A DNA stretch of 43,610 bases from positions 1 to 43,610 of the forward strand of contig JBGQJX010000001.1 of NCBI GenBank assembly GCA_041499255.1, read 5' to 3'. Positions 1 through 43,610 of this stretch are shown piece by piece. The position numbers and the translations under genes are program-made. The notes beneath the pieces were generated by a model. It ran no database searches and had not been told where the DNA came from. It saw only the letters and a list, made by a program, of their open reading frames with translations. Origin of the DNA: Ktedonobacteraceae bacterium. GTDB lineage: Bacteria; Chloroflexota; Ktedonobacteria; Ktedonobacterales; Ktedonobacteraceae. How positions within the stretch are numbered: position 1 is the stretch's first letter; every line of letters starts with the position of its first letter.

Positions 1-13
1 CAGGAGGGCCAGG

Positions 14-607
14 ATGCCGGTCAGCTACACCAATCGCAAAGGACTGACGTACACGCTGTACCGGGGACAGACCAGGACCGGCAAGCCACGCTATTACTTT
101 GGTCGCGCCGGCCAGGGTCAAGGTGAACCGGTCACGGAGCTCCCACCCGGCTTCACGATCAGCGAGAGCGTCAACGGTGTGGTCTCCCTGGTCAAAGACC
201 GCCCCTCACTGATCCAGCCAGAGGAGGTGGCGGCCATAGAGACGGCGGTGCAGCAGCACCCCGAGGCGCGCCAGTACCGGGTCGCCGTCAAGCACGACCG
301 GATCGAGATCTACGAGCAAGTCGGCCCCGATTACGACGCTCTGCTCGGCGAGCTGCATATGGTCGGCCTGTCGAGGCCGGGCATCGCCGAGCGGTTGCAG
401 GCCTTTCAGGAGCAGCACGCCCGCTACACGCCGGTGTTGCGCTTCATTCTCCTCGATCCGGCGCGGCGACAGTTCGGCGCGGAGCGGATGTGCTACCGGG
501 GGAGTGTCGACGGTTGGTTGGAACTGGCACAAACGGGATCCGTGGCGAAGTTGGCGCGTGAACTCATTCCCACCCTGGGCACGGACCAGTTCTATGAACT
601 CTGGTGA
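14..607 (+). CDS. hypothetical protein, no recognisable domain
   Basis: 197-codon ORF preceded by caggagggccagg (AGGAGG-like RBS). Clearly more GC-rich than most of the window. No motif I can name. Confidence 0.5.
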   Translation: MPVSYTNRKGLTYTLYRGQTRTGKPRYYFGRAGQGQGEPVTELPPGFTISESVNGVVSLVKDRPSLIQPEEVAAIETAVQQHPEARQYRVAVKHDRIEIYEQVGPDYDALLGELHMVGLSRPGIAERLQAFQEQHARYTPVLRFILLDPARRQFGAERMCYRGSVDGWLELAQTGSVAKLARELIPTLGTDQFYELW

Positions 608-745
608 GCCAGCGACGGACGCAGGAGAGACAAAGCACATGCCCAGCTGTATATCTTTGAGCAGGCAGGCCATGGAATTCTTACTGACGTTCCTGAAGAA
701 TTTATCCAGGCGCCACGCACATTTTTGGTTGCTTCATCAAAAAGC

Positions 746-2199
746 GGCAGGGAGACCCGTCTCCCTTTAGGGGACGGGAGGAACTGCCGCAAAAGCACCC
801 TTCTCACCCTCTTGGCTTCTCACGCCTACTGTGATAAACTACCTGTGTGAAACAACTACTCTCGGCAAAACTTCAATTGCATACGAACCCTGAGCAATTT
901 CAGGCACTTCGTCGCACGCAACTGGCCTACCGCGATGGCCTCAATGCCGCGAGCACCTATGCTTTTGCGCATGGCAAAACCAGTAGCAATCAGACCTTAC
1001 ACCGGGGGATGTATACAGCATTGCGTGCGACGTATCACCTTCCCTCACAGTTAGCCTGTAGCGTCGAGCGACACGTTGCTGCCACCTATAAAGGACTGTG
1101 GACAAAGGTCAAGAAGAATGCCGCCGCACGCAAAGCTGGGATGACCAAGAAGCGCTACAAAGGACTGGACCAGGCTCCCAAGTTTGTTTCACCTACGATG
1201 CAGTATACCTATGAGCGTGATTACACCTTCAAGACGAAGCACCAGGTCAGCCTGAAGACGCTTGAGGGACGTCTGACCCTCTCCTACCAGGGCAAGGACG
1301 CGCATGTGGCGCTTCTTCAACACGGAGCCACGCTTGGCGATGCCAGGCTCTGGTATGATCAACCAAAGAAACGGTTCTACTTGCTCGTGTCCCTTGAGGT
1401 CGAGGTTGCGGATCCAACCTTTGAGAGCCACAAAGCGGTCGTGGGGGTAGACGTCGGGATCCGCTATCTCGCGGTCACTTCCACTGCTACCGGCAGACCT
1501 ACCTTTCACTCAGGAAAACACGTGCGCGAGAGCGCCAATCACTCTGCGAGACTCAGGAAACGCTTGCAGCAGAAAGGCACTCGCAATGCAACGCGGCGGT
1601 TACGTCGGATTGCCCAACGAGAGAGACGGTTGAAACAGCAAGCGAACCACGTCGTCTCAAAACACATCGTGATGACCCACCCACAGGCCTTGATCGGCTT
1701 AGAGCAGTTGACCGACATCCGTGAACGCACCAGGCGACGCAAACGACGTGGGAAAAAGAACGGCCAAGGGACAGAACCCGTCTCCCCGAAAGCACGCAAA
1801 GCCAACCGGGGCTACGCGCAATGGTCTTTTGCTGAACTGCACCACATGATCGCGTACAAGGCCGCGCTTGCGGGTTCGATGGCCATCAAAGTGGATGCCA
1901 ACGCAACTTCCAAGGCCTGTCCCAAATGTGGCTATAGCAGTGACAAGAACCGCCCACACAAGGGACTGCGGTTCCATTGTCAGAACTGTCACTATGAGTT
2001 GCATGCCGATTTAGTGGGTGCGCGGAACATCACGATGCGAACGCTCTTGCTCCGACAGGATTGGGGCAAGACGGGGCACTTGTCAGTTGCCCCTGATGCG
2101 TCGGACAAAGAAGCCAAAGCAGCGCGTCTCACCAGATACGCTGAATTGCGGTGGAGTCCAGATGCAAGCTCATCCCCTTCTAGGGAATTGAGTCACTGA
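746..2199 (+). mobile_element. solo-tnpB IS200/IS605-family (IS1341-like) element, copy 1; boundaries approximate
   Basis: Intact tnpB without tnpA. A ~43-nt imperfect palindrome (746-788, GGCAG...CCCGTC...GGGAGGAA.CTGCC) lies upstream and is also found upstream of the second copy (5341-5385). Similarity between the copies stops at the tnpB stop codon. Confidence 0.55.
847..2199 (+). CDS. tnpB: TnpB-like RNA-guided endonuclease (IS200/IS605 OrfB)
   Basis: GTG start. RuvC-I VGVDVG, Glu in ALIGLEQL, zinc ribbon CPKCGY...CQNCHY, RuvC-III HADLVGARNI. 450 aa. Confidence 0.9.
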   Translation: MKQLLSAKLQLHTNPEQFQALRRTQLAYRDGLNAASTYAFAHGKTSSNQTLHRGMYTALRATYHLPSQLACSVERHVAATYKGLWTKVKKNAAARKAGMTKKRYKGLDQAPKFVSPTMQYTYERDYTFKTKHQVSLKTLEGRLTLSYQGKDAHVALLQHGATLGDARLWYDQPKKRFYLLVSLEVEVADPTFESHKAVVGVDVGIRYLAVTSTATGRPTFHSGKHVRESANHSARLRKRLQQKGTRNATRRLRRIAQRERRLKQQANHVVSKHIVMTHPQALIGLEQLTDIRERTRRRKRRGKKNGQGTEPVSPKARKANRGYAQWSFAELHHMIAYKAALAGSMAIKVDANATSKACPKCGYSSDKNRPHKGLRFHCQNCHYELHADLVGARNITMRTLLLRQDWGKTGHLSVAPDASDKEAKAARLTRYAELRWSPDASSSPSRELSH

Positions 2200-2654
2200 C
2201 TTGCTAAACAGGTACGCAAGCGCTCGCAAACCGCAGCTATCTCAGCCGCTTCGCCTCGAGGAGCCTCTGGCCATTCATCAATACGGGTACCCCAGTATGC
2301 ACGGGGAGTCCCTGGATACCGTGGGACAATATGCATATGCAAGTGGGAGGCGTGATCTCCAAAAACGAAGAGATACACATGCTCTGCTCCCTCACTGGCT
2401 TTCAGTGCCCGGCTCAGACGGGCCACGAGCAGTCCGAGTGCTTGAGCTTCCTCGTTCGTCTGTTCCGCTAGCCCGGGCGCATGTCGCTTCAGTTCGGCTA
2501 TGAGGTATCCCAGGTAGGTGGATCCCTGATCAGTGCGGATATGTCCAGCGTACACTATGTGATCTTCGTAAATAGCTCCACCTGGTATATTGACTTCTCC
2601 TCGGTGTTTCTGACAGATAAAGCATTCTGCTGTTTGTAGATCTTGGATATTCAA
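2193..2654 (-). CDS. HIT (histidine triad) family protein
   Basis: Histidine triad HLHMHIVPR near the C-terminus. 153 aa. The 3' end overlaps the tnpB stop by 7 nt. Confidence 0.85.
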   Translation of the reverse strand: MNIQDLQTAECFICQKHRGEVNIPGGAIYEDHIVYAGHIRTDQGSTYLGYLIAELKRHAPGLAEQTNEEAQALGLLVARLSRALKASEGAEHVYLFVFGDHASHLHMHIVPRYPGTPRAYWGTRIDEWPEAPRGEAAEIAAVCERLRTCLASQ

Positions 2655-2793
2655 ATGCTTCTCCCTTCAGGCGTGATAGATAGTATTCTACCATGGCAAT
2701 CTTCTCACGCAAAGTGCGGGAGAGCCAAATTTGCAGGGGAAACTTTCTTCCAATTGACGTGGCTAAAACGAGACGTAGGCAAGCTGCATTCAC

Positions 2794-3219
2794 TTATTTG
2801 AAAATGGCATCCAGCGAGATTTTGACGGGCTCGATTTTGACGATGACACGCGTTTCCTTTTGCTTTTGTTCAACGGGGTATATGTCGCCATAGAAGCGCT
2901 GTTTGCCGGTGTAGCGCCGCGTGAGCTGGTCGGCATGGGCTTCCGCGCCTTCTTGTCGTATGTCTACCACGTTGCCTCGCACCTCGATCCAGCGGCTGCT
3001 ATCCTTCGGATCAATCACTAGCAGCGCTACTTTTGGATTGGCGCGCATGTTCCGCTCTTTGTATCTTTCGAGCGTCGTGTTGATGAGCACGTGGGTGCCA
3101 TCGTAGTCTACCCAGACGAGGCTGGACTGAGGTTGCCCGCCGGGAGTCATGGTTGAGAAGACGCCGTGTACCGGCTGGACCAGTAAATCACGATGGGTGT
3201 CAGGAATGGGAATGGTCAT
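2794..3219 (-). CDS. PPOX-class (pyridoxamine 5'-phosphate oxidase-like) probable F420-dependent enzyme
   Basis: 141 aa. Pattern HRDLL...GQPQSSLVWVDYDG..VLINTT..R.K.RNMRANPKVALLVIDP...IEVRG is typical of the PPOX split-barrel family. Confidence 0.8.
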   Translation of the reverse strand: MTIPIPDTHRDLLVQPVHGVFSTMTPGGQPQSSLVWVDYDGTHVLINTTLERYKERNMRANPKVALLVIDPKDSSRWIEVRGNVVDIRQEGAEAHADQLTRRYTGKQRFYGDIYPVEQKQKETRVIVKIEPVKISLDAIFK

Positions 3220-3225
3220 GCTGCT

Positions 3226-3651
3226 TTAATCTTCTACTCTGACATGGATGGGAGCTACTTTGATCTTGACCGGGACGTAGGTTGCCTGCAACTGGACGGG
3301 AATACAATCTCCGAAGAACCTGGCGCCTGGCTTGCGCGTGTACTTTTGGGTGAGCTGATTGAGATGATCCAACGCCCCCTCTTCCGTCATGTCGACGATG
3401 GTCCCGCGAATCTCGATATGGCGGAGCGGGTGCTTTGGATCGTAGGCCAGCAGCGTCACGTTCGGGTTGGCGCGCATGTTCTTTTCTTTGCGAAATCCGC
3501 GCATGGTGTTGAGCAAAACGTAGTCCCCTTCGCGGCTGCACCAGACGGGGGTGATCTGTGGCTGGCCATCAGGCATAACGGTAGTCAGCGCCACACAAAC
3601 GTCGCCATCCAGCAAATCTTGATGCGATTGAGGGAGTGGAACAGGGTTCAT
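3226..3651 (-). CDS. PPOX-class probable F420-dependent enzyme, tandem paralogue
   Basis: Same motif layout as the neighbour (GQPQITPVW...LLNTMRGFRKEKNMRANPNVTLL...IEIRG). I prefer the ATG at 3651, which has AAGGAAG 6 nt upstream. The ORF-track start at 3708 would overlap the E2 remnant. Confidence 0.8.
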   Translation of the reverse strand: MNPVPLPQSHQDLLDGDVCVALTTVMPDGQPQITPVWCSREGDYVLLNTMRGFRKEKNMRANPNVTLLAYDPKHPLRHIEIRGTIVDMTEEGALDHLNQLTQKYTRKPGARFFGDCIPVQLQATYVPVKIKVAPIHVRVED

Positions 3652-3700
3652 GCGCAACTTCCTTTGTTGTGAGCATTCACGCGGTAGATGTCTATTTTCG

Positions 3701-3925
3701 TCAGACATCTACCGCAGGCGCCAATTGCTCGTCGCCGAGACCAAAGCCACGCTCGATCAGTTCTTTTAGTCGTTGGACGAACCGGGCGGCTGGCGCACCG
3801 TCGATCAAATCATGATCGAAGTTCAGCGTTATACAGAGATATTCGCGGATGGCTATCTGCCCGTCGACGACGCCTGGCTTCTCAGCGATGCCGCCCAGGG
3901 TAAGATCAAGGGTATGATCAGTCAA
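3701..3925 (-). pseudogene. C-terminal remnant of a 2-oxoacid dehydrogenase E2 acyltransferase
   Basis: Translation ...ITLNFDHDLIDGAPAARFVQRLKELIE matches the E2 catalytic-domain C-terminus (DH..DG motif). Only ~74 codons remain, with no plausible start. The upstream part is replaced by the tnpB element. Confidence 0.6.
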
Positions 3926-5244
3926 TCACCCCCGGATAAATCCCGGGGGCTTGTGTCTAAGTTCCACCGCAACTCTGCATACCGTTGTAGGCGTGCAGCT
4001 TTGGCTTCAACACTTGACACATCAGGGCACACTGACAAGGTACCCGTATTCATCCAGTCTTGCCGGATGAGCAACGTGCGTAGCGCTATGTTTCTCGCAC
4101 CCACTAAATCAGCATGGAGCGTGTAATGACAACTTTGACAGACAAAGAGCAAACCCTTGTTGGGACGGTTCTCTTTGCAGGTATGTCCACACACAGGACA
4201 CGCCTGACTGGTGTAGTTCGCATCAACTTTGATTGCCATACTCTCCTGCAAGAGGGATTTGTAGGCAATCATGGCGTGCAACTCAGCAAAAGACCACTTC
4301 GAGTAGGTCGCATTGGCACGTCGTTGTTTCTTCGTGGCCTTCTGGCCGGTGCGTCTCCTGGTGCGTTCTCGAATGTCTGTCAAGTTCTCCAATCCGATGA
4401 TGCTGTGGGGATGCTGGTCAACGACCTGTCTCGAAACGACATGATTGGCGTCTTGCTTCAACCGTCTCTCTCGTCCACTGATCGCCACGAGGCGACGGGT
4501 TGCGGAACGAGTGCCTTTTTTCTGAAGACGCTTACGCAGTCGTGCATAATGGTTGGCTTTGGCTCTGACGCGCTTTCCCGACTGAAACGTACAGGCGCCT
4601 TGCGTGGTGCTAGTCACTGCCAGGTAGCGCAAGCCGACATCGACCCCAACCACGTGTGTATGGGTGGTGGGGGGAGGGTCTGCGGTCTCCACCTCAAGGG
4701 TGACCAACAAGTAGAAACGCTTCTTGGGCTGGTCGTACCACAATTTTGCAGCACCGATCTGGGCACCTTTTTGGACGAGGGCCACATGCTTCGCATAGCC
4801 CGAGTAGGGGACAATCACCCGCCCCTCCAGCGTCAAGATGCTGACCTGCTGCTCTTTCTTGAAGCTATAGTCCTTGCCATATTGGTACGTCAGCGTGGGG
4901 GAAACATACTTCGGGGCTTTATCGAGTCCTTGATAGCGTTTCTTGGTCAGGCCCTCCTGACGCAGTGCTGCATTCTGCTTCACCCTGGTCCAGAGCGTTT
5001 TGTACGTTGCCCCAACCTGCCGAGGAACAGAACACGCCATTTGCGAGGGGAGATGAAAACGAGCGCGTAGCTCAGCATACGTTCCTTCTTGCAATTTGAC
5101 CTTGTTACTCAGCTTGCCCTGTTCGAAAGCATACTGACTCACCAGATTGAGCGCGTCACGATAGGCCAATTGAGTAGCACGTAATGCTGCAAATTGCTCT
5201 TGAGTGGGATGGAGTTGTACTTTCGCCGTAATCTTCGTTTTCAT
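3922..5244 (-). CDS. tnpB: TnpB-like RNA-guided endonuclease (IS200/IS605 OrfB), second diverged copy
   Basis: VGVDVG, IIGLENL, CPVCGH...CQSCHY and HADLVGARNI are all intact. Roughly 60% aa identity to copy 1 by eye. Confidence 0.9.
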   Translation of the reverse strand: MKTKITAKVQLHPTQEQFAALRATQLAYRDALNLVSQYAFEQGKLSNKVKLQEGTYAELRARFHLPSQMACSVPRQVGATYKTLWTRVKQNAALRQEGLTKKRYQGLDKAPKYVSPTLTYQYGKDYSFKKEQQVSILTLEGRVIVPYSGYAKHVALVQKGAQIGAAKLWYDQPKKRFYLLVTLEVETADPPPTTHTHVVGVDVGLRYLAVTSTTQGACTFQSGKRVRAKANHYARLRKRLQKKGTRSATRRLVAISGRERRLKQDANHVVSRQVVDQHPHSIIGLENLTDIRERTRRRTGQKATKKQRRANATYSKWSFAELHAMIAYKSLLQESMAIKVDANYTSQACPVCGHTCKENRPNKGLLFVCQSCHYTLHADLVGARNIALRTLLIRQDWMNTGTLSVCPDVSSVEAKAARLQRYAELRWNLDTSPRDLSGGD

Positions 5245-5385
5245 ACGCAGCAGAATATCAATTATTCACAGAATTGTCAACGGAGGGAAACTGATGAACA
5301 TAGTGAACAGGGCCTACCCACTCAAGCGCCAGATAAGGAAGGCATCATTCCTCCCCGCCTGAAAAGGACGGGGCATCCTGACGCC
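3922..5385 (-). mobile_element. solo-tnpB IS200/IS605-family element, copy 2; boundaries approximate
   Basis: tnpB plus the conserved upstream palindromic element at 5341-5385. The 3' end carries hairpin cccccggg..tccggggg just before the stop. It abuts the truncated E2 gene. Confidence 0.5.
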
Positions 5386-5398
5386 GTTTTGGTGATAT

Positions 5399-5450
5399 AA
5401 AAAGAAACGTCCCAGGCTGCTTGTGTGCTGGCCTGGGACGTTTCTTTTTT
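5399..5450. terminator. bidirectional intrinsic terminator
   Basis: 17-bp perfect stem aaagaaacgtcccaggc / gcctgggacgtttcttt, with an A-run upstream and a T-run downstream. Lies between the tnpB element and the tRNA genes. Confidence 0.7.
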
Positions 5451-5452
5451 AC

Positions 5453-5528
5453 TGGTAGCGGGAACAGGATTCGAACCTGCGACCTCCGGGTTATGAGCCC
5501 GACGAGCTAACCACTGCTCTATCCCGCG
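5453..5528 (-). tRNA. tRNA-Met, initiator type (anticodon CAU)
   Basis: Hand-folded cloverleaf: CGCGGGA acceptor with a C1xU72 mismatch, anticodon loop CTCATAA closed by three G:C pairs, TTCGAAT T-loop, encoded CCA. Confidence 0.85.
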
Positions 5529-5559
5529 TCATTGGTAAGCGCCTGGTGCGAGGGAAAAC

Positions 5560-5635
5560 TGGTAGCGGGGGGAGGACTCGAACCTCCGACCTTTGGGTTA
5601 TGAGCCCAACGAGCTAACCACTGCTCCACCCCGCG
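5560..5635 (-). tRNA. tRNA-Met, initiator type (anticodon CAU), second copy
   Basis: CGCGGGG acceptor with a C1xU72 mismatch, GGGCTCATAACCC anticodon arm, TTCGAGT T-loop, encoded CCA. Confidence 0.85.
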
Positions 5636-5814
5636 TCACTCATTTACTGCGGCTACCATAGGATACAACATAGATTGCGGGTTGTCAACCATCATATTTT
5701 GGCCTAGATGGCGCGAAAAAAGTAGACAAAAGCCTTGCAACTTCGTTAGAATGCTATAGATGAAACGCAAGAGGAAAAGAGGGATGGGGCAGGTATAGGG
5801 AGGGGTATGGAGAG

Positions 5815-6351
5815 ATGACGCGACTATTAGCGCTGGACGTTGGAGAGGCGAGAATAGGGGTGGCTGTGAGCGATGCGATGGGTTTGCTGGCCTCGCCTTA
5901 TACGACCCTGCAAGTTGATCGAGGCGATCAGACGGATGAGTCGAAGGTATGGGCGGCGATACAGCGATGTATCGATGAAACTGAGGCGGAAGGTCTCGTG
6001 GTAGGTTTGCCGATTAGCCTGGATGGGCAGATTCATGCGCAAGGGGAACGTGTGCAGGCATTTGCTGAACGTCTAAAGCAACATATCGCTATCCCCATGA
6101 CGTTCTGGGACGAGCGCCTTTCTACGGTTGAGGCACAGCGTTTGCTGGCTGAACGCGGCGAGCAGGAGAGAGGGAAGCGCCAGAAGGGAAGAGGGCGAAG
6201 AGGGCAAAGAGGGCAGGGTTCGCAGCAAGGACGAGGGCACACGAAGCGACGGCAGAGAAGAGGCCACGAGATCGATGCTATGGCCGCCGCCGTTATTCTC
6301 CAGGAGTACCTGGATTCCCTGGGGCACGAAAAAGAGGAAACGACTTTATGA
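5815..6351 (+). CDS. ruvX: Holliday junction resolvase-like RuvX/YqgF with Arg/Gly-rich insertion
   Basis: N-terminus LLALDVGEARIGVAVSD is typical of YqgF. 178 aa, against ~140 typical, because of a GKRQKGRGRRGQRGQGSQQGRGHTKRRQRRG segment. Confidence 0.85.
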   Translation: MTRLLALDVGEARIGVAVSDAMGLLASPYTTLQVDRGDQTDESKVWAAIQRCIDETEAEGLVVGLPISLDGQIHAQGERVQAFAERLKQHIAIPMTFWDERLSTVEAQRLLAERGEQERGKRQKGRGRRGQRGQGSQQGRGHTKRRQRRGHEIDAMAAAVILQEYLDSLGHEKEETTL

Positions 6352-7442
6352 AACGACGAAGGGCACGCGGCGCAATCATCGCCGTATTATTGCTTGGCCT
6401 CCTGATATTTAGCCTTGTCTACTATACATGGAACACGGCCGCCGCGATTTTTCAGCCGGTGGACGCTGCTGGACAGGGAAGAGATATTATCATTCAGATT
6501 CGCAAGGGCGAAACGGCTGCCCAGGTTGCCGATGATTTACAGGCGAAGGGTCTGATTCGCAATGCGTTGGCGTTCCGCCTGTGGGCGCGCATCAAGGGTT
6601 TGGATGCGCAATTGCAGGCGGGGGGATATAATCACTTAAACACAAGCATGACCATCAGCGATATCATTGACCAATTGCTCACCGCCTCACCCGATGTGGT
6701 TTATGTGACAATTCCTGAAGGCTATCGTATCGAGCAGATTGCGCATGCGTTTGCAGAGGCGGGGCTGGTCAAGTTCAACGAACAAGATTTTCTGAAATAC
6801 ACGCTGCATCCAGACCAGTTTCCTGACGCAAGCAAGTATCCCGTTCTGAAGCTCATTCCGCGTAATCATAGTATGGAGGGACTGCTCTTCCCCGCGACCT
6901 ACGATATTCCTATTGACGGCACCACGGGAGACGTGGTGAATAGGATGTTGACGGCCTTTGATGACTATACACAGAAAAATGGGTTGGTAGCAACGGCCAA
7001 AGCGCACGGTCTGAATGAGTACCAGATGGTGATCCTGGCTTCACTGGTCCAACGGGAGGTATCTCATTATAGTGATGCTCCTGGAGTGGCCGGTGTGTAT
7101 TGGAATCGCGCCTTTAGTACTGTGCCCAATGATACGGCGGGCTTTCTTGGCTCTGACCCCTCGGTAGAGTATGCTCGAGATACGGAGACCCCACCTCAGC
7201 ACTACTGGCTGCAACTGGCAGGCGCGGGAAAAAATATTGCTACCAACAGTCCCTGGAATACCTACAGTTTCAAGGGGCTTCCGCCTACGCCAATCTGTAG
7301 TCCTGGACTGGCCACGTTGCAGGCTGCCGCGTCTCCGGCGAAGTCGAATTACTTCTACTTTTTTAGCACAAAAAGCGGGAGTATTGTGTATGCGACCACG
7401 TACAACGAGTTTTTGCAAAAATATAACTCTATGCCACATTAA
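6348..7442 (+). CDS. mltG: endolytic murein transglycosylase MltG (YceG-like)
   Basis: N-terminal TM helix, then the YceG pattern (EG.R..QIA..., EGLLFPATY, ILASLVQRE, NTY...GLPP.PI..PG). 4-nt overlap with ruvX. Confidence 0.85.
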   Translation: MKRRRARGAIIAVLLLGLLIFSLVYYTWNTAAAIFQPVDAAGQGRDIIIQIRKGETAAQVADDLQAKGLIRNALAFRLWARIKGLDAQLQAGGYNHLNTSMTISDIIDQLLTASPDVVYVTIPEGYRIEQIAHAFAEAGLVKFNEQDFLKYTLHPDQFPDASKYPVLKLIPRNHSMEGLLFPATYDIPIDGTTGDVVNRMLTAFDDYTQKNGLVATAKAHGLNEYQMVILASLVQREVSHYSDAPGVAGVYWNRAFSTVPNDTAGFLGSDPSVEYARDTETPPQHYWLQLAGAGKNIATNSPWNTYSFKGLPPTPICSPGLATLQAAASPAKSNYFYFFSTKSGSIVYATTYNEFLQKYNSMPH

Positions 7443-7459
7443 AGAGAGTAAATAGCATC

Positions 7460-8356
7460 ATGAACCTGAGCATCTGGCAAATACTTTTTCTGGCCCTGCT
7501 GCAAGGCGTGACGGAACTGTTCCCTATAAGCAGTCTTGGCCATACCGTGATTATTCCGGGGCTATTTGGCTGGGGTGACCTTGTACGCAACCCGGCATTT
7601 TTACCCTTGATTGTTGCGCTGCACCTGGGCACCAGTGTTGCGCTGTTTGTTTATTTCTGGCGCGACTGGTTTCAGGTAGTGCAGAGTGTGGTGAAGAGCG
7701 TCAAGGACGGCGAAGTGAAGAGAGGGACGGAGGAGTGGGTGAGTTTTCTGATCATCATCGGCTGTATTCCTGGGGGATTGCTTGGCGTTTTTTTAGAGAA
7801 GCCGCTCAAGTTACTGTTTGCCTCTCCGCTGGTTGCTGCTACGTTCTTAGTGGTCAATGGCTCAATTCTTTTTCTGGGTGAGCGTATGCGCCGCCGGACA
7901 GAGGCACACATGCAGGTAGAGAATATCGATGTCAAAGAGCGAGAGGCACGGTTTCGCCCGCTTTCGTCCCTTTCCTGGAAGGAAGCGGTTATTGTCGGCT
8001 TCGCGCAGTCGCTCGCGCTGATCCCGGGGATATCACGTTCAGGCGCTACTATGGTGGCCGGCCTGGGGATTCGTCTCAATCACGAGGACGCGGCTCGTTA
8101 CTCCTTTTTGCTGGGGACGCCTCTGATAGGCGCGGCGGCGCTGCTGGAGGTGCCACAGCTATTTAGCCAGTCTATGCAAGTTTTGCTGCTGGTCTTGTTG
8201 GGTATGGTCCTGGCGGGAGTGGCGGCTTACTTGAGTACTAAGTTCCTGATGAAATATTTTGAGACAGGTCGTCTCTATCCCTTTGCTTATTATTGCTGGG
8301 GAGTGGGCTTGTTGTCGCTCATCCTTTTCCTTATTGTTTTTCCGGGGCGGGGGTAA
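7460..8356 (+). CDS. uppP: undecaprenyl-diphosphate phosphatase
   Basis: BacA/UppP motifs: LLQGVTELFPISSLGH and PGISRSGATM. Polytopic membrane protein. Confidence 0.9.
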   Translation: MNLSIWQILFLALLQGVTELFPISSLGHTVIIPGLFGWGDLVRNPAFLPLIVALHLGTSVALFVYFWRDWFQVVQSVVKSVKDGEVKRGTEEWVSFLIIIGCIPGGLLGVFLEKPLKLLFASPLVAATFLVVNGSILFLGERMRRRTEAHMQVENIDVKEREARFRPLSSLSWKEAVIVGFAQSLALIPGISRSGATMVAGLGIRLNHEDAARYSFLLGTPLIGAAALLEVPQLFSQSMQVLLLVLLGMVLAGVAAYLSTKFLMKYFETGRLYPFAYYCWGVGLLSLILFLIVFPGRG

Positions 8357-8478
8357 ATATCCAAAATGGCTATTCTATTACAGAATGTGAAGCTTAAAAG
8401 GTTTACACGTTTGATACAATGGAGACGCTCTGGGAAAACCAGAGTAGATATTTTTAGAAGAGGTAGGTATTGTTTCGA

Positions 8479-8676
8479 ATGAAGAATTCCATGGTTTATT
8501 ATCTAATCATCGGCGCTGGAGTCGTTGGCCTCGCGGTAGGTGTATATCTGATGGCGACCGCGACTGTAGCAAGTCCTCATCATTTAACCAAATACGCGGC
8601 TCTTGGTCTTGGCGCAGTGCTGGTACTCGGCGGTGTTGTAGGTATGTTTGTCATGAAGCCTAAAGCAGCCAAGTAA
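8479..8676 (+). CDS. small two-TM membrane protein
   Basis: Hydrophobic 65-aa ORF followed by a 16-bp hairpin. ATG at 8479 preferred over the TTG at 8470. Confidence 0.45.
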   Translation: MKNSMVYYLIIGAGVVGLAVGVYLMATATVASPHHLTKYAALGLGAVLVLGGVVGMFVMKPKAAK

Positions 8677-8700
8677 TCTTGACGTTTGCAATGGGAGATG

Positions 8701-8742
8701 CGAAGAAGCACTAAGATGGAGACATGTCTTAGTGCTTCTTCG
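8701..8742 (+). terminator. hairpin, probable terminator
   Basis: 16-bp perfect stem cgaagaagcactaaga / tcttagtgcttcttcg. Weak T-tail. Confidence 0.5.
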
Positions 8743-8797
8743 ATATTTCCGCCCTGGCTATCTGGCTGGAGGTATATGAAATAGCGTAAGGGTGTAT

Positions 8798-8836
8798 GGG
8801 CCGATAAATCGGCGGTGGGCGCGATAAATCGGCCCC
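8798..8836. repeat. REP-like nested palindrome
   Basis: gggccgataaatcggc ggtgggcg cgataaatcggcccc. The direct repeat cgataaatcggc occurs twice, each copy self-complementary, and the outer arms gggccgat/atcggccc also pair. Confidence 0.4.
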
Positions 8837-8952
8837 TACAGATGGTTCATACGCTAACTGGTAGGTGTTGTGTTTAAAATGCTGTAAGCTTCTGCTATAA
8901 TGACGGTGCCCTTGCTGATGAAAAGAAGATAGTGCTTGAGAAGGAGGTATTT

Positions 8953-9162
8953 ATGAGTAAGTCAACGCTTTTTTATGGGGGAATTGTCCTCGCGATAGTT
9001 TTTTTCGCCTTTGCTGTTTATTACATTATTCCAGGTATCTATCATCCTTTTACATTTAGCCCGCCGATGGAATCGCATAGAACTCACGCGCTTGCGTTCC
9101 TTGCGTTGTCGGTTGTCAGTGTAATTGTGGCACTTGTTAACCGTCGTAGGGCGGTCAAATAA
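8953..9162 (+). CDS. small two-TM membrane protein, paralogue pair member 1
   Basis: AAGGAGG RBS 6 nt upstream of the ATG at 8953. Shares the pattern LF(Y/F)G(G/A)IV.A......A..IYY.IPG.YH with the next ORF. Confidence 0.55.
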   Translation: MSKSTLFYGGIVLAIVFFAFAVYYIIPGIYHPFTFSPPMESHRTHALAFLALSVVSVIVALVNRRRAVK

Positions 9163-9207
9163 TGGAATGTACAAAATGAATATTGTAGAAAGTAGGACCT
9201 TTTCTTT

Positions 9208-9426
9208 ATGAAAAACCCGGCTCTTTTCTTTGGTGCCATTGTGGTCGCGGTGATCTCTCTCGCGCTTGGTATCTATTACGCGATTCCTGGCGTTTATCAT
9301 GTTTTGACGAGTGGCTCGCATCCAGCGATGGACCCGCAACCTGGACACATTCTGCTGTTTATGGGTATTACCATTGTATGTGTGATTGCCGCGCTTGTTA
9401 CCCGACCGCGTTCGAAAGCTCAGTAG
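9208..9426 (+). CDS. small two-TM membrane protein, paralogue pair member 2
   Basis: Paralogous to 8953-9162. Followed by a strong terminator. Confidence 0.55.
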   Translation: MKNPALFFGAIVVAVISLALGIYYAIPGVYHVLTSGSHPAMDPQPGHILLFMGITIVCVIAALVTRPRSKAQ

Positions 9427-9441
9427 GGCAGTAGTAATGTT

Positions 9442-9494
9442 ATTGCGCAAAGAAACCCCGGCTCCCAGTGAGTAGCTGGGGTTTCTTTGCGCAA
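9442..9494. terminator. bidirectional intrinsic terminator between convergent genes
   Basis: attgcgcaaagaaaccccggct ... agctggggtttctttgcgcaat: a long, near-perfect stem. Confidence 0.65.
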
Positions 9495-10478
9495 TTATTT
9501 TGCAGCTAAGGTTTCTCCTACAATGTGTGGGTAGCCGCGCAGAAATTCTTCCACGCTCATAGCTTTTTTCCCTTCCAGTTGAAGCTGCTGGATTACCAGC
9601 AGACCATCGCCGGTTGTGATTGCCAGTGATTTGCGTCCTGCATCCTGCAGGAGAGAGACCATTCCTGGGGTGGTTGAAGTGGTCGATGTGGTATGTGGAA
9701 AAGGATGAGCTGAGAGTATTTTCAGCAGCTTGCCGCGCCAGTAGGTGTAGGCGCCGGGCCAGGGAGTATAGGCGCGGATTTTGCGGGCCAGTACGGCAGC
9801 AGGCTCTCCCCAACTAATTGCTCCATCTTCTTTGCGTAACATGCGAGTGTGGGAGGCGGCCTGGTGATCCTGCGGTACAGGGGTGATCTTTCCTGAGACC
9901 CAGAGGGGTAATGCTTCAATCAGTGCCTGAGCTCCCAGGTCAGCTAATTTGCCGGTGAGGCTGCCGGTTGTCTCGTCTTCGCTCAGTGGAATGCTGCGTT
10001 TGAGTAGTATTGGGCCTGTATCAATGCCGGCGTCAATAAGCATGATGGTTACGCCGGTTTCTGTATCGCCATGCAGGATAGCCTCGGAGATGGGCGAGAC
10101 GCCGCGATATTTTGGCAGTAATGAAGCGTGGATGTTGAGTGTTCCGAAACGAGGGAGATCAAGTACTTCTTGTGGGAGGATTTGTCCGAAAGCTGCAACG
10201 ATGTAGAGGTCGGCATGATACACTGCCAGGGCTTCTCTATTTTCAGTCCGCTTGAACGATCCTGGCTGCCAGACGGGGATACTGTGGGCTAAGGCAGTCT
10301 GTTTTACAGGTGAAAAAACAATGGCCTGTCCTCGCCCTACGGGCTTATCCGGACGGGTGATGACCGTGACTATGTCGTAGCCTTCTGGGAGTACCGCGCC
10401 GGGTGGCCTTCCCTTGATGAGCGCTTCAAGAGCGGGTACCGCGAATTGCGGAGTACCCATGTAGATAATACGCAACAT
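9495..10478 (-). CDS. fmt: methionyl-tRNA formyltransferase
   Basis: N-terminus IIYMGTPQFAVP, the HASLLPKYRG motif, and a C-terminal Fmt domain. Confidence 0.9.
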   Translation of the reverse strand: MLRIIYMGTPQFAVPALEALIKGRPPGAVLPEGYDIVTVITRPDKPVGRGQAIVFSPVKQTALAHSIPVWQPGSFKRTENREALAVYHADLYIVAAFGQILPQEVLDLPRFGTLNIHASLLPKYRGVSPISEAILHGDTETGVTIMLIDAGIDTGPILLKRSIPLSEDETTGSLTGKLADLGAQALIEALPLWVSGKITPVPQDHQAASHTRMLRKEDGAISWGEPAAVLARKIRAYTPWPGAYTYWRGKLLKILSAHPFPHTTSTTSTTPGMVSLLQDAGRKSLAITTGDGLLVIQQLQLEGKKAMSVEEFLRGYPHIVGETLAAK

Positions 10479-10755
10479 GGTTCTTCTCCAGAGCGACCGC
10501 GAGTCCTCGCGACAAGCCGCTCACCAGGTGTTTTTGTTGGCGGAATATTCCGCAAGAAAATATATTCCGCACGTAAATATGAATGAATTTATATTAGCAT
10601 ATTCAGGCTACCTGAGATCTGAGATCCGAGGAACGATCAACAGGAAACGCGAGTGCGCTCTTTCCTGGTGTCACGGATTAGCCTGCCTGAGGGTGTTCTC
10701 TCGACTCATCTCTTTAAATATGCGACAATAGGGTACATTGATCTGTTGATGTGCA

Positions 10756-12426
10756 ATGAAAGAGAATTTCGCAATGTCCACTACGACTCCAAGCTCAAAA
10801 AAAGTACCGGCGGAGGATGGCGCTGTTGTCTCGACTTCTGGCCGCAAGGTGCAGGGCTGGTTACTTATACTGCTGGTGTTTGTCGCGGGAGCCTGTTCGC
10901 TAGCTGTTGAACTCTCGGCCTCGCGTTTGCTCGCTCCGTATTTTGGCACCTCGCTGTTTGTGTGGGCCAATCTGATAGGTCTTATCCTGCTTTACCTGAC
11001 GATTGGCTATTATCTAGGTGGGCGTTTGGCTGATCGCTATCCACGTCCTGCTGTACTCTACCTGCTCACAATTATTGCGAGTGTGCTGATCGGACTTATT
11101 CCTATCATTTCGCGCCCCATTCTCTTCTGGTCTTTATCAGCCTTTGCGACATATTCTGTTAGCGTCTTTTATGGCTCGCTCGTTTCGGTGATCCTGCTCT
11201 TTGCGCTGCCGATGATCCTGCTGGGGTGTGTTTCTCCTTTTGCGATACGTTTGAGCGTCGAGCAGGTGGTGAAATCTGGACGTACTGCCGGACAACTTTA
11301 TGCTATTTCTACCGCGGGGAGTATTCTTGGTACTTTTCTGCCGGTGCTGTGGCTTATTCCAACAATTGGCACTTATCGCACATTTATTGTTTTTGCGGTT
11401 TCTCTCCTGCTGGTCTCAATCGTTGGGCTAACAGCTTCAAGGCCCTATACAGGAGGCGGTTCGCGTTTTCGTGGGAATAAAAACCTGCTCCCTTTGCTGC
11501 TCTTGATTCCGATGGGGCTTTCGCTCTTTGGTTCACAGGGTCCAATCAAGCCTCCGAGTGGCACCAATGGCGGGGGAGTGCTGGTGACTGAACGGGAGTC
11601 ACCTTACAACTATATTCAAGTGGTGCGCGTGGGAAATGAAATGCAACTGGTGTTGAATGAGGGTTTGGGCATCCACTCTATCTATAACCCGGATAGTGTG
11701 CTGACGCAGGGACCATGGGACTATTTCCTGATTGCTCCTTTCTTCAACAAGGCGCCCTTTACCCAGAGCCAGGTGCATAGAGTGGGAGTGATCGGGCTGG
11801 GGGCGGGCACTATCCCGCGTGAATTTAGCGCTATTTATGGGCCTGTTCCGATTGATGGGGTTGAGATCGATGGCACGATTGTCAAACTGGCGCAGCAGTA
11901 TTTTCATATGGATGAACCGAATTTACATGTTATTGTAGAGGATGGACGCTATTACTTGCAGAATACGAAAGTACTGTATGATGAGATTGGTATCGATGCT
12001 TATCAACAGCCCTACGTGCCTTTCCAATTGACTACGAGGGAGTTTTTTCAGGAAGTGCGCTCACACCTGACACCGACCGGGGTGGCTGTCATCAATGCTG
12101 GCCGTACCTGCTGTGATTTTCGCCTGGTAGAGGCGCTGGCGCAAACGATGCGCTCTGTCTTTGCTAACGTGTATATCATAGATACCCAGCGTTTTGAAAA
12201 TAGCCTGGTCATCGGTACCAATGCGCCGACTTTGCTGAGCGATTTTTATAGCAACACCGCCAGTCTGAGCAATCCAATGCTGAAGAGTATTGCTGACGCC
12301 AGTATTGAGTATGGGCATATCCGCGAGGAGAAGACCACCAACGTCTATTTTACTGATGACCGCGCGCCTGTCGAACAATTAATTGACCAGATTATCTTTG
12401 ACGCGGTACAGAACGGCGGTAAATAA
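10756..12426 (+). CDS. fused membrane (MFS-like)/spermidine synthase-like protein
   Basis: About 230 aa of TM helices, followed by a spermidine-synthase-like Rossmann domain (VGVIGLGAGT..., IDAYQQPYVP). The start may be the ATG at 10774. Confidence 0.75.
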   Translation: MKENFAMSTTTPSSKKVPAEDGAVVSTSGRKVQGWLLILLVFVAGACSLAVELSASRLLAPYFGTSLFVWANLIGLILLYLTIGYYLGGRLADRYPRPAVLYLLTIIASVLIGLIPIISRPILFWSLSAFATYSVSVFYGSLVSVILLFALPMILLGCVSPFAIRLSVEQVVKSGRTAGQLYAISTAGSILGTFLPVLWLIPTIGTYRTFIVFAVSLLLVSIVGLTASRPYTGGGSRFRGNKNLLPLLLLIPMGLSLFGSQGPIKPPSGTNGGGVLVTERESPYNYIQVVRVGNEMQLVLNEGLGIHSIYNPDSVLTQGPWDYFLIAPFFNKAPFTQSQVHRVGVIGLGAGTIPREFSAIYGPVPIDGVEIDGTIVKLAQQYFHMDEPNLHVIVEDGRYYLQNTKVLYDEIGIDAYQQPYVPFQLTTREFFQEVRSHLTPTGVAVINAGRTCCDFRLVEALAQTMRSVFANVYIIDTQRFENSLVIGTNAPTLLSDFYSNTASLSNPMLKSIADASIEYGHIREEKTTNVYFTDDRAPVEQLIDQIIFDAVQNGGK

Positions 12427-12449
12427 AGACTCCTCTGCTTTGTTATTGG

Positions 12450-13589
12450 TTAACTTGTCACATACTGTTCTGTCGAATCGAACTGGATGCCCTCCATGGT
12501 CTGTTGGAGCAAATACTGGCTGACGGCGTGTATGCTGCCGGTTTTTTTATAGAGGGCGATCTGGCGGTCCGCACCAGTGCCGCGGGGATCATCGACCAGT
12601 TGGCGAATGTAGTTGAGGTCGGGACGGGTACCGAGGTCATCAGCGACGTCATCGACCATGTTTAGCAACTCGTGAAGCGAATCACGCAAGCTCAGGATAC
12701 TTTCCCGCTCAAAATCAACGATCTCGGCATCAAGACCATAGCGCGCGACACGCCATTTGTTCTCCTCAAGAAGATAGCGCGGTACGACATAGGTTTCTCT
12801 GCCATGCTTATTCAGCCAGGATAGTTTTGCCACGAGCGATTGGCAAACTGCTGCAATGCCGATGACATCATTGAGCGTGAGGGGCATATCAAAGATACGG
12901 AACTCAACAGTGCCAAAAAAAGGGTGGGGACGGATATCCCACCAGATTTTCTTGCCATTGTCGATGCAACCAGTTTTGATGAGCGTTTGTACGTAGCGAT
13001 CGTAATCGCTCCATGTTTGGAATGTATCGGGAAGTCCACTACGAGGGAAACGCTTCCAGACTATTGTGCGATATGTTTTGAGACCGGTGAGCCGGCCTAA
13101 CCAGAAGGGAGAGTTCGAAGAGAGCGCGAGTAAATGTGGCAGCCAGGTGCGCAATTGATTCATCAAGGTGAGCGCGACGTCATTGTTCTCAACTGCAATA
13201 TGGATATGCAGGCCAAAGATCAGGATGGAGCGTGCGACGTCCTGAAATTCTTCTAGCAGTTCGTCATAGCGCGGGTTAGGTGTGGTGAGCTGATCCATCC
13301 AAAGGCTACCGGGATTCGTACCAGCACTGATTAAGGCTAAACCCTCCTCGGCTAAAAGGCATGCTAACATTGCTCGCAATCTTCGTGTCTCTGAGCGGGC
13401 AACCATAATATTCGGATAGACTTTAGAAATAAGCTCTACAGTTGGTTGCAACATTTCGGGCTTGATCTGTTCGCCGAAAAAGGGGGCTCCTTTTTTTAGG
13501 ATAGGAACAATTTGTGAACGAAGTTGTCCAGTATTACGATCTACTATTTGATATTCTTCCTCGATGCCAATCGTGTAACGTGCGGCCAT
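12450..13589 (-). CDS. carboxylate-amine ligase, YbdK/GCS2 family
   Basis: TIGIEEEYQIVD at the N-terminus and EFRIFD later are typical of glutamate-cysteine ligase family 2. The ATG at 13589 has GAAGGAG 6 nt upstream; the ORF-track GTG at 13604 is less likely. Confidence 0.85.
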   Translation of the reverse strand: MAARYTIGIEEEYQIVDRNTGQLRSQIVPILKKGAPFFGEQIKPEMLQPTVELISKVYPNIMVARSETRRLRAMLACLLAEEGLALISAGTNPGSLWMDQLTTPNPRYDELLEEFQDVARSILIFGLHIHIAVENNDVALTLMNQLRTWLPHLLALSSNSPFWLGRLTGLKTYRTIVWKRFPRSGLPDTFQTWSDYDRYVQTLIKTGCIDNGKKIWWDIRPHPFFGTVEFRIFDMPLTLNDVIGIAAVCQSLVAKLSWLNKHGRETYVVPRYLLEENKWRVARYGLDAEIVDFERESILSLRDSLHELLNMVDDVADDLGTRPDLNYIRQLVDDPRGTGADRQIALYKKTGSIHAVSQYLLQQTMEGIQFDSTEQYVTS

Positions 13590-13981
13590 GCCTAACTCCT
13601 TCACCCATCCTCAGGACATGGGATAGAATCGCTTTATATGTAGTGCGAGATAGCGGAACTACCAGACTAAGATGAAAACAACGGAAGAGTATTTTACAAA
13701 AGGCGGGAGGATTGAAATTTAAAAGGAAACGAGATGATGGTACAGAGTGATGCAAGTATCTTCCCAGTGATCTCTGGTTATGCGCGATCGCGCGTGCCCG
13801 CATACAAGCTCCTTGGAGGTGAAAACTTTGCAGCAAAGGTTGCATAAGGGAGATGCATACTACTTTAAAAGTTCCTGGAATCATAGCGTACACAAGAAGT
13901 ATGCGATTTGTCAAGGGTTTTTTCCCACAGAGACAAGGTATCTGAGAAAGCTGGATATCATGTCTCTGTGGGTTGAGCTGT

Positions 13982-14368
13982 TTAGAGTCCGAAGGCGTGT
14001 GGCAGGAGATCTGAGCAGGAAAAGTCTTGTGAGACTCCATCGATATAAATAGTGGCGTTGGGAGCCAGGTCGGCAAGCCATTGGCGACAGGCGCCGCAAG
14101 GGGTACGTCGATTGATAGAGGCATCGGGGGGATTATCTATGCAGGCGACGGCAACCTGGGTAATCGGGCCAGCGCCAGCAGAGAGAGCCGTGGCTAAAGC
14201 CGAACGTTCAGCGCATAATGTCAGGCCGTAACTCGAAATCTCTATATTGACACCTGTGTAGAGCTTGCCATCTGCAATAAGAGCGGCTCCTACTCTAAAA
14301 TGGGAGTAGGGACAATGTGCTCGCAGGGCAGCTTCGCGGGCTGCTGCCAGTAGTTCATCTCGTGTCAT
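13982..14368 (-). CDS. cdd: cytidine deaminase
   Basis: Zinc-binding motifs CAERSA and PCGACRQ. 128 aa. Confidence 0.9.
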   Translation of the reverse strand: MTRDELLAAAREAALRAHCPYSHFRVGAALIADGKLYTGVNIEISSYGLTLCAERSALATALSAGAGPITQVAVACIDNPPDASINRRTPCGACRQWLADLAPNATIYIDGVSQDFSCSDLLPHAFGL

Positions 14369-14622
14369 GATTACCTTTTCTCCTTGAAGATAGAACGTGA
14401 GGTAAAGTGCCGGAAAGGCATCTCACACATTATTGCCGTTTCAGGTGATAGACGTAGTATGAATAACTTTGGTGACTATTCATAGCCCAAATTGTACCAT
14501 GGTGTTACTGGGTGTTAACAGTCGCGTTAATAGCAATGAGAGCGATGCAACCGCCAAATGGGGATACTTGCTTGCTCAGATCTTTAATTATGTTGTAATG
14601 CAGGTCTACAGGAGGAATACGA

Positions 14623-15321
14623 GTGAAAATCCTGGTGGCGGATGATGACCGCGATATGGTAGATATGCTAAGCTACTGGTTAAAAGGGCATGGTTACGAC
14701 GTGGTACGCGCATTTGACGGCGAACAGGCGATCAAACGTTGGCGTGAGTCGCTGCCTGATCTCGTCATTCTAGATGTGCAGATGCCCAAATTGGATGGTT
14801 TCGAAGTATGTCGCCAGATGCGCAATGAAACCAATTCGATGGTCTTAATTCTTACCGCTCATGATCGTGAAGATGACGAGATACGTGGGTTAGAGATGGG
14901 TGCTGACGACTATCTGCGTAAGCCCTTTAGCCCAAGACAGCTTCTCGCTCGCATCAAGGCTGTGATGCGCCGTTCAACAATTTCGCGGGGAGCATCGAAT
15001 TCCTCTTCTATTACTGTTGGTCCCGTTACTCTGGATGCGATGCGTCATGAAGTGACGAGAGACGGAGCCAAGGTCAGGCTAACTCCTACAGAAAGTCGCC
15101 TGCTCCACTTGCTGATTACTCATACGGGACAGGTGCTTACTACCGATATGATCATCGAGCGCGTCTGGGGCTATGACGAAGCAGGAGACTCGGGACTGGT
15201 GAAGACGCATATTCGCCACCTGCGCCAGAAAGTCGAACCTGACCCCAATACTCCGCAGTATATCATGACGGTTCCAGGGGTAGGCTACACGTTCACCACA
15301 CCTATTACTATAGAGCAATAA
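14623..15321 (+). CDS. OmpR/PhoB-family response regulator
   Basis: Receiver domain (DD..., LVILDVQMP, K in LRKPF) plus a winged-helix output (VWGYD..., VPGVGY). GTG start. No adjacent histidine kinase. Confidence 0.9.
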   Translation: MKILVADDDRDMVDMLSYWLKGHGYDVVRAFDGEQAIKRWRESLPDLVILDVQMPKLDGFEVCRQMRNETNSMVLILTAHDREDDEIRGLEMGADDYLRKPFSPRQLLARIKAVMRRSTISRGASNSSSITVGPVTLDAMRHEVTRDGAKVRLTPTESRLLHLLITHTGQVLTTDMIIERVWGYDEAGDSGLVKTHIRHLRQKVEPDPNTPQYIMTVPGVGYTFTTPITIEQ

Positions 15322-15327
15322 ATAAGG

Positions 15328-15394
15328 AAAAGGCCCTGCGAGGGAGAAGATCAAAATCAGCGGTTTTGATCTTCTCCCTCGCAGGGCCTTTTTT
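15328..15394 (+). terminator. intrinsic terminator with unusually long stem
   Basis: 29-bp perfect stem aaaaggccctgcgagggagaagatcaaaa / ttttgatcttctccctcgcagggcctttt, followed by a T-run. Confidence 0.75.
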
Positions 15395-15535
15395 CATCTT
15401 AACCAGATTGGTCTCATCTTAACCGCACCATAACAAAAATTTCATCATTTTGCTAACTCCGTTGATTTACAATTCTATTTATATCCCAGTATTTGAATTT
15501 GGAATAGTAATATCCAAAAGAAGCTTGCAGTTTTG

Positions 15536-16522
15536 ATGAATTACAGAAGAAGAGATAGCGCAGCCGAATTATATATACCGTCAGGCTCTCCTGCCGCAGA
15601 ACGCTGTAATTGTTTGCCTCCTTCTTCAATTCAGGTTGTGCCCGCGCTAAATCTTGAAGAGGATATCGTAGATCATCACAAAAATACGCCTGCTTCATCA
15701 GCATTGAATGCCCTGCTTCGCCAGCAGTTGGAAAAATTTTTCCCTCGCTCAACGGCACTCAGCCTGTTGTTGCTGCATGTCTCGCAATTGGAGCAGATTC
15801 GTATCAATCCGCTGACGGGGTTACTAAGCAAACGCCAGCGTTACCATGCCACTGCAAGTTTCTTAGAGCAAGTGTTGGTGAATGTGCAGCGTGCTATCAG
15901 GGACAGCGATGAGTTGTTAGTGCATGAAGGGACGGGAGCTGCTATCATCTTCCCTGAAGTTGATAAGCAAGGCGTCAGTGTGATATTAGAGCGCGTTTCT
16001 CAAAGAATTAGCCTGTTGCAGGCAGAGACTGTCATTCCTCCTTTAGAACGCGAAACAGAGATCGTTCTGGGTATTGGTTCTTATCCGGAATCTGGTCCCT
16101 CGTTGGAGCATTTGCTGTACCACGTAGGATTTACCGCATATAGATTTACCTTACGCCCTGCTATTAAAGCGCAATTGTTGGAAGAGACGCCTACAATGAC
16201 AGCGATCGGCGAGCCAATTTCGGCCACACTTATGCACGACACTCAAATGGCTCCTGGTTCTACGAGGTCAGAGAGTAATGTCCCGTTTATGCAATTGCCA
16301 GCGCAACTCCCTTCCCGTTTAAAGCAGATTATCCCCTTTCATGTCGCACTAGAATACCGTTGTGTTCCTGTAGGGCGCGATCACCAATTCTTGACCGTTG
16401 CCATGGCTGATCCAGGTAATAGCAAGGCGGTATGCTCTCTGAGAGAGATAACAGGGTTGACTGTTTTTCCGGTATCATGCGATATCAGTGAGTTAAACGC
16501 GCTGCTGGCCAATAAATGGTAA
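15536..16522 (+). CDS. protein with degenerate GGDEF-like region and C-terminal T2SSE_N (GspE N-terminal/MshEN-like) domain
   Basis: C-terminus LEYRCVPVGRDHQFLTVAMADPGNSKAVCSLREITGLTVFPVSCDISELNALL fits the T2SSE_N pattern. The middle region resembles a GGDEF fold but lacks the GGDEF signature. Confidence 0.55.
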   Translation: MNYRRRDSAAELYIPSGSPAAERCNCLPPSSIQVVPALNLEEDIVDHHKNTPASSALNALLRQQLEKFFPRSTALSLLLLHVSQLEQIRINPLTGLLSKRQRYHATASFLEQVLVNVQRAIRDSDELLVHEGTGAAIIFPEVDKQGVSVILERVSQRISLLQAETVIPPLERETEIVLGIGSYPESGPSLEHLLYHVGFTAYRFTLRPAIKAQLLEETPTMTAIGEPISATLMHDTQMAPGSTRSESNVPFMQLPAQLPSRLKQIIPFHVALEYRCVPVGRDHQFLTVAMADPGNSKAVCSLREITGLTVFPVSCDISELNALLANKW

Positions 16523-16733
16523 GAAGATAGCATTTCAACAATACGCCTATATGGTTTCTTTAGTTAACAGGTGATGAATTGCAAACCAAAATAAGGGGAA
16601 AATTAACCAGATCACAACTGATCCTCAATATAATAGTGTATCATCATTGGTTACAATAACATGCGATGAGACATATCTGTATCGTCGGATACATTGTTGA
16701 CTGTACACACCTATCACTTTGAGGAGAGAAGAC

Positions 16734-16955
16734 ATGGTTTTACAAATGATACAAGATGACGTCCTCTTAACGTTCAAAGAGGCAATGAGCTATTTACGGG
16801 TGAGCCGCTCAACTCTATACCGCCTCATGTGGTCTGGTCAACTAACCGGTCACAAGGTGGGGAGCACGTGGCGGTTCTATCGTGAGGACCTGCGGTCTTG
16901 TGTAGGGCGCGAGATCAACATGACCAACATGCAGCATAGCGTCGTCGCCAGCTAA
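16734..16955 (+). CDS. excisionase-family (MerR-like) helix-turn-helix DNA-binding protein
   Basis: LLTFKEAMSYLRVSRSTLYRLMWSGQLTGHKVGSTWRF is the typical excisionase/HTH_17 pattern. GAGGAG RBS 7 nt upstream of the ATG at 16734. Confidence 0.7.
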   Translation: MVLQMIQDDVLLTFKEAMSYLRVSRSTLYRLMWSGQLTGHKVGSTWRFYREDLRSCVGREINMTNMQHSVVAS

Positions 16956-17046
16956 GCTCTCTCTTTGCAATATCTCCGTTGAGTCAGCTTATACATATTT
17001 GCAATCAATCTTTCATCATTAAAAGATCTGGCAGGAGATAGTTACG

Positions 17047-17104
17047 AAAAAACACCCTGTTTATTTGCTTGCCGCACACAAGCAAATAAACAGGGTGTTT
17101 TTTT
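17047..17104. terminator. bidirectional intrinsic terminator
   Basis: aaaaaacaccctgtttatttgcttg ... caagcaaataaacagggtgtttttt: a perfect ~25-bp stem flanked by A- and T-runs. Confidence 0.7.
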
Positions 17105-17107
17105 GCC

Positions 17108-17959
17108 CTAAAGCCGGTCGTATTCTGTAATCTTCCAGGTTCCATTGATCCTGGCGAGGCTTAGTAGAGCAGTATAGCTGCTGCTATGGCGTTTAATATC
17201 AACCGTTATAGTGAAGTGGGACAGGTCGGGCCCTGTGTTTGGGTCTGTTCTAAATGAAGGTTGGCCTGGAATAAAAGAGGTAATAGCGCCCTCTTGTTCA
17301 TCGAGTTTGCTGGCCTGTGATGTAAAGGCATCTTGAGTAAGTCCGCTAATCTGTCCCTGGGGAGCCAGGTCGCTAAAAGCGGCGGTGTAGTTTTTTGACT
17401 GAAGATTGGTGTAGAAATCATCCACGATGTTGAGAGCCCCTGATACCTGTTGGTAGGTTGAACTGAAAATGGTGTAAAATCCCCAGCCACATAATCCACA
17501 ACCGGCGAGCAAGAAAACACTGATAATAGCGACCATGATCCAGGCCCAGCGGTAGGATTTTTTTACCGGAGGCGGAGAAGAGATCAAGGGAGGCGGGTAG
17601 GTTTGTACGCTTGCTGGCTGCATTTGCCCGGGCGCCGGTGGCGCGTAAGCATAGGCGTTGGGTGACGATTGTAGCGCCGGGTTTTGTAGCGGCAAAGAAG
17701 GCAAGACAGGCGGTAGGGACATATTTTGATAGTAGGCTGGTGGTGGTGGGTAGACCAGGCCTTGCCGTATGGCTTCCTCATCGATGGGTGCGCTGGCCAA
17801 CTCTTCCGGCGGCAGAACCCGAGTCATAGGGGCGGGCTGTGGAATGACGCTGGCTAGAGGTCCGCCAGGAGGGAACTCGTAGAGGGGTTGGAAGTCCATC
17901 TGCTCTTCGCTATCCTGCTTCGGCGTCTCTTCTGCTGGTTGCTGGTCAGAGGGCTGCAT
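17108..17959 (-). CDS. proline-rich single-pass membrane protein, unknown function
   Basis: About 130 aa of Pro-rich N-terminus, TM helix WAWIMVAIISVFLLAGCGLCGWGF, and a ~125-aa extracytoplasmic domain. Confidence 0.55.
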   Translation of the reverse strand: MQPSDQQPAEETPKQDSEEQMDFQPLYEFPPGGPLASVIPQPAPMTRVLPPEELASAPIDEEAIRQGLVYPPPPAYYQNMSLPPVLPSLPLQNPALQSSPNAYAYAPPAPGQMQPASVQTYPPPLISSPPPVKKSYRWAWIMVAIISVFLLAGCGLCGWGFYTIFSSTYQQVSGALNIVDDFYTNLQSKNYTAAFSDLAPQGQISGLTQDAFTSQASKLDEQEGAITSFIPGQPSFRTDPNTGPDLSHFTITVDIKRHSSSYTALLSLARINGTWKITEYDRL

Positions 17960-18076
17960 ACGATTAAGGCTCCCTTCAATAAGTTAGTTGTATCTTATTT
18001 TCAGAGAAGAGTATAGCCTTTTAGTGAGGGAAACGCAAGGAGAACGAAGGTTACCATTGTGCTAGCAGAGGAGATG

Positions 18077-18409
18077 TTATTGAGGTGGAGTAAGTTCCAT
18101 TGCTACTTTGATAGGCCCCTCTCCTTCTCTGGTTTGACGTAGCGTAATATCGGCTGTCAACTTGAGCGCGGAGAGAAGTTCTATTAAAGTGTTCAGCGTG
18201 GGATTGATTTTGTCCGAAGAGAGCAGGCGGGATACTGCTTCTCGTTTCTTTCCCATACGGGTTGCCAGCTCTTCCTGGCTCATATTTTTATATTTGCGCA
18301 CCATATCGATGGCATGCATCAGCTCTAACTCGGCGTCCATCTCTCGATAGCCAGCAGCAAATTCATCGTTCTTTAGTCGCTTTTGAAGACGCTGCTCAAA
18401 TCTATTCAT
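18077..18409 (-). CDS. XRE-family HTH protein (antitoxin-like), apparently orphan
   Basis: HTH segment MSQEELATRMGKKREAVSRLLSSDKINPTLNTLIELLSAL. Overlapping palindromes (TTGTAACAT..ATGTTGCAA, TGTAAC..GTTACA) at 18469-18497 in its promoter region. Confidence 0.7.
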   Translation of the reverse strand: MNRFEQRLQKRLKNDEFAAGYREMDAELELMHAIDMVRKYKNMSQEELATRMGKKREAVSRLLSSDKINPTLNTLIELLSALKLTADITLRQTREGEGPIKVAMELTPPQ

Positions 18410-18595
18410 AGTTTTCCTTGCTCAAAGTACTCGATCATCCATTCCATAAAATATCCATCTCATAAACTAATTGTAACATACAAGTTACATATGTTGCAAG
18501 TTTTAAGTGAGGTTCCTGTTCCCTTATCGCATTTATTCACGCTCTCTCATTACATGATTATACGCAGGAATCAACAAAAAGCGGAAAAGATATAG

Positions 18596-18749
18596 GCTCT
18601 CGGACCCGTTTGGTGATGTGGATTGTGCAGGCAGGTGAGAAGACCTCTGGCTCTTACATCACCCTCTAGAGCATTTGCCATGGCCAGAGTCACTCTTTCT
18701 CGTTCCGGGCTGACCCAGTTCTATTGCTTCACACCAAACGGGTCCGAGA
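18596..18749. repeat. 18-bp perfect inverted repeat enclosing 118 nt (long hairpin, MITE-like or structured RNA)
   Basis: tctcggacccgtttggtg (18596-18613) pairs with caccaaacgggtccgaga (18732-18749). The interior has further pairing (ctctggc/gccagag). On the minus strand it follows the merB-like stop and is followed by a T-rich tract. Confidence 0.35.
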
Positions 18750-18777
18750 ATCAAGATATATGTCAATGGGCACTGGT

Positions 18778-19530
18778 TTATTCACTGAATCCGAACAGTG
18801 ACGATTGAGCTATCCTGGTGGCGTATGCGCTTTGCGCCAATGTCAGGTATATCCCATCTACCTGTTGCCGATTCATGCGGTAGGCTCTCGCGTGTTCTTC
18901 TGACCAGAAGAAGACGGAGTTGCTTCAGTAGTCGCCAATGATGTTCGGGCCCTCGAAATGCTGCCAGTCTACTTCTGGCTCGAATAGGAGAGGCTGCGCA
19001 TCTTTCTCTTTGACGCTGCACTCCATGTCGCTATTGACAGTGAGATGTAATTCTCGACCACAATGCGCACACGCAGTCTCTATCTCGATGGAAAGTCGCT
19101 CGTTACGTAAGCGCCCTTGCACGAAGGGCGTAGCCATAGCATCTTCCGCTCACGCTCCAAAAATGCGCTCTCCGGTGCTGAAGAGCAGGCGATGAGGTGT
19201 CTTCTCCGCGGTGACTGGAAACGCCCAACTGACCTCTCCGGCAGGGTTTTGAACCAGGAAAAACAGGTTCTGCTGGAGATCGTTGAGAATGGCGATGACC
19301 CTGGAAAGTGGAAGTTGTAATTGTTGCGCGATATCTTGAGCACGTAAGGGCATACCGTGGTTGCGTGGGAGTTCGGAGACGACGAAATTTCGCACAAGGT
19401 GATGATCACGCGTCATGAAGCTGAGCCTGGTTGAGGGTTGATGTTGCGCATGCGCGAGGTGCTTGTGCCAGTTCTCAGCGGGCACTGCGAGAATTCTCTT
19501 TTGCCGACCGATCAGGATGGTATCTTTCAT
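18778..19530 (-). CDS. alkylmercury lyase (MerB)-family protein with two in-frame TGA codons: candidate selenoprotein, alternatively a pseudogene
   Basis: ORFs 19150-19530 and 18925-19137, plus an unlisted 48-codon segment (18778-18924), are all in one frame and separated only by TGA at 19150-19152 and 18925-18927. The contexts FGA-U-AEDAMATPF and GDY-U-SNSVFFWS align with MerB YAW-C96-ALD99TLIFP and SFC-C159-HVHFFAS. GGAGGAG RBS before the ATG at 19530. Confidence 0.55.
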
Positions 19531-19859
19531 CTGTCTCCTCCATGCGGGATGTTCTTTCCGCGTTCATCGTTGTTCGCGGTGGATTCGGTTAAATGATGGC
19601 TGGCGCTCACTCCATATTCCATATCGTAGACTTGCTTGAGCTGGCCTATACGCTGGAGCGTTTCCTCACTGAAAGGAAGTTTGTTTTCAAATGCGTGCAA
19701 CGTCATTCCTTCTAGCAGATCGCCGAGGGACATATCAAGGTATTCCGCGAGCGCTTTGAGCACTTTGACCATGCTTTTTTCCATGCGGACGCCGATCTGT
19801 ACGCGTTCAACAGGAATTTTACGCTGCTGCGCATGAGATGATTCTTCGCTTTTGTCCAT
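19527..19859 (-). CDS. hypothetical protein, possible ribbon-helix-helix regulator
   Basis: The segment VQIGVRMEKSMVKVLKALAEYLDMSLGDLLEGM looks like a beta-alpha-alpha RHH. Its stop overlaps the merB-like start (ATGA). The ATG at 19859 has a GAGAGGA RBS; the track start at 19886 is a TTG. Confidence 0.45.
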   Translation of the reverse strand: MDKSEESSHAQQRKIPVERVQIGVRMEKSMVKVLKALAEYLDMSLGDLLEGMTLHAFENKLPFSEETLQRIGQLKQVYDMEYGVSASHHLTESTANNDERGKNIPHGGDR

Positions 19860-20071
19860 GTTATCCTCTCTGGTGTGCCAATGCAAGAATATTCAGATAG
19901 CGATATTATATTGATAACTTTGTAACTATATAACATTATAACACATTGGAAACAAAAACAACAGATGGCAACCCTCATACTTCTTTAAACATCCTCTTTC
20001 AATGTGTTATAAAAGAATAGAGAGATATACGAATAGGTGTAAGGAGTTTCATTTTTCCAAGGAGAAAAGCT

Positions 20072-20725
20072 ATGTGCGGTCGTTTTGCACTCAGTACAGA
20101 TATTACTACCGTGGCGAAAGTTTTTGGGGTGGCGCCGTCATTGCAGGCCTCACCGCGCTATAATATTGCGCCAACGCAGGAAGTTGTGAGTATTTTGCAC
20201 AATGGCACTGCGCATATGGAGTGGTTACAGTGGGGATTGATCCCTTCCTGGGCAAAGGACGAGTCGATTGGCTCAAAGATGATTAATGCCAGGGCGGAAA
20301 CGCTGGCGGAGAAGCCTAGCTTCAAGAGGTTGTTGCACTCAAGGCGTTGCCTGGTGGTAGCTGATGGTTTCTATGAATGGAAGAAGGAGCGTAGTGGCAA
20401 GACTCCCATGTATATTACGCTGAAAGACGGGAGCCCTTTTGCCTTTGCCGGTCTGTGGGACCTCTGGCATAGTCCCGATGGGCGAGATATTCGTACCTGT
20501 ACTATCGTTACTACAGAGGCAAATGCGCTGGTTACCTCGATACATGATCGCATGCCTGTGATCCTCTCTGCTGAGGCCAGTGATCTGTGGCTGGACAGCT
20601 CGATTCATGATGAGAAGATACTCGTGCCTTTGCTGGCTCCCTATCCTGCCGAAGAGATGTCAGCGAGAGCTGTTTCACGGCTGGTGAACAACCCCAAAAC
20701 TGAAGGGGCAGAGTTGATAGCCTGA
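20072..20725 (+). CDS. SOS response-associated peptidase (SRAP/YedK-like abasic-site processing protein)
   Basis: N-terminal MCGRF with catalytic Cys2, then NARAET, DGFYEW and AGLW motifs. Confidence 0.9.
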   Translation: MCGRFALSTDITTVAKVFGVAPSLQASPRYNIAPTQEVVSILHNGTAHMEWLQWGLIPSWAKDESIGSKMINARAETLAEKPSFKRLLHSRRCLVVADGFYEWKKERSGKTPMYITLKDGSPFAFAGLWDLWHSPDGRDIRTCTIVTTEANALVTSIHDRMPVILSAEASDLWLDSSIHDEKILVPLLAPYPAEEMSARAVSRLVNNPKTEGAELIA

Positions 20726-20739
20726 AGAAGAGGCGCGCG

Positions 20740-22158
20740 CTAGCGCGCTTGAATGCGTACAGTGACCTTCGGGACAATTGCTTCTTCGGCAGGAGTGGCC
20801 AGCGAACGGATTGCGTCAATGGTTTCCTGGGCGTTTCTGACGAAATCGGCCCGCACGGGAAGGCGCGCTTTGAACTCTGCTACAGTAACATCGTCGAGGA
20901 AGCGTACGCCCTCGTTATCTAACATTACACGCGGCAACAAAACGAGATCGCCCAGGTTGCTGTTTTCCTCCAACGCTGCGAGGACATCCTGTCCGCAGAG
21001 CAGCCCGGCGACGGTCACTTCTTCGCCAAAGAACTTGTTCACGATGGGTAAGACCTGCACTTCAAGCTGTTCAGCCTGGCGTATATCTTCAGCGAACTGT
21101 TCAATGACCGGGTGGGCCATGACGCTGGTGACCAGCGTTACGCGGCGTGGCTGAGGCATGGCAAGAGGAAGTTTGCGCTTGCTGCGGTTCCACTGATCGA
21201 TCAAGAAGCGCGTCATGCCGACACCGTTCTCTATCTGCGAATAGGAGCCGTAGTGTTGGGCAGGTGGGAAATCGCGACCCGTGATGAAGTACCACTCATC
21301 GGAGAGGTAGACAAACGGATAGCCGTCGGGGTCTTCCGCCGCAAAACGCTGCTGGTGGAGCTCGACCTGTGCGATAATAGTCTCGGCTTCCTGGCGAGTA
21401 TAGTGTCGCAGGGATGGCAGATCGCCGGTCTTGAGCATGTTATTGTACTTCGTAAGCCCCACGGGCACAACAGAGATAGATTCGACGATAGGCCGCAGTT
21501 CGGCTAAATCACGGATGCTGCGATCAAGTTGCTCGCCATCGTTGATAGTGGGGCAGAGGACGAGCTGGGTGTGACAGGTGATATGCATTTCTCCCAGCCG
21601 TTTGATGTGGTCAATAATATCACCGGCGCGCGGGCCATCAACCATCTTGCGGCGCAAGTCGGGGTCGGTTGCATGCACGGAGACATAGAGAGGAGTCAGC
21701 TTTTGTTCATCGAGGCGCTGCCAGTCATGCTCTTTGAGATTGGTCAGCGTAATAAAGTTTCCAAAGAGAAATGAGTAGCGGTAATCATCATCTTTAATAT
21801 AGAGCGAGGAACGCATGCCATGAGCCAGGCCTGGTTGCGGCGCAAAACGTTCCGGTAGTCCTTTGATAAAACAGAAGACACATTTATTGGCACATTGTCG
21901 AATAAAGGGCGCTGGTTCTTCGCCGAAGAGTACACCGAGGTTTTCATCGGCTGACTTGGTTATACGAATTTCGTGTAGGGTTTGCTGTCGCTCGAAGCCG
22001 ATGATCAACTCTTCATCCGCGACATAAAAGCGATAATCGACGAGGTCGCGGACCAGGTTGCCATTGATCGTGCGAATAAGATCGCCAGGTTGTAGGCCCG
22101 CGAGGTCGGCTGGGCTTTCGGGCACTACTTCACGCACCCATCCATACATTTTTGGCAT
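20740..22158 (-). CDS. PDZ-domain radical-SAM-like protein (DUF512 family)
   Basis: N-terminal PDZ (SPADLAGLQPGDLIRTING), a CxxxCxxC cluster (CANKCVFC), and a long C-terminal DUF512-like region. Confidence 0.8.
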   Translation of the reverse strand: MPKMYGWVREVVPESPADLAGLQPGDLIRTINGNLVRDLVDYRFYVADEELIIGFERQQTLHEIRITKSADENLGVLFGEEPAPFIRQCANKCVFCFIKGLPERFAPQPGLAHGMRSSLYIKDDDYRYSFLFGNFITLTNLKEHDWQRLDEQKLTPLYVSVHATDPDLRRKMVDGPRAGDIIDHIKRLGEMHITCHTQLVLCPTINDGEQLDRSIRDLAELRPIVESISVVPVGLTKYNNMLKTGDLPSLRHYTRQEAETIIAQVELHQQRFAAEDPDGYPFVYLSDEWYFITGRDFPPAQHYGSYSQIENGVGMTRFLIDQWNRSKRKLPLAMPQPRRVTLVTSVMAHPVIEQFAEDIRQAEQLEVQVLPIVNKFFGEEVTVAGLLCGQDVLAALEENSNLGDLVLLPRVMLDNEGVRFLDDVTVAEFKARLPVRADFVRNAQETIDAIRSLATPAEEAIVPKVTVRIQAR

Positions 22159-22363
22159 TGGTTTTATTCCTTAGAAAAGACAGATAAGAGCGACCATGGC
22201 GGTCGCATGGCACCCCTCGCGGGCGCCAGAATTGCACATTGCTTCCCTTGCTCCCCAAAGAAATGCTGATATATTTCCAGATGATTATAACCGCGCGGTG
22301 GGCGTACGTCAAATTTCATGAAAGTTGGTAGACTTGCAGAACTCGTGCCCACTTGATAGAATC

Positions 22364-22400
22364 TATACGATGTCGTATATTTTGTGTATGTAGTATACAC
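22364..22400. promoter_or_regulatory. two palindromes upstream of the AbrB/Doc operon, candidate operator
   Basis: tatacga-tg-tcgtata (22364-22379) and gtgtat-gtagt-atacac (22384-22400), 27-60 nt upstream of the antitoxin start. Confidence 0.35.
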
Positions 22401-22426
22401 AGTATATACAAGTGAAAGGTTTTTCC

Positions 22427-22642
22427 ATGATTTGGCAAAAGCTCAGGAAAGTAGGCAACAGCTATGTTGTTACTATCCCAAAAGAGGAAGTAGAACGCCA
22501 GAATTTAAAAGAAGGCCAGTTACTGGCTGTCGAAGTCCAGCCGGCGGAAATACGCCCGGTGCCTTCACCTGCTTTGCGTAAAGCATTTGAAGAGAGTTGG
22601 AAACGCAATGAGGCGGGCTATCGCTACCTTGCTGAACATTAG
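22427..22642 (+). CDS. AbrB/MazE/SpoVT-family antitoxin (Phd-equivalent partner of Doc)
   Basis: The KLRKVGNSYVVTIPKE swapped-hairpin motif. Lies immediately upstream of the Doc gene. Confidence 0.75.
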   Translation: MIWQKLRKVGNSYVVTIPKEEVERQNLKEGQLLAVEVQPAEIRPVPSPALRKAFEESWKRNEAGYRYLAEH

Positions 22643-22657
22643 ACAGATGGGCTGTAA

Positions 22658-23068
22658 ATGGCGGAAATATATCAATTGACTTTGGCCGATGTACTTGCTC
22701 TTCACGAAATCATGATGGAGCGGTTCGGTCGTGCCCCTGCTCCATTACGTGAGGAAGGTTTGTTGGAATCGGCGATCATGCGACCACGTATGGTCGCTTA
22801 TTATAATGATATCGACCTGGTCAGCCAGTGCGCAATACTGACAGTGGGCATCTCACAGGCCCAGGCCTTTCTGGATGGAAATAAACGAACAGCATATGCT
22901 GCCTGTGATGTGTTTCTGCGATTAAATGGACTGGCCTTTTCAGGCGACCCATTAGCTCTGGCCATTCAATTAGAGACTGTGGCACAGCAATCAAGCAACC
23001 TTGAAGAAGCAACTGAGCGCTTTGCACAGTGGCTGCGAGGAGAGGTGAGCGCGAGAGATGAAAGCTAA
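22658..23068 (+). CDS. doc: death-on-curing (Doc/Fic) family toxin with variant active-site motif
   Basis: Fic/Doc motif region QAFLDGNKRTA, against canonical HxFxD(G/A)NKRTA. N-terminus LTLADVLALHEIMMERFG is typical of Doc. Confidence 0.85.
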   Translation: MAEIYQLTLADVLALHEIMMERFGRAPAPLREEGLLESAIMRPRMVAYYNDIDLVSQCAILTVGISQAQAFLDGNKRTAYAACDVFLRLNGLAFSGDPLALAIQLETVAQQSSNLEEATERFAQWLRGEVSARDES

Positions 23069-23151
23069 GCTTCCTTGACAGGCTCACTTGCCCATCTATA
23101 TAATCTGGTCAACAAGTTTAAACGTATTTTCCCCTAGAAAAAGATGCACCC

Positions 23152-23457
23152 ATGAATGACAATGATGATCTGACGCGGATACTTGCCGCAACCAGCGAAC
23201 CCGTGCGGCTGGAGATCATCTTTTTGCTGGATAGCGGCGATAAAATGAATGTGGGCCAGATCTCCAGCCACTTTCGTTTAAGCCGCCCGGCGATTTCTCA
23301 TCACTTGAAAGTGCTGAAAGATGCCCGAGTAGTGCGCAGCGAGAAAAGCGGACAGGAGATATTCTACTGGCTTGATTTTGAACGGGTAGTGCTCGCTCTG
23401 CGGACGCTGGCCGATAAGATTGAGCGTAACTATTTGCCGCACAAAACACAAGCATGA
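23152..23457 (+). CDS. ArsR/SmtB-family transcriptional regulator
   Basis: EPVRLEIIFLL...NVGQISSHFRLSRPAISHHLKVLKDARVV is the classic ArsR wHTH. Confidence 0.85.
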   Translation: MNDNDDLTRILAATSEPVRLEIIFLLDSGDKMNVGQISSHFRLSRPAISHHLKVLKDARVVRSEKSGQEIFYWLDFERVVLALRTLADKIERNYLPHKTQA

Positions 23458-23688
23458 TCGCCAGGAAACGCTTCCCAGATCAATTGACGGCCATTGTGGG
23501 CATCTTCCGTTGTAACCAGCACTTCACCAACCTCAGGATCGACTGCGCCAGGTGCGTTGCCCTGCTTGTAGCCGCGCGCCACAGTGCCGACGGTTGGGCA
23601 AACGAGTGAAAATGGGCACCCACAGTTGAGCTGGCAGGCAATGGGCGAGGTTGAGCCCATTCCGTCTATCAGCAAACGTGTCGCGTCC

Positions 23689-24456
23689 CTACGGGATTTT
23701 TTCGCCAATTGTGATATATACTTCCCAGTGGCTGCTGCGCGCTCGTTCGGAACGACGATGCAGGCCAAACTTTTCCAGGGGAATATGCTGACCAAACCAG
23801 GCATCTGGCACTACCTCGGTAGTGATACCTGTGCCTGTCTCGCGACTCCTATCTACTATCATATCTTCAGGACGTTCAGCAGGCTGATTCCGGGCCATTT
23901 CTTCATCCAGATTGCGATGTTTACGTGGTCCATAGACTGCTGAAGGGCCATAGACAAGCATTTGAGCAAGCACCAGGAGAGGTTGGAGAAAGCCGACGGG
24001 GAGGAGGTTGGCTCCTTCGATCACAATCAAGCGGCCGCCGGGGCGCAATACGCGCTCGACCTCTGCGATGGTATCGGGATCATAAATGTATTCAGAAGGA
24101 AACGTGCTTACGACAGTATCAAATGCCTTGGCACTGAAGGGGAGGTGTTGGGCAGACCCCTGAAGTATCCAATTTTTTTCGCCCAGATGGCGGCGCTGAA
24201 GTGTGTCTCGTGCCGCCGCCACCATCTGGGGGGAGTGCTCGACGGCGCGACAGTTGTAACCCGCCTCGATCATATCGACGAGCAGGTCTCCCAGCCCGCA
24301 ACCGAGTTCTAGCACTTCGTGACCGGTGATACGCGGTAAAACCTGGCGTTGCCAGGCGCGCCATTGTCCAGCAAACGGCACTGTGCTGGCAAAGCGGTAG
24401 AGGTAGCGGTTTTTGTAAAGTGTCTCAAATAGCCACTTACGCAAAACAGGTGTCAC
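23689..24456 (-). CDS. class I SAM-dependent methyltransferase
   Basis: Motif I VLELGCGLGDL and post-I/II LRPGGRLIVIE. 255 aa. Confidence 0.85.
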   Translation of the reverse strand: MTPVLRKWLFETLYKNRYLYRFASTVPFAGQWRAWQRQVLPRITGHEVLELGCGLGDLLVDMIEAGYNCRAVEHSPQMVAAARDTLQRRHLGEKNWILQGSAQHLPFSAKAFDTVVSTFPSEYIYDPDTIAEVERVLRPGGRLIVIEGANLLPVGFLQPLLVLAQMLVYGPSAVYGPRKHRNLDEEMARNQPAERPEDMIVDRSRETGTGITTEVVPDAWFGQHIPLEKFGLHRRSERARSSHWEVYITIGEKIP

Positions 24457-25445
24457 TGTACGCCTGCCTCACTGAAAATGTCGAGCAAATCGCTCACGTT
24501 TTCGATGATGAGATCGGGCTTGATGTCGATCGGCAAGTCTTGATCCCACTTTCCTGTGCGGCTCTTTATATGCGCAAGGACATAGTCATCATCGGTGATA
24601 TGTAATCCCTCAGGTACATCGTGAGAGTTAGCTCCCGTATAGTCCTCGGAGAAGGAGGACGTTGAATTGGCTGTTGCTACTGCCCCAGTGGCAACCAGAT
24701 AAGCTCGCTGCCGTACACTCGGTTTAGGTTTCCAGATGGTGAAAATATGCAGCATCTTTCCCCCTGCAATGTCTGCCTTGAGCGAGTCACCGACCATCAC
24801 AGCCTCTGAAGGGGGGATGTTCAAAGCATTGAGCGAATGGAGGAAAATCGCGGGATTCGGTTTTCGTACCCCTAAATCGGCTGAAATGGCGATGTGGCGG
24901 GGATCAAAAAAGTTCAGCAAGCCCAGTGTTTGCAGGTCTTCCTGGAACAGTGTCCCACCCCATTGGCGATTGGTTACTACTCCCAATTGAAAACCGCGCT
25001 GTCGTAACGCTGCCAGTGTGGAGAGAACGTCATCAAAAAGCGGGCGTGACTCAGGTATACGCACACGCAGCGCCTCAAAAATGGCCGCGCTGCTTTCACG
25101 AGGAACACCGTTGATGCCCCATTGCCGCAGAACCTGTGTAACAGCATAAGCGCAATCAGGCTCAAGATCGTGGTTCTGGCGAATCATGGCTCGTGTCTGT
25201 TCGTCTACAGAATCGCGTAAACGCTGGCCAAGTGCTGTATTGCTTACATCGGGCTGGTAAGTAGGGGCAACAAGCTGCTTGAGCAGTGAAACAGCACGCA
25301 TATTCGAAGCATTTTCCAATTGCCGCCATACAGCCGGGTCTTTACGAAACCAGAGCGTGTCACCGAGGTCAAACAAAATGCAGCGGATAGTACGTCCTGT
25401 GAGCAATGGTATTGGCTTTTTTGGCAAAGGCGCACCCCATGTCAA
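24453..25445 (-). CDS. HAD-superfamily hydrolase
   Basis: Motif I ILFDLGDTLW, motif II VVTNR, motif IV MVGDSLKADIAGG. 4-nt overlap with the methyltransferase. Confidence 0.8.
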   Translation of the reverse strand: MTWGAPLPKKPIPLLTGRTIRCILFDLGDTLWFRKDPAVWRQLENASNMRAVSLLKQLVAPTYQPDVSNTALGQRLRDSVDEQTRAMIRQNHDLEPDCAYAVTQVLRQWGINGVPRESSAAIFEALRVRIPESRPLFDDVLSTLAALRQRGFQLGVVTNRQWGGTLFQEDLQTLGLLNFFDPRHIAISADLGVRKPNPAIFLHSLNALNIPPSEAVMVGDSLKADIAGGKMLHIFTIWKPKPSVRQRAYLVATGAVATANSTSSFSEDYTGANSHDVPEGLHITDDDYVLAHIKSRTGKWDQDLPIDIKPDLIIENVSDLLDIFSEAGVQ

Positions 25446-25451
25446 TAAGAA

Positions 25452-25494
25452 GGATAAAGAGTATAGAGTTGTTTTGCTGCTATACTCTTTATCC
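25452..25494 (-). terminator. intrinsic terminator downstream of clpP
   Basis: 15-bp perfect stem ggataaagagtatag / ctatactctttatcc, followed on the minus strand by ttcttatt. Confidence 0.6.
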
Positions 25495-25529
25495 CTATTT
25501 ACTCTACTCTTTAACCTTTTTAAGAATAC

Positions 25530-26195
25530 CTAGCGCGAAAGCGCATCTTCGCCTTCTGTGAGCACTTCATCTACAATGCCGTACTCAACAGCTTGTGGAG
25601 CGGAGAGGTAGTAGTTGCGGTCCGAGTCTTGCATGATGCGCTCGGTCGTCTGACCGGTGTGCTTGGCAAGAATCTCGTAGATGCTGCGGCGCAAGCGCAG
25701 AATTTCGCGTGCAGTGATTTCAATATCGGCTGCCTGACCTTCTGCGCCGCCGAGCGGCTGGTGAATAAGCACTGTCGAGTTCGGCAAACAGAAGCGTTTG
25801 TCTTTTTGACCTGCGGTCAAGAGAACTGCGCCCATGCTCATGGCCATACCCATACAGACGGTTGAGACATCCGGTTTGAGCCACAGCATTGTGTCGTAAA
25901 TGGCCAGACCAGCATAGATGCTCCCACCAGGGGAGTTAATATACATGTTGATGTCTTTGGTTGCATCCTCACTCTGGAGGAACAATAATTGCGCTACAGT
26001 TACGTTCGCGACCATGTCGTCAATAGGTGTGCCAATGAAAATGATACGCTCTTTCAAGAGACGTGAGAAAATGTCCCAGCCGCGCTCACCACGAGGTGTT
26101 GATTCGACGACATTGGGAATAATGCCCCTGGGTTCAAGAATTTCAGCTCTGCCCTTGATCCATTTGGGATCATTGGGATTGAAAACGGCGCCCAT
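25530..26195 (-). CDS. clpP: ATP-dependent Clp protease proteolytic subunit
   Basis: [10 protein letters not shown], catalytic Ser in GMAMSMGA, His in LIHQPLGG. 221 aa. Confidence 0.95.
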
Positions 26196-26361
26196 CTTAA
26201 CTCCTTCTTATCTAAAACAACGAACGGTCTGCCCCTCTTTCCATTGGTTATTGGGCGGGTTATACCGTCGGCTAAAAACGAAATGTGCAGAGGATACCCG
26301 CGCAAGCGGGTACTTGTACCGTAATGATAGCACTTGCAGGATGTAAACGCAAGAATGGAAA

Positions 26362-26562
26362 TTACAGCACAATCTCGCCAGTGCCTTTACAGGTACTGCA
26401 TATCTGCTCTACATAGATCAGCCCGTCTTCGCACCTGGGGCAGAGCTTCAATCTCTCGGTGCCATCGCTGTCGTAAGTAATAATTTCAGCCGTGCCATTA
26501 CACTTTTGACAAATGACACCGACACTAATAGTGCCGGTACCGCCACAGTTAGGACACGGCAT
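26362..26562 (-). CDS. small DnaJ-type zinc-finger (CxxCxGxG repeat) protein
   Basis: Four CxxC units: CPNCGGTG, CQKCNGTA, CPRCEDG, CSTCKGTG. 66 aa. Confidence 0.65.
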   Translation of the reverse strand: MPCPNCGGTGTISVGVICQKCNGTAEIITYDSDGTERLKLCPRCEDGLIYVEQICSTCKGTGEIVL

Positions 26563-26602
26563 CAGGAGGTCTCCATACTCTTGTGCAGGGACGGGTTAAA
26601 TA

Positions 26603-28288
26603 TTACCACAGCGGTTCTCTCCGCGGGTTTCTTGGTCGAAAATCTATTGCGCCACTAAGCTCAATCTTTGTTACCAGGGCATTGTCGTTTAGACGTGAAC
26701 GAATGCGCTCATCCAGGCCCGTCAATCCTTGCATATTTGCCGTGATCACGGTGGGAAAGCCCGAGTTGTACCGGTAATTCAGCAACTGGAAGAGTTTTTC
26801 GTTGGCCCAGGGTGAGCTTTGATGGGAACCCAGGTCATCCAGGACCAGTAACTCCGCTTCGCGCATTTTAGCAAAACGCTGATCGTACGGCTCGGTTGAG
26901 GTGGGAGAAAAGGTGGCGCGCAGGTGCGCAAGAAGTTCAGGAACTATCGTGAAGAGGACAACAGCGCCATCACTGAGATGTTTATTGGCAATTGCTGCCG
27001 CTAAATGCGTTTTGCCACAGCCGTTTGGTCCAATCAGGACGAACCAGCCAGCGGGGTTCTGTGCGAAACTCCACGCTTCGTGGAACGCTTCTTTCACTAA
27101 AGGGTGTATTCCTGAAGAGTTAATAATAAAATTTTCGAAGTTTTTATTTTGGAAAGCGCCCAGGTCAGATAGCTCAAGCAATTGCAGGCGTCTTTTTTCG
27201 CGCCTTTCAGCTTCTTTACATTCACAGGCAATAGGCTTGCCAAAGTTAGGGTGTCCATAAGGAACGTCGGCGCGCAGATAGCCGGCTCCTTTGCATTTGG
27301 AGCAGACGCTCTTCGTGGTCGTCAGCGCTGGTGTAGATACTGGTTGTAGTTGTTGTGCTTGCTCGTATGTCTCAGCCTCGCGATTCATGCTCGCGATCAC
27401 ACGCGGGTTGAGCGGTTGCGTAATACGATGATAGTACTGTGTCTCCTGCGGCAACGCCTGAGGGGCAGGCGGTTGCGTCTGGACGAAGCGCTCCTCGCGA
27501 AGATTACGTGTCAGGGGCGACCTGAACCCAGCTTCCCGTGCTGGTAGAAGGGGCGTTTCCCGCGTAACGAGCGACGAACCCGGCTGGTGTTGAGGGACTA
27601 TTCTCGCGGGTGACCAGGCAGCATCCTGTTGAGCAGAGAAGGTTGTTCCCGGATCTGTTTGAGGAGAGCGTTGCCTGCTGCCGTTGACCTCGGTTTCCCA
27701 ATCACCGTAGAGGATAGTCGCTTCTCCGTCATCCCATTCCTGCTGTACGTCTGCTGGCGGCAGGGGCGGGTATGTCTCATAGTGATCTCTAGTGATCTTG
27801 GGCGGAATCGTCTCGCGCTGGTACGGAGTAGCAGGAGAGCGAAGCTCAGCGCGAGCGGCAGTGCGCGATGGCTCTTGTGGAGATTGCTGGTCGTAGCTCG
27901 GATAACCCGGGCGGCGCTCGGTATTGCTCCGTTGCAGCATCTGATCATTGGCGGCACGTTGTGGTGGAAATTTTGGTATTTGCCTTTGTCCAGTATTGCC
28001 GTTCCCCCCATGGAAGGGCTGTTGAGGGGGCCTTCTGGAAGGCTGCGACTCCAGAGCGCCGGGTGAAAGTGGCTGACCAGGGCGCGCAGTTTGTTCAGGT
28101 AATGGAGGACGCCGGGTCAGAGACTGTTTTGGTCGCTGCTCATGAGGAACCATACCCTGCTGCGTATTACGACTCTCCTGTCCTTGCTGATGGCGTGGTG
28201 CCGTTCTTCGCATTATCTCGTTCAGGCTTTCCATTGCTGCCTGCCTTCCGTTTCCCAGCGCCTCAATATCGCGCTGATATAGCTCCAA
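26603..28288 (-). CDS. DnaC/DnaI-like helicase-loader ATPase with long Pro/Gln-rich N-terminal region
   Basis: C-terminal AAA+ domain: Walker A GPNGCGKTHLA, Walker B LLVLDDLG, preceded by a Cys cluster CSKCKGAG...CEC. The N-terminal ~330 aa are low complexity. The true start is uncertain, since the ORF overlaps the DnaD gene by 67 nt; internal ATGs are at 28234 and 28213. Confidence 0.75.
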   Translation of the reverse strand: MELYQRDIEALGNGRQAAMESLNEIMRRTAPRHQQGQESRNTQQGMVPHEQRPKQSLTRRPPLPEQTARPGQPLSPGALESQPSRRPPQQPFHGGNGNTGQRQIPKFPPQRAANDQMLQRSNTERRPGYPSYDQQSPQEPSRTAARAELRSPATPYQRETIPPKITRDHYETYPPLPPADVQQEWDDGEATILYGDWETEVNGSRQRSPQTDPGTTFSAQQDAAWSPARIVPQHQPGSSLVTRETPLLPAREAGFRSPLTRNLREERFVQTQPPAPQALPQETQYYHRITQPLNPRVIASMNREAETYEQAQQLQPVSTPALTTTKSVCSKCKGAGYLRADVPYGHPNFGKPIACECKEAERREKRRLQLLELSDLGAFQNKNFENFIINSSGIHPLVKEAFHEAWSFAQNPAGWFVLIGPNGCGKTHLAAAIANKHLSDGAVVLFTIVPELLAHLRATFSPTSTEPYDQRFAKMREAELLVLDDLGSHQSSPWANEKLFQLLNYRYNSGFPTVITANMQGLTGLDERIRSRLNDNALVTKIELSGAIDFRPRNPRREPLW

Positions 28289-28971
28289 TTTCGTTTATTG
28301 TGCTGCACTGCTTCGCGGAAAGCCGCTTCGACCCAATCTTGTGGGTACTTGTCAGCAGCATCCTTTAGATGATCAGCAATGAGCGGAGATAGTAATCCGA
28401 TATTTTGCTCATATAATACAAAAATATTAGGGCGTTCAACTTGAACCTGCACAGTGCGGCCTGTTCCAGCGCCATTGATCAGGGCCCGCGTAGCAGCGGG
28501 TAAGGACATTTCACCTTCCTGTTCGCTTTGCTCTTCCGCTACATTGAGAAGGCGCACAGGAACCATCTGGCCACCCTGTAGCTCATTGACCACTTTGCGG
28601 CTACGGGGTGTGTTAAAAAAATACCAATCAACAATCTCCGCTTGTTCGCCACCCTCACTCACTAAGCGTAAGTGTATCCGCAAAAGGGTGCCGCGTGCAA
28701 GGGCCAGTTCCAGGCCCTGTTGCAAGCGCTCTTCTGGTGGTCGCGGATCACCTCTGCGCTTGAGGCTGCGCAACAAAACCGGGTCTGCCAGCAGGTCGCT
28801 GCCGCTGACACAGCGCGGATTGCCCTGTTTTTGTGCCAGGAGCCAGAAAAGATGCAGTGTCACTTTTAATTCGGCACTGTCCTCGATCTCTGGCAAGAGT
28901 ACCGTGAAAAATACTTCAGGTATTGGCACGTATGGACTTTTCCCTGATGGGAATCCAGTGAAGCCTGTCAT
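28222..28971 (-). CDS. DnaD-domain replication protein
   Basis: C-terminal DnaD/DnaB_2 pattern YEQNIGLLSPLIADHLKDAADKYPQDWVEAAFREAVQHNKRNWSYISAILRRW. Confidence 0.8.
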   Translation of the reverse strand: MTGFTGFPSGKSPYVPIPEVFFTVLLPEIEDSAELKVTLHLFWLLAQKQGNPRCVSGSDLLADPVLLRSLKRRGDPRPPEERLQQGLELALARGTLLRIHLRLVSEGGEQAEIVDWYFFNTPRSRKVVNELQGGQMVPVRLLNVAEEQSEQEGEMSLPAATRALINGAGTGRTVQVQVERPNIFVLYEQNIGLLSPLIADHLKDAADKYPQDWVEAAFREAVQHNKRNWSYISAILRRWETEGRQQWKA

Positions 28972-29008
28972 AATAATAAGTCCAATTGTGTATTAGGTTC
29001 TTTACTCT

Positions 29009-30346
29009 TTACTCCACCGGGGGAGAGAGTTCCAGGTCATGGAAGCGGGTCTGGCTGGCTTGAAAATAAAGACTGATTTCGCCAACCGGCCCGTTGCGAT
29101 GTTTGGCGACAATAATGTCGGCGATATTTTTGCGTTCAGTTTCAGGATTATAAACATCTTCACGATAAATAAACATGACTACGTCCGAATCTTGCTCTAT
29201 ACTACCACTTTCTCTCAGGTCCGAGAGCTGCGGTATCTTCGATTGACGGCTTTCCACGGCGCGCGAAAGCTGGGCCAGCGCTAACACGGGAACGTTTAGT
29301 TCACGCGCTAACCCTTTCAGATTGCGGCTGATCTCGGAAATCTCCTGCACGCGATTCTCGTTGCGCCTGCCGCTCCCTGAGACCGACTGCATCAATTGCA
29401 GGTAGTCAACGATGATCAAATCGATGCCGTGCTCGGCCTGCAAACGCCGGGCTTTGCTGCGCATCTCTACCGTAGAGATACTGGCAGTATCATCGATCCA
29501 GATATTTGCCTCTGAAAGGGTGCCCATGGCATAAACGATGCGCTCCCACTCATCATCCTCGATCCAACCTGTGCGGAGGCGCTGCTGATCGATACCCGCG
29601 TCCATGGAAAGGAGACGCTGCACGAGTTGTTCTTTGCTCATTTCGAGGCTGAAGATGGCGACAGAGCGCTGGTGTTTAATAGCGGTATTGTGGGCCATGG
29701 TCAAGGCCATACTCGTTTTCCCAACCGCAGGCCTCGCCGCTAAAATAATCAGGTCCGACTTTTGCAGGCCGCCTGTCAGGTGATCGAGGTCGGCGAAGCC
29801 GGTGGGAACGCCGACGATGGTGCCGCGCCGTTCGTGGAGCTGGTCCAGCTTATTCATGTACGCAGAGAGGATGTCGCGCAGCAGCGAAAAGTCACTGCGC
29901 GCATGTCGCTGGCTGATGTTGAAAATCAACTGTTCAGCTTTATCCAGGGCTACGTCAGCGTCTTCCTCTTCGTAGGCAACGGCGGCAATTTGTCCAGCGG
30001 CTTCAATAAGGCGGCGTAGGATAGAGTTGCGCTCGACGATGCGCCCATAGTATTCAACGTTGCCACTGGTTGGCACCTGGTTAATGAGAGAGGTGATGTA
30101 GCTGGCTCCTCCGACAGCCTCCAGTCTGTTGCGCCGCTCAAGCTCGTCACAGATGGTAATGAAATCGGCCGGTTCGCGCTGCTCATACAGTTGGAGAATG
30201 ACCTCGTAAATAGTGCGATGGGCGTCGCGGTAGAAATCGTCTGGGAACAGAAATTCTGCCACCTGGACGATTGCCTCCGGGTCGATAATAATACTGCCAA
30301 GGACGCCGCATTCGGCCTCAATGTTTTGAGGTAATAGTTTCTCCAT
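29009..30346 (-). CDS. dnaB: replicative DNA helicase
   Basis: N-terminus PQNIEAECGVLGSII, Walker A ARPAVGKTS, Walker B IIVDYLQLM, and the RELNVPVLALAQLSR motif. Confidence 0.95.
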   Translation of the reverse strand: MEKLLPQNIEAECGVLGSIIIDPEAIVQVAEFLFPDDFYRDAHRTIYEVILQLYEQREPADFITICDELERRNRLEAVGGASYITSLINQVPTSGNVEYYGRIVERNSILRRLIEAAGQIAAVAYEEEDADVALDKAEQLIFNISQRHARSDFSLLRDILSAYMNKLDQLHERRGTIVGVPTGFADLDHLTGGLQKSDLIILAARPAVGKTSMALTMAHNTAIKHQRSVAIFSLEMSKEQLVQRLLSMDAGIDQQRLRTGWIEDDEWERIVYAMGTLSEANIWIDDTASISTVEMRSKARRLQAEHGIDLIIVDYLQLMQSVSGSGRRNENRVQEISEISRNLKGLARELNVPVLALAQLSRAVESRQSKIPQLSDLRESGSIEQDSDVVMFIYREDVYNPETERKNIADIIVAKHRNGPVGEISLYFQASQTRFHDLELSPPVE

Positions 30347-30511
30347 GTCTCCCCTATCGTTTGATGGATCCCTATCTGTCTGTTATATTAGCACATTGGT
30401 TCGACTTTTGACATATAAAAAAAGCGAAATCTTTTCTTTTCTGAAAATTGCGTGCCTGGATAGTGTACCGAATCTTTCTCTTGAAATCAATTGACGAGCA
30501 TCAACAAGCTT

Positions 30512-30655
30512 TGTGGATATGTGGATATGTCTCTTGTACCGGCGTGCTTGAAAATTGTAGCAGCGTGACATAACACGGGGTTATCCCCTACTTATCCACA
30601 AAATTGACCAGTTTATCGGTACTTATCCACGAATTTATCCACAAACATATCCACA
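30512..30655. promoter_or_regulatory. DnaA-box cluster 1 (oriC-like or DnaA-regulated dnaB promoter)
   Basis: Perfect TTATCCACA at 30592 and 30635. One-mismatch boxes at 30623 (TTATCCACG) and 30647 (ATATCCACA), plus two overlapping inverted boxes TGTGGATAT at 30512 and 30520. AT-rich tract at 30383-30480. Confidence 0.65.
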
Positions 30656-30792
30656 AAAGATGGTGAAATCAAAGGAATATTTAGCGTGTACAATGGTACC
30701 CCTACTCTGTTCAGTTCCTCGGAAATACCCTAATTTCACGTTTTCTAGAATAAAGATGATTAGCTGATACCGGCGCTTCAGGGGGTATATCT

Positions 30793-31068
30793 ATGACAGA
30801 ATGTCCGCAGTGTGGAAGTATGAACGAGGATGACGCTAAAAACTGTATTGGCTGTCGCGTCAATCTCTACTGGGCTTTTCAGCACTATGAAGAACTGGCA
30901 GCGCTGCGACGGGCAAATAAGCTGGCGCTCAGACCCGAATCGGCAGCATTTCTAGTCCAGACGAGTAAAAAGGTTGACGACGGTCCGACCGCTGGTTGGC
31001 TGCGCAATACTATCAGAAAATACGGCTTTAAGGGCGCGGGGAAAAAGGTCAGTACGACGGCAGAATGA
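30793..31068 (+). CDS. zinc-ribbon domain protein, unknown function
   Basis: N-terminal CPQCGS...NCIGC zinc ribbon. 91 aa. Confidence 0.55.
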   Translation: MTECPQCGSMNEDDAKNCIGCRVNLYWAFQHYEELAALRRANKLALRPESAAFLVQTSKKVDDGPTAGWLRNTIRKYGFKGAGKKVSTTAE

Positions 31069-31107
31069 AGTACGCGCCCGCCGCTGCCGGGCGCGTAGCT
31101 GTGGCGA

Positions 31108-32148
31108 TTATTTTACCGCGCCGGCCAGGTGAGCTTTTTGACCGGCTTCTGTAATAGGGAGCTGGTTCATACCACTCGCATTAAACCACTCAGCAGCCAG
31201 TTTAATACCTTCGCGCAGGTCTACTTTGGGTGTATAGCCCAGCTCGCGTCGAGCCTTCTCCACGCTATGACGGTTGTCGCTGCCGAACATCATAGCGCCA
31301 AGCTGCGTCACAATGGGTCTGGTACGAGTGACTCTGGTTACCACTTTTTCCGCGACAATTGCGCCATAATAAATAGGGAGATAGGGCAGGTGCAGCGTTG
31401 GTCTCACCCCGCCAACGGCGTCAGCAATAGCATCAAACATTGCTTGCTGCGCCAGAGGATGGTCGTTGGTGATGTTGTAGACGTTGCCGGGAGCATTTTC
31501 GTGATAGGCGGCGAGCAGGAACCCCTGGACTACATCGGTGACGTAGCAGAAGGGCAGGGCATTGTCTCCTCGACCGATAATAAGACCTTTGCCGTCCTTC
31601 ACTTTCTGAGCCATACGCCCGAAATGTAAGCGATCGCCCGGGCCAAAGAACGTACCTGGCCGCAAAATGACCGTTTCAACGTTGCTGGTGAGCATCAGCC
31701 GGCGCACCAGGCGATCACCTTCGGCTTTAGTAATGCTGTAGGGATCGGGATCGGGTCTCAACGGGTCGTTTTCGGTCAAGAAACGGCCATAGCCGAGGCC
31801 ATAAACAGTATGAGAACTGGTATGAACGTAGCGGCGTACGCCAGCTTTTTGGGCGGCTTTATAGAGATTCTCAGAGCCTGTGACATTGACAAGGCGATAA
31901 TCTGCCAGCGGGCGCCACACGCCCATCATTCCTGCCAGGTGAAAGATGAGGTCAACATTGCGCACGGCAGCATCCAGCGTGCTGGCATCAGTAATATCTC
32001 CGCGCACCACCTCGATTCCTTGCTTCAGCAGATTATCCGCGTTCTCGACCGGCAAGACCAGGGCGCGAATCTCTTCATCGCGCTGTAATAATTCTTTCAC
32101 CAGGTGTCCGCCAAGCAGCCCTGTGGCACCAGTAATCAGTACTTTCAT
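31108..32148 (-). CDS. NAD-dependent epimerase/dehydratase (extended SDR) family protein
   Basis: MKVLITGATGLLGGHL Rossmann motif and YSITK (YxxxK). The ATG at 32148 has an AGGAG RBS 7 nt upstream; the track start at 32193 is unlikely. Confidence 0.85.
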   Translation of the reverse strand: MKVLITGATGLLGGHLVKELLQRDEEIRALVLPVENADNLLKQGIEVVRGDITDASTLDAAVRNVDLIFHLAGMMGVWRPLADYRLVNVTGSENLYKAAQKAGVRRYVHTSSHTVYGLGYGRFLTENDPLRPDPDPYSITKAEGDRLVRRLMLTSNVETVILRPGTFFGPGDRLHFGRMAQKVKDGKGLIIGRGDNALPFCYVTDVVQGFLLAAYHENAPGNVYNITNDHPLAQQAMFDAIADAVGGVRPTLHLPYLPIYYGAIVAEKVVTRVTRTRPIVTQLGAMMFGSDNRHSVEKARRELGYTPKVDLREGIKLAAEWFNASGMNQLPITEAGQKAHLAGAVK

Positions 32149-32794
32149 AGACAATCTCCTTTCTCTTCCTTCTATCCAACGCGAGGTACGCACTTCCTTG
32201 TAGGAAACGGTCCTGAAGTACTAATTTGTTTTTAGAGGAAGAACGGTGAAATTGTCTCACAGTATCCGGCTTTTTCGTGATAAGATAAGGGAAAAGGGAA
32301 GGATATTTTTACATATGGAACAAGTTAAAGAGCAATCGCTTCAGGCCCAGAGTCATTTCCCACATCTCACCTGGCCAACATCGAAGCCCGGTCCGTGGGC
32401 TACGCAGCCACCTCCTGGGCAGAAACCGATGCCAGGAAGGACTGACCAGGTGATGGAAGTTGGCTACGACCAGGAAACTGGCACTCCCAGTACTGATAAC
32501 GCCTTACGCTCGATGCCAGATGAATCGCTGAAAGGCAGAACAGCCTTTGATCAGCAAGAGACCGCTCAAGAAACTCTGAAAAGGCGCAAGAGAAAGTAAG
32601 GCTGGTTACTCATTTAAATGTAATGCATGTTATAAGCCTGCTATGGCTTTGCCAGTCAATCATGCTGTTAGCATAGGTTTGTCGCACAACTATGCTAACA
32701 GCATGATTTTTATCTTTCATAATATGCCAATGGCCAGTATCATCTAGATAGAACAGCAAAAATGCCAGAACACTCCCAGGTGAAAGGAACAACC

Positions 32795-33775
32795 ATGAAG
32801 CTTTTGATTCTCGGCGGCACCGTCTTTTTGGGCCGTCATATCGTTGAGGCAGCATTGGCGCGCGGGCACGAGGTTACACTTTTCAATAGAGGGCAACATA
32901 ATCCCGACCTGTTTTCGGGCGTTGAGAGACTGCGAGGCGACCGCCATACCGATTTGTCTGCTTTGGAGGGCCGGCACTGGGACGCGGCCATTGATACCAG
33001 CGGCTTCGTTCCTCGAGTGGTCAACGCCTCTGCTGAGACATTGGCACGATCAGTCAATCATTACACATTTATCTCCAGCATCTCTGTCTTCGCTGATTTT
33101 ACTACAGCGGGGATGAATGAAAACGCACCCTTAGCAAAACTGGCAGACGAGAGCGTGGAAGAAGTCACCAATGAAACATACGGCGCGTTGAAGGCGCTCT
33201 GTGAGCAGGCGGCAGAGGCGTCCATGCCTGGCCGGGTGCTCGTTGTTCGTCCCGGCCTCATTGTCGGCCCTGATGATCCGACCGATCGCTTCACCTACTG
33301 GCCCTACCGCGTTTCTCAGGGGGGAGAAATGCTGGCGCCGGGGCGCGCGGACCAGCAGATACAGTTTATAGATGTGCGCGATCTCGCGGAATGGATTGTG
33401 CGCATGGTTGAAGAGGACAAGACAGGAATCTATAATGCCACAGGGCCGGATTATAAACTCACTATAGGAGAATTTCTCGAGGAGTGCAAAGCGGCGACCG
33501 GCAGTGATGTACGTTTCACGTGGGTTGGTGATACATTTGTACCCGAAGACGCGGCGAATTTTCAGCCCTGGGCGCCCGATGAATATATTGGCATCAGTAC
33601 CGTCAACTGCAACAAAGCTTTCTCCGCTGGCCTGACGTTCCGTTCTCCCCGGGAGACGGCGCGAGATACCCTCGCGTGGAAGACCGCCTGTGCCTCAAAT
33701 GGCGAGATGCGTTCGGGGCTGAAGCCAGAACAGGAGAAAGTATTGCTGGCAAAATGGCATGAAGGTGAAAAATAA
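32795..33775 (+). CDS. SDR-family NAD(P)-binding oxidoreductase/epimerase-like protein
   Basis: MKLLILGGTVFLGRHIV glycine-rich Rossmann N-terminus and YGALK (YxxxK). ATG at 32795 preferred. Confidence 0.75.
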   Translation: MKLLILGGTVFLGRHIVEAALARGHEVTLFNRGQHNPDLFSGVERLRGDRHTDLSALEGRHWDAAIDTSGFVPRVVNASAETLARSVNHYTFISSISVFADFTTAGMNENAPLAKLADESVEEVTNETYGALKALCEQAAEASMPGRVLVVRPGLIVGPDDPTDRFTYWPYRVSQGGEMLAPGRADQQIQFIDVRDLAEWIVRMVEEDKTGIYNATGPDYKLTIGEFLEECKAATGSDVRFTWVGDTFVPEDAANFQPWAPDEYIGISTVNCNKAFSAGLTFRSPRETARDTLAWKTACASNGEMRSGLKPEQEKVLLAKWHEGEK

Positions 33776-33787
33776 TTTCCTTGTAAA

Positions 33788-33827
33788 TGTGGATAACTAT
33801 GTGGACAAATGTTCTAATTGTGGATAA
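33788..33827. promoter_or_regulatory. DnaA-box cluster 2
   Basis: TGTGGATAA (perfect, 33788), TGTGGACAA (33800) and TGTGGATAA (perfect, 33819), all in the same orientation within 40 bp. Confidence 0.55.
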
Positions 33828-34046
33828 CTTTCGTAAGTTATTGTCTTTAATCTCATGAAGCCAGGCGACCACGTGGTATGATTGAACAGGAAAACCCCCT
33901 AAGGATGATATACGCTGCTGCACCGGTACCGCCCCTTCAACTGGGTGCGAGAGGATTTTGCGAACGATGGATGTAGGACGTTGGAGGAGGTGGCGAGGGT
34001 TATTTATGCGGTTTGATTGTGTTGAGCGAAGAATTACGAGTTGTAG

Positions 34047-34119
34047 CGTCGGTGGCGGGACTCGAACCCACGGCCTATTCTTTAGGAGAGAATTGCTCTA
34101 TCCACTGAGCTACACCGAC
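34047..34119 (-). tRNA. tRNA-Arg (anticodon CCU)
   Basis: Hand fold: GTCGGTG acceptor, GCTC/GAGC D-stem, ATTCT-CTCCTAA-AGAAT anticodon arm, GTGGG-TTCGAGT-CCCGC T-arm. No encoded CCA. Confidence 0.85.
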
Positions 34120-34244
34120 GTGCTGTTCTCACATCGCTAGTATAGCACGAGTGAACTGGTGTGACAAGTTTCGGTTTTCGTTTCGAGGAAAAAGGTTCGA
34201 GTCCTCTCAGCCCTACTAACCTTCCACGTAAAACCACTTCAAAC

Positions 34245-34317
34245 GGCCCTGTAGCACATCGGTATAGTGCAATCGCCTTATAAGCGATAGAACGCAGTTC
34301 AACTCTGCGCGGGGCTA
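34245..34317 (+). tRNA. tRNA with anticodon UAU (tRNA-Ile2-like)
   Basis: Hand fold: GGCCCTG/CGGGGCT acceptor (two G-U pairs), GCAC/GTGC D-stem with GG in the loop, ATCGC-CTTATAA-GCGAT anticodon arm, CGCAG-TTCAACT-CTGCG T-arm, 73 nt. Confidence 0.6.
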
Positions 34318-34680
34318 TGTCGTTGAAACCATATCTTTGTTAACCTCATTTTCTAGTTACCTTCTATGATACTTCTGTGTTGTGCCTCTAAATTCCCACA
34401 TCAATATCTCATGCAACCAAACGTAGTGCTAGATAAATTAAACTTATGTAATTTTTGTGATCTCTTTCTATTGCAATTATTGATAGATAAGTTTATACTT
34501 GAAGCGAGTATGCTTTACACCCTTTCGAATCCGTCTATCTCTTTGTCGTTTAAAGGTAGGTGGTGCTGAACCTACAATTAGCACAAACGACGAGCATGGT
34601 GTGAATTTCGCAACTATTTGGTATACAACAGTACTAGTGTAATCTTAATGTGATACAAATGGGATAGGTTACCGTTTAAT

Positions 34681-35652
34681 ATGCCAGGAGAAGATCCACG
34701 GTCTGATGTGCCAGAGATGGCGACCCTACTCGAATTCAGGAAGAAGCACAACCAACGCACCGTCCTCTTCTTAGGTGCCAGGGCAGGAGGGCTCTTCCGC
34801 AGCGCGCAGTTTTACGAAACAATACGTCAATTCAGTAAGCGAGACTTTGCGGAACTCACTCAATTCGAGCAATTTAGCGAATGCTACAATGTGTTGCAAG
34901 AAGAACGGTTTAGTGAGCGCGATCGCTTCAGCATTTTATCAGGTTCCCTGCGAGAAATCGCCACAATCGATGCGGACGTGTGCCTGGCAGAGCTCGTTAA
35001 GGAAGGAGTATTCGACGTGGTGATCTCAACCAACATTGATGATCTTGCGGAGCAGGCGTTCACTCAAGTTGGGATGCGCGATTTAGAGCACTTCCAGGTC
35101 ATAGTCCCCAGACGTGGCACCGACCTTGGCATCATTCACTCTCAAAAGAAAGATTCTAGCTGGCTAATCAAAACTTTTGGAGATTTACCTTCCCGTTCTT
35201 ATAAAATTGTTAAGCGCCATACTCATCTGGTAGATGAAGAGTATCCCGAGTTGAAAAAGTTCCTGGAAGAAATCTTGTCGGAAGATATTCTCGTGATCGG
35301 ATTGGATCCCTTCTGGGATGCAGGGATATTGTCGGCTTTCCCCACTCGCGGGGGATCCTACTGGTTTGTGAACGAGCAAGAAGAGACGATTGATCCTTTG
35401 CTGACACGTACCTGGCAAGGAAGACATATCAAATATATTACAGGAAGTGCCGGCAGTTACGAGAACTTCTTGAGGGCGTTATACTGGCATCTCAGCAAGG
35501 GAAGAGTGCCGGGAAGCTACCAGTTAATACGCGATATAAACATTCAACTTCAAACGATACGCCACGAGCTGAACCAACTTCAAAAAATACGTGACGACAT
35601 TTCGCGTCTACGAAAAGATATCCTGCCGTCAAACCTCACTGAGGGGAAGTGA
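34681..35652 (+). CDS. SIR2_2-like (DHS-like NAD-binding fold) protein with C-terminal coiled coil
   Basis: The order of motifs VLFLGARAGG ... VVISTNIDDLAEQAF ... LIKTFGDL ... ILVIGLDPFWDAGIL mirrors SIR2_2 (lfLGAG, TTNYD.l.E, KlHG, flGYS..D). The sirtuin-type His position is Phe. The C-terminal 45 aa have a heptad-like pattern. Confidence 0.7.
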   Translation: MPGEDPRSDVPEMATLLEFRKKHNQRTVLFLGARAGGLFRSAQFYETIRQFSKRDFAELTQFEQFSECYNVLQEERFSERDRFSILSGSLREIATIDADVCLAELVKEGVFDVVISTNIDDLAEQAFTQVGMRDLEHFQVIVPRRGTDLGIIHSQKKDSSWLIKTFGDLPSRSYKIVKRHTHLVDEEYPELKKFLEEILSEDILVIGLDPFWDAGILSAFPTRGGSYWFVNEQEETIDPLLTRTWQGRHIKYITGSAGSYENFLRALYWHLSKGRVPGSYQLIRDINIQLQTIRHELNQLQKIRDDISRLRKDILPSNLTEGK

Positions 35653-35685
35653 TTCGATAAATTTATTGCAGTGGAGAGAGCTATT

Positions 35686-37263
35686 ATGGAGAGCTTTGTC
35701 AATCGGGAGACGGAACTACAGATTATCGATAAGGCATTTGATGCCCTCATTGATAAAAAGAGTCTTTTACGTACCCCTATTGTGGATTTTTATGGCGTTG
35801 AAGGCATAGGCAAGACCGCCATTCTGAAGAAAATAGAACAGAAATGCAACGATCTCAATATACCTAACATCTGGGCCAACGCCAGCCTGGATATCCCCCA
35901 GCTTTCGCGCGAGATCACTCAGCAGTTGCAAACAAAATATCGCGTGGAGCTGCAAAATGATGAAGAGGATTGGTCTCACCGACCCCTCAGTGCCACCAGA
36001 GCTTTGCTCGAACGTGGGCCAGTTGTGATGCTATTGGATTCTGTAGACACTACCGACGTCGAGCAGGTCAGGTGGCTTGAAACGATGCTGCGTGACCTGA
36101 TTGAAGATAATACGCTTTTCGTGGTACTCACAAGTAAGAGAATGTTAGCATTTGAGCGCGAGCGGTCCGTAGCTCGTAAGCTTACCTTTGTTCCTGTCAA
36201 ACCATTCGATCGCAGCAATAGCGAACTCTATTTGAATAGCATTAGTGATCGCATCGATCCAGAGTTGCGCAAGGTGATTTTCGAATGGACGCGCGGCTAC
36301 CCCCTGGCGATTGATGTCATGGTGCAAGCTATTCTTAACGAGAGACTTGATCCGAGAAGGCCGCAAGATCGGCAGCATTTGTTAAACATTATTATGGGGC
36401 AGGTGATTGATCGGGGTATCCTCGCAAACGTGGAACCTGTCGAACTCGGCTGGTACCAATCCGCATTAACACTCCTTTCTGTCCCCAGGCGTTTCAACCT
36501 GGTGATCATGCAGGATATGATCGAAAATTTTGCTCCAGAACTGAGGCTGGAAAGCAGCCTGGCATACATGGGCTTGCCAAAGAGAATTAATGCAGCAACC
36601 GATGTACTCAGTTGGAACATGCCTCGCGCGGGCTTCTCCGTTGATGCGCCTATTCGCCACATTTTTTTGCTGAAGCAGCGCATACAACAACCCGAGACGT
36701 ATGCAACTATCAATCGTTTCCTGGCAGAGATCAATAAGCGTTTCGCGAAAGAAGTACCCGGTTCTGATCGTGTGCGCTATTTGCGAGAGTACCTCTATCA
36801 TAGCGCCAGTGCTGGCGATGACCAGGCGCTCCCCTCTATCGTGGAACGGACGGTGCGGGAGATCATTGCCGGACCTCCCGAATCGTTCTTACAATTTTTT
36901 GAGGAGTTCTCGCGGGACGAAGAACTCAAAGAAGTGTTGGGTAGTTCTGTCAACATCGCCTTGTCGCTTATCCATAGACACCTGGCTGAGACTAGCAGGC
37001 AGTCCGCCAAAGAATCATCTGGAGCGGACCATTTACGTGCGCTGCAGGATATTTTTTACCACCTCATGAACGATCCAGAAAACATTGGCCTGCCATCAAT
37101 TCTGATACATTACCTGGAGGAAGTCATACAAAATGAGCTTCCAGAGACCTCTTTCAAACTCTTTGAAGAGCTTTCGCGCGATGAAAGATTCAAAAAAGCG
37201 TTGGGGCAAGATTTCGATAGGTTCTCTCTCATCATCCATAATAATTTATCCACAGAAAGATAA
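35686..37263 (+). CDS. STAND-class P-loop NTPase (NB-ARC/AAA_16-like) with two C-terminal ~67-aa repeats
   Basis: FVNRETEL lead-in, Walker A GVEGIGKTA, Walker B VVMLLDSVD, GxP motif TRGYPLAI. The ATG at 35686 has a GGAGAGAG RBS; an alternative GTG is at 35671. Confidence 0.8.
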   Translation: MESFVNRETELQIIDKAFDALIDKKSLLRTPIVDFYGVEGIGKTAILKKIEQKCNDLNIPNIWANASLDIPQLSREITQQLQTKYRVELQNDEEDWSHRPLSATRALLERGPVVMLLDSVDTTDVEQVRWLETMLRDLIEDNTLFVVLTSKRMLAFERERSVARKLTFVPVKPFDRSNSELYLNSISDRIDPELRKVIFEWTRGYPLAIDVMVQAILNERLDPRRPQDRQHLLNIIMGQVIDRGILANVEPVELGWYQSALTLLSVPRRFNLVIMQDMIENFAPELRLESSLAYMGLPKRINAATDVLSWNMPRAGFSVDAPIRHIFLLKQRIQQPETYATINRFLAEINKRFAKEVPGSDRVRYLREYLYHSASAGDDQALPSIVERTVREIIAGPPESFLQFFEEFSRDEELKEVLGSSVNIALSLIHRHLAETSRQSAKESSGADHLRALQDIFYHLMNDPENIGLPSILIHYLEEVIQNELPETSFKLFEELSRDERFKKALGQDFDRFSLIIHNNLSTER

Positions 37264-37269
37264 ACACCT

Positions 37270-39951
37270 ATGCCGACACAAGTACAAGATGTCCCAGATA
37301 ACTTTATCGGGCGTATAACAGAAATAGATATTTTTACCAACTGGTTGTCGGACCCCAACGCCCCGTGGATCCTGTATTTACATGATGAGTCCAAAGAAAG
37401 GGCAAAAAAGGGAGGAGTCGGCAAAACCTGGTTACTCAGAAAGTTTGCTACACTGGCGAAGCAGCAACCGAAGAACTTCGCAATTGTGATGGTTGACTTC
37501 TTTAACGTGGCTGACCGGGACGGCGTTATCGTGGCTGAACGTGTTGTCCAGGGATTACAAGAAATCTACCCGCAGTGGTCAGCCCGCTCGTTCAGGGCGT
37601 CGCTTGAGGAGTATGGCGATGCCATCAATGCAGGCAATATTGATGTAGCGGATATCCGGGAACAATTGTCGCTTGCCTTGATTGCCGACCTGGAGCAGTT
37701 GCATGAGCAACTGCTTGAAACCGATAGCCATCTGCTGGTGTTTTTCGACACGTTTGAACTGATCGAGCAGAATCCGGTCAGTGCTGTCCTGCGCGTCTCA
37801 CATACATTTCCAGACAACTATCGTTTCCCACGCATTAGGGCAGTTATAGCAGGGCGCAACGCTCTTGATTGGGATCACCCAAACTGGCGAGGACGAAAGC
37901 AAGAGGTTCAGCGTGTTGCCATCGAGCCGTTCAACCAGCAAGAGCTGGCACAATATATCAATGCACAATCCATCGAAACATTGGATGCCTCATCAGAGCA
38001 GGCTGCGGCATTATATGAACGAACCGAGGGCCGTCCCATCCTGGTTGGATTGGTGACGGATGTCGTAAACCGCCGGATTACGACTATCGATAACCTTATC
38101 ACTATTCCCAAAGCTGATTTCGAGTCCCATCTTATTTCCAAAGTGAATGACCTGGACGACCCAATCAATTGGAGTATCCTGTTCATGGCCCATGCCTATC
38201 ACCGCTTTAATTTAAATCTCTTGAATTCTATATTGAGCTACTCGTCTCTGGTAAAATCGGCACAGGAGATAAAACACCAGGAGTGGTCAGAGGAGTTGCC
38301 AACGCTCTCATTTGTGCGGCAGGCTGGTTCTGGCGACGATTTTGTCCTCCACGATGAAATGCGCAACCTGGTAACGCGGAACTGGTGGGATGTGCAGGAT
38401 ATCGACCGGCGCTACCGCTGCGATGTCAGTCGCGGCACTGTCAGCTATTACGAGCAGGAAATTGCCAGTGTGCAGAACGAACAGTTGCGCCAGGTGTACG
38501 TAGTCGAGATGTTATATCACAAGTTGTTCCTGGACGTGGAAGATGGGTTGAAATTCTTTGATCGACATTTTAACCGGGCCATCAACCTGTGGCTGACGGC
38601 ATATGCGCGATCGCTGCTGCAAGAGACGCATCATTATTTGCGTTATATGTCTCAAGCACAACTCTACAATCTGACGCTGTCCGAGGCGAAACTTTTGCGC
38701 AAGGAAGAAAAGCCGAAAGAGGCGTTTGCCCTCTATCAGCAACTAGAGCAGGAAGCAAAGCCGCATTGGTTAGAAATCCATCGTGCCGACCTCCTCCACG
38801 AGAAGGGCCATTGTTATCTTCAGATGAGCAATTTCGCCGGTGCGATTGATTGTTTCACACAAAGCCTGGAAATTGAAGCGACGCGTGGTGATGAGACGCG
38901 TCGTGCTGAAGTTCTCTACTTACTGGGCTATATCTATCGTCGCGAGGGACAATTAGACAAGGCGGCACAATATTACGAAGATAGTATTGCCATCCACAAA
39001 AAATTAGGCAACTTGCGCTCCTATGCTAACGTGCTCAATAGCATTGCTTACCTGTACAGGCTGCAAGGAAAAATGGAGGAAGCCCTGCGCAATTGCAAGA
39101 TTGCTTTAAGCATTCGCCAGGATTTGTTCCAGCAGGGTAAAACGAGCGAGGTCTCTGTCGGCTTAAGTCTCAGCACTATGGGTGTCATCTACCTGAATAC
39201 AGATGATCTTGTAAGCGCCGAAAACGCATTTCGCGAAGCCCTCGAGATTTTCGCCCGCGCGGGTCATAAAAAAGGCATCGCATCAATGTATATCCGTTTC
39301 GGACAGGTAGAGATGAATCGAGGCAATTTGAGCCAGGCCATACAATGGTTTGAAAAGGGCTATTATGCTTCGCGGGCGATTGATATGGAAGCACAGATTA
39401 ACAGCCTGAACAAGCAGGGCTGGGTCCATGTGCTGCAAAGCGTTCTGGAAGAATCCACGGAGGCGCGGCAAAGCAAGTTGATAGAGTCGATACCATTCTT
39501 CGAGCAGGCGATAGAACTGGCCAGGGAGGTGTTTGACTACTACCAGGAAGCAGAATCGTTAATCGACCTTGCCGACGTGCTCGAACGCCTTAACCGCCAT
39601 GGGCCATCACAGCAATCGTTGAAAGAGGCTGAAGACATCGCGAAACGCTATAACTACAACCTGTTGCTGGGCATCGCAGAAGAGTTCCAGGGTGATCTTC
39701 GATACCATGCAGGCGACTATAGCCGCGCATTTGAGCATTTTGCAGCCTCTTGCCGGTACATGGCTCTTTACAATCCTATCCGGTACAACAAGGCCTTGCG
39801 TAAACTGCTTGATACACTGCTTAAAACGCCCAGGAGTGAACTCCCTGCTATCACAACCGCGCTTGTTGAGTACTGGTCAGAGCAAGGATTGGCAGAGAAA
39901 TTCCCTGAGTTGATAAAGACATGCGAGGAGGTTAGTGGCCTTATGGTCTAG
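37270..39951 (+). CDS. NB-ARC-like STAND NTPase fused to TPR repeats
   Basis: FIGRITEI lead-in, Walker A KGGVGKTWL, Walker B LLVFFDTFE, GxP-like TEGRPILVGL. The C-terminal ~400 aa carry TPR_12-like repeats (e.g. LLGYIYRREGQLDKAAQYYEDSIAIHKKLGN). Confidence 0.85.
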   Translation: MPTQVQDVPDNFIGRITEIDIFTNWLSDPNAPWILYLHDESKERAKKGGVGKTWLLRKFATLAKQQPKNFAIVMVDFFNVADRDGVIVAERVVQGLQEIYPQWSARSFRASLEEYGDAINAGNIDVADIREQLSLALIADLEQLHEQLLETDSHLLVFFDTFELIEQNPVSAVLRVSHTFPDNYRFPRIRAVIAGRNALDWDHPNWRGRKQEVQRVAIEPFNQQELAQYINAQSIETLDASSEQAAALYERTEGRPILVGLVTDVVNRRITTIDNLITIPKADFESHLISKVNDLDDPINWSILFMAHAYHRFNLNLLNSILSYSSLVKSAQEIKHQEWSEELPTLSFVRQAGSGDDFVLHDEMRNLVTRNWWDVQDIDRRYRCDVSRGTVSYYEQEIASVQNEQLRQVYVVEMLYHKLFLDVEDGLKFFDRHFNRAINLWLTAYARSLLQETHHYLRYMSQAQLYNLTLSEAKLLRKEEKPKEAFALYQQLEQEAKPHWLEIHRADLLHEKGHCYLQMSNFAGAIDCFTQSLEIEATRGDETRRAEVLYLLGYIYRREGQLDKAAQYYEDSIAIHKKLGNLRSYANVLNSIAYLYRLQGKMEEALRNCKIALSIRQDLFQQGKTSEVSVGLSLSTMGVIYLNTDDLVSAENAFREALEIFARAGHKKGIASMYIRFGQVEMNRGNLSQAIQWFEKGYYASRAIDMEAQINSLNKQGWVHVLQSVLEESTEARQSKLIESIPFFEQAIELAREVFDYYQEAESLIDLADVLERLNRHGPSQQSLKEAEDIAKRYNYNLLLGIAEEFQGDLRYHAGDYSRAFEHFAASCRYMALYNPIRYNKALRKLLDTLLKTPRSELPAITTALVEYWSEQGLAEKFPELIKTCEEVSGLMV

Positions 39952-40002
39952 TAAACATCTACGCCATCTTATAAGTGCCTACAATGAGCGTACAACACAG
40001 AT

Positions 40003-40041
40003 CTCTAGAAGTGAAACGCAGCCTGTACCTCACTTCTAGAG
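40003..40041 (+). promoter_or_regulatory. 12-bp perfect hairpin in the 207-nt gap before the rSAM gene
   Basis: ctctagaagtga / tcacttctagag with a 15-nt loop and no U-tract. Possible attenuator or processing site. Confidence 0.3.
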
Positions 40042-40081
40042 GCTGAGGAACGATTTATCATATGGTGGTACCAGGCTTAAT

Positions 40082-40165
40082 ATGCAGTTCTTCGTACCTG
40101 AGAAAATGTCGTGCGGTGAAAGTATTGTGTTCAAAGTAGAGCAGCGTTTATTGGCAGGATGTTAA
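40082..40165 (+). CDS. 27-codon ORF, speculative RiPP-type precursor peptide
   Basis: MQFFVPEKMSCGESIVFKVEQRLLAGC. Its stop lies 2 nt before the ATG at 40168 of the rSAM/SPASM gene and overlaps the alternative start at 40159. RBS is weak and there is no homology evidence. Confidence 0.2.
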   Translation: MQFFVPEKMSCGESIVFKVEQRLLAGC

Positions 40166-41700
40166 TAATGGATATCTGGCTTGACTCGACCCCAACCCAT
40201 TGGTTCACTCGCTCTGAATGTGATGAATGTAGTGAATGTTTTAATAACAATAACAGTCCCTCATCCTCACTCAAGTTCTCTCCGACTGCGGTAGACTTTC
40301 AGCACATTCGCACCGGCTATTTACAGCAAGCAACGCTACTCCATATGCAAGAATGCTCAGCCGGGCGCTGGCTTGTCTGCAACCCCACTGGATCAGGGCA
40401 GCTTGCTGTTGTAGACCAGCAAACCCTTTTTCTTCTTGAACAGTTTCGCACTCCTACCTCTCTCTCTGACGTACAGCATGTGCTAACGACGTACCCGCCA
40501 GAGGATATTGAAAAGGCTGTTGCATTATTCTACAATATGGGCTTTCTGCGCGAACTGGGCGAGCGCAATCCAATCAATAAAGAGCCGCAGTTTCACACGC
40601 TCTCAGCCTGGTTACATGTTACCAATGCCTGCAATTTGCGCTGCGATTATTGTTATTTACACAAGACTTCCGAGCATATGACCAGCGATACAGCACAACG
40701 CGCAGTCGATGCCGTCTTCAGGTCAGCCACAAAGCAAGGATTCAAGCAAGTACTGCTCAAATATTCTGGAGGAGAGGCCAGTTTACATATGGCCAATGTT
40801 GTGGCGATCCATGACTACGCCGCCCAATTGGCACAAAAGCACGCCATCACCTTGCACGCTTCTATCTTCAGCAACGGCGTCTCCCTGTCACAGCGTGCTA
40901 TCGCTCACCTCAAAGAGCGTAATATCGGCATAATGATCTCTTTAGATGGTATTGGGGCGTACCATGATTGCCAGCGCCCATTCATCAATGGACAAGGTTC
41001 TTTTAAATATGTGGATCGCACGATCAACTCACTACTAATGCATGATTTCGCCCCGCATATATCCGTGACTGTCTCCCAGCGTAATCTGCCAGGTTTGCCT
41101 GACCTCCTCACCTATATTTTGGATCGCGAGTTGACATTTTCTCTTAATTATTATCGGGAAAATGATTGTTCGGCGCACATAACCGATCTGCAATTTACGG
41201 ATCAGCAGACGATTGCGGCCATGCGCTCGGCCTTCGCTATTATCGAACGCCAGCTTCCCAGGTGGTCATTGCTTGGGTCTCTTATTGACAAGGCCAGTTT
41301 GCTAACACCACATCACCACACGTGTGGGGTGGGTCAGAGTTACCTTGTGATCGATCAGTATGGCGGCGTCGCCAAGTGCCACGCCGATATCAAGCGCACA
41401 GTCACCACCATCGATGCGGATGATCCATTACAGGTCATTAAGGATGATACTGCTGGCGTACAAGGACTATCTGTAGATGAAAAAGAGGGCTGTCGCACCT
41501 GCGATTGGCGCTACTGGTGTACCGGAGGATGTCCACTGCTAACCTACCGGATCACGGGAAGAAGTGATGTCAAATCTCCCAATTGCAATATTTATAAAGC
41601 ACTCTTCCCTGAAGCGCTCCGTCTTGAAGCCATGCGCTTGTTAAAATACACTCCACCCGTTGCTCTTATGAAGGTAAGATCGACGGGTGTTCAAGTTTAA
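40159..41700 (+). CDS. radical SAM/SPASM-domain enzyme with N-terminal RRE/PqqD-like extension
   Basis: Radical SAM cluster CNLRCDYC, SPASM CRTCDWRYWCTGGC (Cx2Cx5Cx3C), plus HHTCGVGQ and PNCNIYK. The ~130-aa N-terminal extension contains LAVVDQQTLFLLEQFRTPTSLSDV...AVALFYNMGFL. An alternative start is at 40168. Confidence 0.85.
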   Translation: MLIMDIWLDSTPTHWFTRSECDECSECFNNNNSPSSSLKFSPTAVDFQHIRTGYLQQATLLHMQECSAGRWLVCNPTGSGQLAVVDQQTLFLLEQFRTPTSLSDVQHVLTTYPPEDIEKAVALFYNMGFLRELGERNPINKEPQFHTLSAWLHVTNACNLRCDYCYLHKTSEHMTSDTAQRAVDAVFRSATKQGFKQVLLKYSGGEASLHMANVVAIHDYAAQLAQKHAITLHASIFSNGVSLSQRAIAHLKERNIGIMISLDGIGAYHDCQRPFINGQGSFKYVDRTINSLLMHDFAPHISVTVSQRNLPGLPDLLTYILDRELTFSLNYYRENDCSAHITDLQFTDQQTIAAMRSAFAIIERQLPRWSLLGSLIDKASLLTPHHHTCGVGQSYLVIDQYGGVAKCHADIKRTVTTIDADDPLQVIKDDTAGVQGLSVDEKEGCRTCDWRYWCTGGCPLLTYRITGRSDVKSPNCNIYKALFPEALRLEAMRLLKYTPPVALMKVRSTGVQV

Positions 41701-41726
41701 GAAATGTATTGAGGGGTCATATATAG

Positions 41727-43442
41727 ATGGCAAGAGAAGCTTCACGTTCTGATGTGCCAGAGATGGCGACCCTACTCGAATTCAGGAAGAAGCACAACCA
41801 ACGCACCGTCCTCTTCCTGGGCGCCAGGGCAGGGGGCCTCTTCCGCAGCCAGCAGTTTTACGATACATTACGGCGGTTCAGTAAGCAGAATTTTGCTGAA
41901 CTGTCTCGATTCGAGCAGTTTGGCGAGTGCTACCAGGTACTGCAAGAAGAACGACTCAGTGAGCGCGATCGCTTCAGCATTTTATCAAGTTCCCTACGAG
42001 GTGTTGGCACCATTGAAGCGGATGTTTGCCTGGCAAAGCTCGTCAAGGATGGCGACTTCGACGTGGTGATCTCTACCAACATAGATGACCTGGCGGAGCA
42101 GGCGTTTACTCAAGTGGGGATGCGTGAATTAGAAGGCTTTCAGGTACTTATTCCCAGGCGTGGTACCGACCTGAGCATTATTCACTCCCAGAAGAACGTT
42201 GCTTGCTGGCTTGTCAAGACCTTCGGAGATTTACCCTCCCACTCCTATAATATCGTCAAACGTCATACTCACCTGGTGGATGATGAGTATCCCCAGTTGA
42301 GAAAGTTCCTGGAAGATACTCTGGCAGGAGATATTCTCGTCATAGGGCTGGACCCTGTCTGGGATGCAGGGATACTGGCGGCTTTTCCCAACAGGGGAGG
42401 GTCCTACTGGTTTGTGAACGAGCAAGAACTGGCAGATCATCCTCTCGTGGTACATACCTGGTGGGGAAGAAATGTCAAATACATTGCTGGCGCCGAAGGT
42501 AGCTATGAGAGTTTCTTGAGAGCGTTATATGGGCATCTCTCCAAGGAGAGTGTGCCAGTAAGTCACGAGGTTATGCACGATAACGATCAAGGGCAAACAA
42601 CACGCCACAATCAGCCCGTCTCACAGCAAGGTGAACCAGGGAAAGACATAACTGGTTTATCCGCCCATAAAGGCTCTATTGCTGACGTGCTGTTGGTTAC
42701 AGTCACGGAAGTTGAGGCAAGAGCGGTACTTGACCAGTTTCCCGAGGCCAGATTGCGCTTCATCGGTGATCGAGTCTATTATGACCTGGGAGTGATCGGC
42801 GGAGCAAAAACCTTTATGGTGCAATCCTGGATGGGGGCCGGTGGGTCTGGCGGCGCTCTCCTTACTGTCGCGGAAGGCATACAAGCTGTCTTGCCAACCG
42901 CCGTGGTCATGGTTGGCATCGCTTTTGGCTTTCACCCAAAGAAGCTGCGTATAGGCGACATTCTGATCTCACAACAGCTCCTGGGGTATGACCTGCAGCG
43001 AGTTGGGACTGGTTCTGATGACAAACTGCTTATCCATCCACGAGGAGACCGAGTCTCAGCTTCGGTCCGCCTGTTAGACAGGTTTAAAGCTGGCAAGCTT
43101 ACCAGTAATCTCCAGGATTGGCCAAAGTCACCCAGGATAGAATTTGGCCTTGTTCTCTCCGGGTCAAAGCTGGTTGACAATCAAGACTTTCGTGACCAGC
43201 TACATGCTATCTCTCCGGAAGCCATCGGTGGGGAGATGGAGGGCGCAGGCCTGTACGATGCGGCACAGCGCTATAAAGTTGACTGGATCCTGGTCAAGGC
43301 GATCTGTGACTGGGCAGACGGCAAAAAGCATATGAAGAAGGAAGAACGCCAGAGACTGGCCGCCGAGAATGCCGCCCGTTTCACCATCCAGGTCATTCAA
43401 CAGGGTGGATTCGCTGACCAGCGGCGGCAGGAGAAGTCATAG
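41727..43442 (+). CDS. SIR2_2-like module fused to PNP_UDP_1 (nucleoside phosphorylase/nucleosidase) domain
   Basis: The N-terminal ~280 aa are paralogous to 34681-35652 (same motifs, LVKTFGDL). The C-terminal ~250 aa contain VMVGIAFG and IGGEMEGAGLY, typical of PNP_UDP_1. Confidence 0.8.
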   Translation: MAREASRSDVPEMATLLEFRKKHNQRTVLFLGARAGGLFRSQQFYDTLRRFSKQNFAELSRFEQFGECYQVLQEERLSERDRFSILSSSLRGVGTIEADVCLAKLVKDGDFDVVISTNIDDLAEQAFTQVGMRELEGFQVLIPRRGTDLSIIHSQKNVACWLVKTFGDLPSHSYNIVKRHTHLVDDEYPQLRKFLEDTLAGDILVIGLDPVWDAGILAAFPNRGGSYWFVNEQELADHPLVVHTWWGRNVKYIAGAEGSYESFLRALYGHLSKESVPVSHEVMHDNDQGQTTRHNQPVSQQGEPGKDITGLSAHKGSIADVLLVTVTEVEARAVLDQFPEARLRFIGDRVYYDLGVIGGAKTFMVQSWMGAGGSGGALLTVAEGIQAVLPTAVVMVGIAFGFHPKKLRIGDILISQQLLGYDLQRVGTGSDDKLLIHPRGDRVSASVRLLDRFKAGKLTSNLQDWPKSPRIEFGLVLSGSKLVDNQDFRDQLHAISPEAIGGEMEGAGLYDAAQRYKVDWILVKAICDWADGKKHMKKEERQRLAAENAARFTIQVIQQGGFADQRRQEKS

Positions 43443-43445
43443 AGC

Positions 43446-43610
43446 ATGAAGCCACCTCAACAGGATATACAGCCTGACCGCGAACATACGCGTAAACCCT
43501 TCTTCCGGATACCCTGGCTGGTTGGCGGACTGGGAATTATGACCATCTGTGCTATTGCTCTCCTGGCAACCTTCGTCCTGGTGAGGCAGGGAGTTTCCCA
43601 GGGACTCATC
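43446..43610 (+). CDS. membrane protein, partial (runs off the window)
   Basis: ATG 3 nt after the previous stop. Open for 55 codons to the window end. TM helix WLVGGLGIMTICAIALLATFVLV. Confidence 0.4.
   Translation, partial: MKPPQQDIQPDREHTRKPFFRIPWLVGGLGIMTICAIALLATFVLVRQGVSQGLI

Follow-up and report, generated by a model that had tools for sequence, protein, structure and literature searches.

A MerB-fold protein gene with in-frame UGA codons at both metal-ligand positions is a candidate double-selenocysteine enzyme

Positions 19530–18778 on the minus strand of a 43,610-nucleotide stretch of contig JBGQJX010000001.1 (the window) form a single intact gene from an uncultured soil bacterium of the Ktedonobacteraceae, whose reading frame contains two in-frame UGA codons at the positions of the two catalytic cysteines of the alkylmercury lyase MerB. 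Judging from the sequence, both UGAs are very probably read as selenocysteine (Sec), which would make the product a selenoprotein. The best explanation overall, in which we have high confidence, is that the gene is locally recoded and encodes a MerB-like enzyme with a MerB fold and two Sec residues in place of the metal-ligand cysteines. A candidate double-Sec MerB-like enzyme had been proposed in a preliminary description of the locus, and the proposal is supported by the site alignment, TGA conservation, coding constraint and hairpins presented here.

The frame extends over 251 codons and, when re-read, consists of the three same-frame segments first described, interrupted only by the two TGAs, which lie 75 residues apart in the protein (Table 1). 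A small upstream ORF is encoded on the same strand and its TGA stop overlaps the MerB-like start codon (ATGA); the two are therefore probably co-transcribed, to judge from this arrangement. The small ORF has no match to a Pfam family and was found only in the nine closest of the 83 loci described below, and it is not core to the system.

Table 1. Features of the recoded gene and its surroundings, with coordinates in the window.
Feature	Coordinates	Strand	Remarks
Recoded coding sequence, complete	18778..19530	-	250 residues + TAA, from ATG 19530; MerB-fold; Sec127 and Sec202 predicted
Shine-Dalgarno-like GGAGGAG	19535..19541	-	4 nt 5′ of ATG; direct sequence reading
UGA no. 1 (site 1), codon 127	19150..19152	-	Aligned to MerB Cys96; orthologs TGA 79/83, TGC 4/83
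Asp130 codon GAT	19141..19143	-	Aligned to MerB proton donor Asp99; GAY in 82/83 orthologs
Hairpin 1	19112..19130	-	7-bp stem CGCCCUU/AAGGGCG; 5-nt loop CGUGC (19119-19123)
Cys154 codon	19069..19071	-	Aligned to MerB structural Cys117; kept in 82/83 ortholog sequences
UGA no. 2 (site 2), codon 202	18925..18927	-	Aligned to MerB Cys159; TGA in 83/83 orthologs
Hairpin 2	18892..18915	-	(GUC)UUCUUCU-GGUC-AGAAGAA(CAC); core 7-bp stem UUCUUCU/AGAAGAA (18895-18912)
Terminator TAA	18778..18780	-	Real stop of the frame
Small co-oriented upstream ORF	19527..19886	-	110 aa (ATG 19859) or 119 aa (TTG 19886)
Peptide spanning site 1			GA-U-AEDAMATPFVQGR
Peptide spanning site 2			NIIGDY-U-SNSVFFWSEEHAR

The peptide motifs on which homology to MerB was originally proposed are present, and the protein matches Pfam PF03243 (MerB) with 47.8 bits, above the gathering score of 27. 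It falls below the cutoffs of the NCBIfam MerB equivalog models (39.2 bits vs 193 for NF009710; 34.9 vs 200 for NF033555), and its identity to characterized MerB proteins is about 15–25%. A profile-to-PDB alignment places site 1 at Cys96, the Asp three residues further on at Asp99, site 2 at Cys159 and Cys154 at Cys117, in agreement with the earlier assertion that the TGAs replace both catalytic cysteines and that the Asp at +3 is conserved. The MerB triad of Cys96, Asp99 and Cys159 is strictly conserved (PMC8261052); in the window protein each of the three positions has its counterpart and the Asp is retained, but UGA takes the place of both Cys codons, and the residues differ. For the fold we used AF2 to model a natural homolog (P0012, 49% identical) as a proxy for the window protein (pLDDT 92.8), and the top 11 Foldseek matches to this model in the PDB are all MerB or MerB2, with E-values of about 1e-10 and target-normalized TM scores of 0.6–0.8. 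Homology, fold and site mapping are thus directly supported. A tblastn search of a plasmid collection returned canonical MerB/MerBA alone (24–28% identity, 62–77% of the protein covered). The window family, as represented by the P0012 model, therefore has its fold in common with MerB (EC 4.99.1.2; PDB 3F0O/3F0P/1S6L) and MerB2 (5C17), the positions of Cys96, Asp99, Cys159 and Cys117 correspond one-to-one, and by analogy the mechanism is likely to be shared, with two chalcogenolate metal ligands and protonolysis by Asp. Unlike MerB and MerB2, the window protein is predicted to have Sec in place of both catalytic cysteines, has about 40 additional N-terminal residues, and is encoded outside any mer operon.

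We compared the gene with 83 orthologous loci from at least six phyla (49–68% identity), which were retrieved with the peptide probes FFWSEEHA and DAxAxPFVxG and represent the best matches in the family. In 79 of the 83 both of these codons are TGA, far more than chance would give (chance nonsense mutations had been thought unlikely to strike there), and the other four are TGC/TGA, with TAA or TAG at neither site in any locus; since both probes overlap the hairpins, the 79/83 figure and the protein-level invariance of the motifs are in part a product of ascertainment. Free of this bias are the synonymous-site result given below and an HMM search performed without the probes, where, of the 150 best cluster representatives, no fewer than 76 stop precisely at site 1. 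The true terminators of the 83 orthologs are a mixture of TAG, TAA and TGA. Cysteine-containing homologs align at both positions, as the preliminary description anticipated: site 1 is TGC in four loci (L006 and L018–L020) and Cys in P0007, P0008, P0020, P0036 and others, and Cys occupies site 2 in P0012 (TGC) and P0104. Variants with TGA at neither site are rare, among them P0012 (Ser/Cys) and P0048 (Gly/Leu). No Cys/Cys member of the window clade was seen among the homologs compared.

The coding sequence on either side of the TGAs is constrained as protein in all three segments. Amino acid identity is 0.53 before the UGAs and 0.54 and 0.63 after the first and second respectively, substitutions follow the order 3 > 1 > 2 by codon position in each segment, and segment lengths are fixed, at 74 codons in 79/83 and 48 codons in 82/83. 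There are no frameshifts or extra stops in the 83 orthologs, and no start codon is conserved at which translation might resume, with no ATG within 24 codons after the first and second UGA in 73/83 and 71/83 respectively. Both TGAs are also retained in four independent assemblies of identical or near-identical copies, from NCBI, JGI and Logan, including one strain with three silent differences. The family is present in at least 432 species genomes, mostly metagenome-assembled genomes (MAGs) of Chloroflexota and Acidobacteriota. Its carriers also include the Anaerolineales chromosomes OZ252150.1 (locus L050) and CP070639.1 (locus L086), and loci L017, L030, L045 and L080 lie on megabase contigs. 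Most public copies are fragments of about 125 amino acids labeled 'hypothetical protein', and the 'full-length' versions from JGI show W at each site, a consequence of translating TGA under code 4.

Each UGA is followed by a hairpin, found where the preliminary description had placed it (Table 1). Hairpin 1 has a UGA-to-loop distance of 26 nt and a folding energy of −10.9 kcal/mol, and covers codons Thr134–Arg140; hairpin 2, with a 4-nt GGUC loop (18902–18905), a distance of 19 nt, −8.9 kcal/mol and a lower-stem extension, covers codons Val206–His213, which encode the FFWSEEH motif. Published criteria for bacterial SECIS elements (bSECIS) are a loop of 3–9 nt with a G in its first two positions, a stem of 4–16 bp, a distance of 16–37 nt from the UGA and a free energy no higher than −7.5 kcal/mol (PMC13188914), and both hairpins have these properties. 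An Rfam E-value scan of 18600–19700 matched no family to either hairpin and returned only snoRNA/miRNA noise below threshold. Single-sequence shuffling does not discriminate, giving z = −0.08 for the genuine fdhF SECIS, and we therefore relied on comparative evidence.

Across the 83 loci, relative synonymous-codon entropy is 0.27 in hairpin 1 and 0.12 in hairpin 2, compared with 0.88 in 125 other columns (Mann-Whitney p = 9e-9), and the sequence TTC-TTC-TGG-TCA-GAA-GAA is near-invariant at the nucleotide level. The GGUC loop is present in 82/83 loci and the CGUGC loop in 72/83, and compensatory changes are seen in both hairpins, among them one from C-G to U-A in six loci from three phyla. A full 6-bp stem 1 is formed in 70 of the 79 loci whose site 1 is TGA but in none of the four with Cys there, and this stem is partly decayed in a homolog with Ser at site 1. 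Hairpin 1 is more stable than synonymous recodings of the same peptide (mean z = −1.7, with control regions at about 0). No such difference is seen for hairpin 2 (z about 0) because the alternative Phe and Glu codons (UUU, GAG) still pair through G-U, and its support therefore comes from the near-absence of synonymous variation. Constraint on both hairpins at the RNA level, like the coding constraint 3′ of each TGA and the conservation of the TGAs themselves, is directly supported by these comparisons.

The SECIS of Escherichia coli fdhF is likewise a hairpin within the coding sequence directly 3′ of the UGA, and its apical loop is indeed GGUC, as the preliminary description stated; it lies at +22..25, and the GGUC of hairpin 2 is one nucleotide further, at +23..26. 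Given this likeness, hairpin 2 may function in E. coli. The window gene, which is short, differs in having two separate SECIS-like elements, hairpin 1 has its own loop sequence, CGUGC, which lies further from its UGA (26 nt), and both stems fold as perfect 7-bp helices that lack the bulged U of fdhF. By analogy with fdhF, each UGA would be recoded locally by its own hairpin within the coding sequence, which, with its loop 19–26 nt downstream, would bind the Sec-specific elongation factor SelB carrying Sec-tRNA(Sec), such that Sec is inserted and translation does not terminate. Two UGAs therefore call for two SECIS elements, and both are present. The inserted residue would then be Sec and the enzyme would work like MerB: as in the MerB model, the two selenolates may hold the metal of the substrate, an organometallic compound and most probably an organomercurial (methylmercury, for instance), and protonation of the leaving carbon would fall to Asp130.

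We also looked for the Sec machinery and for other selenoprotein genes near the locus. ARAGORN found no tRNA-Sec in the 43.6-kb window or in 60 loci, each taken with no more than 10 kb on either side, and when E. coli SelA, SelB and SelD served as tblastn queries, selA, selB and selD had no match in the window or in any of the loci over the same span; given so short a span, these negative results are uninformative. In the window and locus flanks tblastn with E. coli FdhF found no other selenoprotein gene, and a screen there for ORFs that continue through a single TGA gave 35 candidates, none convincing; the best of them, at 34681–37263 of the window, is probably two adjacent genes in the same frame. 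A literature search on Sec use in Ktedonobacter yielded nothing informative.

Several other explanations for the interrupted frame can be weighed against these observations. In public gene calls the gene is broken up or cut short, which would fit a decaying MerB-like gene with two nonsense mutations or a sequence with two sequencing or assembly errors, but a pseudogene or artifact is refuted by the occurrence of both TGAs in the four independent assemblies, by TGA/TGA conservation in orthologs that have diverged to 49–68% identity over several phyla, and by the coding pattern and purifying selection in three segments of fixed length; assembly error and decay in close relatives, both raised in the preliminary description, thus have a negligible chance of accounting for the gene. 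An equally negligible chance attaches to a genome-wide reassignment of UGA to sense (code 4 or 25). The JGI pipeline did translate several short family contigs with TGA as Trp, but TGA is an ordinary stop elsewhere, as noted earlier, and closes 6 of the window's 25 long ORFs; the neighboring genes have no internal TGA, nor do any of 15 genes called on a sister contig, where Trp is TGG; and the GC content is 50.8%. Ktedonobacteraceae, Acidobacteriota and the other host lineages are not known to depart from the standard code. The TGA stops and the sister-contig genes refute reassignment for the window.

We consider it very improbable that the UGAs are passed without Sec, either by near-cognate read-through (with Trp, Cys or Arg) or by termination and reinitiation to give peptides that assemble. 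Downstream RNA structures can promote stop-codon read-through generally, and no Sec machinery was found in the window or within 10 kb on either side of the loci, which counts in the same direction. The codon, however, is always UGA and never UAA or UAG, exactly where homologs carry Cys, both hairpins fit the bSECIS loop and spacing, with one nearly copying the fdhF apex, and a MerB-type site would not survive Trp at both of its metal-ligand positions. Production of three separate peptides is rejected on the grounds that no restart ATG is conserved after either UGA. Reading of both UGAs as Sec thus remains the preferred interpretation.

Not all of what the preliminary description said of selenoprotein families stands: it placed no MerB-like protein among them, but one entered the literature in 2022, the MerB-like 'selenocysteine-assisted organometallic lyase' SaoL (NCBIfam NF040728; Haft & Gwadz, bioRxiv 10.1101/2022.07.06.499078), although with a single Sec only. 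Like the window protein, SaoL belongs to the MerB superfamily (PF03243), has an in-frame UGA at the MerB Cys159 position, is truncated at that UGA in public entries, keeps the Asp99 equivalent, and has a substrate inferred to be organometallic. Its one Sec lies in a Cys-Sec (CU) dipeptide and Cys is kept at the Cys96 equivalent, whereas in the window family Tyr or Phe precedes Sec202 in 83/83 and the Cys96 equivalent is UGA in 79/83. SaoL is part of a nine-gene SAO locus (saoTECXLBPAD) in about 50 strictly anaerobic species (10.1101/2022.07.06.499078), in contrast to the window family, which has neither an SAO locus nor any conserved neighborhood and is found in at least 432 species genomes. 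The SaoL model misses the window protein (42.4 bits, cutoff 140), NCBIfam release 20 has no model for the window family, and in the selenoprotein catalogs of 2022 and 2026 reviews the single-Sec SaoL is the only MerB-like entry and the window family is absent. More than one UGA-encoded Sec per polypeptide is also found in the SaoP permease, in which both are proposed to contact the same ligand (Haft & Gwadz), and in archaeal FrhD/VhuD (PMC13188914), but these are unrelated in fold and function to the window protein, whose two predicted Sec residues replace both catalytic metal ligands.

The substrate of the enzyme would be organometallic and most likely organomercurial, and by analogy with MerB we give organomercurial lyase as the physiological activity close to an even chance. 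An alternative with appreciable though lesser weight is that the two Sec residues are real but serve something else, such as cleavage of the bond from carbon to another metal or metalloid (tin, lead or arsenic, or selenium or tellurium), redox activity as a diselenide, or service as a high-affinity trap or chaperone for a metal or for selenium, binding a single time without turnover. In keeping with this, no MerA, MerR, MerT or MerP is encoded nearby and there is no mer operon; the window gene is flanked by genes for SRAP, a radical-SAM DUF512 protein, an HTH_3 protein and the small ORF, and no neighborhood is conserved across the 83 loci, where the commonest neighbor occurs in 9/83 and clustering of the neighbors gives no functional clue. 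A MerB unaccompanied by MerA is regarded as a physiological problem (PMC8261052), identity to characterized MerB is low, the protein scores far under the MerB equivalog cutoffs, and Haft & Gwadz argue that Sec at the SaoL metal site makes non-organomercurial substrates plausible and note that MerB can bind other metals (10.1101/2022.07.06.499078). An Hg-diselenolate product might also be too stable for turnover. The MerB catalytic geometry is nonetheless intact, including the Asp donor and the Cys117 equivalent, and protonolysis is therefore favored over simple redox or binding; moreover, selenium-based MerB mimics cleave Hg-C bonds faster than their sulfur analogs (PMC11639659; PMC10114901). 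A TehB/TPMT-type methyltransferase gene adjoins one homolog, which can be counted on the side of an activity other than organomercurial cleavage.

Enzymes with Sec as both catalytic chalcogen ligands are very rare, and a short gene with two UGAs and two in-frame SECIS-like elements, distributed over several phyla, offers a clean natural system in which to ask how efficient double Sec insertion is, how a SECIS and the peptide it encodes co-evolve, and why Sec is preferred over Cys. The invariant FFWSEE peptide coincides with hairpin 2. For annotation, the public copies are mostly short fragments or are wrongly given Trp at both sites. A survey of merB that required Cys96, Asp99 and Cys159 in predicted proteins listed no MerB in Acidobacteria and only seven in Chloroflexi (PMC8261052), the phyla in which the window family is common; the family would escape such surveys since gene calling ends the protein at residue ~125, short of every catalytic residue. 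We put forward, as a speculative and rather unlikely extension, that these proteins make up a widespread family of diselenol organometallic lyases that has so far escaped annotation, represented in at least 432 species genomes (chiefly Chloroflexota and Acidobacteriota from soil, peat and sediment). They would be the first of MerB type with Sec as both metal ligands and may provide a high-affinity demethylation of methylmercury that is independent of mer operons and unseen by merB surveys. Environmental degradation of methylmercury is a recognized knowledge gap (PMC10114901), and such an activity, if true, would bear on it and tie selenium availability to mercury cycling. The titles of MAG records that contain the family include the words 'bog', 'fen' and 'SPRUCE'.

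The window has a GC content of 50.8%, and its ClpP and SRAP proteins fall into clusters (>=90%) with proteins named Ktedonobacter sp., Ktedonobacteraceae or Chloroflexota. The MerB-like gene is read on the minus strand of the window as a single frame, and direct reading agrees with the preliminary description in finding two TGA codons, at codons 127 (site 1) and 202 (site 2), and no other in-frame stop. The peptide motifs quoted in that description and both SECIS-like hairpins are also present at their coordinates. The small ORF immediately upstream is conserved in only the nine closest loci when neighbourhoods are compared, and its centre, VQIGVRMEKSMVKVLKALAEYLDMSLGDLLE, resembles a ribbon-helix-helix DNA-binding motif by eye.

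Coordinates of features in the window
Feature	Position	Strand	Details
MerB-like gene	19530-18778	minus	ATG 19530 to TAA 18778-18780; 251 codons
Site 1 TGA	19150-19152	minus	codon 127
Site 2 TGA	18925-18927	minus	codon 202
Shine-Dalgarno-like sequence	4 nt 5' of ATG 19530	minus	GGAGGAG
Small upstream ORF	19527-19886	minus	TGA stop overlaps the MerB-like gene's ATG as ATGA; no Pfam match
Hairpin 1	19112-19130	minus	(C)GCCCUU-CGUGC-AAGGGC(G); 5-nt loop, 7 bp, 26 nt from UGA to loop, -10.9 kcal/mol
Hairpin 2	18892-18915	minus	UUCUUCU-GGUC-AGAAGAA; 4-nt loop, 7 bp, 19 nt from UGA to loop, -8.9 kcal/mol
HTH_3 protein	18077-18409		just downstream of the MerB-like gene
STAND-type NTPase (NB-ARC/NACHT/AAA_16)	within 35671-43442	plus	530 aa
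AAA_16 and TPR protein	within 35671-43442	plus	893 aa
Radical-SAM protein	within 35671-43442	plus	513 aa
SIR2_2 and PNP_UDP_1 phosphorylase-domain protein	within 35671-43442	plus	571 aa
tRNA-Ile (anticodon TAT) beside tRNA-Arg(CCT)	34046-34317		divergent
Two tRNA-Met genes	5453-5635		tandem

Homology to the organomercurial lyase MerB, proposed initially from inspection of the sequence, is borne out by profile and fold comparisons. The joined translation (with U written as C) scores 47.8 bits against Pfam MerB PF03243 (gathering score 27), and is below threshold for the NCBIfam models of SaoL, a known MerB-like protein with a single selenocysteine (NF040728; score 42, cutoff 140), and of the MerB equivalogs (39 and 35, cutoffs 193 and 200 respectively); these sub-threshold scores place the protein in the MerB superfamily, yet make it neither SaoL nor canonical MerB. 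A profile built from 18 family members matches the PDB sequences of MerB2 (5C17, E = 3e-5) and MerB (3F2G and 1S6L, E about 1e-3), and aligns site 1 with catalytic Cys96, the Asp at +3 with Asp99, Cys154 with the structural Cys117, and site 2 with Cys159, the first Cys of a 'CC' pair that appears as 'CS' in the C160S mutant chain. The suggested mapping of both TGA codons onto catalytic cysteines, with the Asp retained, is thereby upheld; this Asp130 codon is GAY in 82 of 83 aligned loci. Among plasmid sequences, tblastn matched canonical MerB/MerBA directly at 24-28% identity. We also modelled a natural full-length homologue, P0012, which is 49% identical to the window protein; the AlphaFold2 model (pLDDT 92.8, pTM 0.89) was compared with the PDB by Foldseek, and each of the best 11 matches is a MerB or MerB2 structure (E about 1e-10; target-normalised TM 0.6-0.8 over 195-229 aligned columns).

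Sequencing or assembly errors as the source of the TGA codons are ruled out by independent contigs that carry both: the first segment (126 residues) is identically encoded in an assembly from NCBI, a metagenome from JGI and two Logan assemblies, both TGAs are present on every one of those contigs long enough to reach them, and the NCBI contig keeps both despite three silent differences from the window. Gene decay is ruled out by the relatives. With each species represented by one genome, a scan picked out relatives in at least 432 genomes; the 80 best are from Chloroflexota, Acidobacteriota, Actinomycetota, Desulfobacterota, Myxococcota, KSB1 and others, with Ktedonobacteraceae the closest (65-68% identity) and many Anaerolineae also represented. 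The sites are TGA/TGA in 79 of the 83 aligned loci and TGC/TGA in four, and never TAA or TAG, which answers the question raised earlier of whether other genomes have TGA there. The 79/83 figure and the invariance of the motifs at the protein level are partly a matter of ascertainment because the peptide probes used for the genome scan (FFWSEEHA and DAxAxPFVxG) overlap the hairpins. A search with an HMM, unaffected by the probes, of 1.84 billion cluster representatives gave 947 matching proteins (431 at E <= 1e-10), and in at least 76 of the best 150 the last residue is the one directly preceding site 1. Identity at the amino-acid level is 0.53 upstream of the first TGA, 0.54 in the stretch between the TGAs and 0.63 downstream of the second, substitutions follow the coding pattern (codon position 3 > 1 > 2) in all three segments, and segment lengths are steady, with 74 codons between the TGAs in 79/83 loci and 48 codons after the second in 82/83. 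No conserved restart ATG was found across the 83 loci.

A changed genetic code would make both codons ordinary sense codons, and Trp does stand at both sites in 'full-length' JGI proteins; these are TGA codons translated under code 4. The true terminators of the 83 loci are a mixture of TAG, TAA and TGA, and TGA terminates six of 25 long ORFs in the window, where it had been described as an ordinary stop. No internal TGA occurs in the neighbouring genes, where Trp is encoded as TGG, so any recoding is local to the MerB-like gene. These comparisons show one intact gene encoding a MerB-fold protein, with translation continuing through two UGA codons that stand in place of both metal-ligand cysteines.

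Downstream of each UGA lies a SECIS-type hairpin under constraint. Both hairpins fall within the published ranges for bacterial SECIS elements, namely a loop of 3-9 nt with G among its first two positions, a stem of 4-16 bp, a distance of 16-37 nt from the UGA and a free energy no higher than -7.5 kcal/mol (PMC13188914). Third-codon positions within both hairpins are almost invariant, whereas those just outside vary freely, and mean relative synonymous-codon entropy is 0.88 for the whole gene (125 informative columns) but drops to 0.27 in hairpin 1 (codons 134-140) and to 0.12 in hairpin 2 (codons 207-212; Mann-Whitney p = 9e-9); synonymous sites are free of probe bias because the probes are degenerate back-translations. 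The loop of hairpin 1 is CGUGC in 72/83 loci, and its stem contains a compensatory C-G to U-A change (Pro-to-Ser plus a silent GGG-to-GGA) in six loci of three phyla, and in one case a G-C pair is swapped to C-G. Hairpin 1 has a more stable fold than its synonymous recodings (mean z = -1.7; control regions about 0), and the full 6-bp stem is present in 70 of 79 loci with TGA at site 1 versus none of the four with Cys (Fisher p = 4e-4, the Cys loci being mutually related); it is partly decayed in a homologue with Ser there. In hairpin 2, TTC encodes both Phe residues in all 83 loci, TCA encodes Ser in 81/83, and GAA encodes the two Glu residues in 82/83 and 73/81. Its loop is GGUC in 82/83 loci and lies at +23..26 from the U of UGA, compared with +22..25 for the GGUC loop of the fdhF SECIS in the E. 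coli K-12 genome, in line with the loop that the preliminary description gives for fdhF.

The conserved TGAs, the mapping to catalytic cysteines and the constrained hairpins support the double-selenocysteine reading of the preliminary description, and SelB with Sec-tRNA(Sec) very probably inserts selenocysteine at both UGAs. By analogy with MerB, the chances are close to balanced, if slightly short of even, that the enzyme cleaves a carbon-metal bond by protonolysis, in which case Sec127 and Sec202 would be the two metal ligands and Asp130 the proton donor, and organomercurials would most likely be the substrates. Selenium-based MerB mimics cleave Hg-C bonds faster than sulfur analogues (PMC11639659; PMC10114901). 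Release of an Hg-diselenolate product could prove difficult. We found no mer operon, SAO locus or conserved neighbour around the gene in the window and the relatives' loci; MerB without MerA is already seen as a puzzle in the field (PMC8261052). Searches of the 43.6-kb window and of the DNA flanking the relatives' loci, up to 10 kb per side, turned up neither Sec machinery nor another gene for a selenoprotein.

The closest described system is SaoL, a MerB-like selenoprotein whose only Sec is part of a Cys-Sec dipeptide at the position of Cys159 and which has Cys at the Cys96 equivalent; it is restricted to about 50 strictly anaerobic species and is encoded in a nine-gene SAO locus (Haft & Gwadz 2022, 10.1101/2022.07.06.499078). 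The family described here differs in falling below the SaoL model cutoff, in lacking the SaoL motif and neighbourhood, in having predicted Sec at both catalytic positions and in occurring in different lineages. The earlier statement that MerB-like proteins are not among established selenoprotein families is corrected by SaoL. With its one Sec, SaoL is the sole MerB-like entry in the 2022 and 2026 prokaryotic selenoprotein catalogues, the present family is not represented by a model in NCBIfam release 20, and full-text searches of literature outside subscription journals found no description of a double-Sec MerB. The gene is of high interest for selenoprotein biology and genome annotation, and possibly for mercury cycling.

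Several relatives depart from the common pattern. Among full-length close family members read in the standard code, P0012 (locus L091, 261-1013) was the only one found without TGA; its codons are TCC (Ser) at site 1 and TGC (Cys) at site 2, its hairpin 1 is partly decayed through a CCC-to-GCT change, and one Glu codon is lost from its hairpin 2 (GAA to GCA). P0048 (L092, 2030-2782) has Gly (GGT) and Leu (TTA) at the Sec positions with both hairpins intact at the nucleotide level, which may mean that function was lost recently or that the sequencing is at fault; its gene adjoins those for a TehB/TPMT-type methyltransferase and an LCM methyltransferase. Locus L067 contains a third in-frame TGA at orthologue codon 188, between the two conserved ones, and L012 an in-frame TAG at codon 34, close to the 5' end, so that translation of L012 probably starts after it. 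In a more distant paralogous clade of full-length proteins of about 250 aa (P0103, P0108, P0112, P0162 and P0172), Cys/Sec is absent at site 1 and mostly absent at site 2, and the Asp is missing; its members are probably non-catalytic or differently functioning relatives. P0076 (296 aa), which JGI labels as an amino-acid N-acetyltransferase, is a fusion of a family member with a GNAT acetyltransferase domain.

A Fic-domain protein, a MazE-type antitoxin and an ArsR-type HTH_5 regulator are encoded a few kb from the gene, in the 22658-23068 region of the window and at 6405-7046 in locus L001. The genes at 35671-43442 form a run typical of an anti-phage defence island. A read-through screen flagged the long same-frame ORFs at 34681-35652 and 35671-37263 (plus strand), separated by TGA and 18 nt; because a GTG start is present in the second, these are most likely just two genes lying side by side. 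Of the tRNA genes in the window, that for tRNA-Ile carries a TAT anticodon, which is uncommon in bacteria.

Follow-up and report, generated by a model that had tools for sequence, protein, structure and literature searches.

The question raised by the 3' end of this stretch of DNA (the window, 43,610 nucleotides in length) is whether a row of genes for SIR2-like proteins, STAND NTPases, a radical SAM/SPASM enzyme and a nucleosidase domain forms a single system and, if so, of what kind. The original prediction counted six or seven genes in this cluster, of which five (A, B, C, E and F) proved to be as described, while the remaining two (ORFs D and G) are not conserved. The five genes are co-directional and occupy positions 34681-43442, 3' of two tRNA genes, tRNA-Arg(CCT) (34046-34119, minus strand) and tRNA-Ile(TAT) (34245-34317, plus strand), and of an AT-rich spacer; the other neighbours in the window are housekeeping genes. 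The spacer (34318..34680, plus strand, 5' of gene A) has a GC content of 34-40%, and between 34300 and 34600 the value is 34-36%, compared with about 50% for the window. It probably holds the predicted promoter of the cassette and contains two sigma-70-like sites that match the promoter consensus (34471-34499 and 34549-34578); because consensus matches in the spacer show no excess over shuffle expectation, this role is something that we only infer. All five genes lie on the plus strand: A (34681-35652, 323 aa), B (35671-37263, 530 aa, with a GTG start codon), C (37270-39951, 893 aa), E (ORF 40159-41700) and F (41727-43442, 571 aa). The start of E has been placed at 40168 (MDIWLD), the likely true start, because its orthologues conserve M-x-I-W-x-D. 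The intergenic gaps in gene order are 18, 6, 207 (C-E), 26 and 3 nt.

Next to tRNA genes, a potential hotspot, such a row could also be a chance juxtaposition of a SIR2/STAND system (A-B-C), an unrelated radical SAM gene and a SIR2-PNP gene. The 207-nt gap between C and E contains a hairpin that would fit this reading, a perfect 12-bp inverted repeat (CTCTAGAAGTGA / TCACTTCTAGAG) with a 15-nt loop (40003..40041, no strand assigned), which is not followed by a T-tract and is absent from the list of terminator-like elements. In addition, the first 300 nt of F repeat the beginning of gene A in direct orientation (84%), which could mean a recent duplication. However, all five genes recur as a set, at times in permuted order and flanked by unrelated DNA, in about 20 loci of Ktedonobacteria (Ktedonosporobacter, Dictyobacter, Thermogemmatispora, Reticulibacter and MAGs), and C is adjacent to E, often translationally coupled, across phyla. 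The presence of the same gene set in many genomes puts the cluster far beyond chance, so that juxtaposition at a hotspot is largely refuted by synteny and retains hardly any credibility. The Thermogemmatispora loci adjoin ftsA/ftsZ and lie outside any defence island.

The two ORFs that had also been assigned to the cluster did not survive the same comparison. ORF D (40082-40165, 27 aa) has no counterpart among the six loci compared, none of which conserves a small ORF 5' of E; it is not a conserved gene and has therefore been rejected as the substrate of the radical SAM enzyme. ORF G, a membrane-protein ORF that starts at 43446 and extends beyond the window end, has been rejected as a member because the gene 3' of F varies among loci.

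Orthologues of E (39-60% identity) are present in 201 species genomes, and we have kept 80 loci for comparison (17 Ktedonobacteria-type, 26 from Actinomycetota and 36 from other Chloroflexota). Among the 67 loci with enough upstream DNA, 64 contain a C-like gene and at least 57 a B-like gene, and the C-E spacing is mostly 50 nt or less, or else the genes overlap by 4 nt. These comparisons show that the invariant core is the STAND-TPR protein (C) plus the RRE-radical SAM/SPASM enzyme (E), usually accompanied by a second STAND protein (B), and this C+E core spans Ktedonobacteria, other Chloroflexota and Actinomycetota. The expected conservation of the neighbourhood holds for all five genes in Ktedonobacteria, where A-B-C-E-F are syntenic; elsewhere it extends to the C+E (+B) core only. 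No relative was found in viral contigs.

A and F form an output layer that is specific to their lineage, and the proteins found in other lineages give a glimpse of what such outputs can be. In Actinomycetota the output is a TIR domain fused to B (TIR_2-STAND, 74 bits). In a relative from other Chloroflexota (L067), a canonical SIR2_2 domain (99.7 bits; motifs GAGVS / TTNWDD / IKLHGD) is fused to a B-like STAND protein, and further Chloroflexota outputs are CHAT/caspase-like proteases (STAND-CHAT, CHAT and Peptidase_C25-like proteins) or AAA-wHTH proteins. The idea that STAND sensors drive exchangeable death effectors is strengthened by these relatives with TIR, canonical SIR2, CHAT/caspase and PNP outputs.

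The domains called in the original prediction were largely borne out: SIR2-like modules in A and F, NTPases in B and C with TPRs, radical SAM/SPASM in E and PNP_UDP_1 in F. C has its Walker A motif (KKGGVGKT) at 37405-37428 (plus strand), followed by the Walker B motif LLVFFD and a region of about 400 aa of TPRs identified with Pfam (~38650-39850, plus strand). Its Pfam scores are 107 bits for TPR_12 and 57 for TPR_MalT, with a weak AAA_16 match (24.7) below the gathering score. We predict that C is the sensor. In B, Walker A (GVEGIGKT) is at 35794-35817 (plus strand), Walker B is VVMLLD, and the match to Pfam NB-ARC reaches 25.1 bits (cut-off 23.5). The C-terminus of B is helical and contains a ~37-aa tandem repeat (41% identical, E = 7e-9), and no repeat-type sensor was found in this protein. 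Its orthologues adjoin A in every Ktedonobacteria locus, and in B-like proteins outside this group a TIR, canonical SIR2 or CHAT domain is part of the same chain; for B we predict the role of a helper/executor NTPase, coupled to the output modules. PADLOC found no Avs or NACHT match for B, C or their actinomycete and Chloroflexota relatives.

The SIR2-like modules of A (~aa 10-275, followed by a long C-terminal helix at aa 278-314) and F (aa 1-~295) are 76% identical, and both are narrowly under the gathering score of Pfam SIR2_2 (24.2 bits for A and 20.4 for F, against 24.5). Their SIR2 fold, already proposed in the original prediction, is confirmed by the AF2 model of A (pLDDT 85), by Foldseek and by the family profile. 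With the model of A, the best Foldseek matches were DSR2, SPARSA, AVAST5 and KomC (probability 1.0, TM 0.5-0.6), including the SIR2 domain of the AVAST5 filament (9nc9), and the family profile matches KomC (5e-5), SPARSA Sir2 and ThsA structures. Like these defence proteins (ThsA of Thoeris, DSR2, KomC and the SPARSA SIR2-APAZ protein), A and F have kept the Gly-rich NAD-binding loop (LGARAGGLFRS) and the TNxD Asn motif (STNIDD). The difference is at the catalytic histidine, essential in ThsA, DSR2 and KomC: motif alignments place a Phe there in A (IKTFGD; Phe166, codon 35176-35178) and in F (VKTFGD, containing the motif KTFGD), and the profile alignment sets 'KvFGd' opposite 'KFHGD' of KomC, so that H171 of DSR2 and H146 of KomC both correspond to Phe. 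NAD+ depletion by these modules, which had been part of the proposed mechanism, is therefore unlikely; the missing His argues against NADase activity, yet it is no proof of inactivity. Across loci the SIR2-like module is fused to PNP, TIR or caspase domains, and this fusion to interchangeable effectors indicates that it behaves like an adaptor. A and F thus probably carry pseudo-SIR2 adaptors, not NADases. A second type of module in other loci has kept the His and lost the Gly-rich loop.

The C-terminus of F (~aa 319-560, 42681-43406, plus strand) was identified with Pfam as a PNP_UDP_1/MTAN-like domain, in agreement with the original prediction (66.2 bits against a gathering score of 25.1, from position 4 to position 232 of the 233 in the profile). 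In the PDB, MTA/SAH nucleosidases match best (6po4, 1.8e-13). With respect to this MTAN structure, the ribose-binding E-M-E (GGEMEGAG in F, opposite GVEMEATA) and the catalytic Asp (ICDWADGK, opposite ISDGGDGK) are kept; judged by sequence, F ends in a nucleosidase of the PNP/MTAN type whose catalytic residues are intact, and it is the predicted enzymatic effector of the cassette. Along other lines, the domain could be a metabolic helper of E rather than a toxic effector. MTA/SAH nucleosidases clear 5'-deoxyadenosine, and F, whose nearest solved and curated relatives are such enzymes, adjoins E in most Ktedonobacteria loci, so that an MTA/SAH/5'-deoxyadenosine nucleosidase clearing inhibitory 5'-dAdo can be imagined. 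We consider this quite improbable, given that no PNP partner accompanies the E orthologues of Actinomycetota and other Chloroflexota and that a TIR or caspase domain replaces PNP in the same SIR2-like-fused position. Furthermore, the closest PNP homologues (57-65% identity) sit in fusions with TIR, WD40, NB-ARC-TPR and PF19960/PF19962/PF19964 domains, and the PADLOC models to which the domain was assigned are those of the CBASS PN-superfamily effector and of PDC-M60C.

The effector reading of F has precedents. CBASS Cap17 and Detocs DtcC are PNP-domain ATP nucleosidase effectors, and PNP_UDP domains are found at the N-terminus of fungal NLRs. F shares with them a PNP_UDP_1/MTAN-like domain with intact catalytic residues as the output of an immune-type sensor. 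It differs from Cap17 and DtcC in the fusion of the domain to a pseudo-SIR2 module, and neither a CD-NTase nor a histidine-kinase/response-regulator pair, the partners in CBASS and Detocs, was found among genes A to F with Pfam and PADLOC.

E is an RRE-radical SAM/SPASM peptide-maturase-type enzyme. It matches Pfam Radical_SAM with 41.9 bits, and its CxxxCxxC motif (C155, C159 and C162; 40630-40653, plus strand) is invariant in the orthologues; the SPASM Cx2Cx5Cx3C is CRTCDWRYWCTGGC. An RRE-like domain (~aa 41-135), confidently predicted in the AF2 model, precedes them. The E profile matches CteB (5wgg) at 4e-28, with E residues 73-280 opposite CteB 19-234, RRE included, and Foldseek retrieved TigE, CteB, anSME and ChlB (TM 0.6-0.68 to TigE and CteB). 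Among NCBIfam models the matches are full-length and below threshold (PapB, 130 of 340 bits; nif11-type, 126 of 519; QhpD, 114 of 453), and neither E nor its relatives reach any equivalog or RiPP cut-off. The substrates of thioether-forming enzymes such as CteB, PapB and QhpD are rich in Cys, and the links made by PapB and QhpD are of the Cys-Asp/Glu type. E has the same order of RRE, rSAM and SPASM as CteB/SCIFF, the PapB ranthipeptide synthase and QhpD, which are its best sequence and structure matches. In contrast to them, it is accompanied by STAND NTPases instead of peptidases or exporters, and its own N-terminus bears a fused motif (DCAC / [DE]C...[DE]C) that is the candidate substrate.

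This N-terminal tail consists of a conserved strand (MDIWLD) and a Cys/acidic motif, SECDECSEC (aa 16-24; 40213-40239, plus strand); the AF2 model shows aa 2-5 as a strand and aa 9-35 as disordered. In most lineages the motif is DCAC, in one to about five tandem copies. [DE]CxC is found in the N-terminal tail of 61 of the 79 complete orthologues and elsewhere in the protein in none. C18 and C24 each reach 90% conservation or more among 50 orthologues, and D-C-A-C are the sole near-invariant columns in the first ~140 residues of 36 diverse orthologues. Over the 46 instances of DCAC, the first and second codon positions never vary, and variation is confined to the third. From the sequences, the motif is translated and under purifying selection. 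No separate precursor gene, leader peptidase or exporter is conserved in any lineage; in the Actinomycetota operon E is the last gene, and precursor, peptidase and exporter genes are all missing. The motif is probably E's own tethered substrate, although it could instead be a metal-binding or Fe-S-related element. Neither this peptide nor the C+E (+B) core across three lineages had been noticed in the original prediction.

An enzyme of this type raises the prospect of a RiPP-like biosynthetic or signalling locus, where E would mature a Cys-rich peptide (its own tail or a released product) into a secreted or intracellular signal and B and C would be STAND regulators of the MalT/AfsR type. E does belong to a peptide-maturase clade with an RRE, C has weak, TPR-only NCBIfam matches to AfsR, NsdA and HaaT, and the surroundings are housekeeping genes rather than a defence island. 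AAA+Trans_reg_C (AAA-wHTH) proteins are partners in other Chloroflexota loci, and in about 15 of these AAA proteins with an OmpR-type wHTH are the sole partners, with no obvious death effector, so that the core could be signalling or regulatory, not strictly immune. Nevertheless, we regard a RiPP-like locus as unlikely. The free precursor, leader peptidase and exporter that it would call for are conserved nowhere, Pfam detects no DNA-binding domain in B or C, the NCBIfam RiPP models all stay under cut-off, and the domains that are swapped at the B position (TIR, SIR2, CHAT/caspase, PNP) are typical suicide or immune effectors.

As anticipated, no named defence or RiPP system was matched, and searches with PADLOC, NCBIfam and of the literature found no model or paper that describes the cassette. 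To our knowledge, no Avs system has an rSAM/SPASM partner. Avs/AVAST systems (especially Avs5, a SIR2-STAND protein) resemble the cassette in their STAND NTPase, repeat sensor and N-terminal death effectors. Here, however, the sensor and helper roles are divided between two proteins, the window encodes the effectors in genes of their own, the rSAM/SPASM enzyme is an obligate partner and the SIR2 modules have no catalytic His. The FxSxx-COOH (Fxs) system couples peptide processing to a TIR-AP-ATPase-TPR protein, and the NTPase system is predicted to receive the modified peptide as a signal or toxin (Haft; Kaur et al., 2020, eLife, PMC7159879). In both cases a radical SAM/SPASM peptide modifier is genomically linked to a TIR-bearing STAND/AP-ATPase with TPRs, and both occur in actinomycetes and other multicellular bacteria. 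But E is distinct from FxsB (63 and 55 bits, where the cut-off is 370), the actinomycete TIR scores 26 of 130 bits against FxsC_Nterm, and the cassette has no FxsA-type precursor, HExxH peptidase or vWA-MoxR module. Moreover, the Cys/acidic peptide is here within the enzyme and the NTPase role is split over B and C.

Our preferred reading, which we judge to have about an even chance of being right, is that A, B, C, E and F make up an operon-like cassette, the form taken in Ktedonobacteria by a STAND-NTPase conflict system (abortive infection or programmed death) that is widespread and apparently undescribed. C as sensor and B as helper would form a paired NLR-like switch. E would make thioether-type cross-links in its own tethered N-terminal peptide, like CteB, PapB and QhpD on their substrates, and this peptide would be read by the TPR array of C, for which it would be an internal ligand or checkpoint. 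The SIR2-like modules of A and F, devoid of the catalytic His and possibly still nucleotide-binding, would act as homotypic adaptors: through them the PNP nucleosidase of F would be recruited to the activated complex, where it would cleave an adenine nucleotide or nucleoside pool, by analogy with the Cap17 and Detocs nucleosidases. The contacts A-F, A-B, B-C and C-E are inferred from gene linkage and domain logic.

In a more specific form of this conflict-system reading, which we offer with low confidence, E with its own DCAC-type substrate tail would be an obligate built-in ligand or 'guardee'. Cross-linking of the tail would require SAM, reduced Fe-S clusters and an anaerobic-like redox state, and the TPRs would read how far it has gone; loss of SAM or of Fe-S/redox homeostasis caused by an invader, or a direct attack on E, would trip the paired-NLR switch and release the TIR, SIR2, caspase or PNP effectors. 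If true, a post-translationally cyclised self-peptide would serve as an NLR checkpoint. The conserved five-gene cassette belongs to filamentous soil bacteria, and its two NLR-like ATPases are always accompanied by a radical SAM enzyme of the peptide-modifying type, with a Cys-rich tail of its own.

The five large ORFs of the cassette are all on the plus strand of the window, between 34681 and 43442: A (34681-35652, 323 aa), B (35671-37263, 530 aa), C (37270-39951, 893 aa), E (40159-41700, with a probable true start at 40168 from which its residues are numbered here) and F (41727-43442, 571 aa), separated by gaps of 18, 6, 207 and 26 nt, respectively. The original prediction, made from the sequence, of a co-directional cluster following two tRNA genes and an AT-rich spacer was borne out by the ORFs, the tRNAs and the base composition. 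A tRNA-Arg(CCT) (34046-34119, minus strand) and a tRNA-Ile(TAT) (34245-34317, plus strand) stand back-to-back just upstream, followed by a spacer of 363 nt in which GC drops to 34-36% and promoter-like matches were not above chance. The anticodon TAT is uncommon among bacterial tRNA-Ile, as AUA is usually decoded by a lysidine-modified CAT tRNA. Housekeeping genes (DnaB, a DnaC-like loader, sugar epimerases) are found further upstream. The window also holds a TnpB/IS605 OrfB-type protein (847-2199, plus strand) with OrfB_IS605 and Cas12f1-like TNB domains, two tandem tRNA-Met(CAT) genes (5453-5528 and 5560-5635, minus strand) and, 18 kb upstream of the cassette, a second, unrelated radical-SAM-type protein (20740-22158, minus strand; PDZ, Radical_SAM_2, DUF512).

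Homologues of F come from Ktedonobacteria (Ktedonosporobacter, Thermogemmatispora, Reticulibacter). The order A-B-C-E-F recurs at about 40-55% identity in four related loci, those of Ktedonosporobacter (L001), Thermogemmatispora carboxidivorans (L005), Reticulibacter (L006) and a MAG (L008), and is permuted in two more (F-A-B-C-E in L007, A-B'-F-B''-C-E in L004). The flanks differ among loci and include ABC transporters with Hsp90/GroEL, ftsA/ftsZ with sugar transporters, or NB-ARC-WD40 and pPIWI genes, which argues that the linkage of the cassette is functional rather than inherited context. The gene 3' of F varies as well, so that the sixth ORF, G, a transmembrane protein that starts 3 nt past F and runs beyond the window end, has to be left outside the system in which it had been counted. 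In its place five loci of Ktedonobacteria (L001 at 11773-15399, L006 at 11811-15470, L008, L012 and L020) have, directly 3' of F and on the same strand, a gene absent from the window that codes for an NB-ARC/NACHT-WD40 protein of about 1,200 aa, which may be an extra, optional sensor.

For a wider view we used an alignment of E orthologues to scan one genome per species, obtaining 201 loci of which the best 80 were kept. Going by record titles, these 80 comprised 17 of Ktedonobacteria type, 26 from Actinomycetota (Streptosporangiaceae, Amycolatopsis, Lentzea, Saccharothrix, Asanoa and others), 36 from other Chloroflexota (Anaerolineae, Roseiflexus, Chloroflexus, Oscillochloris, Ardenticatenaceae, Caldilineales, Thermoflexales) and one MAG labelled Deferribacteres, lineages that we take to be overwhelmingly filamentous or mycelial. 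Overall, the system extends over no fewer than 200 species genomes of filamentous Chloroflexota and Actinomycetota, and metagenomes contribute more than 2,400 protein clusters; a search of viral contigs for relatives of E found none. After clustering all the ORFs of the kept loci, gene presence could be counted in 67 with enough upstream DNA. A C-like STAND-TPR gene adjoins E in 64 of them, typically lying within 50 nt of it or overlapping it by 4 nt, and a B-like NTPase is present in at least 57. Among the lineages compared, A and F appear in Ktedonobacteria only. The actinomycete operon consists of exactly three genes, a TIR_2-STAND protein (74 bits to TIR_2), a STAND-TPR protein and the radical SAM enzyme, beyond which the DNA is variable or on the opposite strand. 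In the other Chloroflexota, the core is preceded by an AAA protein, or two, bearing an OmpR-type wHTH, and the B-like NTPase may be fused to a canonical SIR2_2 domain (L067, 99.7 bits; GAGVS, TTNWDD, IKLHGD) or to CHAT (L069); CHAT also occurs as a protein standing alone (L078), and Peptidase_C25-like genes lie upstream of C in place of a recognisable B (L025, L034). A GNAT acetyltransferase gene (about 170 aa) is inserted between C and E in seven Chloroflexota loci (L037, L041, L053, L055, L058, L072, L084), where it often overlaps the start of E.

The invariant machine is thus C plus E, accompanied by B, and the TIR, SIR2, caspase-like, PNP and wHTH modules are a swappable output layer. Exchangeable outputs around a fixed core are a pattern typical of conflict systems. 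The C-E core may be a general signalling switch with transcription among its outputs, a reading suggested by about 15 loci in which the partners are AAA-wHTH proteins only. Several loci, including that of the window, lie among housekeeping genes and not in defence islands.

E matches Radical_SAM, as predicted, and has full-length, sub-threshold matches to radical SAM/SPASM maturases (PapB, 130 bits; nif11-type, 126; QhpD, 114), with the motifs CxxxCxxC (C155, C159, C162) and, in the SPASM domain, CRTCDWRYWCTGGC. It also has an RRE-like domain, as its profile matches CteB (5wgg) at 4e-28 with the RRE included and Foldseek retrieved TigE, CteB, anSME and ChlB; E is thus a maturase of CteB/PapB-like type. 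A separate peptide precursor was sought around it. Neither ORF D (40082-40165, 27 codons), originally listed as a member of the cassette, nor an ORF of 25 codons (40062-40139) is conserved among related loci, one close locus lacking small ORFs altogether; in L004 and L007 a 'CxCKECS' stretch precedes E, but no start codon is in frame with it; C and E mostly overlap or lie within 50 nt of each other; and the genes 3' of E are variable or on the opposite strand. With no conserved small ORF near E, ORF D can be discarded as the precursor. The unusually long C-E gap of the window contains a perfect 12-bp inverted repeat with a 15-nt loop (40003-40041) and no T-tract behind it, and L004 and L007 share, directly upstream of E, the stretch …ATGCAA(A/G)GAATGTTCA…GTAGT…, devoid of a usable ORF. 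This gap sequence may be a 5'-UTR element.

In every lineage, a Cys/acidic motif is found on an N-terminal extension of E itself, ahead of the RRE. It reads CEDCACP(V)S in Actinomycetota, [EQST]DCAC[PA] or DCDCAC in other Chloroflexota and [DE]C-x(1-5)-[DE]C in Ktedonobacteria (SECDECSEC in the window, aa 16-24, with C18 and C24 conserved to at least 90% across 50 orthologues). Some tails have two or three copies (L038, L041, L055, L079, L084), and those of L025 (about 9527-10250) and L034 (about 9515-10230) have four or five tandem QCDCNCDCACLGEL units. Among 79 complete orthologues, [DE]CxC is present in the tail of 61 and in the remaining ~420 residues of none. The codons of 46 DCAC instances vary at position 3 alone, positions 1 and 2 being invariant, which indicates that the motif is translated as part of the E reading frame and that purifying selection acts on it. 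When the first ~145 residues of 36 diverse orthologues are aligned, mean column identity is 33%, and the sole invariant or nearly invariant columns before the radical SAM core are D, C, A and C. In the AF2 model the RRE is confident, the initial MDIWLD forms a short strand (pLDDT about 74) and the Cys/acidic stretch is disordered, a prediction compatible with a leader-like strand followed by a flexible core. The main alternative is that this Cys-rich and acidic tail binds metal. The nearest characterised relatives of E act on Cys-rich peptides, PapB and QhpD forming Cys-Asp/Glu thioethers. By analogy with them, the most economical reading is that the tail would be the substrate of E, modified in cis or between E molecules. 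We know of no other peptide-modifying radical SAM/SPASM enzyme, in the searched literature included, with a conserved substrate-like tail of its own.

The domains of the two NTPases are essentially as predicted, NB-ARC in B (25.1 bits, cut-off 23.5) and, in C, a weak AAA_16 followed by strong TPRs (TPR_12, 107 bits). Similarity between B and C was detectable only in the P-loop region, and a sequence search of both NTPases against solved structures gave nothing significant. B ends, at residues about 390-530 (window 36840-37260), in a tandem repeat of ~37 aa, PESFLQFFEEFSRDEELKEVLG... / PETSFKLFEELSRDERFKKALG..., 41% identical, and F-x2-F-x3-L-x2-D-x-E-like motifs are found at the C-termini of representatives of B-like clusters from other lineages (c4 and c5; c27 less clear). 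A Nif11-like leader in this repeat was considered and rejected, as Pfam finds nothing there even at E = 1.

A and the N-terminal half of F match SIR2_2 slightly under the gathering score. A is 76% identical to the first 295 residues of F, and the first 300 nt of both genes (34681-34980 and 41727-42026) are repeated directly, 7,046 bp apart, at 84% DNA identity; in most other genomes the A and F modules of one genome share only about 20-25% identity. Gene conversion or duplication may thus have occurred recently in the lineage of the window, and the repeat is a possible route to losing B-C-E. A profile of 26 modules matches the solved SIR2 NADases KomC, SPARSA Sir2 and ThsA, and the AF2 model of A (pLDDT 85, pTM 0.81) is closest to DSR2, SPARSA Sir2, the AVAST5 filament and KomC (probability 1.0, TM 0.5-0.6), placing the modules inside the SIR2 fold as had been proposed. 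Their suggested role as NAD+ depleters was made unlikely by the alignments. Type 1 modules (all A proteins, plus both A and F of the window) keep the Gly-rich loop LGARAGGLFRS and TNID but have, in K-x-F-G-D, a Phe where KomC has His146. The mutants named in PDB entry titles, DSR2(H171A) and KomC(H146N), mark the equivalent position in these two defence SIR2 NADases, whose activity requires the His. Type 2 modules (most F proteins elsewhere) often keep KLHGS and have lost the Gly-rich loop by a 14-residue deletion; those of Thermogemmatispora lack both Asn and His. In L006, L007, L012 and L020 the losses are complementary, the A-type module keeping the loop without the His and the F-type the reverse. 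The module occurs once alone, always adjoining B, and once fused to a variable effector: PNP in most cases, TIR_2 in L011, L014 and L052, and a caspase domain in P0017. Such a conserved, catalytically degenerate module, alone beside B and again on a changing effector, is most simply read as a His-less homotypic adaptor pair, a role that we infer and that resembles the logic of the effector-associated domains of Kaur et al. (2020). The modules may have kept the ability to bind NAD-like ligands.

The C-terminal half of F is PNP_UDP_1 as claimed (66 bits), aligning full-length to MTA/SAH nucleosidases with the ribose-binding E-M-E (GGEMEGAG) and the catalytic Asp (ICDWAD) conserved. The domain's closest homologues (57-65% identity) carry it in fusion with TIR, WD40, NB-ARC-TPR or PF19960/PF19962/PF19964, which we take to be effector-associated domain (EAD) families of Kaur et al., and PADLOC groups it with the CBASS PN-superfamily effector and PDC-M60C models. 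Judged by these residues and fusions, it looks like an active, effector-type domain. It could instead merely clear the 5'-deoxyadenosine produced by E, which is unlikely since outside Ktedonobacteria E lacks a PNP partner and since, at the same fusion position, TIR or caspase domains can take the place of PNP.

No named system was identified, in agreement with the original prediction. PADLOC gave no system match at threshold for the window proteins and their relatives, only generic hits (pVip for the radical SAM core, the PN-superfamily effector and PDC-M60C for PNP) and weak ones for A and F (PDC-S65, Ago-associated SIR2), and no NCBIfam cut-off was reached by the window proteins or by the actinomycete and Chloroflexota trios. 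The cassette resembles paired sensor/helper NLRs and also the FxSxx-COOH (Fxs) system, in which peptide processing is linked to a TIR-AP-ATPase-TPR protein and which Kaur et al. (2020; PMC7159879, section 24) described by comparative genomics; this was the sole parallel found in a full-text literature search. The cassette does not qualify as Fxs, since its FxsB match is 63 bits against a cut-off of 370 and it has neither FxsA nor an HExxH peptidase. The system is conserved, STAND-based and apparently undescribed; its defining feature is the obligatory pair of STAND-TPR and radical SAM/SPASM proteins with the enzyme's built-in DCAC-type peptide, and we rate it among the NLR-like conflict systems with modular effectors. 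The original observation is thus confirmed and its interpretation borne out in part: the unit is conserved and has swappable outputs, but ORF D and G do not belong to it and its SIR2-like modules are probably not NAD+ depleters.

A working mechanism can be sketched, in which we infer all the protein-protein contacts. C, with its NTPase and TPRs, would be the sensor, and the tight C-E coupling suggests that its TPR array binds E, most plausibly the modified tail. B would be a helper NTPase carrying or recruiting outputs, as its fusions to TIR, SIR2 or CHAT elsewhere suggest, acting in the window's cassette through A. Upon activation, A and F would associate via their SIR2-like modules, and the PNP nucleosidase of F would then deplete or convert an adenine nucleotide pool.

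STAND/NLR-like immune switches occur from bacteria to animals, and we know of none that requires a radical SAM enzyme. The architecture is clean and testable, with an invariant C and E, a helper NTPase and exchangeable TIR, SIR2, caspase or PNP outputs, and it includes naturally occurring SIR2 domains that have apparently become pseudo-enzyme adaptors, in two types with complementary losses. If the mechanism is true, it would tie RiPP-type chemistry to NLR-type sensing and strengthen the case for unexpectedly complex apoptosis-like systems in multicellular bacteria.
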